Source: an uncultured Gemmatimonadales bacterium (GTDB lineage: Bacteria > Gemmatimonadota > Gemmatimonadetes > Gemmatimonadales > Gemmatimonadaceae). From it: 64,000 nucleotides of DNA. The translations under genes were made by a program, and so were the position numbers. Each line of letters begins with the position of its first letter. Within the stretch, counting starts at the first letter, position 1. Below the pieces are notes generated by a model. That model did not search any database and was not told where the DNA came from. It was given only the letters and a program-made list of their open reading frames with translations. The DNA lies in the NCBI GenBank assembly GCA_963850905.1, contig CAWKMU010000004.1, positions 576,001-640,000 on the forward strand, given 5' to 3'. Below, piece by piece: positions 1 through 64,000 of the stretch.

Positions 1-1408
1 CGTCCACGTACTGCACGTCTCCTGGAATCTCTCGCTCGATCCCGGCGAGGTCATGGCCCACTACGGCGACTGTCTGGTGTCCCTCGACCGAATCCAGGAT
101 CGGCACCAGTGGAACGAAATCTCGAAAAGTCGCAGTGACGCTGAGGTCCATCACCGGCGGATGGGCGTCTTGGGAACGGGTGAGGTGGAACTCAGCCCTG
201 CGCACGACGAAGCGCTGCGCATCGAGATAGACCGAGCCCGCCACGTCCGGAGTGTGGAGCCGGTCCGCCGGCTTGAAATCGAGACGGAAGGTGCTGCCGC
301 GACGCGAATGCTGGAACACGCCCATGGAGAAGCAGTGCGCAGCCAGGAAGGCAGTGTCGCCGAGGTCTGCGAAGGTGGGCAGATACATGTAACGACGCTT
401 CCCTTCAGTGTAGACGACTGCGCCCGCACGATACTGGTGCTGAGCTCGTGAATCGTACGCGACGGTGTCGAGAGACAACAGCCGTGTCCTCCCCCCGTTG
501 AGCAGATCTCGCCGCTCCTCTCGGACGTATTGAAACGGATACTCCTCGAGGAGCAGCCGGTAGCGGTCCACGTTCTCGCGCACGAGCAGGAACAGCGCGG
601 CGAGCTCAGGGTCGGCAGCGGGATTGGGCGGACCTGTCGCCACACAGCCTTTCGGCCGCCGACCGATCACGCGCACGAGCTTGAGGAGCACGGCCGCGCA
701 ATGCATGCGGAGCGTGACGGTCGCGATGGCGGGAGCCGGCCCGACGTCGACCGTGGTATCCAGGGGGGCGTATCCGATCTGACGTGCCCGCAGCGCATAC
801 CGACGTGGGGTCAATCGCGCCAGTCGAAAGTGGCCAGACGCGTCGACGAATCGGGAGCGGTCCGTACCCACGAGTGTAACCGTGGCGTAGGGAACCGGCT
901 CGCCAGTGTCCTGATCCACCAACGAGCCGCTGATGACACCGGAGGAGTCAGCATCAGTCGCCGAGGCGCGTGACACGAGCGTGAGGCGCCCGCCGTCGCC
1001 CACCAGGACATCCAGCGGCGCATCACCGAGCACCCACGCGAGCGCGGCCGCAACCGTCACGTCATCCGCCTTCATCGAGACACGCGCGCCGAGTGGTGCA
1101 GACTCTGTGGCGTACGTCACGTCGAGGCCGGCGCGCGCGGCGATGGCCTCAATGGCAGCGCCCAACGGAACGCCGATCAAAGTGAGTGAGACGCGCCGGT
1201 CGAGCTCCGCTGCGTCGTGCGCATCGACGTGCTCACCGTCCTCGGGCCGCACGCGGAAAAACGCGTGACCGGCCGACGGCGACCGCGCCACCCGTTCTCC
1301 TGGCAGCTCGCCCTGGGTCCGCGCGGAGTCCTGGGCCGCCAGGTGAGCGGCTGTCGCGGCGGCGAGAATCGCCACACGAATCAGAATGCGCGCGAGACGG
1401 GTATCCAC
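1..1408 (-). CDS. Secreted protein with STN-like N-terminal domain and carboxypeptidase-regulatory-like domain (3' end runs off the window)
   Basis: Manually translated open frame from GTG 1408 to the window edge (absent from the ORF track): MDTRLARILIRVAILAAATAAHLAAQ signal peptide; LDRRVSLTLIGVPLGAAIEAIAARAGLDVTY (STN-like); GVISGSLVDQDTGEPVPYATVTL...RARQIGYAPLDTTV (CarboxypepD_reg-like). Confidence 0.75.
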   Translation of the reverse strand, partial: MDTRLARILIRVAILAAATAAHLAAQDSARTQGELPGERVARSPSAGHAFFRVRPEDGEHVDAHDAAELDRRVSLTLIGVPLGAAIEAIAARAGLDVTYATESAPLGARVSMKADDVTVAAALAWVLGDAPLDVLVGDGGRLTLVSRASATDADSSGVISGSLVDQDTGEPVPYATVTLVGTDRSRFVDASGHFRLARLTPRRYALRARQIGYAPLDTTVDVGPAPAIATVTLRMHCAAVLLKLVRVIGRRPKGCVATGPPNPAADPELAALFLLVRENVDRYRLLLEEYPFQYVREERRDLLNGGRTRLLSLDTVAYDSRAQHQYRAGAVVYTEGKRRYMYLPTFADLGDTAFLAAHCFSMGVFQHSRRGSTFRLDFKPADRLHTPDVAGSVYLDAQRFVVRRAEFHLTRSQDAHPPVMDLSVTATFRDFVPLVPILDSVEGHQTVAVVGHDLAGIEREIPGDVQYVD

Positions 1409-1700
1409 CCTTCACCTGCAGGCCCGAACGCCGGTCATTCTCGCTCCGTGCCGAAGTCGTCGGCACGAAGCGGCCCCCGCCGTCGGACGTGTCACCTGGA
1501 GGTACCGCAATCGCCTGGGTCACGAGCTGAGCTACGCGGCACGCTCCGATCTGTGGGCCTCGAAATGCAATTGGCGTACGCTTTCGGGCCGTGCACCGGC
1601 CATACAGCGCCCGACCGACACCATCGTGCCTAACGACACCCGTGGTCCATCAGCCGCAATTGGACGGTGGGCCGACGGCCCCTCCACGCACGGTCGGGGT

Positions 1701-1827
1701 CGACGCCAATAACCGGCCCTGGACCGGTAGGGGCGACTCATTGCGTCGCCCGTTGTTGTCGTAGACGGGTGCAACGCCAATTACCGGCCCCGCACCGGTA
1801 GGGGCGACGCATTGCGTCGCCCGTTGT
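1701..1827 (+). repeat. Two ~56-bp direct repeats (71-bp period), each containing a GTAG-type REP-like palindrome
   Basis: GTAGGGGCGACTCATTGCGTCGCCC at 1727-1751 and GTAGGGGCGACGCATTGCGTCGCCC at 1798-1822; GGGCGAC/GTCGCCC stem preceded by GTAG. Confidence 0.8.
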
Positions 1828-2219
1828 GCGGTCCGCAGAGGCGCGATCGGCATAGGGCGATCGCTCATCCCGGCACCGCTAGCGTGGTCCTTGCAATCCA
1901 GGAGCGATACCATGCCCGCGTCGCCGGACGTCGAGGACCGAGCCGACCGACGTCGGGGCGACTGGATATTCAACGAGAGACCTCCGGGTCCCGAAGCAAT
2001 CGGAGCGAGCGGTCACACAGACACGATTGGCCGATTGTGCCAGCCGAATCGGGCATTGGCGCCGATCTCCAGCGCAAGGCAGTCCACGGATCTTGCTGCG
2101 GCGACGCCATGGCCGTATGCTCTCTGGCTGCCAGGCCCCCGTAGCTGCAACATGACGTTCTCCACCGTGCAGCACTATGGGCGTTTCCGGGCAGGATGCT
2201 CGCAGCGCAGCACCGTCAT

Positions 2220-2708
2220 ATGACGCAGGCGCCCACTCTGCCGAATCCAGTAAGGGGTATTGTGGCCGGGCACACGGGCTCCGAGAGCAGTCGGGCCATC
2301 ATCCTGGTTGTCGAGCGAGATCCACACGTCCGTGATCTGGAGGCCTACTTCCTGGACGAAGCGGGCTACGACGTCGAGTTTGCGGCCGATGGTGTGGCCG
2401 CGCTGGCGATGGCGCGGGTGCTCATCCCCCGCATTGTCGTCACCGAAATTCTGGTGCCGAAGCTCGATGGGCTCTCGCTGTGTCGGGCAATCAAGGAAGA
2501 TCCGGCGCTAGCCGACACCGCAGTGCTGATATTTAGCATCTTGGCGGCGGCAGCTCGTGCACACGATGCCGGCGCCGATGCATTTCTCATGAAGCCGCTG
2601 GCCGACCGCCGGCTGGTCGATACGGTTCGAGCGTTGGTCGCGAAACAAGGCAGCGGATCGGCGCGCCCGCCCAAAAGACCGTCGCGGCCAGGAGGCCCCC
2701 GCTCATGA
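2220..2708 (+). CDS. Single-domain response regulator (atypical receiver; phospho-acceptor Asp replaced by Glu)
   Basis: ILVVERD...VVTEILVPKLDGLSLC...GADAFLMKP receiver fold; start codon uncertain. Confidence 0.85.
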   Translation: MTQAPTLPNPVRGIVAGHTGSESSRAIILVVERDPHVRDLEAYFLDEAGYDVEFAADGVAALAMARVLIPRIVVTEILVPKLDGLSLCRAIKEDPALADTAVLIFSILAAAARAHDAGADAFLMKPLADRRLVDTVRALVAKQGSGSARPPKRPSRPGGPRS

Positions 2709-4123
2709 TCCGCAGCCAGTTGGTCTCGCCGGAGGCGAGCGCACCGACGGATCTCTTCCCGCGCGTGGGGACCGGCAACCTGCAAGCTGACTCTGTGCTC
2801 GCCGGAGGTTTCCCCGGCAACTCGATCAACATCATCATGGGTCAGGCCGGGACGGGCAAGACGATCTTCGCCGAACAACTGCTATTCCACAACGCGACGC
2901 CCGATCGCCCCTCCCTATTCATCACGACCCTCTCGGAGCCCCTGACGAAGGTCGTCAGCTATGTACAGCGCTTCCGCTTCTTCGAGGCGGACAAGCTCGG
3001 TACGGACATTCAATATCACGATCTCGGCGCGGCGCTTGCGGCCGAGGGCCCTGAGGCGCTGGTGCCATGGCTGACAGAACAGATCAAGGTGTCGAGGCCC
3101 AAGCTCATCGTCATCGACTCCTTTCGCGCGATACACGATCTGACGACATCGGCACAGCTGATGCGGCGTATCGTCTCGGATCTTGCCGGCCTCCTGTCCG
3201 CGTACGACGTCACGACGTTCCTGCTCGGCGAGTATACCACCGACGACATTGAGCGCTTCCCGGAATTTGGTGTCGGAGACGGGATCATCGAGCTGGCCCG
3301 CCGCCCGCTCAGCTCGCGGGACGAACGGTTTCTCCGGGTCCTCAAGTTGCGAGGCAGCAGCTATAGAGAAGGGCAGCACGGGTTTCGAATCACGCAGGAC
3401 GGGCTGGAAGTCTACCCCCGACTCGTGTCGCCACGGGTCTCCAAGGACTACGCGCCTCGCCTGGAACGGCTGTCCACTGGTGTCGAGGGCCTCGATGCCG
3501 CGCTGTGGGGCGGCCTATGGCGAGGGTCGACCACCTTGCTCGTGGGACCAACGGGATCCGGTAAGACGACGCTAGCGCTGCAGTTCGCGCTCGAAGGCGT
3601 GCGACAGGGTGAGCAGGTGCTCTTCGTGAACTTTCAGGAGAACCCATCGCAGTTGCGTCGGACGATCGACGGGCTTGGTATGCCTGCGGACGAAGCCGTG
3701 GCGCGAGGGCTCGGCCTACGCTACGTGTCGCCGGTCGAGCTCCAGATCGACAGTATCGTCGTCGGCATCTTCGAACGCATCCGCCAAGGCGACGTCCGTC
3801 GCGTGGTGGTCGACGCGATCGGCGATCTCGCCACCGCGGCCAACGATGCGCTGCGTTTGCACGACTATTTGTATGCCCTTGTCCAGCACTTCGCGGTCAA
3901 TGATGTCACGAGTGTGCTGACGTTCGAGTCTCGAGGAGATGTTATCAGCACCATCGAGTTCGAGCATCGCTTCTCGTACATGTCCGACAACATCATCCAG
4001 CTGGGCATGCGCGGTGAGGAGCGAACACAACGCACGCTGCGGGTGGTGAAGACGCGGAACAGTGGACATGACACCGACGTGCGGGAGTTGGACATTCAAT
4101 CGGGAGGCGCGCGGCTTGTCTGA
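2705..4123 (+). CDS. KaiC-like / RAD55-family double-domain ATPase
   Basis: Two RecA-like domains with Walker A GQAGTGKT and GPTGSGKT, Walker B IVIDS / VVVDA, KLRGS / KTRNS arginine-finger motifs; ATGA overlap with upstream gene. Confidence 0.9.
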   Translation: MIRSQLVSPEASAPTDLFPRVGTGNLQADSVLAGGFPGNSINIIMGQAGTGKTIFAEQLLFHNATPDRPSLFITTLSEPLTKVVSYVQRFRFFEADKLGTDIQYHDLGAALAAEGPEALVPWLTEQIKVSRPKLIVIDSFRAIHDLTTSAQLMRRIVSDLAGLLSAYDVTTFLLGEYTTDDIERFPEFGVGDGIIELARRPLSSRDERFLRVLKLRGSSYREGQHGFRITQDGLEVYPRLVSPRVSKDYAPRLERLSTGVEGLDAALWGGLWRGSTTLLVGPTGSGKTTLALQFALEGVRQGEQVLFVNFQENPSQLRRTIDGLGMPADEAVARGLGLRYVSPVELQIDSIVVGIFERIRQGDVRRVVVDAIGDLATAANDALRLHDYLYALVQHFAVNDVTSVLTFESRGDVISTIEFEHRFSYMSDNIIQLGMRGEERTQRTLRVVKTRNSGHDTDVRELDIQSGGARLV

Positions 4124-5453
4124 CCGCCGACAGGGTGTGAGACGCGGCCCCGCCGCCCGTAATCGCCCTTTGACCGATCTGGCCGCGTCGCCGGCAGCCC
4201 TGGCATCCGATCCACGGCTCTCGCGGCTCGCGGAGCTGAGTCGGACGCTGACGAATGCGGCCTTGCTCGAGGACATTCTCCAGCTCGCAGCCGAGCAGGC
4301 GGCCGAGCTTCTTAGCGCCACTAAGGCCGTGCTGATGCTCATTGATGCGGATGGCATGCTTCGGGTGCGGGCTGCCGTTGGCGTGGCGGATGAGATGGTG
4401 GCGCGCTTTCGGCAGTCTTTCGACGAATCCCTCGTGACCCGGCTTCAGGGGCTTTTTGGGACCGGCCATTCCGATGGCTTCATCGGGGTGCCTCTCGTCG
4501 TCAAAGGGCGAGTAACCGGCCTGTTGGCAGTCATGCGGCCGCGCGCGAGCCCGGCCACCGCCGAGGACGAGGCGCTGCTGTCGGCCCTCGCCGATCAGAC
4601 GGCCGCCCCTCTCGAGCACGCGCTGCTCGCTGACCGGGTTGAGCGCACGACGCTGGTTGCCGACAACGTGCGACTGTACGAGGCGGAGCGCGCAGCGCGC
4701 ATCGAGGCGGAACGGGCACGCACCGAGGCGGAATCAGCCAACCGGGCGAAGAGCGAGTTCCTGGCGAACATGAGCCACGAGCTGCGGACACCGCTCAATG
4801 CGATCGGCGGGTATGTCGAGTTGATCGAGATGGGATTACGCGGCCCTGTGACAGCGGCGCAGCGCGAGGACCTCCGCCGCATTCGGTCAAGCCAACATGC
4901 CTTGCTTCGGCTCGTGGAGGACATGCTCGACGTGGCGAAGTTGGAGACCGGGCATGTGCAGCTCGAGTTGACGAACGTCACGGTCCACGACGTGCTGGCC
5001 GGCGCCGAAGCGCTCGTGTTCCCCCAACTCTTCGCCAAGATGCTCGCGTACCACTACGAAGCGATCGACCCCGCCGTCTTGGTCCGCGCCGACCGCATGC
5101 GACTCCAGCAGATCATCCTCAATCTGATCAGCAACGCCATCAAGTTTACCGAGGCCGGGGGGACGATCACGGTGTGTGCGGAGACCAGCGCCGACATCGT
5201 GCTCATCCGAGTCATGGATACCGGCCGGGGCATTCCTGCCGACATGCTGGAGACCATCTTCGAGCCGTTCGTTCGGGTGGAGCGTGGGTTTGCGCGTTCC
5301 ACCGAAGGGGCGGGTCTCGGTCTGGCGATCAGTCGGTCACTCAGTCGCGCCATGGGCGGAGATCTGACGGCGGAGAGCACGCTGGGTGTTGGATCGACCT
5401 TTATGGTCAAGCTCCTACGGTCGGACCCGAACCGCCCACGCAGGCGAGACTGA
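4116..5453 (+). CDS. GAF-domain sensor histidine kinase (HisKA/HATPase_c)
   Basis: FLANMSHELRTPL H-box, NLISNAIKFT, DTGRGI, GAGLGL; TTG start 8 nt after GGAGG, overlapping the KaiC-like stop. Confidence 0.9.
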   Translation: MSDRRQGVRRGPAARNRPLTDLAASPAALASDPRLSRLAELSRTLTNAALLEDILQLAAEQAAELLSATKAVLMLIDADGMLRVRAAVGVADEMVARFRQSFDESLVTRLQGLFGTGHSDGFIGVPLVVKGRVTGLLAVMRPRASPATAEDEALLSALADQTAAPLEHALLADRVERTTLVADNVRLYEAERAARIEAERARTEAESANRAKSEFLANMSHELRTPLNAIGGYVELIEMGLRGPVTAAQREDLRRIRSSQHALLRLVEDMLDVAKLETGHVQLELTNVTVHDVLAGAEALVFPQLFAKMLAYHYEAIDPAVLVRADRMRLQQIILNLISNAIKFTEAGGTITVCAETSADIVLIRVMDTGRGIPADMLETIFEPFVRVERGFARSTEGAGLGLAISRSLSRAMGGDLTAESTLGVGSTFMVKLLRSDPNRPRRRD

Positions 5454-5746
5454 GCGGCGCCGGGTATGTCACCCCGTGCGCCGCTGTTAATCCGCCGCAA
5501 AATACGCATCCAGCGCTACGCTGCTAAGATCGAGCGACCTCGGTGAGCTGGTCGCAAAGCGGCGCGTGCCGGCGGCCCCCCAGTGGGCGGTACCGTACAC
5601 AGTTTGGTTCCCGATCCGCAGCTCGGAGAAATGAACGCCAAATGGGATGCGGCTTCCCGAGACGCAATCCGGCAGCGGCTAGCCAAGAGAGTTCCTAGTC
5701 GCGAGTTGATTTGCCAGCACGACGGGTGCGAACCGACCCGGCCGCG

Positions 5747-5956
5747 TTACACCCCCTCGCGCCGTCCAGCGGCCACCAAGACGATACCGACGACGACCAC
5801 GACAATGCCGGCTGCGGGTGTGATAAAACCTCGCTTCGCGGTGGAAACCTGCACGGGACCAATGTCCGTGCTGTGTCGACTCTTCGTGTAGCTGATGCCG
5901 CCGTACGCGAGCACCACTCCGCCGAACACGATCAATAGGATACCGAGCGTGCGCAT
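5747..5956 (-). CDS. Small two-TM membrane protein (DUF3185-like)
   Basis: Two hydrophobic segments around DIGPVQVS; GAGGAG RBS upstream. Confidence 0.7.
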   Translation of the reverse strand: MRTLGILLIVFGGVVLAYGGISYTKSRHSTDIGPVQVSTAKRGFITPAAGIVVVVVGIVLVAAGRREGV

Positions 5957-6122
5957 TCACTCTCCTCGCCTGGGTCGTACACGGCAACGGGCAAGAGCGA
6001 TACCACTGACCGCATCGCTGCCGTATGCGGCACGCGATGTGCCTGACCTCTTGCCACGGCACTAGCGGAGTCGCCGGGTGCCGGTCGGTACGCCGGCGCG
6101 CACTTCACACTGGAGGAAGACA

Positions 6123-6347
6123 ATGCCCGATCAATCGAACCCCAATGACTACGGGACCGGCTCTCACCGAGGAGCAGCCGACTCTGTCGCGGGCAAGGCG
6201 AAGGAAGGCGCAGGCAAAGCAAGAGAAGAACTGGGCAAGGAACGCGACGATGCGCAGCTCGAGGCCGAAGGGCGCTTCGAGAAAGACGCGGGGAAGGCTC
6301 AGGACAATCTCGGCAAGTCCGAAAGAAAGATTGAGCGGGATGATTAG
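6123..6347 (+). CDS. CsbD-family general stress protein
   Basis: GKAKEGAGKAREELGK...LEAEGRFEKDAGKAQ pattern; GGAGG RBS. Confidence 0.8.
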   Translation: MPDQSNPNDYGTGSHRGAADSVAGKAKEGAGKAREELGKERDDAQLEAEGRFEKDAGKAQDNLGKSERKIERDD

Positions 6348-6397
6348 CACGCGAAGGATCCGCGGGGCCTGACCCGCGTCACTGATATCCAAGACAC

Positions 6398-7741
6398 GTG
6401 ACACGACAGGCCACACGGCTCCTCGCCGCGGCACCACGCGTGTCGGTACCGCCCGACCCGCATCCGCAACGCACGCGCGGCGGCGGTGTCAGCGCGGTCG
6501 CTCGCGCTGTCAGGTTGCTTGGACCTGGGCTCATTACTGGCGCAGCCGACGACGATCCCTCCGGAATCGCGACGTATTCGCAGGCGGGTGCCGCCTTTGG
6601 CTACGGTCTGCTTTGGACGGCGCTCCTGACGTTGCCGCTCATGGTGGCCATCCAGCTCATGTGTGCGCGCGTCGGCGAGGTCACAGATCGCGGGCTGGCG
6701 AGTGTGTTGCGCAAACACTATCCGGCGTGGGTGTTGTGGCTCGCGTGCAGCCTGCTGGCCATCGCCAATACCGTCAACATCGGCGCGGACCTCGGTGCGA
6801 TGGCCGCGGGTGGGCACCTGATTACCGGTGTGCGCGCCATCTGGTTCCTTCCGCCCTTCGCGGTCGCGATGCTCCTCGTTGTGGCGTTCACGTCGTACGC
6901 GCAGGTCACCGCGATATTCAAGTGGCTGACACTCAGCTTGTTTGCGTACGTCGGCGCAGCCATTCTTGCGACGCCTCACTGGGGCGCCGTCCTACTCGGC
7001 ACGATCGCGCCGCACATACAGCGCAGCCATGAGTACGTCCTCACGGTCGTCGCGATTCTGGGCACCACTATCTCGCCATACCTCTTCTTCTGGCAGGCCG
7101 CGTCCTCGGCCGAGGAGCGCGACGCGAGAGAAGCGGCGATCGGCGAACGCGCGCCGCGCGCGGTCGAGCGAGAACTTCGGAGCGTGCGAGCCAATGTCGT
7201 GACGGGCATGTTCTTCTCCAACCTCATCATGTATTTCATCATCCTGACGGCTGGCGCGACCCTGCACGGGGTCCAGGCCAACATCGAGACGGCCGAGCAA
7301 GCCGCCACCGCGCTACGCCCGGTGGCCGGGCCGGCTGCGGAGTTCCTCTTCGCTGTAGGCTTGATCGGTACCGGGCTGCTGGGCGTGCCCGTCCTGGCTG
7401 GCTCCGCGGCCTATGCGCTCGCGGAGGCGGGTGCGTGGCGTCGCGGCATGGACGAGACGCCGCGAACGGCGGGACGGTTCTACGCGGTCTTCGCAGTGGC
7501 GCTATTGATCGGGGCGGTCATCGATCTGCTGCGAGTGAACGCGATCCGACTGCTGTTTTGGTCTGCAGTCATAAACGGCCTCCTGGCGCCACCGCTCATC
7601 GTCATCATTCTCATCGTCTGCAACAACGCCACTATCATGGGGCCGCATCGGAATGGCCGAGTGTTGAACGCGCTCGGGATTCTGGCAGGACTCACGATGA
7701 CGGCCGCCGCGGTCGCGCTGGTCGCGAGCTGGGTCGCGTGA
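6398..7741 (+). CDS. NRAMP-superfamily divalent metal transporter
   Basis: LGPGLITGAADDDPSGIATYSQAGA and GTTISPYLFFWQ motifs, ~11 TM segments; not the canonical MntH DPGN/MPH type. Confidence 0.85.
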   Translation: MTRQATRLLAAAPRVSVPPDPHPQRTRGGGVSAVARAVRLLGPGLITGAADDDPSGIATYSQAGAAFGYGLLWTALLTLPLMVAIQLMCARVGEVTDRGLASVLRKHYPAWVLWLACSLLAIANTVNIGADLGAMAAGGHLITGVRAIWFLPPFAVAMLLVVAFTSYAQVTAIFKWLTLSLFAYVGAAILATPHWGAVLLGTIAPHIQRSHEYVLTVVAILGTTISPYLFFWQAASSAEERDAREAAIGERAPRAVERELRSVRANVVTGMFFSNLIMYFIILTAGATLHGVQANIETAEQAATALRPVAGPAAEFLFAVGLIGTGLLGVPVLAGSAAYALAEAGAWRRGMDETPRTAGRFYAVFAVALLIGAVIDLLRVNAIRLLFWSAVINGLLAPPLIVIILIVCNNATIMGPHRNGRVLNALGILAGLTMTAAAVALVASWVA

Positions 7742-7751
7742 TGGACGCGGT

Positions 7752-8078
7752 TCATGTCACGCCTCGCCCATAGAACGCCGCGATCAACGCGCCCACCAGA
7801 CGGTCATCTCGGATACTGAGACGGCTCGACAGCGGTCGGGTCAGATCGTTCCAGACCGTGTGGAACGCGATGACCAACTGCTCCGCCCGAAGGCCCTCCG
7901 CGTGCGCCTGGCGCACGATCCGGCGAATGATGTCAGCGACGCGTGGAGTGGCGCTCAGGTTTGCACGGCGCCGTATGGCCTCGTCACGGAGCTCCTCGAT
8001 CGCGGCTGCGAGAGCGCCACTGAGCGGGGGGCGGTTACCCTGACGGCTAGTTTGGTCGTTCGATTCGGTCTCGTCCAT
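7752..8078 (-). CDS. Hypothetical helical protein
   Basis: ORF with AHAEGLRAEQLVIAFHTVW...LIAAFY; no recognised family. Confidence 0.55.
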   Translation of the reverse strand: MDETESNDQTSRQGNRPPLSGALAAAIEELRDEAIRRRANLSATPRVADIIRRIVRQAHAEGLRAEQLVIAFHTVWNDLTRPLSSRLSIRDDRLVGALIAAFYGRGVT

Positions 8079-8364
8079 CTGGTGAGTCCGGTTCAGGTGC
8101 CGCTTGTGGGACGCGACCCGCGCGCGTGGCGCGCAGAAAGGCTGGCCCTCGAACCGACACCTATGCATGGTGTGGGCCTGCGCAAGACGAGAATGCTGTA
8201 GCCGGCAGCGTACCTATCGCGCAATGTACCGAGCGGCCACGGTGGGTGCGGAGCAGTCGTGCTCACACCGATCAGTTCGAAGGCAAGCACAGAACCGGTG
8301 CGGACCGGGGATTGCACTCTGTCGCAACGGCAGGCTCGATTGCGATCTCCCGACCGGAGGACCA

Positions 8365-8466
8365 ATGACCCCAAACACGCTCGAGGGTCCGTACGTCGAC
8401 GAACTCAAGGACTTGTACGGCGCCAAACAGAAGATCTTGAAGCGCCCGTCGGCGGAGCGACAATGA
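8365..8466 (+). pseudogene. N-terminal remnant of a YciF/DUF892 ferritin-like stress protein
   Basis: GGAGG RBS + MTPNTLEGPYVDELKDLYGAKQKILK resembles the YciF N-terminus (TLEDLY.DELKDLYSAE.QI.KAL); stops after 33 aa. Confidence 0.6.
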
Positions 8467-8888
8467 ACCCCGCGCTTCGTGCGCGCACCTCGCGCCGTGG
8501 TCTCAGTCGGACAACGTGTATCATCGGCGCGATGTGCATCTTGGTCGCCTGCGGCTCGACTGCACCCAAACCCAAAATTGGGTTCAGTCCGAGCACGGTG
8601 ACGCTCACAGCCACTGCGGGCGCCACAGCGTCGGGCTCAGTCGAGGTGAAGAATGTCGGCGGTGGAACGCTGTCGGGAGTCTCAGCGTCGGTCGGTGCAT
8701 ACTCGACCGGTGCGTCTGGCTGGCTCACCGTCACGCTGTCGGCGCCCACGGCGCCAGCGTCGCTCGAGTTGGTGGCAAACGCCGCCACAGTGAGCGCCGG
8801 GAGCTACTCCGCTGTCGTAAACGTGAGCGCAGCCGGCGCGAGTCCCCCGACAAATACGCTGACAGTGAATCTCACGGTGACGCAGTAG
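8463..8888 (+). CDS. Lipoprotein with BACON/Ig-like domain
   Basis: LVAC lipobox; NVGGGTL, GWLTVT, GSYSAVVNV beta-sandwich motifs. Confidence 0.7.
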   Translation: MNPALRARTSRRGLSRTTCIIGAMCILVACGSTAPKPKIGFSPSTVTLTATAGATASGSVEVKNVGGGTLSGVSASVGAYSTGASGWLTVTLSAPTAPASLELVANAATVSAGSYSAVVNVSAAGASPPTNTLTVNLTVTQ

Positions 8889-9046
8889 CAGGTCTGAAGT
8901 CTCGCGACTCGACAGGCCACACAGGCACGGCGTGCTCCCGAGCGCGCCGCCGTTGCTAGCCGTACGCGCCGAGCGACGGCACGCCCTATGCCTTCCTTGG
9001 GACCGAAGGCGCACACAGCGCCATGTCGGCCACTCCCTCCCGAGGT

Positions 9047-9235
9047 ATGCACGTGCCCAGAATACTGATTATCGCGCTGTTGGTCGCAGGGTGCAGTGCG
9101 GGCGGAAGCCACGATACGACACGCGCAACCGCCGATACCACCGTTACGCCAGTGAAGACAACTGACACGACGGTGGTTCAAAAGAAGGTCGACGTGCAGG
9201 TCGACACAGTGAAGAGGACGCACAACAAGTCATAG
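9047..9235 (+). CDS. Small Thr-rich lipoprotein
   Basis: LLVAGC lipobox, DTT repeats, GAGG RBS. Confidence 0.65.
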   Translation: MHVPRILIIALLVAGCSAGGSHDTTRATADTTVTPVKTTDTTVVQKKVDVQVDTVKRTHNKS

Positions 9236-9408
9236 CGGGCATCACCGCTCTATCGCGTCCCTCGGTTGCACGGCATTCTATGAGGGTCGCGTCCCGTGAG
9301 GGAGTGATGCTCCCTGGGTCCTTACAGCGCCGCTGTGCAGCTGCCACCCGCCGGCGTGGAGTCCGTATCTATTCATGAGAAGGGAGCCTCAGTTAGGAGG
9401 GCTTCAGA

Positions 9409-10656
9409 ATGGAAAGCCTCGAAGGGACGCAGTGTAGTGCCGCGCTGGCAGCGCAGCTGCGCGTCGCCCGCACGGATCTCGCTATGCGTTGGCTCGAACG
9501 CATCACGGCGCGCGCGTCCATCGGAGCGAATCACGTCTTCCCATCGGACGAGCTCCTCGACCATGTGCCGCTCGTCATCGGCGGAATCGCCGATTTCCTC
9601 GAGGATCCCGCCAAGGCGCTCGCAAGCCAGACCGGCGCCCTCGCCCGTGCAAGGGAACTTGGTGCGTTGCGGTACGCGCAAGGCTTTTCGCAACTCGAGA
9701 TCCACAAGGAGTACGAGCTTCTGGGCAGCATCCTGTTTGCCTTCCTCACGCGGGCGGCACGCGAGACGGATCCGCCCCCGGACAGCGACCAGATTTTGGC
9801 GTGCGCCCACCGGCTCTTCCAGGCAATTGCGGTCGTACAGCAAGCCACGACCACCCAGTTCGTGCAGGATATGACGGCGCAACTCACCGAGCGCGAAGGC
9901 CGGCTGCAGGCGTTTCACCGCGCCCTGACACACGAGATGCGCAACCGCCTGGGGGCTATCCTGGGCGCAGCACAGATCCTTGACCAACCCGGATTCGACG
10001 AGCAGCAGCGCGACGAGCTCGCGGGCGTCGTTGTCCGGAATGCTGAGGCCATGCGGGGGACGCTGGAGAACCTCCTGGAACTTTCCCGGGCGCACATCAT
10101 GCCGCGGCAGCAGCGACATGTACGGCTGCCTGCAGCCGCGACCGAGGCCGCGCGGCAACTCCGCGAGGCGTCCGAGCGCGCCGACGTAGTTGTCCGGGTC
10201 TCACCCATGCTGCCAGACGTCGAAGTCAATGCAGCCGCCGTCGAGCTCGTGCTCGCGAATTACCTGTCGAACGCCATCAAATACAGCGATTCGAGCGCGG
10301 GCGAGCGGTGGGTGGAAGTCCGTGCGCGATCGCCGTCCGGATCGTTGTCGGACCAATTCGAGCAAGTCGTTATCGAGGTGGCCGACAATGGACACGGAGT
10401 GCCCGAAGCCTCCCGAGACCGACTCTTCGAGCGCTTCTTTCGCGCGCACGAGGCGAGTCTGCCAGACATCGACGGGACGGGACTTGGGCTCAGCATCGTG
10501 CGCGAAACGGTCGCGGCGCTCGGGGGACGTACGTGGGCCGATTTCCCGGACGGTGGTGGGTCCATCTTCGCCTTTAGCGTCCCCTGTCGCCGAGTATCGG
10601 ACGTCGGTGCATCACTCCCTGCGACCGTTGAGCGCCAGACTTGGAGCGTCGGCTGA
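9409..10656 (+). CDS. Sensor histidine kinase with RsbRD-N-like N-terminal domain
   Basis: ARELGALRYAQGF...EY N-terminal motif; THEMRNRL H-box, NYLSNAIKY, DNGHGV, GTGLGL. Confidence 0.85.
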   Translation: MESLEGTQCSAALAAQLRVARTDLAMRWLERITARASIGANHVFPSDELLDHVPLVIGGIADFLEDPAKALASQTGALARARELGALRYAQGFSQLEIHKEYELLGSILFAFLTRAARETDPPPDSDQILACAHRLFQAIAVVQQATTTQFVQDMTAQLTEREGRLQAFHRALTHEMRNRLGAILGAAQILDQPGFDEQQRDELAGVVVRNAEAMRGTLENLLELSRAHIMPRQQRHVRLPAAATEAARQLREASERADVVVRVSPMLPDVEVNAAAVELVLANYLSNAIKYSDSSAGERWVEVRARSPSGSLSDQFEQVVIEVADNGHGVPEASRDRLFERFFRAHEASLPDIDGTGLGLSIVRETVAALGGRTWADFPDGGGSIFAFSVPCRRVSDVGASLPATVERQTWSVG

Positions 10657-10990
10657 CCCTTGCAATGGTGAGCTGGAGACGCCGCTCTGCCAACGTCGCA
10701 AAGTCTCGTTCCAATTCGCGATAGTCCCTGATCAAGGCCTCGCCAAATTCTGTGACGAGCATCCCGCCACCGGCCTTGCCGCCCTTGCTCGCCACCGTCA
10801 CGGGCTCCCGGAACGATTGCTTCAGACTCTCGACCAGGAGCCACGCCCGACGATAACTCATCCCAATGTTGCGCGCCCCTTTTGACAAAGAGCCGGCATC
10901 GCGAATGGCTTCGAGAAGCGAGATTTTTCCCGGCCCAACACTGGCATGTTCCCCAAAATCGATCCTGAATCGAACAACGAGACCAGCCAT
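10574..10990 (-). CDS. modE: ModE-family winged-helix regulator (short form, no TOBE domains)
   Basis: GPGKISLLEAIRDAGSLSKGARNIGMSYRRAWLLV...GGKAGGG signature. Confidence 0.85.
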   Translation of the reverse strand: MAGLVVRFRIDFGEHASVGPGKISLLEAIRDAGSLSKGARNIGMSYRRAWLLVESLKQSFREPVTVASKGGKAGGGMLVTEFGEALIRDYRELERDFATLAERRLQLTIARVSRRSKSGAQRSQGVMHRRPILGDRGR

Positions 10991-11132
10991 AGAAGCTCCT
11001 CCCTGGCGACATCACATCGAAGGCGAGCCAACGTACACCGTCTGGAAAATGGAGCTGCCCCGCTTCCCTGGAGAGATTAGCGTCTCTGCCAGCTCGCCCC
11101 CATAGGGACTTTGCGCTTTACGGCACAGCGGT

Positions 11133-11155
11133 GTTATATACGGCCAGATATAACG
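11133..11155. promoter_or_regulatory. ModE-type operator
   Basis: GTTATATA-cggccag-ATATAACG, an AT-rich palindrome matching the CGTTATATA-N-TATATAACG type of ModE box, between modE and the porin. Confidence 0.75.
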
Positions 11156-11202
11156 CGTTCTGACATGTCTCCGCTGTGACGCTTTCGACCGGGGAAAGTG
11201 TA

Positions 11203-12762
11203 ATGCGATCTGTCTCGTCGTTCGCCATTGCGGCGCTTGCGTCTACGTTCGTTGTGCATCCTGCGGCGCGCGCGCAAAACCTTCCAACCTCCCAGCCCGC
11301 TGCCGCCGCTCAACCCACCCCGGGAGGTTGCACGAGTGCTCAGGAGTTCTTCGCCACCGATTGCCCCCTGACTTGGCACGGCATCACCCTGTACGGCGCC
11401 TACGACGTCGGCGTGGGCTGGGTCAGCCACGGCATGCCGGAAAACGGCTACAACTATGAAGGTGAATCGCTGGTGAACCGGAACGGCAATCACTCGCAAT
11501 TCCTCATTGCGCCGAACAACCTCCAGCAGACGGGTCTCGGCATCAGGGGCAAGGAAGAGCTTGTCCACGACTGGTTCGTTGTCTTCAACGCGTCGACTGG
11601 CATCAATCCACAGTCCGGCCAGCTCGCCAGCGCGCCAGCCACCATGGCCGCCAACGCCGGCCTTCCCAGGAACAGCTATTCGGCCACTATCGACGGCTCG
11701 CGCGGCGGCCAACCGTTCAATGATGAATTCTACGGCGGTATATCCGCGACGCATTTCGGCACGCTGACCCTCGGTCGCCAGCGCTCCCTCGGTACCGATG
11801 CGATGCTCCAATACGACCCGGCCGGCGGTGGCTACGCCTTCTCGTACATCGGGTATAACGGCACGATGGCCGGCGCCGGTGACACCCAGGACGCCCGTTG
11901 GGACAACGCCCTGAAATATCGCCTCATCTATGGTCAGGTGCATTTCGGCGCGATGTACAAAATCGCCGATGGCTCTGGTGGCTGCTACTCCGCCGCCGCA
12001 ATCTGGACTGCGGCCACCTGTACGCCGGAACAGCCGCACAACACCGCCTATGGATTCAATCTCGGTGGAGAGTACCACAAATTGTCCGCCGACGTCGTCT
12101 ATCAGCATTACAACCAGGCGATCAGTGTTCTGAATCCCTTGCTGGGACCGCAGAGTCTGTCGGCGCCATATCAGTCGACCCTCAACAGCATCAACACAAA
12201 CCCGATCACCGGCGCCAATGTGATTGCGACGACCAACACCGTCTATGGCATCGTGACCGACAACGCCGCCCTCATGGCCGCGGTCAAATATGCCTGGGAC
12301 CAGTTCAAGTTCTACGGCGGCTACGAATACATCTGGCAGAACAACCCGTCCAACCCGTTGGGCATCGGCGCCTCGGCGCAGGGTGGTTACCTGTTGAGCG
12401 GCGTCGAGGACAACAATCTGGATTCTCAAAAGCTCGTGCAGGTCTGGTGGGTGGGCGTGAAATACGCTTTCGACAGCAGAACCGACATCACCTTGTCCTA
12501 CTACAATCAGCTGCAGAACGACTTTCGTATACCGCCGACCTGCTCGGCCGCCGCCGGGTTCCGCAGCTCCTGCGCGGGTACTCTCAACGAGGTGTCACTC
12601 TACGGGGATCATCATTTCACCAAGCGCGTCGACGCGTACGCCGGCATCACGTATTCCGACGTCAGCGGCGGCCTGGCCATCGCCATTCCTCACGGCCCCG
12701 GCGTCCCCTTCCTTTACAATGACAACGTTGCTCCGGTACTCGGCGTTCGGTTCGCCTTCTGA
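11203..12762 (+). CDS. Outer-membrane porin (Gram-negative porin type)
   Basis: Signal peptide, ITLYGAYDVG, GLGIRGKEEL, FGTLTLGRQ, RWDNALKY, C-terminal GVRFAF beta-signal. Confidence 0.85.
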   Translation: MRSVSSFAIAALASTFVVHPAARAQNLPTSQPAAAAQPTPGGCTSAQEFFATDCPLTWHGITLYGAYDVGVGWVSHGMPENGYNYEGESLVNRNGNHSQFLIAPNNLQQTGLGIRGKEELVHDWFVVFNASTGINPQSGQLASAPATMAANAGLPRNSYSATIDGSRGGQPFNDEFYGGISATHFGTLTLGRQRSLGTDAMLQYDPAGGGYAFSYIGYNGTMAGAGDTQDARWDNALKYRLIYGQVHFGAMYKIADGSGGCYSAAAIWTAATCTPEQPHNTAYGFNLGGEYHKLSADVVYQHYNQAISVLNPLLGPQSLSAPYQSTLNSINTNPITGANVIATTNTVYGIVTDNAALMAAVKYAWDQFKFYGGYEYIWQNNPSNPLGIGASAQGGYLLSGVEDNNLDSQKLVQVWWVGVKYAFDSRTDITLSYYNQLQNDFRIPPTCSAAAGFRSSCAGTLNEVSLYGDHHFTKRVDAYAGITYSDVSGGLAIAIPHGPGVPFLYNDNVAPVLGVRFAF

Positions 12763-12766
12763 TCGA

Positions 12767-12792
12767 GACGCTAGACGCTGGACGCTAGACGC
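12767..12792 (+). repeat. Heptamer tandem repeat (GACGCTR)n
   Basis: GACGCTA GACGCTG GACGCTA GACGC. Confidence 0.6.
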
Positions 12793-13324
12793 GGGGCCCT
12801 GCACACAGGGCGACCTCAAAATGGACTTCATGACCAAGCAGCAGGAGCGCTCCGTCCGCGAGGCTGTGTGTGCGCAGCCCCCACGCCTTGCGGTCCAATT
12901 CGCCGCGCACTAACCCGCGATACCACTGACCATCAATCGCGAGCGGTTCCCACGTTCCGCGCTCGGCTCCGAGGACGAAAACGTGTTCCTGGCCGTGCAG
13001 CCGGAGCACCCCGTCCAGTTGATTGCGCCCCGCGGTTGCGCCTCGTGCCCACTGTGTCTCGAACTCAACGAGTGGATGTGACTCCGTCCCGAACAGCCCT
13101 CGCGTGTCGTGATCATTGAGTGGCGCCTCGAACGCAACGCGCATCGCGTCCAATTGGAAATTCGCCGTGCGCACCCCGTTATCCGCGTCGATCACGAGGG
13201 TCCCCCCGGTCAGTGGGAGCGTGCCCCGAAGTACTGGCACGCCCATGGCATGCAGGTGGAACCGTGCTACACTGCGCACGGGGTCGACGGCGTACGAGTC
13301 ACCGTCCTTATAGTATGATGGCAT
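12785..13324 (-). CDS. YceI-family lipid/polyisoprenoid-binding protein
   Basis: YAVDPVRSVARF, HPLVEF, LDGVLRLHG, LDRKAWGL, LGHEVHFEV. Confidence 0.7.
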   Translation of the reverse strand: MPSYYKDGDSYAVDPVRSVARFHLHAMGVPVLRGTLPLTGGTLVIDADNGVRTANFQLDAMRVAFEAPLNDHDTRGLFGTESHPLVEFETQWARGATAGRNQLDGVLRLHGQEHVFVLGAERGTWEPLAIDGQWYRGLVRGELDRKAWGLRTHSLADGALLLLGHEVHFEVALCAGPRV

Positions 13325-13565
13325 GGAGTCACCGGTCTTTCGTCGAGGGGCATCTGGCGACGAGCCATTGCGGCTCGCGCAAGGATACGGATTGCCGAGA
13401 CCGCCCATGACGCGGCGCCAGCGGCTCGGCCTCGGTGGTCAGCTCGTGAGGATCATCGCTAGGAAGTCGCTCACGAGAAGACTAGTTCCCGCCCAAGCTC
13501 CGTGTCTCCTTTGTCCTTTCTCCATCGCTCCTCTCTAATTTTGGCCGCCGTGCGGCCACAAATCC

Positions 13566-14114
13566 CTACTTCGCGTCAGTCAGCCGTTCTCGCATCGTCC
13601 GGTAACGTTGAAGCGCACCATCAATAATGGGGAATGCTTTCTCCGCCGGTTGAATCGCATCCACCTCGACCGCCTTCCCTTCGAGTTGCTTGTAATCTTG
13701 AAAGAAGCGGCGCAGCATGAGCAGGCGATGCGGCGGCATGTCCGCGGCCTCACGATACCCATCAAATTCGGGATCAGCCGTGGCGACCGCAATGATTTTG
13801 TGGTCCATCTTCCCGGTATCGATCATGGCCATGAGGCCAATCGTGCGCGCCTTCACCAGCGTGAGGGGCACGACACTCTCCTGGCAGAGAACCAGCACAT
13901 CGAGCGGATCATCGTCTTCTGCCAACGTCTGCGGAATGAACCCGTAGTTGGCGGGATAATACACGGCCGAATACAAGACACGATCCATCTTGATCAGCCC
14001 GCTCGCCTTGTCCAGCTCGTACTTGACGCTCGAGTGCAAGGGAATTTCGATCACCGCGGTGAACTCTTGCGGCAGGCCGTCCCCCGGGGAGATGTCGTGC
14101 CAGGCGTGCGCCAC
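13566..14114 (-). CDS. ppa: Family I soluble inorganic pyrophosphatase
   Basis: KYELDK, YPANYGFIPQTLAEDDDPLDVLV, DHKII, FFQDYKQLEGK; GTG start after GGAGG. Confidence 0.95.
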   Translation of the reverse strand: MAHAWHDISPGDGLPQEFTAVIEIPLHSSVKYELDKASGLIKMDRVLYSAVYYPANYGFIPQTLAEDDDPLDVLVLCQESVVPLTLVKARTIGLMAMIDTGKMDHKIIAVATADPEFDGYREAADMPPHRLLMLRRFFQDYKQLEGKAVEVDAIQPAEKAFPIIDGALQRYRTMRERLTDAK

Positions 14115-14253
14115 CTGAACCTCCGGTTTTGGCAATCATTAACTTTATAAAGGTGAGGTCAGCCGCGCGCGCGCCTTTGCGCGTTATTCTGATTCGCCAT
14201 CTCTCGACGTAGCGCTCGTTCGCGCAGTTTGGCCAACAGAGGGGAGCAAACTC

Positions 14254-14865
14254 ATGGATCGCGTCCTCGACCTGTGGTCTGACGTCGTTTGACCCTTTTG
14301 CTACCTCGGCTCGGTCTGGGCCGAAGCAGCTGCACGAGAACTCCAAGCGACGCTACGCGTGCTTCCGTTCGAGTTGCACCCGGAGACGCCGCCCCAAGGA
14401 GCACCGAAGCCAATTCCACCCGCGGCCTGGCCGCAGGTCCGCCGGCGTCTTGAGGGACTGGCGCGTGAGGTCGGTCTCCCGATCGATCCACCGGATCGGA
14501 ACGTCAACTCCCGCTTTGCGCTCGAGACCGCGGAGCTCGTGCGCGCCAAGCGCGGCGACGGCGCCGCCGGCGCCTTTCATCACGACGTCTCGCGCGCCTT
14601 CTTCACGCAGCGCGCCGACATCGCGAAACGCAATGTCATCATTCCCATCGCCGAAGGCCATGGCGTCTCCGCGTCGGACGTCGACGACGCGTGGCGGGAA
14701 CGCCGGTTTCGCCAGGGTGTCGACGCGTTCGTTGAGCAAGCGCGCATGGCCGGCGTCACCGGTGTGCCGGCGATGGCCTGGCCGAATCAGCGCGCCATCC
14801 TCGGCATGATGCGCCCCGAAGACCTCGTCGTACGCCTAGGCGACCAACCAGCCTTGGACCGGTAG
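14254..14865 (+). CDS. DsbA/FrnE-like thiol-disulfide oxidoreductase, probable selenoprotein (UxxC)
   Basis: ATG 14254 after GGGGAG RBS gives MDRVLDLWSDVV*PFCYLG in frame with PFELHP...GVTGVP; in-frame TGA at 14290-14292. Confidence 0.85.
14299..14330 (+). promoter_or_regulatory. Bacterial SECIS-like hairpin
   Basis: TCGGCTC-GGTCT-GGGCCGA stem-loop starting 13 nt after the UGA, with a GGUCU loop. Confidence 0.7.
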
Positions 14866-14876
14866 GGGCGAACCAT

Positions 14877-15476
14877 TCAGAAGGCCCGCGGATCGAGCAC
14901 GCTGCCAGTTTGCTTCCCTTCCACACTTGCCACGTAGGCCCGAGCTACATCAGCGGCAGGTTGCCCGGCACTTGGATCCTGCCCGCGAGCGCGCAGTGTC
15001 TCGGATACCGACGTCGGGCTGACGACATTGATGCGTTGCCCCCGCGGCAACTCGAGCGCTGCCGAGCGCGCGAATCCCTCGAGCCCCGCGTTGACCAGAC
15101 TGACGGCGGCCGCGCTTCGCGCTCCCTCCCGAGCCAATGAGCCCGCCGTGATGGTGAACGAGCCGCCGTCGGTGACCGAGGCAATGCCCAACCGCACGAG
15201 GTTCACCTGTCCCATCAGCTTGCTGTTCAGGCTGAGGGAAAAATCGGCATCGGTGAGTTCAGCCAGCGGCTTGAACGCTACCAGTCCGGCGGCGCAGACC
15301 ATGGCGTCGACGCGCCCGACCCGAGCGTACAACGCACGGATCGATGCGGGGTCGCTGATGTTCACCTGCTCAGCCGTGTCGCGATTGCTCGCGAGGACGA
15401 GGTCGTGCCGGCCCGCGAGAGCCGCAACAATCGCTCGACCAATGGTGCCGCTCGCACCAACGATGAGTATGCGCAT
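14877..15476 (-). CDS. Short-chain dehydrogenase/reductase
   Basis: GASGTIG Rossmann motif, SKLMGQVNL, RINVVSP. Confidence 0.9.
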   Translation of the reverse strand: MRILIVGASGTIGRAIVAALAGRHDLVLASNRDTAEQVNISDPASIRALYARVGRVDAMVCAAGLVAFKPLAELTDADFSLSLNSKLMGQVNLVRLGIASVTDGGSFTITAGSLAREGARSAAAVSLVNAGLEGFARSAALELPRGQRINVVSPTSVSETLRARGQDPSAGQPAADVARAYVASVEGKQTGSVLDPRAF

Positions 15477-15709
15477 GGAGGGCGAATCCCCTCAACGGTG
15501 ACAGGGTTCCACAAAGCCAACTCGATCCAAGCTGACTGCGCGAACGCTTCGCCGGCCGTTGCTTGCATCTCATCCTAGAACCAGCTGAGATGCTCGGCCC
15601 CCAATCATAGGCTCGTCGCGAGGCACACTCATCTATCCCTACGCCAGGGCAATGGGACGTGTCTCACGTCAGTTTGGCGACACGCGGAGCATCTGAACGC
15701 TTCAGTCAC

Positions 15710-16594
15710 TCAGTAGGGTGCGACCGGCGAGTCGGAGGCGAGAAACTCTTGCGCCTGGTGCGCAAAGCTCTCGTGAAATTGGAACAAGGAGCCGTGCCCA
15801 GCGTCGGGATAGGTCATCAGAACGGCGTTGGGCAGGGTCTCGCTCAGCCAGTACGAGTTGCGCACTGGAATCATCTCGTCGTGCACTCCGTTGACGACGA
15901 GCGTTGGCTGACGAATGCCCTTCAGCGTCGCGAAACGCTCCCCGGTGAATTGCTCCCACTCCCGAAATGCGGCGATTTGCGCTCGGGCCACCTCTGGCCC
16001 TGACACAGCGTCCCGATCCTCCCGTCGTTGTGCGAGCCTCCCAATGAAAGCCGCGCCAGCTGCCTGGCTCGACTCCGTGGGCGCGAAGAAGATCTTCTGC
16101 AACGGCGAGTATCCTTGCAGTTTGGGATCGTTCAGGTACTTGGCCAAGCTGGGCTTCTCAAGGTGCATGATATCCTCTCCACCGCGCGGCCCGGTGCCGA
16201 CGAGGATCATGCGCCGGAAGATCGAAGGGCGATCCAGCACCAGCTGCTGCGCGACCATCCCACCCAGTGAGTACCCGAGAACGTCGCACGAATTCAACCC
16301 CAGGGCGTCCAGAAACGCCGACGCATGCGCTGCCATGCCGGCTATCGTTTCCGGTACCGTGCCGCTGGATCGGCCTACACCCGCATTATCGAAAAGAATG
16401 AGCTCGCGGCCGGCAGCAAGTGCATCGGTGACCGCGGGGTCCCAGTTGTCGAGCGTCCCCGTGAAGTGCTGCAGACACAACAGGGGAAGTGCGCTGGTGC
16501 GGCCGAACCGGCGATACGCGTATCGCTCGCCGTTGGCCTGCAGGAACAGCGTCGGCGCGGTGATTGTGCTATCGCCCACCGCCGGTGAGGTCAT
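15710..16594 (-). CDS. Alpha/beta hydrolase
   Basis: GYSLGG nucleophile elbow, DAGHG. Confidence 0.9.
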   Translation of the reverse strand: MTSPAVGDSTITAPTLFLQANGERYAYRRFGRTSALPLLCLQHFTGTLDNWDPAVTDALAAGRELILFDNAGVGRSSGTVPETIAGMAAHASAFLDALGLNSCDVLGYSLGGMVAQQLVLDRPSIFRRMILVGTGPRGGEDIMHLEKPSLAKYLNDPKLQGYSPLQKIFFAPTESSQAAGAAFIGRLAQRREDRDAVSGPEVARAQIAAFREWEQFTGERFATLKGIRQPTLVVNGVHDEMIPVRNSYWLSETLPNAVLMTYPDAGHGSLFQFHESFAHQAQEFLASDSPVAPY

Positions 16595-16658
16595 TGTGGC
16601 TCCATCTCTCCAGTCCCCGTAGGAATCGGTCTCTGACTCACATGCCTGAGCGTTTACT

Positions 16659-17561
16659 TCATGACTTGAACGCGCGCGCCGAGCTCCAGAGCGCCCATCC
16701 GGGATTGACCCGGTTCGGGTAGAGCGCCAGCATCCGGTCGTACAGCTCTTGTGCGGTTGTCGTCTGCTCCACCAGCCGATCGAAATCGCGGATGTACTGC
16801 CGGGTCTCTTCGATGATCCGGGGATTGTCCTCGTTTTCGGGTCGCTTGTGTGACGCGACGACTGCGCGCGGCTTGAGCGACTCTATTTTGTCGAGCGCGG
16901 CGATCCATTGCCGTCGCGTCTGCGGATTGGACTCGGCCAAATAGAGATGCACGTCGTTGTAGGCGGCATCGCCCGCGACCACCAGTCCGATGGAAGGGAC
17001 ATTCAGACACGTCGTATCATCGGTGTCGGTGTGTCCAAGCTCCACGGCCACCAATTCCTGCCCTTCGAGGTCAATGATGTTCCGCTCGAGTTCCTCCGCG
17101 ATCACCAGCTTGTCTGGAATCTGGCCTGGAAAGCCCACCTTCCAGACAGTCTCCAGGACCTCCGGGGAGGCGTGCCGGCGCATTTGTTTGACTGCGTCGG
17201 GCGTAGCGACCACTCGAGCCTTCGGGAAACGCTCGAGCAGCGTGCCAGCGCCGAACCAATGGTCTCCGTGACCATGGGTGATGTAGATGGTTGTCAGGTT
17301 CTTGCCTTTCGTCGCAACCCAATCGGCTAGACTGTTGGCCTGCCTGACCGTCATGAAGGCGTCCACGAGAACCGCGTCCCGCGCGCCATAAATGAGAGTT
17401 GACGCCGTGGCCTGAAAAAATGTCTCTCTGACGCCCGGGGGCTTGTCACGAGTGACAATGGGTATGCCTGGCGTCACGAACACGTCCCAACTCAGAGAAG
17501 TGCGTGTTGCATCCGGCACGCCGTCAACGGCGTGCGCCGGGGTAGCCTGAGTCACTGACAT
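16659..17561 (-). CDS. MBL-fold metallo-hydrolase
   Basis: THGHGDHWFG, GHTD, VAGD, SH motifs; AGGAGG RBS. Confidence 0.9.
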   Translation of the reverse strand: MSVTQATPAHAVDGVPDATRTSLSWDVFVTPGIPIVTRDKPPGVRETFFQATASTLIYGARDAVLVDAFMTVRQANSLADWVATKGKNLTTIYITHGHGDHWFGAGTLLERFPKARVVATPDAVKQMRRHASPEVLETVWKVGFPGQIPDKLVIAEELERNIIDLEGQELVAVELGHTDTDDTTCLNVPSIGLVVAGDAAYNDVHLYLAESNPQTRRQWIAALDKIESLKPRAVVASHKRPENEDNPRIIEETRQYIRDFDRLVEQTTTAQELYDRMLALYPNRVNPGWALWSSARAFKS

Positions 17562-17654
17562 CTTCACCTCCTGTCTGCTTGGTGCCTCGACGCGCGCTGC
17601 CGGCGCGCCACCGGCTTCCGGTCGAAAGGCGATCGTCGGCGACGTGCTCGTGAG

Positions 17655-18130
17655 CTATGCTGGAACGGCGACGCCGCGAGCTCCTGTTACGCCTTTGGCT
17701 GCCGTCGCAGTCGAATCCTGCACGGTTTTCGCCGCGGCGCGGATAACGTCGATGACCACGTCGGGGTGCGATAGCATCGCGACGTGGCTGCTGTCGACCG
17801 CATGCGTGGTTGCACCCATGCGCTTCGCCAGGAAGCGTTCCAGGTCGGGGTGAACCGTGCGGTCCTGGTTGGCCACGATGTACCAACTGGGCTTTGACCG
17901 CCAGGCCACTCCCGGGGCATTCCGGCTGAATAGATCGGCGGCCGGCGCATAGTGTGTCGCCCAGACAAGCTTTTGCTCTTGCTCCGAGAGGTCTCCCGCG
18001 AAGCACACGACACCTTCTGGGCGCATCCAAAGACGCCCGTCCGCGAGCTCGACGTACTTGAACACGTCGGTGACAGGGAACTTCTCCTGCTGGCTCTGCG
18101 AGGTCTCGTCTGCATCAGGGGCAAGCGCAG
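17655..18130 (-). pseudogene. 5'-truncated alpha/beta hydrolase (C-terminal half only)
   Basis: ALAPDADET...KPSWYIVANQDRTVHP...SSHVAMLSHP present; N-terminal half with the GxSxG nucleophile absent. Confidence 0.7.
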
Positions 18131-18178
18131 GGCGAGTGTGCCACTGCCGCACCGTCTCCAGGACTCCCCGAGCGGCTG

Positions 18179-18424
18179 TTACTTCGGGCCGCCCTGCTCT
18201 TTCCACGCCTTGAACGTGTCACACCATTCGGCCGGCCACCGCGGCTCGCCGCTGCCCGCCGGAGGCATGTGCCCGCCCAACACGGCCTGGTATATCGCAT
18301 CAGCGTGAGCGAACACGCTGTCCCGATCGGAGAGATCCAGAGCCTTCCGCATATGGTCAACGTCCATATCGGTGAACATTGGGCGGATATCGGCCGCGAA
18401 ACTCAGACTGTCGTGCGGAAGCAT
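18179..18424 (-). CDS. Small conserved-looking hypothetical protein (cytochrome c-like pattern without CxxCH)
   Basis: SFAADIRPMF...HM...DL...GHMPP...W...FKAW; AAGGAG RBS. Confidence 0.65.
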   Translation of the reverse strand: MLPHDSLSFAADIRPMFTDMDVDHMRKALDLSDRDSVFAHADAIYQAVLGGHMPPAGSGEPRWPAEWCDTFKAWKEQGGPK

Positions 18425-18786
18425 GTGCGCTCCTTCTCTGCCGCATTGCCGAGTGGGCGAAGGAGTGAGTCAAGTGTGGTCGTGCTGCCTTGCGAGCGCC
18501 TCGAACCGACTGGCGTGGACGAAGCAGATGACGGCTGCGGGCACCAGAATACTATCGCAGATAGCGATAAGAGCGAAGCACTGCAGCGACCAATCGAGCT
18601 CGCCGAGTGTCTGATGGTGTCGCATCATCGGAGGCGGGACGAAGAACGAGACTGGGAGGCGGCTCAGCAGTATCTGGAGCGTGCCGTAGCACTCGATCAA
18701 GGCCCTTGCCGAGAGTGACTTTGAAGAGCCGCGCCGCGTTGGCCCAGGCCTGCGGCAACGCGGCGGGTTTTCTTGGTTGTGGCGGA

Positions 18787-19926
18787 TCACTCTTCGGCTT
18801 GCGGGGCAGTCGGGTTCGTACCACTGGACTTTTCCCAATTTACGAATAGGAATCCGCCAGGCGCATCGAACTTCGGCTCGCCCGCCGCAGGGGTAATCTG
18901 CAACTGCAACTCGTCGATCGTGTTCCTGGAGCAATCCCAGCATTCGAGCGCGAAATCGCCGTCCCGCCGAGTGCGTGACAAGAGCATGGCGTGCACCTGG
19001 GCATTGTCGGTCACGAGCGCGTCGTTCCGGTAGAGATGCGCAACCGCCCACAATGCGACGTCGCTCCTGATCGTCGGGACGAGTGGCGTGTGGACGCCGG
19101 TATTCCCGTGGTAGTAGAGGCCGAGGATCACGCCGCCGAAGCGCGGGTGATGCGGCACGTCCTGCGTCTGCACACGGTCCATGACGAGCTTCCAGCGCGC
19201 GCCGTCTTGCGTGGTGAACTCGGCCACGCCGTCCACCGAATCGCGTGTGGCACCCCTGTCCCAGGCGGTGAACTTGAACGTCCCGGAGATCCGGGCCACG
19301 TTGTTCGAGTACGGGCCGTTTTTGACCTGGGCCTCGAGACCCGGCTGCTCCGCCCCGAACTGCTTGATGACCGGGGCAGCGCTGTCAGGAAACGGAAACG
19401 GACCGGGGAGTATCTGGATGACTGGGCCGCCGCTGGTCACCTGGATCGATCGTACCTTCGTTCCAGCCGCAGAGGCCGCACCCGTTGGCCCCGTGTGAGA
19501 CGCGCCCATGTTGCCGTCGCCCGATCCGGATGGGGCGAGCGACTTCGTGCCGACGACCAAATGCGTGAGCATGCCGAGCATCTTGTGTGAGTCCTGCCCG
19601 ACGGGGCAGTACACTTCGTAGGTTCCAGGCGTGAGTGTGAGAGTCAGGGTGGTGATCGAGCCAGGCTGAATCACTGGAGTCTGCTGTTCGATCCCCTGCC
19701 CCTCGACTTCGAAGGCGTGTGGGATGCTCCCGGCGTTGGAGACGGCGAACGTTACGGTCCCGGGGGCGATGCTGGCCTCCGACAGCTCGACTTTCCACTC
19801 GGACAGTTTGGCGCTGACTGGTGTCGTATGGTCCGGGGCGCGGGCTGCAGGCGCCTCCATGAGCGAGAGCGCGACGAGGAGTCCGCCAGCGGCGGTCAGG
19901 CCTGGTATGGTTTGGCTGGGCATCAT
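18787..19926 (-). CDS. Exported cupredoxin-domain protein with an uncharacterised C-terminal domain
   Basis: Signal peptide; PHAFEVEG...YEVYCPVGQDSHKMLGM type-1 Cu ligands; GAGG RBS. Confidence 0.8.
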   Translation of the reverse strand: MMPSQTIPGLTAAGGLLVALSLMEAPAARAPDHTTPVSAKLSEWKVELSEASIAPGTVTFAVSNAGSIPHAFEVEGQGIEQQTPVIQPGSITTLTLTLTPGTYEVYCPVGQDSHKMLGMLTHLVVGTKSLAPSGSGDGNMGASHTGPTGAASAAGTKVRSIQVTSGGPVIQILPGPFPFPDSAAPVIKQFGAEQPGLEAQVKNGPYSNNVARISGTFKFTAWDRGATRDSVDGVAEFTTQDGARWKLVMDRVQTQDVPHHPRFGGVILGLYYHGNTGVHTPLVPTIRSDVALWAVAHLYRNDALVTDNAQVHAMLLSRTRRDGDFALECWDCSRNTIDELQLQITPAAGEPKFDAPGGFLFVNWEKSSGTNPTAPQAEE

Positions 19927-19976
19927 TGGTCATCTTCCTCAGGTGAGTGTGCGTTGACAGGTGCGTTCCACACCGG

Positions 19977-20034
19977 AGACCTCGCACAACTCAGAGTTAT
20001 TCCGCCGGGAATAAACTCGCCGCCCGCGGAGTCT
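19977..20034. promoter_or_regulatory. Back-to-back ECF-type promoters GGAATAA-N16-GTCT, one on each strand
   Basis: + strand GGAATAA 20008-20014 and GTCT 20031-20034; - strand GGAATAA 20003-19997 and GTCT 19980-19977. Confidence 0.7.
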
Positions 20035-20066
20035 ACTCACGAAGGCCAACGCGACATCTTGGGGGC

Positions 20067-20597
20067 GTGTTGGGGTCACGCGAGCTCTCGCGCTTCGAAG
20101 CCGTCGTATTGCCGCACCTGGACGCCGCCTACACGTTGGCGCGCTACCTGATGCAGAACGCGGCCGACGCCGAAGACGTCGTGCAGGACGCTTGTCTGCG
20201 CGCGATGAAACACTTCGCGAGCTTCGCCGGCGAGCAGGAGACGAGTGCCCGGGCATGGCTGCTGGCGATTGTGCGCAACACCGCGTACAGCGCGCGTCGG
20301 CGCCGACGCCCCGAGGATTTGGCGACCGAGTTCGACGAGAAGGCCCACAGTGACGCGGTGGCCGATGAGCACCCGGAGGCTGAATTGCTCCGTACTGCTG
20401 CGAAGGAATCGCTCGATCGCGCGCTTGATGGCCTGGCGCCGGAATACCGGGAGGTAATCGTGCTTCGAGAGCTGCAGGAACTCTCGTACAAGGAGATCAG
20501 CGAGGTCGTCGGCGTACCGGTCGGCACGGTGATGTCGCGGCTATCGCGGGCTCGCGCGCGCCTGCAGCAAGCACTGCGCGCGGCGGAGCGCAGCTGA
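20067..20597 (+). CDS. ECF RNA polymerase sigma factor
   Basis: DAEDVVQD, AWLLAIVRN, LSYKEISEVVGVPVGTVMSRLSRAR; start uncertain. Confidence 0.95.
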   Translation: MLGSRELSRFEAVVLPHLDAAYTLARYLMQNAADAEDVVQDACLRAMKHFASFAGEQETSARAWLLAIVRNTAYSARRRRRPEDLATEFDEKAHSDAVADEHPEAELLRTAAKESLDRALDGLAPEYREVIVLRELQELSYKEISEVVGVPVGTVMSRLSRARARLQQALRAAERS

Positions 20598-20598
20598 C

Positions 20599-21378
20599 GT
20601 GACGCACCCGGTCCTCGAATCCGAGCTGGACGCCTACCTGGATGGCGAGCTGGCCCCGGACGACGTGCGCGAGCTCGAGGCACACCTCGCCCATTGCCCG
20701 GAGTGTGTACGGTTTCGGGATGAGCGGCTCGAGCTGCGCGCAGCGATCGCTGCGGAGATTCCGGCGTTCCACGCGCCAGAGGCCCTGCGCCAGCGTGTGC
20801 AGATGGCCGCGGCGTCCGCGGCTGGTCCGCGCACGGCACGCCGCTTCACGATCGGGAGCTGGTCGAGCTTACTCGCCCTCGCCGCCTCGCTCGTGTTTGT
20901 CGCCGTTGGCACGTGGCGACTGACCCGTGCAAACGCGGCGCGCGAGACGCTCGCCACCGAGGTGCTCGGGAGTCACGTACGCTCGCTCATGCCCGGCCAT
21001 CTGACCGACGTGCTGTCGTCGGATCAGCATACGGTGAAACCCTGGTTCAACGGGAGGCTCGACTACTCACCACCAGTCTATGATTTCGCGGGCCGCGGCT
21101 ACCCGTTGCTCGGCGGACGGCTCGACTATGTGGGCGGGCGATCGGTCGCAGTGCTTGTGTACGGCCGGCGCCAGCATCTCATCAACGTGTTCCTCTGGCC
21201 TAGCACGAGTGGGCCGTCAGGTGGCCCGCCGGCCGAAACGCGCCAGGGCTATCACCTCCTGCACTGGACAATGGGCGACTACACCTACTGGGTGGTCTCC
21301 GACCTTGGCTTGCCCGAGTTGCAGGAGTTCGCCGGGTTGCTCAGGCAGGCCGACTCGGCCACGAGCGGCCCCAGATGA
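20599..21378 (+). CDS. Membrane-anchored zinc-finger anti-sigma factor
   Basis: AYLDGEL...HLAHCPEC (zf-HC2), TM helix, SSDQHTVKPWFNGRLD periplasmic domain. Confidence 0.9.
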   Translation: MTHPVLESELDAYLDGELAPDDVRELEAHLAHCPECVRFRDERLELRAAIAAEIPAFHAPEALRQRVQMAAASAAGPRTARRFTIGSWSSLLALAASLVFVAVGTWRLTRANAARETLATEVLGSHVRSLMPGHLTDVLSSDQHTVKPWFNGRLDYSPPVYDFAGRGYPLLGGRLDYVGGRSVAVLVYGRRQHLINVFLWPSTSGPSGGPPAETRQGYHLLHWTMGDYTYWVVSDLGLPELQEFAGLLRQADSATSGPR

Positions 21379-21702
21379 ACAGACATCACAATCAGCTCAT
21401 CGCCGTGCCACTTGTCAGTATGCATCGGACCCACGCCGCATTGCGCGCGAGCTGGAGCTCGAGGTCGCCAGGGCTCCTGACCTGACCGCCGCCGACTAGT
21501 TGTCCGCCCCGCCGCCATAGTCGTTCGCAACAAATATCTCCGGATGGAGATCGAGGTCGTTTTCATTCCGCTCAGGCAGCGAGATGTGTCGGCCTCCTGC
21601 GGCCACGTTGAAGCATGCTGTCGGGCCCGACATCGGGCGCTTACGCTGCCAACCTTCGTCGTAATACCTCTCGATCTCACAATCAGTCATTCGGTGGTTC
21701 GT

Positions 21703-22089
21703 ATGCGCAAATCCGCACTCTCTTCATCCTTCCGCTGTGCAGTCGGCATCGTCGCGACTGCTGGCGTCGTCGCCTGCGGGGGCAATTCAAGCAGCCCGAC
21801 GTCACCCGTTTCGGCAGCGCCAACCAATGCAGCAACCGGCATGACCGTCGCGGCCACGCCGGCTCTGATGTTCGGCCCCGACACCCTCGTCGTGCAATCC
21901 GGCGCGACAGTAACCTTCGCATTTGGCTCGGTCGCGCACAACGTGTTCTTTACAACCTCGGGCGCTCCAGCCGACATCACGGGCGACAATGCGAATGTAG
22001 ATATCGCGCGCACGTTCCCGACTGCAGGGACATTCAACTACACCTGCCATATTCATCCTTTCATGCACGGAACAATCGTCGTGCGATGA
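21703..22089 (+). CDS. Plastocyanin/azurin-like copper-binding lipoprotein
   Basis: VVAC lipobox; HNVFF...YTCHIHPFMHG. Confidence 0.85.
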   Translation: MRKSALSSSFRCAVGIVATAGVVACGGNSSSPTSPVSAAPTNAATGMTVAATPALMFGPDTLVVQSGATVTFAFGSVAHNVFFTTSGAPADITGDNANVDIARTFPTAGTFNYTCHIHPFMHGTIVVR

Positions 22090-22122
22090 GCACCCGCGCG
22101 GGCACACACCAGTCGATCCTTT

Positions 22123-22536
22123 CTATTTGTGGCCGCCGTGCGGCCACAAATAGGCGGTCGGCCCACGCGCTGGCGGACCCACCGCTTGAAGTTCCTGCCA
22201 CTCTGCATCCTCGAAGAGGCGCGACCGTGTCAGGAACCGCACCCCCTCCGGCGCCTCGAGTGAGAACCCACTCCCGCGACCGGGTACGAGATCGACGGTC
22301 AGGTGGGTGTGCTGCCAGTATTCGTATTGTTGTGCGCCGATGTAGAACGGTGCCCCAGCAACGGCGCCAAGAAACACGTCTCGCTCGCCAATTCGAAACT
22401 CGCGCGACGGGTAGCACATTGGCGAGCTGCCGTCACAACAGCCCCCGCTTTGGTGGAACACCAGATCGCCATGCTGGGCGGCCAGCTGCCGCACCATGGC
22501 GGCAGCTGCATCAGTGATGTCGACACGTTGACTCAT
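22123..22536 (-). CDS. DUF779-family protein
   Basis: FHQSGGCCDGSSPMCY, GRGSGFSLEAPEG; typical position downstream of aldehyde dehydrogenase. Confidence 0.9.
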   Translation of the reverse strand: MSQRVDITDAAAAMVRQLAAQHGDLVFHQSGGCCDGSSPMCYPSREFRIGERDVFLGAVAGAPFYIGAQQYEYWQHTHLTVDLVPGRGSGFSLEAPEGVRFLTRSRLFEDAEWQELQAVGPPARGPTAYLWPHGGHK

Positions 22537-22571
22537 GCGAGTACCAGTAACCCGCCACCAGTGATCGAGTC

Positions 22572-24149
22572 TCAGAAGAAGCCGAGCTTCTTGGAGCTGT
22601 AACTCACGAGGATGTTCTTGGTCTGCTGGTAGTGATCGAGCATCATCTTGTGTGTTTCGCGCCCGATGCCGGACTGCTTGTAGCCGCCAAACGCTGCGTG
22701 TGCTGGGTAGACATGGTAGCAGTTCACCCACACGCGCCCGGCTTTGATGCCGCGTCCCATCCGGTAGGCCGTGTTCTGGTCGCGTGACCACACCGCGGCG
22801 CCCAGGCCGTACAGAGTGTCATTCGCGATCGCCAGCGCGTCGTCCATGTCCTTGAACTTCGTCACCGAGACCACGGGACCGAAGATCTCCTCCTGGAACA
22901 CACGCATGCGGTTCGTGCCCTCGAAGATCGTCGGTGCGACGTAATAGCCGTCTTTGCGCTCGCCCTGGTGTATGCGCCGTTCGCCGCCGGTCAGGACCTT
23001 GGCCCCCTCCTTCTTGCCGATATCGATGTAGCTCAGAATCTTCTCGAGCTGGTCGTTCGACGCCTGCGCCCCGATCATCGTCCGCATGTCGAGTGGGTCG
23101 CCTTCGACAATCTGTCGAGTGCGGGCGACAGCCTTCTCCATGAAGCGGTCGTAGATCGATTCCTGCACGAGTGCCCGCGATGGACAGGTGCAGACCTCAC
23201 CCTGATTCAAGGCGAAGAGCACAAAGCCCTCGAGTGCCTTGTCGAGGAAGTCGTCGTCCTCGCGCGCGACGTCGGCGAAGAAGATATTGGGCGACTTGCC
23301 GCCGAGTTCCAACGTGACGGGGATGAGGTTCTCGGACGCGTACTGCATGATGAGCCGTCCGGTGGTCGTCTCGCCCGTAAAGGCGATCTTTCCGATGCGT
23401 GGGCTCGACGCGAGCGGCTTACCGGCCTCGACGCCGAATCCCTCGACGACATTGACGACACCACTTGGAATGAGATCGGCGATTAGCTCCATGAATGCCA
23501 TGATCGACACCGGTGTCTGCTCCGCCGGCTTGATCACGACGCAATTGCCAGCGGCCAATGCCGGCGCCAGCTTCCACACGGCCATCAGCAACGGGAAGTT
23601 CCACGGGATAATCTGCCCCACGACGCCCAGTGGCTCGTGGAAGTGGTAGGCGACCGTGTCCTCGTCGATCTCGCTGAGGCCCCCTTCTTGTGCCCGGATC
23701 GCCCCCGCGAAATAGCGGAAATGGTCGATCGCCAGCGGCAGATCCGCATAGGTCGACTCACGGATCGGCTTCCCCTTGTCCACGGTTTCGATGATCGCCA
23801 GCGTCTCGACATATTGCTCGAGTCGATCGGCGATCTTGTTCAGGATGTTGGCTCGGTAGGTCGCCGACGTTCGGTTCCAGGTCACCGCCGCCGCGTGTGC
23901 GGCATCGAGCGCGCGGTCCACGTCCTCGTGCGTCGAGCGCGCCACCTCGCAGAGCGGTTGGCCGGTGATCGGCGTGGGGTTCACGAAGTACTGACCGCGT
24001 GTGGGCGCCACGTACTCCCCACCGATCCAGTTCTCATACCGCGCGCGGATCGGGATCTTGAGCTTCGACACGTCCACAGTGGACGGGAGTGATACCAGTA
24101 CGGGGTTGGAGATCGGGGTCGCGAGTCTGGACTCCAGCGTGGCAGCCAT
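22572..24149 (-). CDS. NAD(P)-dependent aldehyde dehydrogenase (AldB/AcoD type)
   Basis: [50 protein letters not shown]. Confidence 0.95.
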
Positions 24150-24541
24150 GGGCAATCCCTCCGGTGGAGATGGACGCGGCGAACACCTACCCAGGAGCCG
24201 TCGAATGTACGCCGTCGCCAGCCAGGGGCTAGTCGGCCTGCAGGCACCGTGCGGTGAGGATGGTGGCGAGCTGGACCGGGCTCAACGGGCGTCCCCCGAG
24301 GGAGTTGAATAGCCAGCGCCAATACGGTGGCTCCCTGTCATTGACTCGGGATACCACAACCCTTTCCCTCTACCCGGAGCTCGACGCTCACCGACGTGCG
24401 TGCCCTACACCATCCGGAAAGGTCCATCGCCGACACGCCACAAACCACAAACCAGTGGACCTTGGTCGTACGAGAGCGGCTCCGCCACGTTCGATAGCAT
24501 TCTGCCGGGCGTACCATCGACGTCAACGGGAGGGTGCAGTC

Positions 24542-25339
24542 ATGCAGAGGATGCTCATCGCCGTGTTTGACACCGATCCGCCAGCGTACCAGGGGCTCGA
24601 CGCGCTGCAGAGACTCGACGCCAACGGAGACATCTCGCTCTATGCAAGCACGGTCATCAAGAGGGAAGCGTCGGGGGTGACCGTAGAGCAGTCGGCGGAC
24701 GTCGGGCCGGCGGGCACGTTCCTCGGCATGATGACTGGAGGCATCGTCGGATTGCTCGGCGGACCGGCCGGGGCGATCGCGGGGTATGCGATCGGCGGAG
24801 CGATGGGAGCCGCGACAGACTTGACCTCGGCCGGCATCAATCTCGACTTCGTGGACGACATCTCGAAGGTCCTTATTCCCGGGAAGGTTGCGGTGCTGGC
24901 CGATGTCGACGAGGGGTGGACCACGCCGGTCGACACGGCTATCGGCAAACTCGGGGGCATCGTCCTGCGACGCACACGTTCCGCCGTTGTCGAAGACCAA
25001 CTCGTGCGAGACAGCAATGAGTTCAAGGCCCAGCTCAAGGAATTGCAGGACGAGCTCAAACAGACGAACGCCCAGAACAAGGCCGCGGTGCAAAAGGAGA
25101 TTGACAGGGTCAAGCAGCAGATCGCAGCGACGCGCACGCAGGAGCAGAAGCGTGCATCCCAGCTCAAGACCGATGCAGACGCCCGACTTGCGTCACTCCG
25201 CGAGCAGATGAATCGGGCCGATGCTGATCGCAAAGCGAGGATCGAGAAGAGAATCGCCGGCGTCAAAGCGGACCTCGAGTCGCGCAACGCGAAGCTCAAG
25301 CAAGCCGAGGGCTCCGCTACGGAGGCGCTCGCAAGCTGA
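24542..25339 (+). CDS. DUF1269-like membrane protein with C-terminal coiled coil
   Basis: Glycine-zipper GGIVGLLGGPAGAIAG followed by long charged helical tail; GGAGG RBS. Confidence 0.75.
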   Translation: MQRMLIAVFDTDPPAYQGLDALQRLDANGDISLYASTVIKREASGVTVEQSADVGPAGTFLGMMTGGIVGLLGGPAGAIAGYAIGGAMGAATDLTSAGINLDFVDDISKVLIPGKVAVLADVDEGWTTPVDTAIGKLGGIVLRRTRSAVVEDQLVRDSNEFKAQLKELQDELKQTNAQNKAAVQKEIDRVKQQIAATRTQEQKRASQLKTDADARLASLREQMNRADADRKARIEKRIAGVKADLESRNAKLKQAEGSATEALAS

Positions 25340-25344
25340 GAAGC

Positions 25345-25376
25345 GCGGGGGCCAGGGTCACGGGCCCCCGCTTTTT
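25345..25376 (+). terminator. Rho-independent terminator
   Basis: GCGGGGGCC/GGCCCCCGC stem followed by TTTTT directly after the stop. Confidence 0.8.
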
Positions 25377-25630
25377 GAGTAGCCGCCTTTGGTGGGGGCG
25401 GTAGCACGCGAAGGTGCGCCCGCAGGGTCTGGGCAGAACCCTTGTTGAAATTGTACGCCGGTTGCGGCACTTTCGTCCTCCCCAGTCCCGCAGGATGGCC
25501 CGGGACAGGTCACCTATATGGAGGGACCGGTGCCCACCAACCACCTGAGCAGCGAGCTCGCTCCGTCTGCCGCGTCGCAACGTCACGACGGAACGAGCGC
25601 TGCTCCGCTCGCCGTCCTCATTGGGCCATC

Positions 25631-26755
25631 ATGATGATGCGGATTCCGCCGGGCCACCTGAGCGATGGCGCGAGGCGACCGCGCGTTCTGACGTGCGTGT
25701 GCGCCCTTGTGGTACAGACGATCATGCCGTCGACGGCCAAGCCGCAGAATTTCCCGCCCAAGCTCGTGGACTTTTTGCAGACGAAGGTTGGCCTCACTGC
25801 ACGAGAGCTGGCCGCAGCTGGCAATGGCAGTCCTGTCGTGAAGGTCCTGAGAGACTCCGACGGAAAGGAAATAGCCCTCGTTGGCGTCGTCGGAGTGCGT
25901 GCACCGCGCGCGCTCTATGTCGCGCAGATGACGGACTCCCTCGGGTCGCGGCGTGATCCGTCGCGGCTGGGCTTCGGTATCTTCTCTGATCCTGCTTCAC
26001 CGGCAGATGTCAGCGCACTCACCCTACCCCATGACGACATGCAAGATCTCGCCAAATGCCGGCCGGGCTCCTGCAAGCTCAAGCTTCCCGCGCAGTCCAT
26101 CACGGACCTTCGGGCCATCGATCCGCAGTCGCCGACGGCAGATTCGATGGCGATCGCCTACGTCGCGCGACACATGATCGCCTACATCACAGCCTATCGC
26201 TCCCAGGGGAAGCAGGCGCTGGTCGTGTACGACGATCAGTCGCATCCGATTGCATCGTCCAACGTATGGGCGGCCATCCTATCTCGATCACCCTACATGT
26301 ACGAGTACACACCGACGCTCGCGCGGTATCTCGCGAATTACCCAGAGGACCGACCCCCGACTGCCCGCAACACGTTCTTTTGGGCAGAGGATGACGTGCC
26401 CGGCGCGAAGCCGATGCTGACGATGACACACCAAGTCGTCTATCAACCCCCCGAGTTCTCGGGTACGACCCTTATCGCCGAGCAGCTCCTCTACAGCGAT
26501 CACTACCTCGACGGGGCGCTGGACCTCACGGCAGTTATCAATCTCGCTCCCGGGAGTACCGCCGGATCGGACACCTCCGGCGTCGCTGTGGTATTGCTCC
26601 GCCGCCTGCACTTTGATGCACTCCCGAGCGGCGGCATCATCAACATTCGCGGGAAGGTGATCGGCAAAATGCGACAGCGCACAGAGGCATTCTTGCGCGA
26701 TACCAAGACCCGGAGCGAAGCGGCGTACACGGGCCGTCACACTCGGTCAGCGTAG
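25631..26755 (+). CDS. Hypothetical exported protein
   Basis: Long ORF with coding-like composition (CRPGSCKLKL, QLLYSDHYLD); start uncertain. Confidence 0.7.
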   Translation: MMMRIPPGHLSDGARRPRVLTCVCALVVQTIMPSTAKPQNFPPKLVDFLQTKVGLTARELAAAGNGSPVVKVLRDSDGKEIALVGVVGVRAPRALYVAQMTDSLGSRRDPSRLGFGIFSDPASPADVSALTLPHDDMQDLAKCRPGSCKLKLPAQSITDLRAIDPQSPTADSMAIAYVARHMIAYITAYRSQGKQALVVYDDQSHPIASSNVWAAILSRSPYMYEYTPTLARYLANYPEDRPPTARNTFFWAEDDVPGAKPMLTMTHQVVYQPPEFSGTTLIAEQLLYSDHYLDGALDLTAVINLAPGSTAGSDTSGVAVVLLRRLHFDALPSGGIINIRGKVIGKMRQRTEAFLRDTKTRSEAAYTGRHTRSA

Positions 26756-27764
26756 CTAGGGCTTCCCTGTCAAGAATCTCCGCATCGAGATGCTCGACTG
26801 TGTCGGGCTGAGTCAAGAACACGTAGTGCCCCGCGCCTTTGAGCTCGACAATGGTGGCCTGCGGGACGCTGGCCTTGAACTCCCGCGCCTGCGCTCGGCG
26901 CCAGTGCTGCAGTGTGTCCAACCACCGTTGGCCTACCGAGTCCGAAGGTGACAGCCACGGCAACACGGACGCAACGCTCGTGTCGCGATCGTAAATCGCG
27001 AGCGTGGGTTCGTGAACCTGATTCAGCGGCGGGGGCGTGCGATCGGACGCGGCGATGATCTTTGCGTCGACCGAGTCTGATGTGAGCAACCCGATGTCAC
27101 GCCCGGAGGAGTCGAAGCGCTCCGTCGCCCGAAACGCTGCTTCAGGATACGGCGCGCCGCTGATTCGCCGAGCGAATGCGAGTCCAGCGGCTGGTGATGC
27201 TGAGTCAGCACCGGTCGGCTTCGGCTGGTCCGGAAATCCCTTCGCGACCGGGTGCGCGTGATAATCAAAACCGGCGTCGAGGTAGACCAGCTTGTGGACG
27301 CGATCCGGATGGTGGGCTGCGATCCAGGTGAGCTCCTGCCCAGCGATCGAGTGCCCGACCAGGTCGACCCGCGAGAGGTGCAGCGAGTCGAGCACGCTGT
27401 ACACGTCGTTCGACAAGGTCGCGATGGTGTAGCCCGTGTCGGGCCGACCGGAGGCGCCGTACCCGCGACGTGTCACGCCGAGCACGTGAAAGGCGTTGGT
27501 GAAGCGAGGGGCGAAGTCATCGTACATATGCGCCGCATCCCCGAGTCCGGCGATGAAGACGATCGGCTCTCCCTGGCCACCCCAGTCCACGACTTCAATG
27601 CGCGTACCGTCCGGCACGGTGACGAACTGCACCGTGTGTGAAGCGGGATCGTGCCACTCCGCGGGAGTGGTCGCAGTCTTCCGCTGGTCCGCATCCGATG
27701 GATTGGCGCGACAGGCGACCGCCGCGAAGGCGCCGAGGGCGACGAAGGTGCGGGCCGAAATCAC
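26756..27764 (-). CDS. Alpha/beta hydrolase lipoprotein (probable +1 frameshift near the C-terminus)
   Basis: AVAC lipobox, GHSIAG, GAGHYVF; removing one base near 26787 gives ...VEHLMRRFLTGKP* ending at 26756. Confidence 0.85.
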
Positions 27765-29524
27765 TGCGCCGCCGGCTGAGCGCTAGCGACCTGTCCGACC
27801 TTGTACACGACCTTGCCGCCCACGATCGTGTACAGGACCTTCGTTCCGAGGATCGAGTCCGGCGGCACGGTCATGATGTCGTGGTCGAGGACCACGATGT
27901 CCGCGTACTTGCCGGGCGCGAGCGAGCCGCTCTGACGCTCCTGAAATGCAACGTACGCGCCGTTCACGCTGTACGTCTTGAGCGCCTGCTCCCGAGTGAG
28001 CGCTTGCTCCGGGAAGAACGCCGAATCCGTGCCGACGATGTCGCGCGTCACGCTGCAATGGAACGACGCGATGGGGCTGATGGCTTCGACGGGGACGTCG
28101 GTCCCGTTCGTGACGACGGCGCCGGTCTTCCAGAGGGACTGCCATACGTAGGCACCTTGCTTTGCGCGCTCTTCCCCGAGCCGCGGGATGACGTACCGGG
28201 CGTCGGAGCAGGCGTGGATGCCCTGCATCGAGGCCACCACCCCAAGCTGAGCAAACCGTGGGATGTCTGCCGGATTCAGGTGCTGGGCATGCTCGATGCG
28301 CCAGCGCAGCGTGTCGCCCTTGACGTGGTGCTCGTCGAAGACCGCCTGGTACGTGTCGAGCGTTTCCTTGTTTGCGCGATCACCGATCGCATGCACGGAG
28401 ATCTGGAACCCGTGTGCGATCCCGATCTCCGCGATTTCCTTGATCCGCGGCATCGGCGTGACGTTGAGACCCGTGTTCGTCGGGTCGTCGTCGTACGGCT
28501 TGAGCATCCAGGCGCTCCTGGAGCCGAGTGCGCCGTCTGCCGTGACCTCACCGATCGCGCGCACGGTCAGATGGCCGTCGCCGTAGTCGACCATCCGATG
28601 TGCCACGAGGGAATCGACGTCATCGGGTCGCACTTCGTCCCGGCCCACCAGAATGTAAAGGCGGAGCGGCATGTGCCCCTCGTCGACGATCTTCTTGATC
28701 GCATCGATTGTCGCGAACGACTCTCCCATGTCCTGGAAGCTCGTCACGCCGTTGGCGACCGCGTTCTGCGTGGCGAGGAACACCTGCCGGCGGAAGTCAG
28801 CGTCGACCTCTGCTGGCGTGCGCGTAGCCAGGTTTTTTGCGAGGGCGCGCCCGACGAGCACCTGCGCGCCGTCCACCAGGACGCCAGTCGGCCGTCCACG
28901 CTCGTCCTTGATGATCTCACCCCCGGGTGGGTTCGGGGTGGAGGGCCCGATGCCCGCCAGTCGAAGCGCCACGTCATTCGCGATGAGTGCGTGACCGCTC
29001 GCGTGCTCGAGAACCACGGGATTCTTCGGCGCCGCTTGGTTGATCAGATCGTTCGTCTGGAAGCCCTTCACGACGCGTCCAGGGGAGACGTCCCACTTCT
29101 CCTGGTGCCAGCCGCGCCCCTGAATCCACGCGGCTGGCTTCGCGGTCTTGGCGGCGTCGCCGACCATCTGCGCGATCTGCTGCCATGAAGGCACGCCCAT
29201 CAGGTCCAGCTCAGTGAGCCCCCTACCCAATCCGGTGAAGTGGCCGTGCGACTCGATGAACCCCGGGATGGCGAGGTGGCCCTGGAGGTCGATGACCTTC
29301 GTACCGGGGCCAACATAGCGCCCGATCTCGGCGTCGGACCCGACGGCAATGATCCGATCGCCGGTGATCGCGACCCCCTGTCCTTCGGGGCTGGTCGAGT
29401 CCATCGTGACGACCTTGCCGTTGCGAATGACCGTATCGGCTGGGGCAACGCGCGCGGCGCATCCCGCGGTCAGAAAGGACAGGAACGGGAGGTATGCGAG
29501 GATCGCGAGCGGGGGCTTGTTCAT
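27761..29524 (-). CDS. Amidohydrolase family 3 (YtcJ-like) lipoprotein
   Basis: PGFIESHGH, DGALGSR, HAIGD, RIEHAQ, GTDVP, GSLAPGKYAD. Confidence 0.9.
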   Translation of the reverse strand: MNKPPLAILAYLPFLSFLTAGCAARVAPADTVIRNGKVVTMDSTSPEGQGVAITGDRIIAVGSDAEIGRYVGPGTKVIDLQGHLAIPGFIESHGHFTGLGRGLTELDLMGVPSWQQIAQMVGDAAKTAKPAAWIQGRGWHQEKWDVSPGRVVKGFQTNDLINQAAPKNPVVLEHASGHALIANDVALRLAGIGPSTPNPPGGEIIKDERGRPTGVLVDGAQVLVGRALAKNLATRTPAEVDADFRRQVFLATQNAVANGVTSFQDMGESFATIDAIKKIVDEGHMPLRLYILVGRDEVRPDDVDSLVAHRMVDYGDGHLTVRAIGEVTADGALGSRSAWMLKPYDDDPTNTGLNVTPMPRIKEIAEIGIAHGFQISVHAIGDRANKETLDTYQAVFDEHHVKGDTLRWRIEHAQHLNPADIPRFAQLGVVASMQGIHACSDARYVIPRLGEERAKQGAYVWQSLWKTGAVVTNGTDVPVEAISPIASFHCSVTRDIVGTDSAFFPEQALTREQALKTYSVNGAYVAFQERQSGSLAPGKYADIVVLDHDIMTVPPDSILGTKVLYTIVGGKVVYKVGQVASAQPAAQ

Positions 29525-29595
29525 GAGAGCGGAGAGGCGAATGAGGTTCGGGACGGCGTTCGAACATTGCGGACGGAACGCGGTTACACCAGGGG

Positions 29596-30156
29596 CTAGT
29601 GGCCGGTGGCTTCTCCGCCCGGAGCGAACGGACGCCCCTCGCTAGCGGGGCGCCGCACGGCGTTTCCGTTCGCAAGCAGCGCCACGACCGCCCAGACCTG
29701 CGCACAAGACGCGAGCGCGCCAAAAACGGCCCTGATGGAGTCCCACTGGTAAAAGCCTTCGAAGGCCTGCCGCAGTGCGACTGGATCGCTGCCGAGTCGC
29801 GGGACCTTCAGCATGATCGGCGCCGCCTGCGTCGTCAGGAGTATCACCCCGATGTGCATGAGGGCGGCGCCGTACACCGGTACCGCCACAGACCACGGGC
29901 GTAAGCGACTGGTGCGAAAGCTGATCGCCGCCGCGAGCACCAATACCGTGCTGCCGATCCCGGCAACCGGATAGATGATCCTCCCGTTTCCGAGATCGGC
30001 CAGACGGCTGAATGCTGCCCACGCGTTCGGCCCGAGCGCTCGCCAGGCGGGCATCTCCACGATCGTGCGATTCAAGTTGTCGCCGACGGCGCCAATGACG
30101 AGCGTTGCCACAATGCATCCGAGCGCCAGCCGCCATGACTCGAGCCCCTTGGTCAT
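29596..30156 (-). CDS. Membrane protein, DUF1772/anthrone oxygenase-like
   Basis: Four TM segments, VEMPAW motif, W...R near the C-terminus. Confidence 0.6.
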   Translation of the reverse strand: MTKGLESWRLALGCIVATLVIGAVGDNLNRTIVEMPAWRALGPNAWAAFSRLADLGNGRIIYPVAGIGSTVLVLAAAISFRTSRLRPWSVAVPVYGAALMHIGVILLTTQAAPIMLKVPRLGSDPVALRQAFEGFYQWDSIRAVFGALASCAQVWAVVALLANGNAVRRPASEGRPFAPGGEATGH

Positions 30157-30216
30157 GTTTCCCCCCGTGTTGTCCGCGTAGCGCGGTGTGCCAGGAAAAC
30201 CTCGTCCGGTGCCTGG

Positions 30217-30237
30217 ATACCTCGTATAGCGAGGTAT
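30217..30237. promoter_or_regulatory. Perfect palindrome, candidate PadR operator
   Basis: ATACCTCG-TATAG-CGAGGTAT in the divergent intergenic region upstream of padR. Confidence 0.55.
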
Positions 30238-30386
30238 ATGTACGGCACAGGGGGCGGTCCTGTCAACCGGCTTGGCCGTGGGAAGCCCACGTGGCCCGAG
30301 TGAATGGCGTTCTCAATGGCGCTGCCGACGCGCAGGGTGTATGCTCCGCACGCAGACCAGCGCGATCCGCACGGAGGAGATTCGGG

Positions 30387-30716
30387 GTGCCAGTCAGTCG
30401 CGAGCTATTGAAGGGCAGCATCGCCCTGTTGATCCTGAAGCTCTTGTCCGAACGTGACCGGTATGGCTACGAGATCATTCAGGAGGCGGCGCGCCGAACG
30501 GACAACGCCTTCGAGTTCAAGGAAGGCACATTGTATCCGGCCCTTCACCAACTCGAGAGACGGGGTTATCTCCGCTCCGAGTGGCGGGTCGCCAACAATG
30601 GCAAGCAACGGAAGTATTACGGCCTGACCGCCGCGGGCCGGAAGGCGGCGAGCCAGAGTCAGCGAGATTGGGCGCTCTTCACTCGTACGGTGAACGCGGT
30701 TCTCTCCAACGGCTGA
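30387..30716 (+). CDS. PadR-family transcriptional regulator
   Basis: YGYEII, EGTLYPALHQLE, RKYYGLTAAG; GGAGG RBS. Confidence 0.9.
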   Translation: MPVSRELLKGSIALLILKLLSERDRYGYEIIQEAARRTDNAFEFKEGTLYPALHQLERRGYLRSEWRVANNGKQRKYYGLTAAGRKAASQSQRDWALFTRTVNAVLSNG

Positions 30717-30718
30717 CG

Positions 30719-31516
30719 ATGAGTCCCTGGCAGAACCTCGTCCGACAGGTCATTGCCCGGTCTCGCCTCCCCGGGGAACGACGTCGGCGCGAGCTTCTCT
30801 GCGAGCTGAGCGCTCACCTCGAGGACAGCGCGGAGGCACTCCGAGCCTACGGGTGCGATGACGCCGCGATCGAGCGCATGGTCGAGCTGCGGTTCGGCGA
30901 CCCGGACGCGCTGGGTCAGGCCTTCGCCATCGTGTATAGGCGCGAGCGGTGGGCGCGCTCTGCCGCGAGCATTCTCGTCCTGTTCGCGACGGCGACTCTG
31001 GCGGCGACGCTGGTCATTGGGGGGGTCCAGTCGCTCGTGGCGGTCGCGACGGCGCATCCATTGCGCGCGACATTCACTGACGTGATGTCGGAGCTGATCG
31101 GTATCGCGGCAGTTGCGATCGGCTACTGTAGCCCATACCTCGCCGAACGCCTGGGAGTGCAACCCGGAAGGCAAATCCTTGGCCTCGTCGCGGCCATCGG
31201 ATTAGCCGTCGGAGGCTATTGCATCGCGACGCCGCCGGCACACACGGCGCTGCCGATCGTGGCGTTTGCCTGCGCCGCCTCTGCTCGGCTCCTGCAATGC
31301 TTCAATGTGCCGCTTCTCTGGCTGGTTGGCACGGCCGGGCCACTGCTCGTCGCATGGTACGGACTCGGTCCGCTCATTGAGACCCGCCTGCCAGGCGCTC
31401 GACTCTTTCCGTGGTCCGTGTGGTGTGGCATCACAGGAGCCTGCCTCCTGCTCCGACCGATCGTGCGGCTCTTCGAAGGGCACGTGTTCAAGATCGACTC
31501 GGCAACGGGCGGGTAG
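30719..31516 (+). CDS. Membrane protein with N-terminal permease-prefix/HAAS-like domain
   Basis: ELSAHLED...RFGDP N-terminus then multiple TM helices; usual PadR partner architecture. Confidence 0.7.
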   Translation: MSPWQNLVRQVIARSRLPGERRRRELLCELSAHLEDSAEALRAYGCDDAAIERMVELRFGDPDALGQAFAIVYRRERWARSAASILVLFATATLAATLVIGGVQSLVAVATAHPLRATFTDVMSELIGIAAVAIGYCSPYLAERLGVQPGRQILGLVAAIGLAVGGYCIATPPAHTALPIVAFACAASARLLQCFNVPLLWLVGTAGPLLVAWYGLGPLIETRLPGARLFPWSVWCGITGACLLLRPIVRLFEGHVFKIDSATGG

Positions 31517-31664
31517 TGGTTCCCATCCGACATCCGCAATGAGTCGACTCGAATTGGGCATTGCTCCACAGTTCTTGCGCCGCATTGATCGCCGGGACGC
31601 TTAGCGTCGCGGGGTCCGCCGCAGCGCAAATGCTGCCCCTCTTCCGCGGACCTTGCCCGAACTG

Positions 31665-32345
31665 TTACCAAATGTAGGGGACGAGACGGTAGCGCACGGC
31701 GCGCGTGTATTCGGTGTACCCAGGTAGATTCTCGCGAAGGTATTTCTCTTCGTCTACGAGTCGCCACGCGAGCACACCGATGACGATCGGCGTCAGGAGG
31801 AACCCGTACCATGAGCCAAGCGCGAGCGGCGCCCCGAGACACACCAGGATCGCGCCGGCATACATCGGGTGCCGGACGATCGCATAGGGGCCGGTCGATA
31901 CGACCGTTTGCCCTTCGACGACGTCTATCGTTGCAGCGGCGAAGCGGTTCTCCCTGACCACGAGGAAGTAGATAAGAATCCCGAGTGCGGCGAATACGTC
32001 ACCGAATACCGAAAGCTGCGCGGGCATAACGGGCGACCAGCCAAAGCGGTGGTCGAGCGGCATGATCACGAACACCGCAGGGACCACCAGCCGGGCAATG
32101 GATGTGATGCTTTGTTGAACTGCTGTTTTCTCGACAGCCGGGCCCTTGCGCAAACGGCTCTCGAGAAGCGGCTTGTCGTTGCGCGCCAGATAAATCGTGA
32201 CGAGGGTCGTCGAGACCATGAGTGTCAGGAAAAATGCCCAACCCTGCCAGTAGTCGAGTGTCCACGCGGGGATGAAGATGACGGCGAAGAACGCGATGGC
32301 GCCGGCGAGAGCTGCGTATATGGTGCGGAGGTAAAGGTTTGTCAT
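31665..32345 (-). CDS. Isoprenylcysteine carboxyl methyltransferase (ICMT/PEMT) family protein
   Basis: TGPYAIVRHPMYAG, EEKYL...GY.EY...VRYRLVP. Confidence 0.9.
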   Translation of the reverse strand: MTNLYLRTIYAALAGAIAFFAVIFIPAWTLDYWQGWAFFLTLMVSTTLVTIYLARNDKPLLESRLRKGPAVEKTAVQQSITSIARLVVPAVFVIMPLDHRFGWSPVMPAQLSVFGDVFAALGILIYFLVVRENRFAAATIDVVEGQTVVSTGPYAIVRHPMYAGAILVCLGAPLALGSWYGFLLTPIVIGVLAWRLVDEEKYLRENLPGYTEYTRAVRYRLVPYIW

Positions 32346-32528
32346 GGTGCGCCGAAAAGTTGGTCTCTGGCCGCGCGACTAGAGACGCGGCGCTCGCAAG
32401 TGGTCACCGTCGAGACTTCTGGCGTAGCCGTGGAGTCCGTCCTGTCGACGTGAAGGAACGTGGGTCACGGCGGCGGATACTGCGAGCAAAGCGTCGCCGA
32501 CGGAACAGGCCAGTGACCACGCCACCCG

Positions 32529-32756
32529 TCACGTGTCGGCCAGCGCCGACACAATGTACGCGGCAACGCTGACGCCGGTGGCGATGAGTGCGACGGCGAA
32601 CAGTCGGCCCCTTGGCGAAAGCGGATGAGGAGCCTCGAGGCCAACCGTGGAGAGGATCACCGGGGCGTGCCTGTGAGTAATGCCAGGCCCGTGCGGGCCC
32701 TCAACGGTGGCGGCTTTGGGGTGGCAGGCTGTCAGGCGACCGCCGACAACAAGCAA
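32529..32756 (-). pseudogene. Decayed potassium-channel pore fragment
   Basis: ILSTVGLEAPHPLSPRGRLFAVALIATGV resembles TLSTVG(Y/F)GEVHPLS..GRLF; filter motif corrupted, no RCK domain. Confidence 0.5.
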
Positions 32757-32865
32757 TGGACTGCCCTGACAGCGAAGGCTTTCTTGGTTGACGATCTTCC
32801 GTCACGACACCGGCAGGATCGCTTTCCCTCCTCATGACGTCCGTCCGGACGAGGAGAGCACGCAA

Positions 32866-33784
32866 ATGGCCACCGGATATGACGCCTATCCCAGACCACC
32901 GCACGCGACAGCGGCTCCAACGCGCGCGAAGGGCTGGCCGATCGTTGTGGGCACCTGTGGCACCCGGGACTCAAACGGGGCAATCCGTCTCGCGCACCTC
33001 TTGGTGCAACGGAGATGCGAGGGCGGTGTACGTTGTCGGAGTGCTCGACACTGACTGGCAAAGCACGTATGGGACGGGTGAGGGTAGCGAACCCTATGAC
33101 CCCCGGACGGCGGAGGCATTGCTCGCTCGCATCGAGCGTCAGCTCGTCGAGCTCGGGGTACCGGCAGGACACTGGCCGGTCGGCATCGTCGGGGGCGAAC
33201 GCGCTGGCGCGCTGGGGGACATCGCAGGCAACGACCGCACATCGCTCCTTCTGGTTGGCCTGAAGAGTCACATCGCGCTGGCAAGGCTCTGGGGGCGGTC
33301 GACCGCACTCGGTGCAGCGAGCAAGGGCAGGCGCACCGTCCTCGCCGTCGATCCGCTGGCCAGAGCGTTGCCGACGTGCGCGGTGGTGGGCACCACCTTC
33401 GGCCCGGCCAGTGAGAACGCTGCTCGAGCCGCACTCGACTGCCTTGGGTCGTCAGGATCGCTGCACTTGGTGCATGTCCGACCCTTCATGTCCCAAATTG
33501 GAGTGGGGGCGCTATCGACCGACGTGGCGTACGCGCAGGAGATTGCCGACCGCTTGGGGAGCATGGTCTCGGCGCTCGGAGCACCACCTGGCGTCCGGGT
33601 GCGATGTCACGATGTGAGCGGCGACCCAGCGAGCCGCCTGCTCGAACTCGCACAGCAAGAGCACGCCGACCTCATCGCCGTTGGCACGCACGACCGTCCC
33701 GCCTTTGGTGCGTTCCTCGTCGGCACTGTTGCCTCACGTGTGCTTGGGGTCCATCGAACGTCCGTCCTGGTCGCCTCCGCGTGA
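32866..33784 (+). CDS. Tandem universal stress protein (frameshift near 33013)
   Basis: N-terminus PIVVGTCGTRDSNGAIRLA in one frame, the rest (ADLIAVGTH...GTVASRVL) in another; GAGGAG RBS. Confidence 0.8.
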
Positions 33785-33870
33785 TGGCAGCGTACCGTTC
33801 TTGCGTACGTGGCGTTGACCCAGGCGATCGAACTCCTGCTCATCCGCCGACACTGGATTGCGTAGGAACG

Positions 33871-34323
33871 CTATGATCCCGACGTCGCTTCTCGCCCGGT
33901 GACCTCGTCCAGATGCATGCGAAGCACGAGGAGCCGAAACGGTGCAGGATCGTTCGCCGTGCCCGTGCCGGGTACGAGCTCGCGGAGGAGTTCAACACCA
34001 TGGGCGAAGGAATGTTGATCGATCGGCGGCGAATCCGAGTCGAGGAAATATACGGCGCCGTGCACGACCACACTTCGCCAGTCGAACGTGCCCTTGACCT
34101 CATCGACTTCAAAGGCTGCCCAACAATGATGCGGGAGAATCGCGCTCTTTACTCCGCGCGACGTGCGGCAGTAGATCCAGCCATCGGCGAACACATAGTT
34201 GATCGGCTCAATGTCGACGCGGGCCCCACCGGCGTACGCGATACGCCCCACGTGGTGACGAGCGAGAAGGGCCTCGCATTCGGCACGGGACAAATCTCTG
34301 ATGATCGGTTGAGAGGTCGTCAC
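33871..34323 (-). CDS. Pyridoxamine 5'-phosphate oxidase-like flavin-binding protein
   Basis: LSRAECEALL...VGRIA...PINY...AFEVD...WRSVVVHG...TGR. Confidence 0.85.
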   Translation of the reverse strand: MTTSQPIIRDLSRAECEALLARHHVGRIAYAGGARVDIEPINYVFADGWIYCRTSRGVKSAILPHHCWAAFEVDEVKGTFDWRSVVVHGAVYFLDSDSPPIDQHSFAHGVELLRELVPGTGTANDPAPFRLLVLRMHLDEVTGREATSGS

Positions 34324-34608
34324 AACACCCTGAATGAAGGAGAAAGAATCTAGGATCAGCGGCTTCATAACTATTTTATACCCCCCGGTGCATTCCTTTA
34401 CGTCGATCCACGGTGAGGAATCGTTCACCGCAATGTGATGGTACGCCCTCCCGCATCGACAAAACAGTCGGGGAGGGCCCGTCGCGGCGTCCGGCTTTGC
34501 CTCTCATCAATGCGAGGCGCTCTCGCGAACACGCCTTGAGCGATCGCCGCGTCGGGGCGTGCCTGAGTGCATGTCAGGCAACACCTGATCCCTCGATCGA
34601 GGTTCGGC

Positions 34609-35475
34609 ATGCACACTGCACTCAGTACGCGCCGACCTCACGAGGTGGCGACAACGCTGAGACAGCAGGCGGGATTGCCAGCACGGGCCGCGAGAGGAAA
34701 CAACTCGTTGAGCAGCGAAGCGCAATCAGAGAGTTCACCAGTTGCGGATCGGCCTGAGGCGCCGGTCGCCCCCGGTTATCATGCAGTGATCGGGGCGATG
34801 GACGGCGACGCGCACGGTCCCGGTGCCCTTCGAGTTGCCCAGGCGCTTGTTTCGCGATTCCGCTCAGAAGCTGTAACTTTGCCGTCGACTGCTGTTCCAT
34901 CGGCTGTGGGGCGAAAGGCCGACGGCTGCGGACATGCGATTGTCGTGCTACCAGCCCCTGATGCGGGGTCCCCTGAGCGACCGACCTACACCGATCGCGC
35001 CTGTCGAGTCGCTGTCTCAACGCGACACCCCGTGCTACTCGTCCCGGACGCCACCGGATGGCCCCCACGCCAATGCGTCGCGGCAATGGACTTTGGCCGA
35101 TCGAGCATCGCAGCCGCGCTGGCCGCATTGGAGTTGCTCGAGGCGCCTGCTGAACTCGCGCTCGTGTTTGTGCATCAAGGGGATGAGGAGGCTCGCCAGG
35201 CGGACTTAGTGCCGCGACACGTGCGCCTGCTGTGCGAAGCCCTAATGCGCACGCTTCTGGCTCCGACGGGGATTACCGTAACGTCGGTGATCTTGAAAGG
35301 CGCCGTGCTCCCCGTGCTGTTGCCCTTTGCTCGACGTTACGGGGCCGACCTCCTATCGCTCGGCCGGCACGGACGATCCTCATCTGCGGGGATCGCCGCG
35401 ACGCCCGTCGGGCCCACGGTGCGTGGATTGCTCCAGGGTGCACCGTGCACCGCGCTGATTTCGAGCGCACCCTGA
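34609..35475 (+). CDS. Universal stress protein
   Basis: AAMDFGRSS, ADLLSLGRHG, GPTVRGLLQGAPC. Confidence 0.8.
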   Translation: MHTALSTRRPHEVATTLRQQAGLPARAARGNNSLSSEAQSESSPVADRPEAPVAPGYHAVIGAMDGDAHGPGALRVAQALVSRFRSEAVTLPSTAVPSAVGRKADGCGHAIVVLPAPDAGSPERPTYTDRACRVAVSTRHPVLLVPDATGWPPRQCVAAMDFGRSSIAAALAALELLEAPAELALVFVHQGDEEARQADLVPRHVRLLCEALMRTLLAPTGITVTSVILKGAVLPVLLPFARRYGADLLSLGRHGRSSSAGIAATPVGPTVRGLLQGAPCTALISSAP

Positions 35476-35705
35476 GGACTGCAGGCTTGACCCACTAGGG
35501 TCTCCATCGCGGTCGCCTTGCGGACTATCGCGGCGGAAGCCTAGAATCCATCAGTGGATGCAGGATCTGGTCGTTGTTTCCTCCGAACGAAGACCCTCGT
35601 TGGCCTCGCGACTGTCAACGGCCGGCAAGGGTGCGGGGCGGGCACCCGACGCACAGCTCGCTGGGGCCGTAGTCACGAGTACCGGCTCGCGATCTTGGTG
35701 CACCC

Positions 35706-38270
35706 ATGGAACCAATGACAACTGACCCGGCCCGCCGATTCAGCGACGAAGGTTCCCGGGAGGCGGCGGAATTGAGCGAGGTGGCGGCGCGCGCCGCGTT
35801 CACGCAGCTGCCGCATCCAATGTACTTGCTATCTCGGGACGGCGTGATTCTCGCGGCGAATCCGGCTGGGCTGCGGTTCGTGGCGAAGGCAGACACGCCA
35901 GTCGTCGGTCAGCGGTTGTGGGACGTCGTGGCGTTGATCGGTCCGCAGGAAGACACGCAATGGTTCCGGCGGGCGATCGACGAGGCGAACGCTGGATCTC
36001 GTACTCCCCTTAGATATGACTTGGATGAGACGGCGCGCGAGCGGACGTCCACGTGGTCGATTCGGCGATTTGAGGGGCCAGAGAGCGGTGGGGTCGCGCT
36101 CATAGCGGAGGCGCGCGACGTCACCGAAGAGCGCCGCGTCGAGATCCAGGGCCGGCTGTTCTCGGATCTCGCACTGGCTCTCGGGCAGACCGACTCTCTC
36201 GAGCTTGCGTTGACCGCAGCACTCCAGACGATGTGCACCGCTGGGGAATGGGCGCTCGGCGAAGCGTGGATGCCGTCGACGCTTGCTGGGGGCGAACAGC
36301 GGTTGACGCGCGCGGCGGTTTGGGCCGTACCCGATCGGCGGCTACAGGGCTTCGTTGCCCAGGGCTCGGGCTTTCGATTCCAAAGAGGAGAAGGGCTGCC
36401 GGGAACGGCCTGGCTGCGACGTGAACCTGTGTGGGCGAACCCGTTGGGCGCCACGCAGGAATTCACGCGTGGTTCTCTGGCTGGCCAAGCAGGGTTGCGC
36501 GCGGCAGTCGCAATCCCGGTGATGGCTCGCGGAGAGGTGGTGGCAGTATTGAGTTGCTATATGGCCGATCTCCGCAATCGCCATACACATCTTGTGCAGG
36601 CCGCCACCGGCGTCGCTGCGCAACTCGGTCCGTTGTTGCTGCAAAAGAAGGCGGAGGAAGCGCATCGCAATGCGGAGGCGCAACTCGCAGGTACGATCGC
36701 TATCGCAACCGACGCGATCATCTCCATCGACGAGACACAGCGAATTACCCTGTTCAACTGGGGGGCCGAGCGCATCTTCGGGTATGCGGCGGACGAAACG
36801 ATCGGGGAGCCGCTCGACATGCTGCTGCCGGAACATCTGCGACGGCACCACGCCACCGACATCGCAGAGTTTGCCAGGTCCGCGCAGACAGCGCGACGCA
36901 TGGGTGAACGGTCAACGATCCTGGGGCGGCGCAAGAACGGCGAGATCTTCCCGGCCGAAGCCTCGATCTCACGCTACATGAGCGGAGGGCAGTGGACCTT
37001 CACCGTGATGTTGCGAGACATCACCGACCGGCGACGCACCGAGGAGGGACTTCGGTTTCTCGCAGAGGTCGGAAGCCTGCTTGGCGATTTGATACAGGAT
37101 CAGACCGTGCTGCAGCGGGTTGCCGAGCGAGCGGTGCCGACGCTGGGTGATGCCTGTGTCATCGATCTGGTTGAGAACGACCTGCCGATCACCGCGGCGG
37201 TCGCCGCACGCGACATTGATATGACCCGCGCGATCCAACGTTTCCGCGATGAGAGGCCGCTGAAGTGGGATGACCGGTCGCCGACAATGGACGCCTTGCG
37301 GACCCGACAGACGCTGCTCCTACCCGAGGGTATTGGAAGCTGGACTGGGCTGGCCGAGCGCCCGGATTATCAACGAGATCTATCGCCGCTTGACGCTGGA
37401 TCGATCCTCGTTGTGCCTCTCGTGGCCCACGACCGGGTAATGGGCGCGCTCAGCCTTGCAATGCAAGCCGGGGGACGCCGCCATGACGATAACTACCGCG
37501 TGCTGGCGGAGGAGGCGGCGGGCCGTATTGCGCTTGCCGTCGACAATGCAATGCTCTATCAGCGGACGCGGCAGGCCGTGGGGGCGCGCGACGAGACGCT
37601 CGCGGTCGTGTCACACGATCTGCGGAATCCGTTGAGCGCGATCAGGATGTACATGAGTGCGCTCCGGGAGGATCCTCCGCCGAGTCCTGAGAGCGTGCGG
37701 GAGCTCGTGGAGCTCGTGCAGGAATCGACGTTGCTCATGTCGCGCATCATCGAAGATCTGCTCGACGTCGCGAGCATCGACAGCGGCCGATTGTCGCTCG
37801 ACCGAAAGGTGCAGCCGCTTCAGCCCTTGCTGGAGCAAATCGAAGACATGTTTCGTGGGGCTGCCGACGAACGGGGGATCGCGCTCGTGCTCGAGCGCAG
37901 TGCGCTCGAACGACTCCCCACGCTGGATGTGGATCGAGACCGCATCGTGCAGGTGCTCGGCAATCTGGTCAACAACGCGCTCAAGTTTACAGAAGCCGGT
38001 GGGATCGTAACCATTAGCGTCGCAACGCGTGGTGAGATGGTCACGGTGGCAGTAACTGACACCGGCGTCGGGATTGCTCCCGACGATCTCGCGCATGTCT
38101 TCGACCGGTTCTGGCACGGTCGCCGCCGAACCAAGATCCGCTCTACCGGGCTGGGTTTGGCGATCGCACGCGGCATCGTGCAGGCACACGGTGGTCGCAT
38201 CTCAGTCGAAAGCACGGTGGGTCGTGGCAGTACGTTTGCCGTCGAGCTGCCGGCCGCCCCAGAGCGCTAG
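35706..38270 (+). CDS. PAS-GAF-PAS-GAF sensor histidine kinase (second PAS FixL-like)
   Basis: LLPEHLRRHH...GRRKNGEIFP PAS; SHDLRNPL H-box; NLVNNALKF, DTGVGI, GLGL. Confidence 0.9.
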   Translation: MEPMTTDPARRFSDEGSREAAELSEVAARAAFTQLPHPMYLLSRDGVILAANPAGLRFVAKADTPVVGQRLWDVVALIGPQEDTQWFRRAIDEANAGSRTPLRYDLDETARERTSTWSIRRFEGPESGGVALIAEARDVTEERRVEIQGRLFSDLALALGQTDSLELALTAALQTMCTAGEWALGEAWMPSTLAGGEQRLTRAAVWAVPDRRLQGFVAQGSGFRFQRGEGLPGTAWLRREPVWANPLGATQEFTRGSLAGQAGLRAAVAIPVMARGEVVAVLSCYMADLRNRHTHLVQAATGVAAQLGPLLLQKKAEEAHRNAEAQLAGTIAIATDAIISIDETQRITLFNWGAERIFGYAADETIGEPLDMLLPEHLRRHHATDIAEFARSAQTARRMGERSTILGRRKNGEIFPAEASISRYMSGGQWTFTVMLRDITDRRRTEEGLRFLAEVGSLLGDLIQDQTVLQRVAERAVPTLGDACVIDLVENDLPITAAVAARDIDMTRAIQRFRDERPLKWDDRSPTMDALRTRQTLLLPEGIGSWTGLAERPDYQRDLSPLDAGSILVVPLVAHDRVMGALSLAMQAGGRRHDDNYRVLAEEAAGRIALAVDNAMLYQRTRQAVGARDETLAVVSHDLRNPLSAIRMYMSALREDPPPSPESVRELVELVQESTLLMSRIIEDLLDVASIDSGRLSLDRKVQPLQPLLEQIEDMFRGAADERGIALVLERSALERLPTLDVDRDRIVQVLGNLVNNALKFTEAGGIVTISVATRGEMVTVAVTDTGVGIAPDDLAHVFDRFWHGRRRTKIRSTGLGLAIARGIVQAHGGRISVESTVGRGSTFAVELPAAPER

Positions 38271-38359
38271 GACAACAGCCGGGGTTCTTTGGGTACTACC
38301 CCGCGCGCAAGGCGGCGCACTTCGATCCCATCGAGGCGTTGAGGTTTGAGTAAGAGGCG

Positions 38360-38422
38360 GCTAGAGACAAACCTCGAGGCCAGCTGGACGCACCGCGGCT
38401 GGCTTCGAGGTTTGTCTCCAGC
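38360..38422. terminator. Long inverted repeat between convergent genes (likely bidirectional terminator)
   Basis: GAGACAAACCTCGAGGCCAGC ... GCTGGCTTCGAGGTTTGTCTC. Confidence 0.65.
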
Positions 38423-38446
38423 GTCCAGCGTCTAGCGTCTAGCCCT

Positions 38447-39109
38447 TCACACCTCTGTCAGCAGATTCAACCGCACCGCCAGCTTGACGTAATCGGCCCG
38501 ATGATTGAGCCCAAGCTTCTCGTTGATGCGCTGCTTGTAAGTGTCGACCGTCTTCGGGCTGATGGCGAGCTTGGTCCCGATCTCCGGTGCGGTGAATCCC
38601 TGCGCAGTCAATCGGAGCACATCCTGTTCGCGAGCGCTCAAGCCCTCGAACCGCTCGCGATCGGCCTTGGCGGGGTCGCGCCGCGTCAGTCCATGCACGA
38701 GAACGCGCGACGCGGAGTGCTGCACGTAGACGTCGCCGTGCGCGACGGCTCGGATGGCGTCGACGAGCTCGCGGTCGGCGACGCTCTTCAGGAGGTAGCC
38801 TGCAGCGCCGGCCTGCAGAAGTGGCAGGAGGTGCTCTTCCTCCGTGTGCATCGTGAGGATCAACACCCGCGGCCGCGGTCCCTTGGCGACAATGACTTTC
38901 GTCGCCTGAAGCCCGTCGCCGTCAGGCATGTCCAAGTCCATCACCACCACATCCGGGTCGCAGCGCTCGGCCATCATCACCGCCTGCGTGCCCGTTGCCG
39001 CCTCGCCGACAATGACCATGTCTTTGGCTCCGCCGACCACAGCCTTGAGGCCGCTTCGGACGACGCTGTGATCGTCAGCCAGCATCACTCGAATCACCGC
39101 ATCGTGCAT
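38447..39109 (-). CDS. NarL/FixJ-family response regulator (REC + LuxR HTH)
   Basis: LADDH, VMDLDMP, YLLK, LSAREQDVL...ISPKTVDTY. Confidence 0.95.
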   Translation of the reverse strand: MHDAVIRVMLADDHSVVRSGLKAVVGGAKDMVIVGEAATGTQAVMMAERCDPDVVVMDLDMPDGDGLQATKVIVAKGPRPRVLILTMHTEEEHLLPLLQAGAAGYLLKSVADRELVDAIRAVAHGDVYVQHSASRVLVHGLTRRDPAKADRERFEGLSAREQDVLRLTAQGFTAPEIGTKLAISPKTVDTYKQRINEKLGLNHRADYVKLAVRLNLLTEV

Positions 39110-39361
39110 CGTGTCTCCATCGTTGGTTTCACGCTCCCAGAATCTTGTCCTTGGAGGAGGCGGCCTCGTATCGGGGATCACGCTCGGCTTGTGTAGGGTA
39201 AGTCCTGACAAGCGACGTGCAAGTGCAGCCAGTGGTTCTGTGACGTCAGGTAGCTCCTTACAAGTAATGACTCCGGGCCTGACGGCGGTGCGCCTCCCGA
39301 ATTCGCATTTTCAGCTGCCCTGCGATGCAGGCCAATCGAAGTCCCCAAGTCGAGGCGCGCA

Positions 39362-40219
39362 ATGAGCGGAATCCTTCTCGCAAGCGACGGTGGACCAGGC
39401 GCGGACGGTGCGACGCGGGTCGCGGCAGACCTGGCCAAACGGCTGGGCGCTCCGCTCACAGTCCTCGCCGTCTACGAGCCAATGCCAGTAGCAGACTTTG
39501 GCTACGGCGTGGCCTACATCCCAACGACCGACGAAGACAACGCCATCCGAAAAGAGTTGCGCGAGTGTCTCGCGGCGCAACTCGAGCGATGTCGAGTCGA
39601 CGGCTGCGTTCCCGACGTTCGTACCGGCCCCGCGGTCGTGATGATTCCTGCGACTGCCCGCGCGCTCCAGGCCGACTTGATCGTGACGGGACTGGGAGCA
39701 CATGACTTCCTGGATCGCGCTTTCGGTGGTGAGACGGCGCTCCGGCTGGCGCAGACGGCTACGACGCCCATCCTCGCGATCCCCGCGACGGCCACCGCCG
39801 CACCACATCGTGTAATTGTGGCCACGGACGTGAGCGCGACCAGCCGGCGGGCGGCTGCAGTTGTGTCTCAATGGTTGCGCTCGGGTGACGAGCTCCAGCT
39901 CGTGTACGTCGCCGACGAAGGGATCGAGCCCGAGCCGAGACCGACTGCCAAGATTAACTCGGCCATCGCGGAGAAGCTCGCCCAGATGGCGAGCGAGCTA
40001 CATCCCGCGGGCGCCGCAACCGTCAAGACCGTGGGGCTCTCTGGCAACCCCGCTCGCTCATTGCTCTCCTTTGCAAAGGAGATCGACGCTGATCTCATCG
40101 CATTGGGAAGCCATGGTTACGGGCCTATCAAGCGCCTGCTGCTCGGGAGCGTGGCCTCAAAGGTGATCAGATTGGCGACGACTGGCGTGCTGGTCGTGCC
40201 CGCCGGAGCGGTGCAGTAG
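39362..40219 (+). CDS. Tandem universal stress protein
   Basis: ILLASDG, ADLIVTG, ADLIALGSHG...LLGSVASKVIR. Confidence 0.9.
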   Translation: MSGILLASDGGPGADGATRVAADLAKRLGAPLTVLAVYEPMPVADFGYGVAYIPTTDEDNAIRKELRECLAAQLERCRVDGCVPDVRTGPAVVMIPATARALQADLIVTGLGAHDFLDRAFGGETALRLAQTATTPILAIPATATAAPHRVIVATDVSATSRRAAAVVSQWLRSGDELQLVYVADEGIEPEPRPTAKINSAIAEKLAQMASELHPAGAATVKTVGLSGNPARSLLSFAKEIDADLIALGSHGYGPIKRLLLGSVASKVIRLATTGVLVVPAGAVQ

Positions 40220-40226
40220 CAGGGCG

Positions 40227-42716
40227 TCAGGCGGTCCACGTCCACTCGGCGATCTCTGGTGCGTCGTTGAAGTGCTCACGCGTACAACGCACGGCGTCCG
40301 CAATCAGCCGGTCGCACTCAGCCATGAGCTCAGTGGCCCGCGTACGCGGAACCGGGGCGTGCTGCAGCGCGAGCGCCGCGAGATGGTAGCGACTCATGCC
40401 GTTGAGCACGACCATGTCGAAGGGTGTCGTCGTCGCCCCCTGCTCGACGAAGCCACGCACATGAAATCGAGCCGGATCGGGGCGACCGTGGACGAGCTGG
40501 TGGATGGCACGCTGATATCCATGGTAGGCAAAGATGACGGGCCTGTCCCGCGTGAACAGCTCCACGAACTGTTCCTCGCTCATGCCATGCGGGTGGACAT
40601 CCGGCGGAAAGAGCGACATGAGGTCGACGACGTTCACGACGCGCACAGCAAGATCCGGTACGCGCTGTCGCAGCCAGTGTGCAGCCGCCACGGTTTCGAG
40701 CGTGGGGGTGTCCCCGGCGCAGGCCAGCACGACATCAGGTTGAGCGCCTGGACGAGTTGGGCCCTCAGTGCCAGCCCACGCCCAGATGCCGGCACCGCGT
40801 CGCGCGTGCTCGATCGCGTCCCCCATGGACAGCCACTGCAACTGCGGTTGCTTGTCGATGACGATGAGATTGACGTAGTTGCATGATCGAAAGCAGTGGT
40901 CCGCGACAGACAGCAGCGTGTTGGCATCGGGCGGCAGGTAGATCCGCGCGACCGTGCCACGCTTCGACAACATGACGTCAATGAGACCGGGACCCTGGTG
41001 GCTGAACCCGTTGTGGTCGTTCCGCCAACAGGTAGACGTCAGGAGGATGTTGAGCGACGGGACGGGAGCACGCCACGGAAGTGTGATCGCGTGCTCCAGC
41101 CACTTCGTGTGTTGCACGGTCATCGACGCCGAGACCATCGCAAACGACTCATAGGTCACGAACAGGCCGTGCCGGCCGGTGAGCGTGTAGCCCTCGAGCC
41201 ACCCTTCGCAGAGGTGCTCGCTCAATACCTCCATGACTCGACCATCGGCTGTGACATGATCGTCAATGGGGATGAGGTGAGCGTCGAGGCAGCGATTCTC
41301 GACGTCGAAGACACTTCCCAACCGGTTCGAGTTCGTCTCGTCGGGACACGTGAGGCGGAAGTTCGCCGCGGGGGCGTTCCGCACGAACATGTCGCGCACC
41401 ATGTCTCCGAGTTGACGCGTCGATTCGCGCCGGACGGTCGCCGGTCGTGGAACGTCGATCGCGTACGTGCGGAAGTCGGGGAGATCGAGCGGTTGTACGA
41501 GCTTGCCGCCATTCGCGTGAGGGTTCGCGCCCATCCGTCGGTCGCCTGTCGGCGAAAGGGCGGCGAGCTCGGGAGCCAGTGCACCGGTCTCCGTGAAGAG
41601 CGACTCCGGCTCGTAACTTCGCATCCACTCTTCCAGCGACCGTAGCTGCGCTGGATCGGTCTGCACGGCCGGGAGGGGGACCTGATGCGCACGGAATGTC
41701 CCCGCGACTGGGTGGCCGTCAACCACAGCCGGACCGGTCCACCCTTTCGGCGTGCGCAAAATGATGGCGGGCCACGTCACTGTCCCGCTGCTCGAGCGGC
41801 CTTTCCCTGCGCGCGCCTCTGCCTGGATGCGCCGAATGCGCGCATAACAGGTGTCGAGGGTCGTAGCGAGTTGCTGATGGATTGTAGCCGGCTCGTCACC
41901 CGCGACCACGTGCACCTCGTAGCCGTGACTCTCGAGCAGCTGCGTGACCGCGGCATCGTCGACCCGGGCCAGAACAGTCGGGCCGCTGATTTTGTAGCCG
42001 TTGAGATGCAGGATGGGGAGAACCGCACCGTCTCGCGCAGGATTGAGGAAGCGAGTGCTTTTCCACGCGCCCTCCAGCGGTGCGGTCTCCGCCTCGCCGT
42101 CGCCAACGACGGCTGCAACGATGAGGTCAGGATTGTCGAATGCGGCGCCAAAGGCATGCGCCAGGACATAGCCAAGCTCGCCGCCCTCGTGAATCGACCC
42201 CGGCGTCGTGACGCTCACGTGACTCGGGATGCCACCCGGTGTGGAGAACTGGCGGAACAACTGGCGAAGTCCCGCAACGTCGCGCGACACGCCGGGATAG
42301 ATCTCCGAGTATGTCCCCTCGAGATACACATTGGCGACGATTGCCGGGCCACCGTGCCCCGGTCCCGCGAGATAAATGACACTTGCCTCGTGCTCGCGAA
42401 TCAGGCGATTGAGGTGAACATAAATCAGGCTCAGTCCAGGTGATGTCCCCCAGTGACCGAGCAGGCGGGGCTTGATGTGCTCGGGCCGAAGCGGTTCACG
42501 GAGAAGCGGGTTGTCCTGGAGGAAGATCTGGCCGACAGTCAAATAGTTGGCCGCCTGCCAATATCGTTGCATCCGTTTCAGGAGCTCCGCTCCGAGCGGC
42601 TTTGAGGGCGTGGCGGGTACTGGTTGCTGCGAGCCGGCGCCCTGCGTGGAGGACGATGGCACGACGCTCGAAACCGACGGGTCGAACACGAAAGCAGGGG
42701 TCTCAGTTCGCATCAC
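40227..42716 (-). CDS. xfp: Phosphoketolase (xylulose-5-P/fructose-6-P)
   Basis: KPRLLGHWGT, GPGHG, HEGGELGY, GDGEAET, LHLNGYKI, DHNGFSHQ. Confidence 0.95.
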   Translation of the reverse strand: MMRTETPAFVFDPSVSSVVPSSSTQGAGSQQPVPATPSKPLGAELLKRMQRYWQAANYLTVGQIFLQDNPLLREPLRPEHIKPRLLGHWGTSPGLSLIYVHLNRLIREHEASVIYLAGPGHGGPAIVANVYLEGTYSEIYPGVSRDVAGLRQLFRQFSTPGGIPSHVSVTTPGSIHEGGELGYVLAHAFGAAFDNPDLIVAAVVGDGEAETAPLEGAWKSTRFLNPARDGAVLPILHLNGYKISGPTVLARVDDAAVTQLLESHGYEVHVVAGDEPATIHQQLATTLDTCYARIRRIQAEARAGKGRSSSGTVTWPAIILRTPKGWTGPAVVDGHPVAGTFRAHQVPLPAVQTDPAQLRSLEEWMRSYEPESLFTETGALAPELAALSPTGDRRMGANPHANGGKLVQPLDLPDFRTYAIDVPRPATVRRESTRQLGDMVRDMFVRNAPAANFRLTCPDETNSNRLGSVFDVENRCLDAHLIPIDDHVTADGRVMEVLSEHLCEGWLEGYTLTGRHGLFVTYESFAMVSASMTVQHTKWLEHAITLPWRAPVPSLNILLTSTCWRNDHNGFSHQGPGLIDVMLSKRGTVARIYLPPDANTLLSVADHCFRSCNYVNLIVIDKQPQLQWLSMGDAIEHARRGAGIWAWAGTEGPTRPGAQPDVVLACAGDTPTLETVAAAHWLRQRVPDLAVRVVNVVDLMSLFPPDVHPHGMSEEQFVELFTRDRPVIFAYHGYQRAIHQLVHGRPDPARFHVRGFVEQGATTTPFDMVVLNGMSRYHLAALALQHAPVPRTRATELMAECDRLIADAVRCTREHFNDAPEIAEWTWTA

Positions 42717-43888
42717 ACTGCCCTCCCTGCTCGAGTAATGACCGGAGATGTCGCGCGATCATGAGCTCCTCGTTGGCCGGTACGATCCGGACCGTGACAC
42801 CTGAGTTTATTCCCGAAATGATGGCTGCGTGCTTGGTATTCAGACCCGCATCGAGCGAGACGCCACACCACGACAGGTGCTCACAGACGCGGTCGCGCAC
42901 AACGGCCGCGTGCTCGCCGATTCCGCCGGTGAAGACCAGCGCGTCGATTCCGCCCAGCGCCGTACCAAGGGCGGCAATGGCTTTGGCGACCTGGTAGCAG
43001 AAAATATCGACCGCTTCCGACGCTCGTGCGTCGGTCGGAGAGCGATCAAGCAGAGTCCGCATGTCTCCGGTCGTGCCTGAGAGGCCACGCAACCCGCCTT
43101 CGTCGTTCACGACGCGACTCAGCGCCTCTATGTCGAGTCTTTCGGTTCGAGCGAGGTAAAGCAGCACGCCGGGGTCCAGGTCGCCTGAGCGGGTCGCCAT
43201 GACGATGCCGCCGGTTGGCGTGAACCCCATGGTCGTATCGATGCTTCGGCCGTCACGTATGGCAGCGACGCTTGCTCCACTGCCGAGGTGGGCCGCCACG
43301 AGCCGCAGGGGCAAGGCGCCTGCATGCCCGCAGCTCCTCCACGATGTACTCGTACGACAGGCCGTGAAACCCGAAGCGTACCACTCCTGCATCCGTGAAT
43401 CGGCGGGGCAGCCCGAAGAGCCGTGCACGGTCAGGCAAGGTTGCATGAAACGCCGTGTCAAAGGATGCCGCAGGGCGCACGCTTGGCCATCGCGTGACGA
43501 CCTGTTGCACCGCATCGAGCTCGATCGGCAGATGATCAGGGGCAAGCGGGATGACGCCTCGCAAATCGAGCATCACTGCTGGAGTCAACCACGCCGGGGC
43601 GCGATAGTGGAGCCCACCATGCACGAGTCGATGACCGACCGCCACCAGATGCGGCGCCAACTGCTCCCGCTCGAGCCGAGTGAGCAATTGCTCGATCGCC
43701 GCTCGAGGGGTAGCTGCCTCGGTCGGCTCATCGCGTTGCACATCTGCGGACAAGGAGAGGCTTGCGACCATCCGCTCCTGCGGCTTCGTCACCGCGGCCG
43801 CGAACAGGCGACGCTCCGCACCACCGCCGACGTCGAACACCGCCGATTTCACGCTCGAGGAACCGACGTTCAGGGCGAGGACGAGCAT
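42703..43888 (-). CDS. ackA: Acetate/propionate kinase (frameshift near 43326)
   Basis: LNVGSSSVK, GHRLVHGG, FDTAFH, FGFHGLSY in one frame; HLGSGAS, TMGFTP, TRSGDLDP, FTGGIGE, NEELMIA in another. Confidence 0.9.
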
Positions 43889-43895
43889 GTAGTGG

Positions 43896-43930
43896 CGTTG
43901 GATGTTGGACGTTGGACGTCGGACGCTGGA
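43896..43930 (+). repeat. Heptamer tandem repeat (CGTTGGA-like) x5
   Basis: CGTTGGA TGTTGGA CGTTGGA CGTCGGA CGCTGGA. Confidence 0.6.
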
Positions 43931-44051
43931 GAGTGGCCGCTAGGGAACGCTAGCGGCCCGGGCCACGTTTCTCCAAGCATGAATCCCAGCGCTTCATCGC
44001 GAAGTGCCGGGTCGCATTCAACTGACAGCGGGCAATAGCGCAAATCAGGTG

Positions 44052-44540
44052 CTAAAGGCTCGACGGGGCCACCACACATCCCGGCGTCCCGCTGTGCGCA
44101 TCCGTGACGCGGACTTCGCTGCGCATTCCGTGCGCGCCCTCCACGCACTCGAGCGCTCGCTCGACAGCCGCGTATTCGGCCGTCGTCGCAACGGTGCCGG
44201 TCAGGATCAACCACCCCTTCTCGACGCGAATGATCACGTCGCGGCCGATCGGATGCTCCCCGGTCGTCAATGCGTCGAGGGCGCGGTGGGCCAGCCCTTC
44301 GTCATCGGTCGCGTTGCCGTGACCGTTAGCGACCTGCAATGTGACGACAACTGCATGGGCGCCAGGCTCGCGTTGCATCGCCCGTTCCGCGGCAACCTTG
44401 TCGTCTGGCGTGTCGACCACGCCACTGAGCGTCACTACGCCGTCCTGCACATTGACGGTGACCTTCGACGCCGCTGGACCAAGTGTGGTCCGCAGCGCGC
44501 CTGACACGGCCGCATGGAGGTTCAAATCTGTTCGCATCAC
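44052..44540 (-). CDS. Dual BON-domain protein
   Basis: VNVQDGVVTLSGVV and VEKGWLILTGTV...VEGAHG. Confidence 0.85.
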   Translation of the reverse strand: MMRTDLNLHAAVSGALRTTLGPAASKVTVNVQDGVVTLSGVVDTPDDKVAAERAMQREPGAHAVVVTLQVANGHGNATDDEGLAHRALDALTTGEHPIGRDVIIRVEKGWLILTGTVATTAEYAAVERALECVEGAHGMRSEVRVTDAHSGTPGCVVAPSSL

Positions 44541-44575
44541 GTGAGTACCCTCACTCTCGAGTCCGAACGTGATTG

Positions 44576-44971
44576 CTACGGCTTGGCCTTACCGTGACCG
44601 ACGGCCCAGACATAGGCCGCGACCTTCTTGACATCATCGTCGCTGATACCACCTGGATGACTGACCATGGCGGTCCCGGACACTCCGTTCGTCACGACCC
44701 CGACGATCGCCTCATATGTGCCACCCTTCGCATCCTTCCAGTCGTGCGCCATCAACGTCGGTGCGATCGGCGTGCCCTCGAGATTCGAGCCGTGACAGGT
44801 GATGCAGCTGCCCTGCCCGTGGAAGACCTTACGTCCGGCATCGATGGCGGCGGGCGAGGCCGAATCAGCCGAAGAGCCGGTCTGCGCGTTCGCGGGTTGC
44901 AGCGCTGCAAGCAAACAAATGGCATTCGCAGCGCAGGTAATGAATGCGAGTCGCAGCATGGCCCTAAGCAT
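44576..44971 (-). CDS. Periplasmic monoheme cytochrome c
   Basis: Signal peptide, CITCH, distal Met (TAM). Confidence 0.9.
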   Translation of the reverse strand: MLRAMLRLAFITCAANAICLLAALQPANAQTGSSADSASPAAIDAGRKVFHGQGSCITCHGSNLEGTPIAPTLMAHDWKDAKGGTYEAIVGVVTNGVSGTAMVSHPGGISDDDVKKVAAYVWAVGHGKAKP

Positions 44972-45322
44972 TGGGTCTCCAGGTCAATGGTGAACGGCGA
45001 TCTAGGTGGTACACGGGTCGTTGACGACACGTAAACCTAGGCAGCGCCTCCAAAAACGAGCATCAGGGAAAATCCGCCCGGACGTCAGGCAATCCGCCGG
45101 CGACACGCATGGTCGCTGTAGGGGAATCCATTACACGGGCGGCGGCATTTACCGGATTGAGCAACTCGGCGGCCTGAGGCAGCTTGGCGGCGTAGCACCG
45201 GAATGCTCGCGCCGTTGCGGGCCACAACTCAACTCACGCCGGAGTTTGCGGTGGTTCCTCACAAGTCCAAACTGCGAAGACGGGTTCCGAGTTCCTGGCT
45301 CCCGATGCCGGGAAATACAACT

Positions 45323-46828
45323 ATGAAGAACGAATCAGGCCGAGGACGAGCCGCAGGGGTGCTGCGACGCGCGCTCGCCGCCGCGATCGTGCTGATGTTG
45401 GTGGCCAATGCGGCGGTTGCCGTCGCAAGCGCGCCAAATGCCGGCAACAACGACGATAGAGGTAACGAGGACGCCAGGGGGAAGGAGGACCCCGCGATCG
45501 CCGGTTCCGCGGCTCGTCGAGTGGTGATGCCCTCTGGGATGCACGAGCTGCTCGCCTCGCTCCACAGGAAGGTGCCGGCGTTTTCGCGTCAGACCGGTCT
45601 CGCATGTTCCGCGTGCCACTACCAATTCCCGCAACTGACGCCATTCGGACGCTCGTTCAAGCTGAACGGGTATACGCTGACTGGGCTCAAGCCGATCACT
45701 GAGCCGAATGCGAAAAAGGGGGCGGCACTCTCGCTGCTACCGATCCCGCCAGTCGCCGTCATGCTCATGGCCTCAGGCTCGCACTTGGGTGATGCCCGTC
45801 CGGGTGCGCAGAACGATGTCGCGGAAATGCCGCAGCAATTGAGCCTCTTTCTCGCGGGCTCGCTGACGCCGCATATCGGCGCGTTGCTGCAAGCGACGTA
45901 TTCCGGGAGTGGAGGTTCGTTCGGCATCGACAACAGCGACGTCCGGTACGTGACGCGTGCGCGCCTCGCGGACAAAGATGCGATCTTCGGCCTGACGCTG
46001 CACAACAATCCAACGGTCCAGGACGTGTGGAACACCACACCTGCCTGGGGCTATCCTTTCATTAGCTCCAATGTGCCACCCGGAACGATTGCGGCGCCGG
46101 TCATCAGCGGGCAGCTGGCGCAGCAAGTGCTCGGGTTTGGCGGATACGGACTCTGGAACAACCTCGTCTACGTTGAGGCCACGGCGTACCGAAGCGCACT
46201 GCAGGGCATCTCGCCTGCTGACTCGACCGCGGCCAACACGATCCAAGGAGTGACGCCATATTGGCGTCTCGCTCTCGAGCATCAATTCGGGCCGACGTAC
46301 GGCATGATCGGCGTCTATGGCCTGGTCAGTCATCTCTACCCGACTGGCGTCACGGGGCTGACGAATCGCTTCACCAATGCCGCGGTCGACGCGCAACTCG
46401 AGCATACCTTCGGTGCTGCTGGCGTCGTCATTGGTCGCGCGACCTGGATCAACGAGAGTCAGGTCTTGAGTCCGCTCTTCGCCTCGGGCGCCGCAAGCCA
46501 GGTCGACAACACGCTCAACACAGGGCAGGTCAACGTCAGCGTAGAACCCAACGCGCGCTACGGGGTGACGCTGGGGTACTTCTCCACGACCGGCACGCGC
46601 GATTCACTGCTCTACGCGCCCGCCCCGCTGGTCGGGAGCCGAGTGGGATCACCGCAAACGAACGGCTTCATCGAGGAGCTGGACTACAATCCGTGGCAGA
46701 ACATCCGCATCGGTCTGCAGGGGGTGCAGTACTCGAAGTTCAACGGTGCGGCAACCAACTACGACGGAGCAGAACGAGCGGCAACGGGGAACAACACGGT
46801 CTACGTGTTTGCATGGGTGGCGTTCTGA
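45323..46828 (+). CDS. cyc2: Cyc2-like fused monoheme cytochrome c / outer-membrane beta-barrel
   Basis: VPAFSRQTGLACSACHYQFPQLTPFGRSFKLNGY signature, NNPTVQDVWN, C-terminal WVAF. Confidence 0.8.
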   Translation: MKNESGRGRAAGVLRRALAAAIVLMLVANAAVAVASAPNAGNNDDRGNEDARGKEDPAIAGSAARRVVMPSGMHELLASLHRKVPAFSRQTGLACSACHYQFPQLTPFGRSFKLNGYTLTGLKPITEPNAKKGAALSLLPIPPVAVMLMASGSHLGDARPGAQNDVAEMPQQLSLFLAGSLTPHIGALLQATYSGSGGSFGIDNSDVRYVTRARLADKDAIFGLTLHNNPTVQDVWNTTPAWGYPFISSNVPPGTIAAPVISGQLAQQVLGFGGYGLWNNLVYVEATAYRSALQGISPADSTAANTIQGVTPYWRLALEHQFGPTYGMIGVYGLVSHLYPTGVTGLTNRFTNAAVDAQLEHTFGAAGVVIGRATWINESQVLSPLFASGAASQVDNTLNTGQVNVSVEPNARYGVTLGYFSTTGTRDSLLYAPAPLVGSRVGSPQTNGFIEELDYNPWQNIRIGLQGVQYSKFNGAATNYDGAERAATGNNTVYVFAWVAF

Positions 46829-46914
46829 TGAAACCGGAACGGCGGGATCGGGGGCCGCGGGCGCTTTGCGCCCCAGAAAGGAGAAACGCAGAAAGTAGAG
46901 AGGAGACATTGACC

Positions 46915-47661
46915 ATGTCAGAAGAGACACATCAGGCTGTGCATCCGCCGTCGGGATCGTCCGTCCACGAGGCGGCGAGTGAGCGGCGCGCATTTCTTCA
47001 GCGCGTGACCGGCGTGGCGGCCGCGCTGGCCGTTGCGCCGTTGGTGCGTCATCCATTCGCCAGCGTCGGATCGGGGCCGGCTCCCGCGGTGACATTGCCC
47101 ACCGGGCTGCAACCTCGTGCGCCGTGGAGTGACGCCTGGTTGCAGAAGCTGACGGGCAAGCACAAACAGTTCTTCGATACGCTGCAGCCCAATGATGGAT
47201 TCTCGCTGGCGTTCGCGATGTACTTTCTCGATCTCAACCACGAAGCGTACGGGCTCACGGACAATCAGCTCACTGCTGTAGTCGGTCTTCGGCACTTCGC
47301 GATGCCCATGGCGCTTCCGGATGCGCTCTGGGAGCGCTATCGCATCGGTGAGAACATGCAGATCAGCGACCGCACGACCGGCGGGCCCGCAACACGGAAC
47401 CCATTCCTGCACCGAGACGGCGTACCGACCCCTGGGGCGGATGTTACGACGTTGATGCAGCGTGGCGTCCTCTTCACAGTCTGTAACGTCGCGCTCACGA
47501 TCCTGAGTGCGCGGATGGCTAGCGCGGCTGGCGTATCAGGGGAGGCAGCGAAGGCCGAGTGGACGAAGAGCATCGTCCCAGGCATGATCCTGGTGCCGGT
47601 CGGTGTCATGGCGGTGAATCTGGCCCAAGAACGCGGGTGCACCTATTGTTACGGAGGGTGA
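46915..47661 (+). CDS. Tat-exported DsrE-like protein
   Basis: SERRAFL twin-arginine motif; GVLFTVCNVAL...VPVGVMAVNLAQERGCTY DsrE-like core; alternative start at 46828. Confidence 0.7.
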   Translation: MSEETHQAVHPPSGSSVHEAASERRAFLQRVTGVAAALAVAPLVRHPFASVGSGPAPAVTLPTGLQPRAPWSDAWLQKLTGKHKQFFDTLQPNDGFSLAFAMYFLDLNHEAYGLTDNQLTAVVGLRHFAMPMALPDALWERYRIGENMQISDRTTGGPATRNPFLHRDGVPTPGADVTTLMQRGVLFTVCNVALTILSARMASAAGVSGEAAKAEWTKSIVPGMILVPVGVMAVNLAQERGCTYCYGG

Positions 47662-47827
47662 TGCGTCCCGCCGCCGGTCGTCCGCAACGCCGAGCGCCAC
47701 TAACGCGCCATGTTCGGCAGCCATACCGTTGCCGCGTGGCTGGGCCAATGTCGTACACGGCCTCGCAGGTCGCGGACGGTCATTTATGCGTACCACCGGA
47801 GGCCCCTGACTAAGGAGAAACTCATGG

Positions 47828-48049
47828 ATGCGGCGACCGAAAGTCGGTTCGCTCGTCCTCATCACCGTATTCGCTGTGGGGCTCGTCATCGGGAGTTCCG
47901 AGCACTTCTTTGTCACGGGTCCTAACAACGTGTTCGACGTGGGCACCGGCGACTGGACGGTCCCGTTCAAAATCAGTGTTGCGATGCTTGTCTTGCTCGA
48001 GGTTGCGGGCCTGTCGGCCGCTGGACGCGTGCTGACCACGCGCTCATGA
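47828..48049 (+). CDS. Small two-TM membrane protein
   Basis: AAGGAG upstream; two hydrophobic segments. Confidence 0.5.
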   Translation: MRRPKVGSLVLITVFAVGLVIGSSEHFFVTGPNNVFDVGTGDWTVPFKISVAMLVLLEVAGLSAAGRVLTTRS

Positions 48050-48057
48050 GGTGAAGT

Positions 48058-48708
48058 GTGCCTGTCCGCGTAGCTGCCAGGTCTTTGGTGCCACGGCCTA
48101 GAAAGGTCCTTCAGGAGCGCACGAGCGCAAACAGAACGCGCCAACGGATTCTCGACGCGGCACAGCGCCTGCTCGAGACGGGCGGACTCGCGCGCCTGAC
48201 CACAAAGGAGCTCGCGCACACCGCCGACTGCGCCGAAGGCACGCTGTTCAAGCATTTCCGAAGCAAGGAAGACATCGTCCTCGCGGTCGTGATGGAGAAC
48301 GCTCCGCGATTCCGCGATGCCGTGTCGCAATCACGTCGCACCAGCCGGCCCGTCGAGAAAAACCTCGCGGAGATCGCACTCGCGTGCATTCGATTTTCCG
48401 AGAAGCTCATTCCCCTCGGTGCGTCCCTGCTCGGCGACGCAGCGCTGCTCCAGCGCCGCCGGAGGCTCGAGCCCGGGCGCGGGCCGAAGGAGGCGTTCCA
48501 GCTCATTGCCGATTACGTAGCGCAAGAGCAGGCTGCCGGCCGTATCGACGTGAGGGCGGAGCCGGCAAGCGTCGCGCTGCTTCTGTTCGGACCATGCTTT
48601 CAGCGGGTCTTCATTCGTCAGGTCGTGGGCGAGAACCCCGCACCCACAAACGATCGGCAGTTCATCGCCGGCATCGTAAGTACGATCATGCAGGGACTCA
48701 AGCCGTGA
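48058..48708 (+). CDS. TetR/AcrR-family regulator
   Basis: RILDAAQRL...TTKELA...EGTLFKHFRSKEDI. Confidence 0.9.
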   Translation: MPVRVAARSLVPRPRKVLQERTSANRTRQRILDAAQRLLETGGLARLTTKELAHTADCAEGTLFKHFRSKEDIVLAVVMENAPRFRDAVSQSRRTSRPVEKNLAEIALACIRFSEKLIPLGASLLGDAALLQRRRRLEPGRGPKEAFQLIADYVAQEQAAGRIDVRAEPASVALLLFGPCFQRVFIRQVVGENPAPTNDRQFIAGIVSTIMQGLKP

Positions 48709-48757
48709 CCAGCCCCGCTGACGAGCAACTATGATACGGGATCACGACTGCGCTCCG

Positions 48758-49357
48758 ATGACACGTGTGCGGCTCACCCGCCTTGCAAGTCGTACGATAA
48801 CGCTTGCGTTCGTCGCGATGGGCTGCACCAGAAGTCCGTCGACGTCGACCGGGTCGCGTCCATCGGTCGTGGTGCTCGTCCGCCACGGGGAGAAGGCGAC
48901 GTCTGCCGGTGACGATCCCTCGCTCAGCGACGCTGGCCATGCGCGCGCTGCCGCCCTCGCCGACGCGCTTGGCGACGCGCACGTCACGCACGTGATCACG
49001 ACGCAGTTTCGCCGGACGCAGGAAACTGCGGCGCCGTTGGCCGAACGGCTGGGACTCCGCCCGACCGTGATACCGATCGATCTTAGCGACATCAGGCGCT
49101 ATGTGGCTGCCGTCAGCGATTCCGTGCGGCGCAGCGGTGGCGTGACGCTCATTGTCGGACACCAGAACACGGTACCTGCCGTTATCCGCGCATTGGGTGG
49201 CCCTGCTACCCCGGAGATCTGCGCCGAGGATTATGGCGATTTGTATATCCTGGTTCTCGGCGTACGCCCCGGTCCATCACTCATGCACGAGACGTTCGGA
49301 GTCCCGCACCCAGCACACAGCGCGACGTGCGCCGCGGCGCCCACAACACCGCACTGA
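48758..49357 (+). CDS. Histidine phosphatase (PGM/SixA-like) lipoprotein
   Basis: LVRHGEK, RRTQETA, IVGHQNT; AMGC lipobox. Confidence 0.85.
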   Translation: MTRVRLTRLASRTITLAFVAMGCTRSPSTSTGSRPSVVVLVRHGEKATSAGDDPSLSDAGHARAAALADALGDAHVTHVITTQFRRTQETAAPLAERLGLRPTVIPIDLSDIRRYVAAVSDSVRRSGGVTLIVGHQNTVPAVIRALGGPATPEICAEDYGDLYILVLGVRPGPSLMHETFGVPHPAHSATCAAAPTTPH

Positions 49358-49457
49358 GCCTCGCTTTCTTCCGCCGCCATCACCAGGCTCGCACTGAGAA
49401 GCGACGTGAGGTGTCCTTCTCGGTCAGAGATGATTCCTATTCGCGATACCGGGCGGC

Positions 49458-50189
49458 TCACCCGCCACCTCTCGCGATCGCCATATACAGGCCAAGCCCG
49501 ATCAGCAGGAGCGCGATCACGCGTCGGAACATGCGTTGGGGGAGATGCCCTAGCAGGCGGGTGCCGAGCGAGGTGCCGATCACCACGCCGAGCGTCGCTG
49601 CGAGGAGCAGCGGCCACACGTGGGCGATGGCGCGCGCTTCCGTGGCCAGATACACCGGCAACCGCGCCACATCGACAAAAAGCCCGATCGCCGTGGCGGT
49701 CGCGACGAACGACTCCTTTGGCACGTCGAAGCCGAGCATCGCCGCCGAGCGTATACCACCTTGATTGCCGACCAGACCTCCGAACGTCCCGGAGAGCAAT
49801 CCCGCGAACCATGCTGTTCGCCGCCCCCAGTGAACTCGCTCGACCCACCCCGTGAGCTGTGATGTACCAGCGAAGATGAGCAAGCAACCAAAGACAACGG
49901 CCAGCCCGCGGCTCGAGATCCGTGTGTGCAGGAGTGCGCCGGCGAGCCCGCCGACCGCGCTCGCGATGCCGAATCCGAGGAGGACGCGTCGATCGACATG
50001 GCGTCGCAGCAGCCAGAATCGTTGCGCGGTACCGACGAAATGCGGGAATGCGACCGCGGCTACCGCGAGCTTCGTCCCGGTTGTGAGCGCCAGAACCGGG
50101 GTGAGCAGGCTCCCAATGCCGAAGCCAGTGACGGCAGCAATGCCGCCAGCAACAATCGCAGTCAGCGCGAGCAGTGCGCCGAATAGCAC
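49458..50189 (-). CDS. TauE/SafE-family sulfite exporter
   Basis: GFGIGSLLTP, FGGLVGNQGG, ~8 TM segments. Confidence 0.8.
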   Translation of the reverse strand: MLFGALLALTAIVAGGIAAVTGFGIGSLLTPVLALTTGTKLAVAAVAFPHFVGTAQRFWLLRRHVDRRVLLGFGIASAVGGLAGALLHTRISSRGLAVVFGCLLIFAGTSQLTGWVERVHWGRRTAWFAGLLSGTFGGLVGNQGGIRSAAMLGFDVPKESFVATATAIGLFVDVARLPVYLATEARAIAHVWPLLLAATLGVVIGTSLGTRLLGHLPQRMFRRVIALLLIGLGLYMAIARGGG

Positions 50190-50560
50190 GCGCGGGCGAT
50201 CCTACCGAGGGCGAGTGCCCGTCGCGTGCTCCCGGGATGCGGAGCGGATCCCGGGCGCGCGACCTGGACGCGGGGGCTCGACGAAGAGCTCGGCAACCAC
50301 GTGTTGCACAGTTCAATAATATATCGACCTTCCGCTATCGGCTTTGGGAGGCAATCGCCGATTTCGTGGACTGGGCGCGCGGTCGTCGTGGCCAACGTCC
50401 GTCGGGGAAACCACGCACAGGCCTGTCAAGCGATCGCCGACGGCAGGGTGGTACATCCGCCGACGCTGCCCCCGCACCCACTCCTCTAGGTTGTACTCGT
50501 GTGGGATGGATCCTTGGGCGCCATCACGATAGCGGCGTCGGCATGTGAGAGGAGGCCCCG

Positions 50561-50908
50561 ATGTCACCGGTCACCCTGCAGCAGACCTTGCCGCTGTATC
50601 AAGCCCGCTGCTCACTGGTGCGCGCCATCAGGCGCGCGCACATTGGGCGCGGATACGACGCATTCCTGCTCCGAGTCGCCGTGTCGGAATTCACTGAGAG
50701 GCTCCGCCAGGCTCGGATCCCACTGAATCGTACGCTCACCGCGCTCACCGATGCGATCGATGACGGTCTGCTCAGTGGCGGAGGAGAAGCGCTGCGCGCG
50801 ACCATGCTCGATCGTGCAACGTCGTGGGCGACGGAGGTATACGTCGATTGCGCGTCTCGGGCGCGATGCAATACGTGGCCCGCGGGGGTTGGCCTGCTAG
50901 CATCCTAG
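50561..50908 (+). CDS. Hypothetical protein
   Basis: GAGGAGG RBS, helical ORF. Confidence 0.55.
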   Translation: MSPVTLQQTLPLYQARCSLVRAIRRAHIGRGYDAFLLRVAVSEFTERLRQARIPLNRTLTALTDAIDDGLLSGGGEALRATMLDRATSWATEVYVDCASRARCNTWPAGVGLLAS

Positions 50909-51189
50909 TGCCGCTTCCAACCAACCCCTTGGATATGCATTACGGGCGATGGGGAATCGACTATCTCGTTTCGAGAGCACCTAAGGCCTTGCAGTCCGGC
51001 GCATCATGGCTTGTGGCTATCCATTTGTCCTAGGCCCTTGCCTTCTCGAGTCTGCCGACCGTCCCCTGTACGAGATGAAGCGATCAAAACACTAAGAGTG
51101 CTGGCGCAGACCCCCTGTCCTTCCCCCGATGGTACTGTTCGACGTCACTGATTGTCGGCAATCGACGGCACACCGAAGAGACACTCCCA

Positions 51190-51678
51190 ATGAGCAAACG
51201 GCGCGAGGTACGCTGCTACGACTACGTGAACCATCCGTACGATCGCGTCAGCAGTGCTTTGAGACAGGACGCCCTCAGCGTTTTCCGGTCAGCTACGAAG
51301 GCCGCGGCTGCCCGTGCGCAATCAGTAGCTGCCGAATTGCACGTCGACATTGGCGGCGTGGGGGTGAAGACGGATATAAACATTGCTGTGCAGAGCGTCC
51401 AAGAGACGATTGATGCAACCTCGGGTCCCACCACGCGTTTGATTCTCGAGTGGGAAGCCACAACGACGCCGCGGCTGTTCCCGCTGATGAGGGGCGAGCT
51501 TGCGATCTACCCGCTGACACGGACGGAAACGCAGTTGGATTTCTCGGGGATGTACGAACCGCCGTTCGGAGCCTTGGGAAAGACTCTAGACGCAATTGCC
51601 GGCCATCGCATCGCCGAGGTGTCGGTTCATCGCTTCATTGACGACGTGGCCGCGTATCTCCGACAGACCCTCGTGTAA
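51190..51678 (+). CDS. Hypothetical protein, SRPBCC/START-like fold suspected
   Basis: LFPLMRGEL...GMYEPPFGALG...HRIAE. Confidence 0.65.
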   Translation: MSKRREVRCYDYVNHPYDRVSSALRQDALSVFRSATKAAAARAQSVAAELHVDIGGVGVKTDINIAVQSVQETIDATSGPTTRLILEWEATTTPRLFPLMRGELAIYPLTRTETQLDFSGMYEPPFGALGKTLDAIAGHRIAEVSVHRFIDDVAAYLRQTLV

Positions 51679-51989
51679 TCGACGGCCTGAGCCCACCGGC
51701 GCTGGCTACTATGGCGTCACGCTTCCGTGGCCTCACGTTCGGTCGTCCACGGCACGCTGCCACCGCTGCGTCACAACTGTGCCGAATGCCCCGTCCGCCC
51801 TGCCCTACGGCACCTTATTGGATCGACCTTAGTAGTGGACGCCGATCGTCGCCGTCTGCAGCAACCTATATTGAACGCTCGTTCAACATGATCTAATGGT
51901 GGATTGGGTGGTTGTGCACATGTCGCACGACCCCCCCAACGCTTTTTGACTCGATCTCGCCGATCGACTGAGCTGATCGCATAGCGCGA

Positions 51990-53651
51990 ATGCTGGTCCC
52001 GAAGCTGGTCTCGACCCTGAGAGACTACGACCGTGCGCAGTTCGGCCGGGACGTCACGGCCGGCGTCATCGTCGGCATCGTCGCGCTTCCGCTGGCGATC
52101 GCGTTCGCCATCGCGAGTGGCGTCACACCGGGCCGGGGCCTTTGGACCGCGATCGTGGCCGGGTTCCTCATTTCGGCGCTCGGCGGCTCTCGCGTCCAGA
52201 TCGGAGGGCCGACGGGCGCATTTGTCGTGATCGTCTACGGCATCGTCCAAAAATACGGAATCGACGGACTCACGGTGGCGACGCTGATGGCGGGTGCGCT
52301 CCTCGTCGTCATGGGCCTCGCCAAGCTGGGAAGCGCGATCAAGTTCATTCCATACCCCGTGGTCATCGGCTTCACGAGCGGGATCGCGGTCATCATTTTT
52401 TCGAGCCAGATCAAGGACTTGTTCGGCTTGGCGATGGGTGCCGTGCCGGCGGAGTTTCTCAGCAAGTGGATCGCGTTCGTCGAGCACGCGACGGCGTTCA
52501 CACCCGCAGCGATCGCCGTCGGAGGCGCCGCGCTCGCGATCATTGTGGTCTGGCCAAAGATCACTCAGCGGATTCCCGGGCCATTCGTTGCCCTGATCGT
52601 CACGACCGTCGCTGTTCATGTGATGGGACTACAGGTGGAGACGATCGGTACGCGCTTTGGCGAGTTGAACGCCGCAGTGCCGCATCCACAACTGCCACAT
52701 CTGTCCATGGCGCAGGTCACCGGGCTGGTTGGGCCGGCGTTCACGATCGCGATGCTCGCCGCGATCGAGTCGCTCCTCTCCGCCGTCGTCGCGGACGGAA
52801 TGATCGGCGGTCGCCACCGCTCGAACATGGAGTTGGTGGCCCAAGGCGTAGCGAACATTGCCTCTCCGCTGTTCGGCGGCATCCCGGCCACCGGGGCTAT
52901 CGCACGCACGGCGACGAACATCAAGAATGGCGGCCGCACACCAATTGCCGGGATGACCCACGCTGTCACGCTGCTTTTCATCACGCTTTTCTTCGGTCGG
53001 TATGCGGCGCTGATTCCGCTGTCGACCCTGGCCGCCATTCTCGTGGTCGTGGCGTATCACATGAGCGAATGGCGCACTTTTCGGGGTGCGTTGCGCGCGC
53101 CCAAGAGCGACGTCGCCGTGCTGCTCACGACGTTCGGCCTGACGGTGCTCGTCGACCTGACGGTTGCGATATCGGTCGGCATGCTGCTGGCCGCATTTCT
53201 CTTCATCCGCCGCATGGCGACGCTGACCAACGTCAATATTCTCACGGGCGGCATCGAGGATGACTTGTCATTCGATCCGGCGGAGCCGTGGCGTAGAGAC
53301 ATCCCACGAGGAGTCAGCGTCTTCGAAGTCAACGGTCCGTTGTTTTTCGGCGCCGTCGAGACCTTCAGGGAAACACTCGATCACCTCGCGGAGCATCCCA
53401 GAGTATTGATCATCAGAATGCGCGACGTGCATGCGCTGGATTCGACCGGCATCCATGCGCTCACGGATGTGATGCGCCGGAGCCGCCGGGCGGGATCGGA
53501 CGTTCTCTTCACCGAGGTTCAGGCTCAGCCCCTGGCCGCGCTCACCGCTTCGGGCACGCTGGACGAAATCGGCACGGCCAATGTCTTTCCGGAAATCGAC
53601 GATGCACTCGCGCGGACGTACGAGATGGTTCCCTACCGGGCCAATAGCTAG
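51990..53651 (+). CDS. SulP/SLC26 anion permease with STAS domain
   Basis: PLAIAFAIASG, QIGGPTGAF, GAIART, GPLFFG...DSTG. Confidence 0.95.
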   Translation: MLVPKLVSTLRDYDRAQFGRDVTAGVIVGIVALPLAIAFAIASGVTPGRGLWTAIVAGFLISALGGSRVQIGGPTGAFVVIVYGIVQKYGIDGLTVATLMAGALLVVMGLAKLGSAIKFIPYPVVIGFTSGIAVIIFSSQIKDLFGLAMGAVPAEFLSKWIAFVEHATAFTPAAIAVGGAALAIIVVWPKITQRIPGPFVALIVTTVAVHVMGLQVETIGTRFGELNAAVPHPQLPHLSMAQVTGLVGPAFTIAMLAAIESLLSAVVADGMIGGRHRSNMELVAQGVANIASPLFGGIPATGAIARTATNIKNGGRTPIAGMTHAVTLLFITLFFGRYAALIPLSTLAAILVVVAYHMSEWRTFRGALRAPKSDVAVLLTTFGLTVLVDLTVAISVGMLLAAFLFIRRMATLTNVNILTGGIEDDLSFDPAEPWRRDIPRGVSVFEVNGPLFFGAVETFRETLDHLAEHPRVLIIRMRDVHALDSTGIHALTDVMRRSRRAGSDVLFTEVQAQPLAALTASGTLDEIGTANVFPEIDDALARTYEMVPYRANS

Positions 53652-53705
53652 GCGAATGTGAGTGTCGACCCCGGGCGGGGGTTCGCAAACCGAGGAGAGT
53701 CCATC

Positions 53706-54401
53706 ATGCGTGGCGGCAAGATCGAACAGCACCGCACAGAGCGCGCTGGGTGGCTCCGCGCGGCAGTACTGGGCGCGAACGACGGCGTGCTGTCAACATC
53801 GAGTCTCGTGCTCGGCGTCGCGTCTGCCAACGCGACCCACAGCAATGTGCTCGTCGCAGGGATAGCCGGCCTGGTGGCTGGTGCTATGTCGATGGCGGCC
53901 GGGGAGTACGTGTCCGTGCATTCGCAGGCGGACGCCGAAGCGGCCGACCTCGAGCGTGAGCGCGCAGAGCTTAAAGCGGATGACCAGGGCGAGCACAAGG
54001 AACTGATGGCGATCTACGTGGCTCGCGGTCTCGATGCTCCCCTTGCGAAACAAGTCGCTGACCAACTGATGGCCCATGATGCATTGGGGGCACACGCCCG
54101 TGACGAACTCGGCATCTCAACGCAGATGCGTGCGCGCCCGATCCAGGCTGCCGTGACCTCCGCCGCGAGCTTCGGCGTTGGGGCCGCGATGCCCCTAGTA
54201 GTCACCGTTGTCTCCCCGGCGGTCGGCCTGATCCCACTTGTATCTGCATGCTCTCTGGCGTTTCTCGCCCTTCTCGGCGGGTTGGCTGCATACGCTGGCG
54301 GCGCCAGGGTGATCATCGGCGCGGTGCGTGTCACGTTTTGGGGAGCGTTGGCAATGGGCGTCACATCTGGCATCGGTTCACTCTTCGGAACGGCCCGCTG
54401 A
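53706..54401 (+). CDS. VIT1/CCC1-family Fe/Mn transporter
   Basis: WLRAAVLGANDG, SMAAGEYVSV, HARDELG. Confidence 0.95.
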   Translation: MRGGKIEQHRTERAGWLRAAVLGANDGVLSTSSLVLGVASANATHSNVLVAGIAGLVAGAMSMAAGEYVSVHSQADAEAADLERERAELKADDQGEHKELMAIYVARGLDAPLAKQVADQLMAHDALGAHARDELGISTQMRARPIQAAVTSAASFGVGAAMPLVVTVVSPAVGLIPLVSACSLAFLALLGGLAAYAGGARVIIGAVRVTFWGALAMGVTSGIGSLFGTAR

Positions 54402-54700
54402 GCAGGATCCTATCGGTGCCAGAGTTGGGCGACGAAGCGATCATCAAACAGAGTCCCCATTTTTGGGCCGCTATGCGGCCAAAAATAGGGGCGCTCTCGA
54501 GGCGCAATAGCAACCCCGGCGGCTTGTAACGACCGTGCCTGTCGCTCGCCAACGGCTGAAGGTTACTGTTCAGAGTCGAGTATCGCACGCGGATCGAGAC
54601 TCAGCCGGAAATGGCACCAGGGTGCGGATCGCATCATCCGAATTACAACGCGATCTAGCCACAATTTCACGAGTCGCCACCCAAGCGGAGGAGAACGTTT

Positions 54701-55384
54701 TTGGATATCAGTCTGCCGAAACATCTAGAGTCCAAAGTCTCCCCAAGACGCGGATCGCCGGAACGTCGGCAGCGACTCGGCCACGAGTACGGCCTGTTCC
54801 TTTCCGAGGCGCTGCGATCGCTCTCCGTCACGGCTTCGCTGTTTCCAAGCTCCCGGTTCCTGGCCTCTGCTCTGCTACGGGCCATCGACTTCGATGCCGC
54901 GAGGGTGATTGTCGAGCTTGGAGTCGGCACGGGCGCAATTACGAAGGAGATTCTGCGGCGGTTGCAGCCCAACGCCGTTTTGCTCGGCGTCGATCTCAAT
55001 CCAGCCTTCGTCAACCACGTCGGGCGGACGACTGAGGACTCCCGTTTTGTCCCAATCCTCGGGCAAGCGGAGCGGCTGGGTACCCTGCTGAGCCAGCACG
55101 GCATCGGCCGGGCGGATGCAATCGTGTCGTCTCTTGGCCTGACCGGTATGCACCCATCTCAACGGTCGACCATCATGACGCAAGCCGCCGCGTGCCTGAC
55201 ACGCGACGGCGTGCTGACACAGTATCAATATTTGCACGCCAACGGCGAGCCAAACTGGGTTTCCTCACTCGGTCTGACGCGTTTCCCGGAAAAGGAGTTT
55301 CTGAAAGCGCACTTCCGTCACGTCGCTTCCGAGCGCGTCATCTGGAATCTTCCGCCAGCGAGAGTCTACTCTTGTCGCGTCTAG
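54701..55384 (+). CDS. SAM-dependent methyltransferase (PmtA-like phospholipid N-methyltransferase)
   Basis: PSSRFLA, VELGVGTGAIT, QYQY, NLPPARVY. Confidence 0.85.
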   Translation: MDISLPKHLESKVSPRRGSPERRQRLGHEYGLFLSEALRSLSVTASLFPSSRFLASALLRAIDFDAARVIVELGVGTGAITKEILRRLQPNAVLLGVDLNPAFVNHVGRTTEDSRFVPILGQAERLGTLLSQHGIGRADAIVSSLGLTGMHPSQRSTIMTQAAACLTRDGVLTQYQYLHANGEPNWVSSLGLTRFPEKEFLKAHFRHVASERVIWNLPPARVYSCRV

Positions 55385-55497
55385 ACAGCTAAAGCACTCA
55401 CCGAATAGAGTGTACGGTGTGGACTGACTTCTTCATGGCGACTACCGGCGCATTAGCGGCTACTCCTCCTTAACGCTTACACACTGAGGTTGCCATC

Positions 55498-55878
55498 ATG
55501 CAGGGGTACGACGTTGGTGCACTGGCCGTCCGACTGATGGTGGCCGGAGAGTTTCTGCCCAGCGGTATTTTCAGTCTTCGGGATCCGACCGGCCGCGCGA
55601 AGTTGAACGGCGTGAGTCCGGCTCTCATGGTGTTCATCGCCGTCGCGGAGATTGCCGCCGGTTTCGGGCTGATCGCCGGAGTTCTGGCGCGGGCGGCGGC
55701 ACTCGGTCTGATCGCGATCATGGCCGGCGCTATCTATAAGAAGGCGTTCGTCTGGCACACCGGGTATTGGGGCAAGGGCAGCATGGGATGGCACTACGAG
55801 CTCATGCTGGTCACGATGAACCTCCTGATCGCCCTCGCGGGCCCAGGCCGGCTCTCGCTCCTGCCGACGCCGTTCTAA
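55498..55878 (+). CDS. DoxX-family membrane protein
   Basis: AEIAAG...AALGL...GWHYE...GPGRLSL. Confidence 0.8.
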   Translation: MQGYDVGALAVRLMVAGEFLPSGIFSLRDPTGRAKLNGVSPALMVFIAVAEIAAGFGLIAGVLARAAALGLIAIMAGAIYKKAFVWHTGYWGKGSMGWHYELMLVTMNLLIALAGPGRLSLLPTPF

Positions 55879-55944
55879 CGGGGATCCCAGCGCCCGTTTG
55901 GCGCGATCAACCTGACCCAGACCGCTTTTCATCGAGGAGGAGTC

Positions 55945-56889
55945 ATGCGCGCCGTCACGGTAAGCGACTATGGGCAGGAGCCCGTGGTCTCTGAGCTCCC
56001 AAAGCCTCAGCCTGGCCCCGGACAAATCCTTATCAAGGTGCGCGCCGCGGGCATGAATCCGATCGACCGCCAGATCGCGGCGGGTGTCTGGAAGGCACTA
56101 ATGCCGGCAACGTTCCCACTCGTCCTCGGTAGCGATGTCTCCGGCGTGGTGGATGCGGTCGGCCCAGATGAGACAGTATTCCAACCCGGCGACGAAGTGT
56201 TCGGCCAGCTCATGGAACTGCCACTCGGCTCGACGGGCACCTTCGCCGAGTACGTCGCAGTTGCCGCAGGCGCTCCGCTCGCGCGGACGCCCGAGAAGGT
56301 TGATCCCGTCGTCGCGGCCGCTCTTCCAACCTCCGGCGTCACGGCGCTCGAGATCGTAGACACGCTTTCGCCCCTTCCGGGGAAGACGATGCTCCTGATT
56401 GGCGCGGGCGGTGGCGTCGGGTCTTTCCTCACCCAGTTTGCCGCGCGAGGTGGCGCAGAAATCCTGGCAAGTGTCCGCGGGAGATCCGCCAAACGAGTGC
56501 GCAACTATGGCGCAGCCGAGACGATCGACTACACCACGACGTCGGTGATCGATGCCGTCGGACGCGCCCATCCCGACGGCATCGACCTGCTCGTCGACCT
56601 CGCGAGCGATGCACCCGAGTTCGCGGCACTCGCTCGGCTCGTCCGGCGTGGCGGCAGCGCGTTGACGACACGCCACGTCGCCGATGTCGACGCCCTCGGC
56701 GCGGCAGGCATCAAGGGAATCAACTTCCGGGAAAAGGTGTCGGCCGATGCGATGCGACGTCTGGCCGACGCTGTCGGAAACCGGGGCATCGAGCCGCCGC
56801 CGATCACGCGCATCAAACTGGCCGACGTGCCCGCAGTCATGAACAATCCGGCCGGTCAGGCGGACGGCAAGACCGTCATCACGCCATGA
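55945..56889 (+). CDS. NADP-dependent oxidoreductase (MDR/quinone reductase family)
   Basis: VRAAGMNPID, GSDVSG, GAGGGVG, GKTVI. Confidence 0.9.
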   Translation: MRAVTVSDYGQEPVVSELPKPQPGPGQILIKVRAAGMNPIDRQIAAGVWKALMPATFPLVLGSDVSGVVDAVGPDETVFQPGDEVFGQLMELPLGSTGTFAEYVAVAAGAPLARTPEKVDPVVAAALPTSGVTALEIVDTLSPLPGKTMLLIGAGGGVGSFLTQFAARGGAEILASVRGRSAKRVRNYGAAETIDYTTTSVIDAVGRAHPDGIDLLVDLASDAPEFAALARLVRRGGSALTTRHVADVDALGAAGIKGINFREKVSADAMRRLADAVGNRGIEPPPITRIKLADVPAVMNNPAGQADGKTVITP

Positions 56890-57030
56890 AGGTTCGCGCG
56901 GAGGCCAGGTGCTGCGGGGGACTGGTTCGGCACACCCACCCTTTTCCCGCAGCACGCTCATCGCGTTCGCGTGGCGCGAGGGGTGCATCTCGTTAGCTAG
57001 CGTTCCCAACCGCGTATATAGGAGGAGCTC

Positions 57031-57201
57031 ATGGACCGAGACCCTGACGAGCAGCCCGCGGACGACATCGAGGCACAGCGCGGCGATCAACCTGGCGAAC
57101 AGCACTCACGCCGACTGCTAGAAAGCGAGGAGGCGCAGGAGCCCCCCGACGGCGCCATGCCGGTGGACAAGGAAATCGAGCAGAACGACCGCAAGATGTA
57201 G
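57031..57201 (+). CDS. Small acidic protein (56 aa)
   Basis: AGGAGG RBS then MDRDPDEQPADDIEAQRG...EIEQNDRKM*; below the ORF-track size cutoff. Confidence 0.55.
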   Translation: MDRDPDEQPADDIEAQRGDQPGEQHSRRLLESEEAQEPPDGAMPVDKEIEQNDRKM

Positions 57202-57282
57202 CCGTCACCGGCGGTGCGACGGCCAGCGATTCGCCGCTGGTCTGTCGTACCCTCGGCGCCAGCGTCGCGACTGGACGTCCGT

Positions 57283-57672
57283 TCACGTTACCTCCACCGA
57301 TGGCGGCGTGACGGTCGCCCACCGCTCGGCGATTTTGCTGCCCTCGATGCGCCAGAGCACAAAGCCGTTGAACCGCATCCGCTTGCCGGATCCCAGGTCG
57401 GTCCATCTCCAGACGTTCTTGCAGACGACTTTGTCGCGTTCGGCAATCATGTCCTCGATCGTGACCTTGAGATCGGGCATCGCCGTGTACATCGCGAGCA
57501 TCATCTGCTCATCGCCAGCCACGTCGGTAGGCCTGCCGCCAGGTCCATCGTGATCGAAGAAATCCGGCGTCATGTTCTTCCGAATGGCGGCGGCGTCTCG
57601 CTTGTTGACGAACTCCTCGAAATGACTGCTGACCAATTGCTTCATTTGGTCGGGTGTGAGCTGGGTCGCCAT
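57283..57672 (-). CDS. SnoaL-like ester cyclase family protein
   Basis: AMPDLKVTIEDMIAERDKVV...KIAERW. Confidence 0.85.
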   Translation of the reverse strand: MATQLTPDQMKQLVSSHFEEFVNKRDAAAIRKNMTPDFFDHDGPGGRPTDVAGDEQMMLAMYTAMPDLKVTIEDMIAERDKVVCKNVWRWTDLGSGKRMRFNGFVLWRIEGSKIAERWATVTPPSVEVT

Positions 57673-57761
57673 GAGTCACTCTTCCGCTGAGGGTGATGTC
57701 CCAACGCAGCGTTCGCAATGTGCGACGAGGAGATCGAGCAACCCCGTGCGTAGCCTGCCGG

Positions 57762-58334
57762 CTAGTTGGCCAACCAATCATCCGTGGCGGTCGTGCTGTC
57801 CCCCATGTTGGTGAACGTAATCTTTTGGAACGTCAGTTGAAACTCTTCCAGCTCATTCGTGTGGACCTGCTCCGTCGCCGTCCCTCCGCTGAAGGTGTGC
57901 GTCGCCACGACCTGCCCGCTCGGACCCAACTGGTCGATCTGAATCACGCACGCCGGCGGGTTGCACAAACTCACGTGGGATAGCGCTTCGCTAGCCTGGC
58001 TTCGGGCTTGCACCTGGATCAGCAGGATGCCTGGCGGTCGCCGCAGCTGTCCGAGCTGATGCTGCGCCCGGATTTGCGCCCCCGTAGGGAGCGCAGCGCC
58101 GCCGGGACCGGTGGCGGCCGTCAGTCCGTTGAAAACAGTCCCCCTGCCATTGATCCACATGACGAGTCGAAGCGTCGGCGACACCGCATTCATTCCGACC
58201 ACGCCTTGTGGCTGCACGGGCAGTCGCGCAGTCGGCACGGTAGTGCGAGGAATCTGCGCCTGACTGGCATTCGCCAGGGTCACGGCCAGAGTGGCAGCCA
58301 CCACGCGCCACACGAGTGACGATGAGCAATGCAC
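57762..58334 (-). CDS. Exported protein with Hcp (T6SS tube)-like C-terminus
   Basis: Signal peptide ...LANASQAQ; C-terminal LEEFQLTFQKITFTN...ATDDW; GTG start after GGAG. Confidence 0.55.
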   Translation of the reverse strand: MHCSSSLVWRVVAATLAVTLANASQAQIPRTTVPTARLPVQPQGVVGMNAVSPTLRLVMWINGRGTVFNGLTAATGPGGAALPTGAQIRAQHQLGQLRRPPGILLIQVQARSQASEALSHVSLCNPPACVIQIDQLGPSGQVVATHTFSGGTATEQVHTNELEEFQLTFQKITFTNMGDSTTATDDWLAN

Positions 58335-58656
58335 ACGGTCTCCATGGAAAGAGTGAGGACAGCAGATCCTGCGCTCGACGATGTGTCTGACAGGCGCTGC
58401 GCGAGCGCTGATCCCCACCCGGACGGGTGAGTATCGCTCTCGCCTTATTTGTGTCACCACCTCGCTAGCGGTTTCGTCCCACCCCGCCGCGGACAGTACA
58501 TGGGCGTTCGGTGTACACTAAGGCGGCGCGCACCCCGCGCTGTATCGGCCTGGCGACCCGACCGACTCCCGCTACATCCGGCGATAATATCGCCCAGCCC
58601 GAACGCGGAACGGCTCGCGTCGAGAAACGAGAATCAACACGCGCAAGGAGGCTCAC

Positions 58657-58899
58657 TTGAGGGTGTCCGTTTTTGTCGGGACCAGCGTGGATGGCTGTAT
58701 CGCCCGTCCGAGCGCCGAGCTCGATTTTCTACCGGTCGGAGGTGGTGAGCCACACGGCTACAACGAATTCATCGCCACGGTCGACACGATTGTCATAGGC
58801 CGCAAGACATTCGAGACGGTTGTGGCACTTGGGGCATGGCCTTATGAGGACAAACGCGTCGTGGTGCTGAGGACGCCGGGCAGGCTGACGGCGAATTAG
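58657..58899 (+). pseudogene. Truncated dihydrofolate reductase / RibD C-terminal family protein
   Basis: SVDGCIA, IGRKTFE, WPY..KRVVVL, then stop at 80 aa. Confidence 0.7.
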
Positions 58900-58959
58900 G
58901 ACCTTGGCCAAACCGACGGGCGTCGCCATCCTGACGGGATGTGGAACGCAACAGGCGGC

Positions 58960-59947
58960 CTATCGCGCCAGCCGCCGCCGGGAACGGCGAAGCGTCCCAA
59001 GCGCCACGCGGAGATCCGCCAGGCTGTTGAGCGGAACGGCGCTGATCTCGGCAAGCGATGAGCCATAGGCCGTTGCCCCCGCGCCACCGACCAGCACTGT
59101 GATGTCCTTGGGCAGAGCGCTCCGCAGGCGGCGCAGCTCGTCGCCTACTGCGAGGTCGCCCGTCGGATATACGATACTCAGCGCCACGGCACGCGCCCGC
59201 GTCCGAATGGCGGCCTCGGCGATGTCCTCGGCTGGCAGGTCTGGGCCAAGGTAGGTGACCCGCCACCCCTCGGCCGTCGCGGTTGCCGCGACGAGCAGTG
59301 CGCCAAACTCGTGGACCTGACCAGTGGGCGTCGCGACGACGAGGTTCGCTGTGGCGAACGGCGAGGTCGCACTTTCAACGACGCGTTCCAGCACGCGGCG
59401 TAGTACCGCCGCTGCGAGGTGCTCGTGCACGGGACGCAGTGTCCCTTCCCGCCAGCCTGTGCCAACGCGCTCGAGCAACGGCACCACAACCGCATCGAGG
59501 AGCGCCGCGACGGGGAGCGTGACTGCCGCGCGCCGGAGGACCGCGTCGAGCGCCGTCGCATTCGAGGCGTGCGACCGCCCGAAATGCGTCGTCCAGGAAA
59601 TCAGTGGCCGCAGGTAGTGCGCCGCGGTCCCGGGCCGGCGCTCCTGGGCTCCCGAGTCCCGCCTCGGCGTCGGCGGTCACGTCTCTGCGGACCAGCGCGG
59701 CGAGTGCTTCGGTCGGAAGGTCGGCCACTTGTCCAATGCTTCGGCCCGCCAGCGTGGCGCGATAGAGCAGGCGTAGTCGCTCGATGTCGGCGTCCGAGTA
59801 AAGACGACGGCCACCCTCCGATCGTGCCGGCGTGACGACGTCGTACCGTCGCTCCCATGCGCGCAAGAGATCGGCGCTCAGCCCGGTGCGACGGGTCACG
59901 ACCCGCATCGGATGGCGGTGCTGCTTGGACGTCGCCTGCGAGGGCAT
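58960..59947 (-). CDS. CarH/LitR-like MerR regulator with cobalamin-binding domain (frameshift near 59562)
   Basis: LRAWERRY...GRRLYS HTH; W-x9-EH (WREGTLRPVHEH); QVHEFG and YLGPDLP B12-binding motifs. Confidence 0.85.
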
Positions 59948-59954
59948 GGGTCGA

Positions 59955-60034
59955 ATGCTAGCGAGGGCGGTCAGCCGGTGTCAAGATTATGTATTGGACA
60001 AAAGCTTGACAAATACCGGGTGCTCGGATAGGTT
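59955..60034. promoter_or_regulatory. Divergent sigma70 promoters with CarH-type 11-bp direct repeats
   Basis: + strand TTGACA (60006)-N17-TAGGTT; - strand TTGACA (59984)-N18-TAGCAT; repeats GTATTGGACAA/AAGCTTGACAA at 59991-60012. Confidence 0.65.
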
Positions 60035-60116
60035 GCTAGAAGGCAAGCTGGAGGCCATCGGGGCCCGGTTGTCCGGTGCGGCTGAAGTCGGGGTCCCTAC
60101 TGAAGGGGAGGCATGT

Positions 60117-60647
60117 ATGGTGTACGCCACGATGACTCCAACCGCGCCGGTGTTCGGTTTGCGGCGCGAGATCGACAGGTTGTTCGAGGATGCGTTCCGA
60201 CTCGGGCACACGGGACGGGGTGACTGGAGCCCGGCCGTCAATGTCCGCGAGCTCGATCAAGAGTTGATTTTTACCATCGAAATTCCTGGCATGGTGGAGA
60301 AGCACGTCGAGGTAACGACGGAGAATGGGGTATTGACGGTGCGCGGCGAGCGGACCGAGGAGCGACTGGAGGCAGAGGATGGGCGCTATCACCTCGCTGA
60401 GCGCAGTTACGGGTCGTTTGTCCGCAGATTCCAACTGCCCCAAGGCGTCATGAACGAGGAGATCAAGGCCGACGTCGAGAACGGTCTGCTCACCATCCAT
60501 GTCCGGAAAGCGGCGCTGCCGCAGGCAAAGCAGATCAACATCACCGCGGGCATGAACGCGAGTAAGCACCCGCAGAAGGTCTTGGCTGATGTCGGGAGCC
60601 CCGTGGAGGCACCGACGAAGGCGAGCGGGACACTCCAGCCGAAGTAA
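60117..60647 (+). CDS. Hsp20/alpha-crystallin small heat shock protein
   Basis: LRREIDRLF, WSPAVNV, EIPGM, ERSYGSFVRRFQLP, NGLLTI. Confidence 0.95.
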   Translation: MVYATMTPTAPVFGLRREIDRLFEDAFRLGHTGRGDWSPAVNVRELDQELIFTIEIPGMVEKHVEVTTENGVLTVRGERTEERLEAEDGRYHLAERSYGSFVRRFQLPQGVMNEEIKADVENGLLTIHVRKAALPQAKQINITAGMNASKHPQKVLADVGSPVEAPTKASGTLQPK

Positions 60648-60834
60648 ACGCCGGCCGCTGTGTCGACCCCGCCACTCGGCCCAGATGGTGGAACGGCGCA
60701 GGCTCCTTAGCCTGCGCCGTAGTATTTGCGGTGGTCCCCAATGGGTGACGGACAGCAACCAACGTCGCTACGCGCACCCACATGCCGACATCTACCCGCT
60801 GCGATCGACCTGCACCGCAGTCTGAAGTGCGTTG

Positions 60835-61653
60835 TCACGGCGAGGGGTCGCTGGGGCGCGTCGCCACCGCCCCAGGCACCGGACGCTGTCCCGGGTTGAG
60901 CAGGGCCGAGACACCCCCGAGCAGCTCGAGCGGCAGCGGGAACACGATGGTGGTGTTCTTCTCTGTCCCGATCTCGATCAGGGTCTGGAGATACCGCAGC
61001 GTGATGGCCGCTGGCTCCCGGTTCAACACCGCAGCCGCCTCCGCCAGCTTCGCGGACGCTTGGAACTCGCCTTCGGCCGCGATGATCTTGGCCCGTCGTT
61101 CGCGTTCCGCCTCGGCCTGGGCCGCAATGGCCCGCTGCATGTCCTGCGGCAAGTCCACTTGCTTCACCTGGACCTGTGTGACCTTGACGCCCCACGCCTC
61201 GGTGTGTTCGTCGAGGATCGCCTGTAGTCGGACGTTCAACTTTTCACGCTGTGAGAGGAGATCGTCCAACTCGACCTCCCCAAGTACCGAACGCAGCCCG
61301 GTTTGAGCCGCCTGTTCGACCGCATAGCGATAGCTTTCTACTTCGACGACTGCTCGTGTGGCGTTGGTTACCCGGAAGTAGACAACAGCATTCACCTTCA
61401 ATGACACGTTGTCCCGTGTGATGATGTCCTGCGGCGGTACCTCCCAGGTCACGACGCGGAGCGACACGCCGACGATCTTGTCGATCGGCCAAAGGATAAG
61501 GACGACGCCCGGCCCCTTCTCCTTTTGGAGTACCCGACCCAGCCGGAACACGACCGCCCGTTCGTATTCGCGGAAGATGTTCAGGCACTTGAATATCCAG
61601 GTCAGAAAAAGGAAGACGACAAACGCAAGCGGCGCAAGCACCGTGATGTCCAT
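60835..61653 (-). CDS. SPFH/band 7 (stomatin-like) protein
   Basis: [39 protein letters not shown]. Confidence 0.95.
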
Positions 61654-61777
61654 AGCGATTCTCCGTTGCTCCTCAGGATGACCGGCGAATGTCGCGACAA
61701 CGATCAGTTCCCCTTTCAGGATCAAACGTGGCTAACGGGATGGCGGAGCGCCATGCAGACGGGAGGCCGTAACTGGT

Positions 61778-62821
61778 ATGCGTAGGCCCTTCCTCGGATT
61801 TAGATCGCGGTCCCTGTTCCCAACGAACGCGATTGCCGTTGATCTCGGCACAGCGAATACGCTCATCTACGTGAAGGGCGAGGGCATCGTGCTCAACGAG
61901 CCGTCGGTCGTGGCGCTCGATCGCGAGTCCAGGAAGATCAAGGCCGTCGGGCTCGACGCCAAACGCATGCTCGGCCGCACCCCGGCTGGCGTGCTCGCCG
62001 TGCGACCCATGAAGGACGGCGTGATCGCCGACTTCGACGTCACCGAGCAGATGCTCCGCCACTTCCTGACGCTCGTCATTGGAAACCACGTATTAAAGAG
62101 AAAGCCTCGCGTCGTTGTGTGCGTCCCATCAGGAATTACGGAGGTGGAACGGCGTGCGGTCCGCGACGCTGCCCTCGGCGCCGGCGCGAGCGACGTGTTC
62201 ATGGTTGCCGAACCAATGGCCGCGGCGATCGGCGTCGGCCTCCCGGTGGAGACGCCGACCGGCAACATGGTGATCGACATCGGGGGTGGCACGACCGAGA
62301 TTGCGGTCATCGCGCTGTCCGGCATTGTCAGCAACACGTCGATCCGCGCAGGCGGCGATGAGCTCGACACGTCGATCGTGCAGTTCGTGCGCAGGAACTA
62401 CAACTTACTGATCGGCGAGCCCACAGCCGAGCTGATCAAGATGCAGATCGGATCGGCGGTGCCGGTGGGCGAAGAGCAGACGATGGAGGTCAAGGGGCGC
62501 GACCTCGTCTCGGGCATCCCGAAGACCGTCACTGTCCATTCCGCGGAAATCCGCGAGGCGATCCAGGAGTCGATTCAACAGATCGTCGACGCCGTCCGGC
62601 GCGCGCTCGAGATCACGCCGCCCGAGCTCGCGAGCGACATTGTCGATCGCGGAATGGTCTTGACCGGCGGCGGGGCATTGATCCGCGGGCTAGACCTGCT
62701 CCTGAGCCAGGAGACGAGCCTGCCGATCCACGTCGACGAGGACCCTCTGACGTGTGTCGTTCGCGGCGCTGGTCGCATACTGGACGACGAAGACAAGTAC
62801 TGGTCTCTTCTGAGCACTTGA
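61778..62821 (+). CDS. mreB: MreB-family actin homolog
   Basis: [40 protein letters not shown]. Confidence 0.95.
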
Positions 62822-62945
62822 ACCCTGAGCGTGCGTGGCCGCCAGAAGAATCGCAGGCATCGTGTCATTCCTCTTCGACTGCGATGGTCTTCAGGGCCTC
62901 AGGCAGTTCCGTTCCGACCCGGAATTCGCGACGTTGATGCGCGCT

Positions 62946-63452
62946 TCAGCCCGATCGTCGCGCGCGGACCTTAGCGAGCGTCCGAGTCCAGACCAGTTGC
63001 CACAGCGAGGCGCGCCGCGGCGGTCGGGCATTGCGCGTTGGCTCTCGCCCCGGATCTCCGAAGTGCTGTAATCGTGGCAAGCTGTCCATGGCGATTGCAC
63101 GCTGCGCGAGATAGTGCTCCAGAAGGGCGGCCTCCGCTCGTCGATGCCCGGTAGCCGGCTCGCCAGGGACCGCGGAGTCAGCCGCCGCGGCGGCATCCGA
63201 ATGACCCCGGTGAAAGAGTGTATCAATTGCATCGAGCGACGCGGCGGCTCGGCTGGCCTCGTCTTCGCCTCGGGCCAGCGCTCGCGTCAACACACCGAGC
63301 TCTTCGATCTCAGCCGGCGACCACGGGACGCGCCCGCGAGGCGGAAGGCTCAGATTCGGGAGAGCCGCCACGTATCCCTGCAGACGGATGGACAGATAGC
63401 GAAGGTCCCCTGCTGCTTCGCTCCATGCTCTGCGGTCGGCGGGCGACATCAC
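62946..63452 (-). CDS. Hypothetical protein
   Basis: Helical ORF between mreB and groEL; no recognised family. Confidence 0.45.
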   Translation of the reverse strand: MMSPADRRAWSEAAGDLRYLSIRLQGYVAALPNLSLPPRGRVPWSPAEIEELGVLTRALARGEDEASRAAASLDAIDTLFHRGHSDAAAAADSAVPGEPATGHRRAEAALLEHYLAQRAIAMDSLPRLQHFGDPGREPTRNARPPRRASLWQLVWTRTLAKVRARRSG

Positions 63453-63623
63453 GACCGAACGGGACGCAGGGTCCGCATAGTGATCTGCTCATCTGAGGTG
63501 CGAGACATCGACAACCTACGAGAGTCCATCCTCTCTATTGCAGAATAGCACAATGCGCGCGTGTGGGCTCGACAACGTGGCGCAACTGACTCCGGCATGG
63601 TACGGTCGTGTGGGGACAAGGGA

Positions 63624-63653
63624 AGACGGGGGCCGGTAACCGGGCCCCCGTCT
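63624..63653 (-). terminator. Hairpin downstream of groEL
   Basis: AGACGGGGGCC/GGCCCCCGTCT stem; only a weak U-tract. Confidence 0.65.
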
Positions 63654-63677
63654 CAACTATCGCGCTGAGCACATTTC

Positions 63678-64000
63678 TTAGTACATCCCGCCCATGCCGC
63701 CGCCCGACGCGTTGCCGACTGCCGCACCCTTCTCCTCTTTTTTCTCGACTACGATCGCCTCGGTCGTCAGCAGGAGACCGGCAATCGATGCCGCGTTCTG
63801 GAGCGCCGTGCGGGCCACCTTTGTCGGGTCGATCACGCCGGCCACGACGAGGTCCTCATAGCTGTCGGTCTGTGCGTTGTATCCATAGTTGTTGTCTTTG
63901 GACGCGCGGACTTTCTCGACCACGATGGAGCCTTCCTCGCCAGCATTCTGCACGATTATGCGGATCGGCTCTTCGATGGCGCGCCGTACGATGTCCACAC
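63678..64000 (-). CDS. groL: Chaperonin GroEL (C-terminal part; 5' end outside window)
   Basis: [27 protein letters not shown]...GGMGGMY. Confidence 0.97.

Follow-up and report, generated by a model that had tools for sequence, protein, structure and literature searches.

Selenocysteine (Sec)-containing DsbA-like proteins have been catalogued since 2005, when the Sargasso Sea selenoproteome yielded nine sequences of a new selenoprotein family, named 'DsbA-like protein', assigned to COG2761 and possessing a UxxC motif (PMC1088965). The family has been relisted (PMC1794560, PMC9312934), was counted as 45 proteins in 41 organisms (PMC5029168), and is 'form 1' of a 2026 review, which describes its function as largely uncharacterised (PMC13188914). 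The Gemmatimonadaceae are not named in the main text of three of these sources (PMC13188914, PMC9312934, PMC5029168). Literature searches gave nothing on Gemmatimonad selenoproteins by title or start of abstract and, for 75Se with a bacterial DsbA selenoprotein, a chemistry review.

The closest described protein by fold is FrnE of Deinococcus radiodurans, a disulfide reductase/isomerase of the cytoplasm that has CP(W/F)C as its active site; loss of FrnE sensitises cells to cadmium and diamide (PMC8945050). A C-terminal CxxxxC aids regeneration of the FrnE active site, although some FrnE proteins, such as those of D. maricopensis and S. roseofulvus, are described as being without this tail (PMC8945050).

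The window analysed here, a 64,000-nucleotide stretch from an uncultured member of the Gemmatimonadaceae, contains a gene that adds a member to this catalogued selenoprotein family, and no new kind of system. The best explanation, with a probability of roughly 0.93, is that UGA is read as Sec within a DsbA/FrnE-type protein of 203 residues that has a thioredoxin fold and is predicted to act in the cytoplasm as a disulfide reductase/isomerase, with U-P-F-C as its active site. A sequence-only reading had proposed a hidden selenoprotein at this position, starting from the premise that Sec-containing DsbA-like proteins are known, which the catalogues cited above bear out. Like the 'DsbA-like protein' family (form 1), the protein belongs to PF01323 and has a UxxC motif with one predicted Sec at the first position, a bacterial SECIS (bSECIS) element just 3' of the UGA, and widespread Cys homologues; compared with the family as described, it falls in a distinct soil clade with the signature U-P-(F/Y)-C-Y-L-G-S-V-W.

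A reading frame through UGA

The frame from ATG 14254 reads MDRVLDLWSDVV, then the TGA, then PFCYLG, and remains open until a TAG at 14863-14865, the TGA being the single departure from a table 11 reading over 203 residues (Table 1). The sequence-only reading had placed this ATG, with a ribosome-binding site, in frame with TGA-PFCYLG, and the Shine-Dalgarno-like GAGGGGAG is indeed found 7 nt ahead of it; none of the 37 open codons upstream is an alternative ATG, GTG or TTG start. The same reading held that the ORF call lacks the active site and that the gene would be mis-annotated as truncated. Both points stand: the standard-code ORF begins at a GTG with no obvious Shine-Dalgarno sequence and is devoid of the motif, and it is this 168-aa form that the protein collection holds (P0002). 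Against the Pfam DSBA profile (PF01323, cut-off 25.6 bits) the readthrough protein scores 88.5 bits over profile positions 2-189, and the short form 54.3 bits over positions 36-189; no NCBIfam model matched the readthrough protein. A scan of 13400-15700 found no sigma-70-like promoter site. The divergent intergenic region between the pyrophosphatase and selenoprotein genes contains a GC-rich hairpin with a T-rich tail (14165-14184), of a type that is no commoner than in shuffled sequence.

Table 1. Features of the selenoprotein gene in the window (upper seven lines) and other genes of genome G000 with in-frame TGA at known or predicted Sec positions
Feature	Position	Strand	Basis or remark
Shine-Dalgarno-like GAGGGGAG	14239..14246	+	purine-rich; ATG 14254 begins 7 nt later
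DsbA-family (FrnE-like) selenoprotein gene, 203 aa with UGA readthrough	14254..14865	+	translation, Pfam, phmmer, model
In-frame TGA, predicted Sec13, position 1 of UxxC (U-P-F-C)	14290..14292	+	aligns with first Cys of FrnE CPWC
Cys16, sole cysteine; predicted resolving residue	14299..14301	+	sequence
Bacterial SECIS-type hairpin	14306..14324	+	7-bp stem, GGUCU loop
168-aa standard-code ORF reported by gene callers, without active site	14359..14865	+	GTG start; identical to P0002
G-V-P loop (Pro172), thioredoxin-fold cis-proline position	14761..14769	+	P172 at least 90% conserved in alignment A1
SelD, in-frame TGA	G000:C3:3126738	+	family check
AhpC/TSA protein, UxxC	G000:C3:1623924	+	family check
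PrxQ/BCP-like protein, TxxU, N-terminal signal-like stretch	G000:C3:2191485	-	family check
UGSC-family protein (above cut-off)	G000:C3:28673	-	family check
Formate dehydrogenase alpha	G000:C3:3161897	-	family check
Thioredoxin-like domain with NHL repeats, TGA at first Cys (TYG-U-INC, UxxC), strong hairpin	G000:C3:763039; L198	-	family check
Predicted 196-aa selenoprotein APT-U-GEC (UxxC), lipoprotein-like N-terminus, downstream hairpin	G000:C3:2581683; L196:571-1158	-	

The UGA codon and its hairpin among homologues

Homologues were collected at 169 loci, namely the best 80 from genomes, the best 80 from metagenomes, and nine from 60 relatives. At the 168 loci in which the codon for residue 13 could be mapped, it is TGA in 50, TGC in 77 and TGT in 41, with no other codon found, in a sample biased by one search pattern that contains the Cys form and by protein databases that show full-length proteins for the Cys form only. 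The alternation between Cys and TGA for which the sequence-only reading had called is therefore present at this codon, and its placement of the TGA exactly at the first Cys of the family agrees with the alignment to CPWC of FrnE. At 50% identity or more, 22 of the 24 loci have TGA (this gene included) and two have TGT; without this gene, TGA is found in 21 of 23. The TGA recurs in at least 49 other loci from several phyla. All 22 TGA-form loci of the genome collection are in genomes with selA (21 above the cut-off; in one genome the selA match is partial, at a contig end), as compared with seven of 22 Cys-form genomes, which were hand-picked from 58 and of which many are incomplete.

The opposite explanation, that the TGA is a true stop, in a pseudogene, by sequencing error, or upstream of a 168-aa ORF that is the only product made, draws on the presence of the 168-aa form in databases and on the 120 protein matches listed, of which 110 lack a CxxC within the first 45 residues and ten possess it (at the protein level). 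It would have to account for a codon that alternates only with Cys codons across phyla and tracks with both the hairpin and selA, and for a start at 14359 that would remove the first strand and the active-site helix of the structural model. Sequencing error had been raised as a check, and the TGA is kept in a contig from run X3 (assembled contig rather than raw reads, possibly from the source sample of the assembly), which spans 14231-14399 with no differences; this was the one run of four in which contigs covered the TGA. A true stop is thus extremely improbable, and recoding of the UGA as Sec, judged from these comparisons, is very likely.

Two observations concern more distant loci. In a second, distant DsbA-like group, found in the same taxonomic order as the host, L029 (genome G040) has TGA at this codon where L032 (genome G006) has TGC (AEYY-U-PWC and AEYD-C-PWC, respectively); G040 is 95% complete and has the TGA form, yet no selA above the cut-off was found in it. 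L055, a TGA form, falls among Dormiibacterota rows; its contig bears the label Candidatus Saccharimonadales, and the genome, which has selA, is possibly mislabelled or a mixed bin.

The hairpin proposed from the sequence, TCGGCTC/GGGCCGA with a GGUCU loop, is present: the 5' arm (14306-14312) starts 13 nt after the UGA, the loop (14313-14317) begins 20 nt after it, and the 3' arm (14318-14324) completes seven pairs, including one G-U. Published limits for bSECIS elements are a loop of 3-9 nt with G in position 1 or 2, an upper stem of 4-16 bp, a loop 16-37 nt from the UGA, and an energy of -7.5 kcal/mol or lower (PMC13188914). With a 5-nt loop beginning GG, 7 bp, a distance of 20 nt and energies of -10.4 to -11.4 kcal/mol, this hairpin lies within every one of them. 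Taken alone, it is weak evidence and statistically not unusual: folding z-scores are 0.0, -0.29 and -0.60 in windows of 48-101 nt (-2.06 for the 25-nt core), and among 1500 sampled TGAs that end long frames in the same genome, 179 pass a general bSECIS-type filter and 54 are followed by hairpins that equal or exceed this one in length and stability (in 16 of these 54 the loop is at 16-24 nt). An Rfam search of 14100-14500 gave no match at E<=10. The sequence-only reading had likened the loop to the apical loop of the E. coli fdhF SECIS; in this genome, the Sec codon of fdhA is followed by a hairpin with an identical GGUCU loop and closing pairs.

It is comparative evidence, not folding statistics, that places the hairpin beyond chance. 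In 155 distinct rows, after duplicates were collapsed, all seven pairs are kept by 20 of 20 close Sec rows and 13 of 26 distant Sec rows, and by none of 109 Cys rows (0/2 close, 0/107 distant); close homologues carry both the TGA and the hairpin. Across 43 Sec rows, 88.7% of cells are paired versus 85.3% when shuffled, and none of 500 shuffles reached the paired fraction; across 39 Cys rows (at least 29.5% identity) 61.9% are paired, and 269 of 500 shuffles did so. Four pairs have changed on both sides among the 43 Sec rows. Because the shuffle controls ignore relatedness among rows, and because the stem lies within conserved codons and owes part of its conservation to the protein, it is the difference between Sec and Cys rows that tells more. 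The GSVW encoded over the stem is kept in all 22 close Sec rows, whereas four of ten full-length Cys proteins depart from it, which fits a relaxed constraint after a presumed reversion to Cys. The 13 distant Sec rows without this exact register include several that fold as shifted hairpins; Chloroflexota-type Sec homologues (L054, L057, L098, L100, L110, L168 and L180) have a shifted register with a loop of 3 nt rather than 5 nt.

Fold, active site and predicted role

The structure predicted with Cys in place of Sec (pLDDT 95.8, pTM 0.92) has the UPFC motif at the start of a helix formed by residues 14-29. Its best Foldseek match is D. radiodurans FrnE (E 2.4e-12, TM 0.84), followed in order by SCO1869, an HCCA-isomerase-like protein (3fz5, TM 0.80), a kappa-class glutathione S-transferase (GST; TM 0.77), YjbH, DsbM (TM 0.69) and Rv2466c (TM 0.61), with periplasmic DsbA proteins lower still (TM about 0.5-0.6). 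FrnE is the sole match to PDB sequences by phmmer (E 1.5e-7 to the D. radiodurans protein). The only redox residues are Sec13 and Cys16, and Cys16 is likewise the only cysteine in all the close Sec homologues listed. Pro172 presumably adopts the cis state.

The resemblance to FrnE (DR_0659; PDB 5CNW, 5CO3, 5COH, 5CP1 and 5XWH) extends from the fold (TM 0.83-0.85) to the motif D-x-W-S-D-x-x-[C/U]-P-[W/F]-C-Y, the FEL-x-P and GVP segments, and the lack of a signal peptide. CP(W/F)C near the N-terminus, a trait of the FrnE subfamily (cd03024), appears here as UPFC at residues 13-16, with Sec for Cys. The differences from FrnE are the replacement of the first Cys by Sec, an identity of only about 23%, a length of 203 aa as compared with the 260 residues of the deposited FrnE chain, and the absence of the C-terminal CxxxxC that many, but not all, members of cd03024 possess.

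A real selenoprotein of this kind might instead be a reductase coupled to small thiols, or a small-molecule enzyme, akin to DsbM (5HFG/5HFI), Rv2466c (4NXI/4ZIL), HCCA isomerase (2IMD) or kappa-class GST (1R4W). These proteins share the thioredoxin fold with a helical insertion, such folds come close behind FrnE in the structure search, and the missing CxxxxC means that recycling would need another donor. However, their structural scores are below that of FrnE, none of them matches in sequence at E<=0.001, the motif fits CP(W/F)C as described for FrnE, and the tail is also missing in some FrnE proteins (PMC8945050). This alternative is unlikely, though by no means negligible, and an FrnE-like disulfide reductase role, once recoding is granted, is probable by structural modelling and analogy; the substrate and catalytic direction are predicted from about 23% identity to FrnE, in a fold that several enzyme types share.

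The database name 'predicted DsbA family dithiol-disulfide isomerase' and the weaker structural matches to periplasmic DsbA would suggest an exported oxidase that forms disulfides. A motif at residue 13 leaves too short a stretch before it for a signal peptide, the hydropathy scan (maximum 19-residue hydropathy 1.17) reveals no extended hydrophobic segment and no transmembrane segment, cytoplasmic FrnE is much the closer match in fold, and a scan of flanking ORFs detected no DsbB-like neighbour. Export is accordingly a very unlikely alternative, and the protein is predicted to be cytoplasmic.

According to the known bacterial pathway, a complex of SelB, GTP and Sec-tRNA(Sec) would bind the hairpin 13-32 nt downstream and deliver Sec at the UGA, and translation without selenium would halt after 12 residues. 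By analogy with the fold and with FrnE, the selenolate of Sec13 at the start of helix 1 would attack a substrate disulfide, and Cys16 would resolve the mixed bond, leaving an internal selenenylsulfide. Because a C-terminal CxxxxC relay is absent, an outside reductant is proposed to recycle the enzyme, either thioredoxin reductase/thioredoxin or a low-molecular-weight thiol. Such an enzyme would probably serve to restore oxidised thiols of proteins when the cell is exposed to thiol or metal stress.

Descent, Sec machinery and other predicted selenoprotein genes

A quick unrooted tree was built from 110 of 164 rows, the other 54, all distant Cys rows, having been thinned out (five short rows and duplicates had been dropped earlier). 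It places the gene within a clade of 28 rows (SH-aLRT 100), most of them Sec forms, which come from Vulcanimicrobiota/Eremiobacterota, Rhodospirillales and unlabelled metagenomes. The nearest rows are four Cys proteins (P0003-P0006, 78-82% BLAST identity), the nearest named relatives are Vulcanimicrobiota, and the tree needs at least 13 changes between Sec and Cys, in either direction. Searches of 60 relatives and of 400 genomes from the phylum (up to seven candidates scored per genome) gave no orthologue with more than 36% identity, and this lack of a close orthologue suggests lateral acquisition as a possibility; distant TGA forms occur among the phylum genomes. In codon usage score and GC3 the gene is ordinary for its genome (about the 40th percentile), which lends no support to a recent transfer.

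On one side lies a divergent gene for an inorganic pyrophosphatase, and on the other a convergent gene for a short-chain dehydrogenase. Clustering of 558 ORFs from 23 close loci and the window, with frames overlapping the selenoprotein gene set aside, revealed no conserved neighbours (sharing by at most four loci), and Pfam, searched with 100 of the 122 flanking ORFs, gave assorted families, including a luciferase-like monooxygenase in three loci. The neighbourhood therefore offers no operon clue to the substrate, and the gene appears to stand alone without a conserved partner.

We put forward tentatively, and as rather less than an even prospect, that the FrnE-type selenoenzymes of this soil clade lack the tail because Sec replaces the C-terminal Cys relay, and that the gene, on its own and with a portable GGUCU SECIS, passes from phylum to phylum (Vulcanimicrobiota, Alphaproteobacteria, Gemmatimonadota) and repeatedly reverts to Cys. 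If so, near-identical natural Sec/Cys pairs (78-82% identical) would allow the gain from selenium in a cytoplasmic disulfide reductase to be measured. Close pairs of this kind would make a tidy test system for a family described as largely uncharacterised (PMC13188914), in which annotation stands in need of correction, the database forms of this gene and of most listed relatives being without the active site.

The genome (G000; 4.49 Mb in six contigs, 82% complete, 1.5% contamination) encodes the complete Sec machinery, as the sequence-only reading had supposed: profile searches identified selA (541.8 bits), selB (332.6 bits) and selD (374.9 bits), all above curated cut-offs, and a tRNA-Sec with a UCA anticodon is located at C3:3127737. 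The selD gene itself has an in-frame TGA and ends about 20 bases ahead of tRNA-Sec on the same strand (G000:C3:3126708-3127833), with selA and selB elsewhere. The machinery is on contig C3 and the selenoprotein gene on contig C4. A tmRNA is encoded on C4, as are tRNAs for Asp, Glu, Trp, His and Asn that were found on no other contig, C3 included; this fits C3 and C4 belonging to one chromosome. The seven SelA homologues that bear an organism name are from Gemmatimonadaceae (five), Gemmatimonadales (one) and Geminicoccaceae (one), which points to a member of the Gemmatimonadaceae as the likely host. Sec use seems to be common in this order-level lineage; among 61 genomes of the order, 50 have selA above the cut-off (a tally that includes this genome and the unpublished G016).

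A general reassignment of UGA to Trp, Cys or Gly, that is, a change of code rather than recoding as Sec, would equally leave the frame open under TGA readthrough. It is scarcely credible in a genome where tRNA-Sec is the only tRNA found with a UCA anticodon, at least 1500 long frames end in TGA, and in-frame TGAs, where the protein belongs to a known family, coincide with established positions of Sec (SelD, FdhA, Prx, Trx and UGSC).

Recoding as Sec would extend to at least five further genes of recognised families with in-frame TGA at known Sec positions (Table 1). Of ten Sec candidates examined, four were discarded as chance: neither L199 nor L203 matched a family, L200 consisted of two adjacent pilin genes, and L202 was a permease whose start follows the TGA. 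The list is a lower bound; the coding-score filter had excluded even the DsbA/FrnE-type gene (downstream score 0.15), which a motif-led rescan recovered. The predicted 196-aa protein (L196), with no Pfam match at 1e-5 and no NCBIfam match at 0.01, possibly represents a deiodinase-like or thioredoxin-fold family outside the profiles searched. In total, the analysis adds a Gemmatimonadaceae soil genome with the full Sec machinery and about 7-8 selenoprotein genes.

Follow-up and report, generated by a model that had tools for sequence, protein, structure and literature searches.

A Cyc2-family cytochrome-porin behind a palindromic box shared with a Gemmatimonadales stress and fermentation island: a possible low-oxygen electron outlet

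Cyc2 proteins are fused monoheme cytochrome-porins defined by the motif AXPXFAR[Q/K][T/Y] before CxxCH and PXL after it, a single heme motif, a signal peptide, a length above 365 residues and a 16-strand barrel (PMC8406198). The cyc2 gene is used as a marker for iron oxidation, although many of its hosts are not known as iron oxidisers and its role in them is in question (PMC8406198, PMC5566968). A. ferrooxidans Cyc2B-Cyc1B and the Acetobacteraceae Cyc2 homologs are tied to anaerobic growth with a proposed role in Fe(III) reduction (PMC7735108, PMC10715153). Cyc2 has already been published from Gemmatimonadota, where the direction of electron flow was called undecidable from annotation (PMC11316326).

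Here we analyse a 64,000-nt window (the whole stretch studied) from an uncultured Gemmatimonadales soil bacterium, whose relevant features are collected in Table 1. Judged on features, its Cyc2 protein resembles A. ferrooxidans Cyc2, Mariprofundus Cyc2 PV-1 and Leptospirillum Cyt572 (PMC8406198) in signal peptide, PXF-R-Q-T motif, single CxxCH, PXL, 16-strand barrel, length above 365 residues and the presence of a periplasmic carrier gene nearby. It differs in a Ser for the second Ala of the motif, a long N-terminal linker and a heterotroph-type host, and it stands without a cox or rus operon, behind a regulator box in a stress/fermentation island. With Cyc2B-Cyc1B and the Acetobacteraceae homologs it shares, at the level of gene arrangement and with no known common box, the stand-alone pairing of porin-cytochrome and small cytochrome c; those hosts are acidophiles.

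The regulatory setting recalls DosR/DevR of Mycobacterium and OsdR of Streptomyces. These are likewise NarL-family regulators with palindromic boxes before their own genes and before clusters that hold USP, PNPOx-like, PPDK, nitroreductase and heat-shock genes (PMC5069765), and USP, BON, PNPOx-like, HSP20 and PPDK-like genes found here match their regulon classes. Palindromic boxes stand before both the regulator and the USP-type genes of the window; however, the box consensus differs from that of OsdR (AGGGCCGATCGGCCCT), the regulator shows no orthology to DosR, the host is diderm, the kinase is HisKA-type and the island adds outer-membrane electron conduits. The Gac box of GacA/UvrY (TGTAAG-N6-CTTACA; PMC11837529) has a similar half-site, whereas the window box has a spacer one base longer, protein-coding targets rather than Rsm sRNAs, and a regulator whose second-best NCBIfam match, UvrY/GacA, reaches 155 bits against a cut-off of 280.

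Table 1 Features of the window discussed in the text (G004, sister genome)
Positions	Strand	Feature	Basis or remark
32730..32748		Box before USP gene 32834-33784	training site
32834..35475		Two further USP genes and PNPOx-like gene	domains
34572..34590		Box between PNPOx-like gene and USP	training site
35706..38270	+	Histidine kinase with PAS and GAF domains; candidate sensor	domains
38447..39109	-	Response regulator of the NarL/GacA family; may bind the box	profile matches
39192..39262		Two boxes (39192-39210, 39244-39262) between regulator and USP	training sites; both kept in G004
39362..40219	+	Tandem universal stress protein (USP)	domains
40227..42716	-	Phosphoketolase Xfp	domains
42703..43888	-	Acetate kinase, two frames	domains; intact 394 aa in G004
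44052..44540	-	Protein with two BON domains, immediately after cytochrome c	domains
44576..44971	-	Periplasmic monoheme class I cytochrome c (c6/CcoP-like), likely redox partner	CxxCH, signal-like N-terminus
45117..45135		19-bp palindromic box TGTAGGG-N5-CATTACA between divergent cytochrome c and Cyc2 genes	15.0 bits
45323..46828	+	Cyc2-family fused monoheme cytochrome-porin	501 aa, C-terminal Phe; motif and model
45572..45637	+	Cyc2 signature and heme site: VPAFSRQT, CxxCH (C95, C98, H99), PQL	sequence
45761..45763	+	Met147, may be the distal heme ligand	inferred; Met in 178/210 homologs
46915..47661	+	Tat-signal protein of DsrE-like fold, distantly related to Acidithiobacillus Tsd	weak profile match, model fold

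Inspection of the Cyc2 protein reveals a putative signal peptide, judged from a hydrophobic helix (residues 8-34), followed by a linker (36-83), a heme segment (84-105) and a barrel (144-501). Its motif reads VPAFSRQT...CSACH...PQL around the only CxxCH of the protein; this signature and heme site are invariant in alignment A1 and in 210 homologs, and the Ser in place of the second Ala is a single substitution common to most of the subfamily in the alignment. An AlphaFold2 model (pTM 0.70) places 16 barrel strands over residues 144-500, with pLDDT below 50 for the heme segment at 83-129. The best Foldseek matches of this model are the porins OmpT, Omp32 and DcaP, and the nearest Pfam-bearing Atlas cluster is Porin_O_P, while Pfam, NCBIfam and PDB sequence searches returned no family and no solved relative. 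With motif, single heme, length and barrel all agreeing with the published definition, the protein almost certainly belongs to the Cyc2 family, and both the Cyc2-like call of the initial annotation, made from the motif and the terminal Phe, and the barrel it described held up. The extra charged linker that it also noted is present, but strong charge is limited to the first ~20 residues; at least 57 residues precede the motif in 33 of the 77 homologs having a start called by a rough gene caller, so the linker was ruled out as a peculiarity of this protein. Named relatives at 32-40% identity come from Burkholderiales, Acidiphilium and Methylocystis, taxa that hint at Cyc2 cluster 2, the homolog tree of the subfamily having been built without characterised reference sequences.

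The divergent periplasmic monoheme cytochrome c was likewise correctly recognised. Among 80 related Cyc2 loci, drawn from kin, often incomplete and with genes called by a home-made caller, 71 carry a small carrier gene within 2 kb of Cyc2 (heme c in 50, cupredoxin in 22), compared with a baseline of 3.9% for random genes of the genome's main contig. A homolog of the window cytochrome c itself is found at 38 of these loci. We are confident, if not certain, that the divergent cytochrome c is the redox partner of Cyc2.

A box matrix was trained on the four USP/NarL sites only, with the Cyc2 site excluded. This independent matrix finds the box between the divergent genes at a score whose genome-wide frequency is 5e-6. 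The next-best sites in the same region score 5.0 and 2.8 bits, levels expected by chance (0.26 and 0.69 per region); where several palindrome copies had been claimed, one strong copy therefore stands. The sister genome G004 keeps this box with one change (9.8 bits), and the corresponding intergenic region of G006 gave no alignment to that of the window. Across 59 high-GC loci, a box of at least 12 bits precedes the Cyc2 homolog in 8, compared with a simulated mean of 0.67 and maximum of 2; in the other 51 the box scores below 12 bits, that is to say, it is missing before most homologs, which counts against the regulon reading. It lies immediately upstream of Cyc2 in G020 and G011, both of other genera, and no box was found near Cyc2 in G026, G021, G038 or G053. 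An earlier, less full pass had placed the box in 10 of 55 homolog upstream regions versus 2 of 55 coding controls. The window-wide count of the pattern (8 versus 2.35 expected) is circular and was therefore not used as evidence. A repeat scan of the window did not include the box among the families listed. No FNR, CRP, Rex or NarL consensus pattern matches the window, and a DosR-like pattern matches it once, at 28092. A de novo search for 4-mer dyads in front of 55 homologs yielded no convincing candidate, and a sigma-70 and terminator scan stayed at chance level. Taken together, the box is very probably above chance and common to USP, regulator, hydrogenase, multiheme and oxidase promoters. 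The initial proposal that Cyc2 is tied to the USP/NarL regulon thus gains from a matrix blind to the Cyc2 site, which recovers the box there and in other genera.

The NarL/GacA-family regulator probably binds the box; it scores under every NCBIfam cut-off, and just 4 of its 27 orthologs are preceded by the box. Judging from gene content, the cue of the regulon is likely to be low oxygen. Cyc2 is likely on under that condition because its box is common to stress and fermentation genes and, in the sister species, to hydrogen-uptake genes. Such low-oxygen-type genes lie near 15 of the 80 Cyc2 homologs versus a baseline of 0.6%. Within the island, the acetate kinase gene is split by one extra base near 43323, likely an assembly error.

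Inspection of G004 reveals 13 intergenic boxes of at least 11 bits between 3,322 and 3,430 kb, marking an island of ~105 kb, with no box of this strength in the 35 kb before or the 15 kb after it. Cyc2 is accompanied there by Rieske/cytochrome b, by DosR-like stress genes, by an uptake hydrogenase with an 8/17/16-heme plus barrel cluster, and by a B-family O2 reductase that has the His-Tyr motif and is itself preceded by a box. The window's own island lacks the hydrogenase, multiheme and oxidase genes, which weighs against the outlet reading given below. In G000 they are found on contigs C2 and C5, whose genes shared with the window are 81-97% identical and which may represent another strain.

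On balance, at slightly less than even confidence, we favour a low-oxygen, regulator-driven outward electron conduit over Fe(II) uptake. The Cyc2 porin and its divergent monoheme cytochrome c would likely form a minimal outer-membrane conduit, which the regulator is predicted to turn on through the 19-bp box at what is likely low oxygen. Electrons from quinol would enter a Rieske/cytochrome b or ACIII complex, pass to cytochrome c and leave through Cyc2 for a soluble acceptor, for example chelated Fe(III). The conduit would thereby give Xfp-AckA fermentation an accompanying electron sink. The outlet is favoured because quinol-oxidising complexes stand beside Cyc2 in 12 of the 80 loci (Rieske/cytochrome b in 6, ACIII-like in 6; 15 before the removal of two short members with cytochrome only and of one isolated Rieske), whereas terminal oxidase subunits occur within 5 kb in none, nor in the window island. 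A rus-type operon, with cyc2 beside coxBACD and rusticyanin, was found neither in the window's island nor at the 80 loci; the proven A. ferrooxidans iron oxidase shares one operon with coxBACD (PMC10654088). G004 also supports an outlet by co-regulating the uptake hydrogenase with the 8/17/16-heme plus barrel cluster. Acidiphilium cryptum JF-5, a heterotroph that reduces Fe(III), has plasmid-borne homologs at 38% identity whose neighbours include anaerobic ribonucleotide reductase and U32 ubiquinone genes, and A. ferrooxidans Cyc2B goes up during anaerobic Fe(III) reduction (PMC7735108). No RuBisCO was found in the window's genome, which is 82% complete, and this too fits an outlet.

Several observations count against the outlet. 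All three characterised Cyc2 cluster representatives oxidise Fe(II) (PMC8406198), and the Mariprofundus oxidation model likewise has ACIII and bc1 alongside Cyc2 (PMC5566968). In addition, the B-family O2 reductase of the G004 island is a ready sink for inward electrons, and the single periplasm-side heme of Cyc2 is unable to reach solids. A His/Met heme would likely sit at too high a potential to reduce humics or ferrihydrite. The family precedent for Fe(II) oxidation, together with the oxidase and hydrogenase inside G004's boxed island, would also suit micro-oxic uptake, the main idea of the initial annotation. In that scheme Cyc2 oxidises dissolved Fe(II), a high-affinity oxidase receives the electrons by way of cytochrome c or cupredoxin, and Fe(II), like H2, provides maintenance energy under the same regulon. 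The resemblance of the cytochrome c partner to CcoP/c6 domains, cupredoxin neighbours that recall rusticyanin (22/80 loci), the conserved Met147 and the caa3 and bd oxidases on the main contig argue in the same direction. We nevertheless regard uptake as a serious but less probable alternative: no terminal oxidase lies within 5 kb of Cyc2 at the 80 loci, no characterised iron oxidiser appears among the named matches, and the hosts include genomes of Bacteroidales, Lentimicrobiaceae and Prolixibacteraceae, groups known as mostly fermentative. Overall, the homolog neighbourhoods favour export no less than uptake, and an outward direction by itself is about an even call.

The distribution of Cyc2 bears on whether the protein is respiratory at all. 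Full-length or partial matches occur in 4 of 9 congeners, plasmid-borne copies lie next to transposases, and many Cyc2 hosts have no known iron metabolism (PMC5566968). This patchy spread would fit a pore gated by its heme, serving to sense or detoxify some small redox-active solute, or a role in periplasmic redox balance during dormancy, with iron not the substrate. Such a function is improbable, as the near-constant carrier gene and the recurrent quinol-complex neighbours point to a respiratory chain.

The shared box and its candidate regulator suggest for Cyc2 the condition under which it acts, low oxygen, as well as a candidate partner and regulon. Were electrons to flow outward, metagenomic counts of soil iron oxidisers would be inflated and an abundant soil phylum would have an unrecognised anaerobic electron sink; were they to flow inward, Gemmatimonadota would scavenge Fe(II) and H2 to survive hypoxia. 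In either direction the box defines a regulon, and literature searches returned no description of this regulon, of the 19-bp box or of its link to the island. More speculatively, Gemmatimonadota might own a DosR-like low-oxygen regulon whose new 19-bp box turns on two outer-membrane conduits, Cyc2 and a multiheme-barrel complex, together with an uptake hydrogenase. Their Cyc2 subfamily, which they share with Bacteroidota and soil Proteobacteria, would then be an electron outlet, so that a large part of the soil cyc2 genes taken as iron-oxidation markers would reflect hypoxic electron export.

The Tat-signal gene had been read as a DsrE-like third member of a candidate module with a possible sulfur-linked function. 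It does follow Cyc2 directly, starting 86 nt past the stop, and its model fold is probably DsrE-like: four of the top five Foldseek structures are DsrE-like, with MTH1491 and ST0148 best (E 2.6e-3 and 3.4e-3, TM-target 0.70), and many homologs are labelled DsrE/DsrF at JGI. Pfam DsrE, however, gave no match at E 0.01. Like Acidithiobacillus Tsd (AFE_0042; DsrE/MTH1491 fold), the protein is ~25 kDa and exported, with a conserved Cys (Cys190, invariant across 28 alignment rows); unlike Tsd, its gene has no doxDA or rhodanese cluster beside it, and its match to the Tsd model NF052225 (31.2 bits) is a tenth of the cut-off of 300. Thiosulfate oxidation by this protein as by Tsd, with electrons passed to cytochrome c and Cyc2 serving as the entry pore, is very unlikely. 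Its weak Tsd match, fold and Cys190 would agree with that scheme, as would, indirectly, the fact that seven of the closest Cyc2 and Tat homologs lie on contigs of identical size; Tsd, on the other hand, did not reduce horse cytochrome c (PMC6335251). TauE (49458-50189) and SulP (51990-53651) are indeed nearby, but 1.8 and 4.3 kb beyond the Tat gene, and near Cyc2 homologs they occur at 0 and 2 of the 80 loci. The Tat gene is likewise near Cyc2 at 2 of 80, in this genus only, and at none of 17 other-genus loci; both the conserved trio and the sulfur module were rejected on these counts. Four paralogs lie elsewhere in the genome by our own gene calls, in unrelated contexts and none beside redox genes. 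The Tat gene, which adjoins Cyc2 in G000, G001, G004 and G006, is a passenger fixed in this genus and not a conserved partner.

Inspection of the 501-aa product of the Cyc2-like gene reveals PAFSRQT, a single CxxCH and PQL, and the protein fits the Cyc2 definition of Keffer et al. (PMC8406198), with Ser in place of the motif's second Ala. Sequence searches of Pfam, NCBIfam and the PDB returned zero matches. AlphaFold2 modeling with 62 homologs indicates 16 barrel strands spanning residues 144-500 (pTM 0.70) and a heme segment of low confidence, while Foldseek ranks porins first among related structures. Motifs and model together bear out the initial annotation of a Cyc2-family protein with a predicted barrel. 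The family is large: the scoring of 8,000 candidates gave 2,274 matches, and at 50% identity there are 4,065 representatives. In a tree of 210 uncharacterised homologs, the protein falls in a clade of 67 tips that come mostly from Gemmatimonadota (support 1.0); this clade is nested in one of 89 tips (support 1.0), to which loci from Bacteroidota, Ignavibacteria and Kryptoniota also belong. Position 147 is Met in 178/210 homologs, and Met147 is a candidate distal heme ligand.

Features discussed in the text (window coordinates unless a contig or locus is named)
Feature	Location	Remark
NarL-family regulator	38447-39109 (-)	
Acetate kinase	42703-43888	one extra base near 43323
Monoheme cytochrome c	44576-44971 (-)	divergent from Cyc2
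19-bp box	45117-45135	Cyc2 intergenic region
Cyc2-like protein	45323-46828 (+)	
Tat-signal gene (putative DsrE-like fold)	46915-47661 (+)	
Small membrane-type ORF	47828-48049	73 aa, between Tat gene and TetR
ORFs of no family	50561-50908; 51190-51678	both recur on C2
Gene-end palindromic or heptamer-like repeats	1695-1827; 13525-13563; 22113-22153; 38349-38446	unrelated to box
Hydrogenase/multiheme region	G000 C2:29565-39813 (L142); G004:C1:3337479-3346953 (L155)	
B-family (ba3-like) heme-copper oxidase	G000 C5:39689-41912; G004 L157:2752-4972	box upstream
V/A-type ATPase operon	G004:C1:3406127-3413776 (L158)	

The nearest relatives of the stretch, by proteins and genomes, are Gemmatimonadaceae, and it occurs in soil metagenome runs. 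The source genome, G000, comprises 6 contigs and 4.49 Mb. Gemmatimonadota Cyc2 homologs are already published, with the direction of electron flow left undecided (PMC11316326). Our literature search, covering few subscription journals, found no report of the box, regulator or island described below; the family is known, and its regulatory and genomic setting appears not to have been described previously.

Cyc2 neighborhoods were compared across the best 80 of at least 588 confirmed loci, with genes called by our own script and then clustered. In 71 of the 80, Cyc2 has a gene for a heme-c protein or a cupredoxin no more than 2 kb away, against a baseline of 3.9% of random genes on contig C3, and the window's cytochrome c family is found in 38, in both orientations. 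The initial annotation had proposed a module of Cyc2, cytochrome c and the Tat gene, with a possible sulfur-linked function, TauE and SulP lying nearby. Near Cyc2, the Tat gene and SulP each occur in 2/80 best loci and TauE in 0/80. Among 20 relatives' stretches, which may share members with the 80-locus set, the Tat gene follows Cyc2 only in G001, G004 and G006, all of the same genus (0/17 others); seven of the closest Cyc2 and Tat homologs come from contigs of identical length, which hints indirectly at linkage of equally narrow range. The predicted fold of the Tat protein resembles DsrE with weak significance; one of its Cys residues is invariant, and the Tsd model matches it at 31 bits. 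Because these genes rarely adjoin Cyc2, and four Tat paralogs sit in unrelated contexts, neither the trio nor a sulfur module is supported, and we consider a sulfur role with the Tat protein very unlikely.

Other arrangements recur among the loci. Four from Gemmatimonadota (L083, L092, L095, L123) carry two Cyc2 copies in tandem, Cyc2 - cytochrome c - Cyc2. Bacteroidota and Kryptoniota loci (L105, L107, L112, L114, L115) share an operon of kinase/regulator - Cyc2 - cytochrome c - ACIII-like, with Rieske/cytochrome b replacing the ACIII-like genes in Ignavibacteria-type loci (L113, L125, L130). A DUF6789 membrane protein (14/80 best loci) and DoxX (8/80) recur beside Cyc2 and cytochrome c, as at L069, L074, L079, L084, L091, L100, L101, L109, L111 and L116.

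The palindrome at the universal stress protein (USP) and regulator promoters reads TGT(A/C)RGG-N5-CCY(T/G)ACA, and a matrix trained on four of these promoter sites only was then used for a genome scan. Several copies had been proposed in the Cyc2 intergenic region; the palindrome is indeed present, as a single 15.0-bit site (0.002 expected per region), but the remaining sites score at chance level. Intergenic matches of at least 13 bits number 4 across 694 kb of C3, but C2 has 6, C5 has 5 and C4 has 6; four of those on C4 are training sites, and one on C5 is a paralog of such a site. Boxes of at least 12 bits precede Cyc2 homologs at 8/59 high-GC loci (simulation: mean 0.67, maximum 2) and 1/16 low-GC loci. 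Among relatives, the box lies immediately upstream of Cyc2 in G020 and G011 and of a multiheme-barrel cluster in G036; none was found near Cyc2 in G026, G021, G038 or G053, and the G004 ortholog of the 45117 site scores 9.8 bits. The regulator, whose top models (MctR and UvrY/GacA) each fall below cut-off, has close orthologs in 26/36 family genomes (counting G016 as one row) with an almost invariant recognition helix. Boxes precede 4/27 orthologs versus 0.18 expected, and the box half-site resembles that of the Gac box (PMC11837529). The regulator is a candidate binder of the box.

In the sister genome G004, whose Cyc2 is 94% identical to the window's, a contiguous island of ~105 kb surrounds Cyc2 and holds 13 boxes. 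Its genes, named partly from our own reading of the sequences, include those for a group 1 NiFe hydrogenase and its maturation, for 8-, 17- and 16-heme cytochromes flanking a 491-aa barrel-like protein, for Rieske and cytochrome b-c proteins, and for a B-family oxidase (HPxVY motif). PFK, PEP synthase, malic enzyme and Xfp-AckA are encoded there as well, as are a V-type ATPase, HSP20, BON and USP proteins and the regulator. Most of these genes have G000 counterparts on C2 and C5. C2 begins at the 3' end of the Tat gene and C5 finishes at the 3' end of the regulator, but genes common to these contigs and the window arms are 81-97% identical. A second strain binned together with G000 is the probable source of C2 (49 kb) and C5 (42 kb), which would be the arms of its longer island; the window's own island would therefore lack the hydrogenase, multiheme cluster and B-family oxidase.

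At L142 and L155 the multiheme cluster runs 8-heme, 17-heme, 491-aa barrel-like protein, 16-heme, then Rieske, cytochrome b-c and monoheme c, divergent from the hydrogenase with a box in between. The barrel-like protein has no Pfam family and has homologs in 30/61 relatives, and the cluster looks like an unnamed Gemmatimonadota porin-cytochrome conduit. Subunit I of the oxidase occupies several frames in G000 and is intact in G004. The strongest box (23 bits) lies close to the ATPase operon, for which G000 gene calls hold no close counterpart. The window's acetate kinase is broken, probably by long-read error, since the G004 copy is intact and short-read contigs of near-identical sequence have one base fewer over this stretch.

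The island's stress genes match classes in the DosR and OsdR regulons (PMC5069765), and genes of this type lie near Cyc2 in 15/80 best loci (baseline 0.6%, one contig). In seven records of Proteobacteria plasmid homologs, two of them near-identical, a c-type cytochrome gene adjoins in 7/7 and USP, BON, PNPOx-like, Crp/Fnr or anaerobic genes in 6/7. We infer low oxygen as the cue for the box regulon. Acidithiobacillus and Acidiphilium plasmids (L133, L137) share a cassette of a Cyc2-like gene and cytochrome c, neighbored by U32/SCP2 ubiquinone genes, pdxST and anaerobic ribonucleotide reductase.

Our leading, though tentative, reading is that the Cyc2-like conduit exports electrons. Export is favored because Rieske/cytochrome b and ACIII-like genes occur near Cyc2 (6/80 best loci each) while A- or B-type oxidase and bd subunits occur at 0/80, cbb3 being judged by a single motif only, and because hydrogenase and fermentation genes are putatively co-regulated. 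Also counted for export are the lack of any RuBisCO found in G000 (82% complete), a homolog on an Acidiphilium cryptum JF-5 plasmid, and Cyc2B induction during anaerobic Fe(III) reduction (PMC7735108, PMC8790237). Electron uptake is rather unlikely, but characterised Cyc2 proteins oxidise Fe(II) (PMC8406198, PMC13692758), with solids out of reach of the heme (PMC8406198); the G004 island also contains the boxed B-family oxidase, C3 carries caa3 and bd oxidases, and the Mariprofundus oxidation model includes ACIII as well (PMC5566968). A non-respiratory role for the Cyc2-like protein is improbable.
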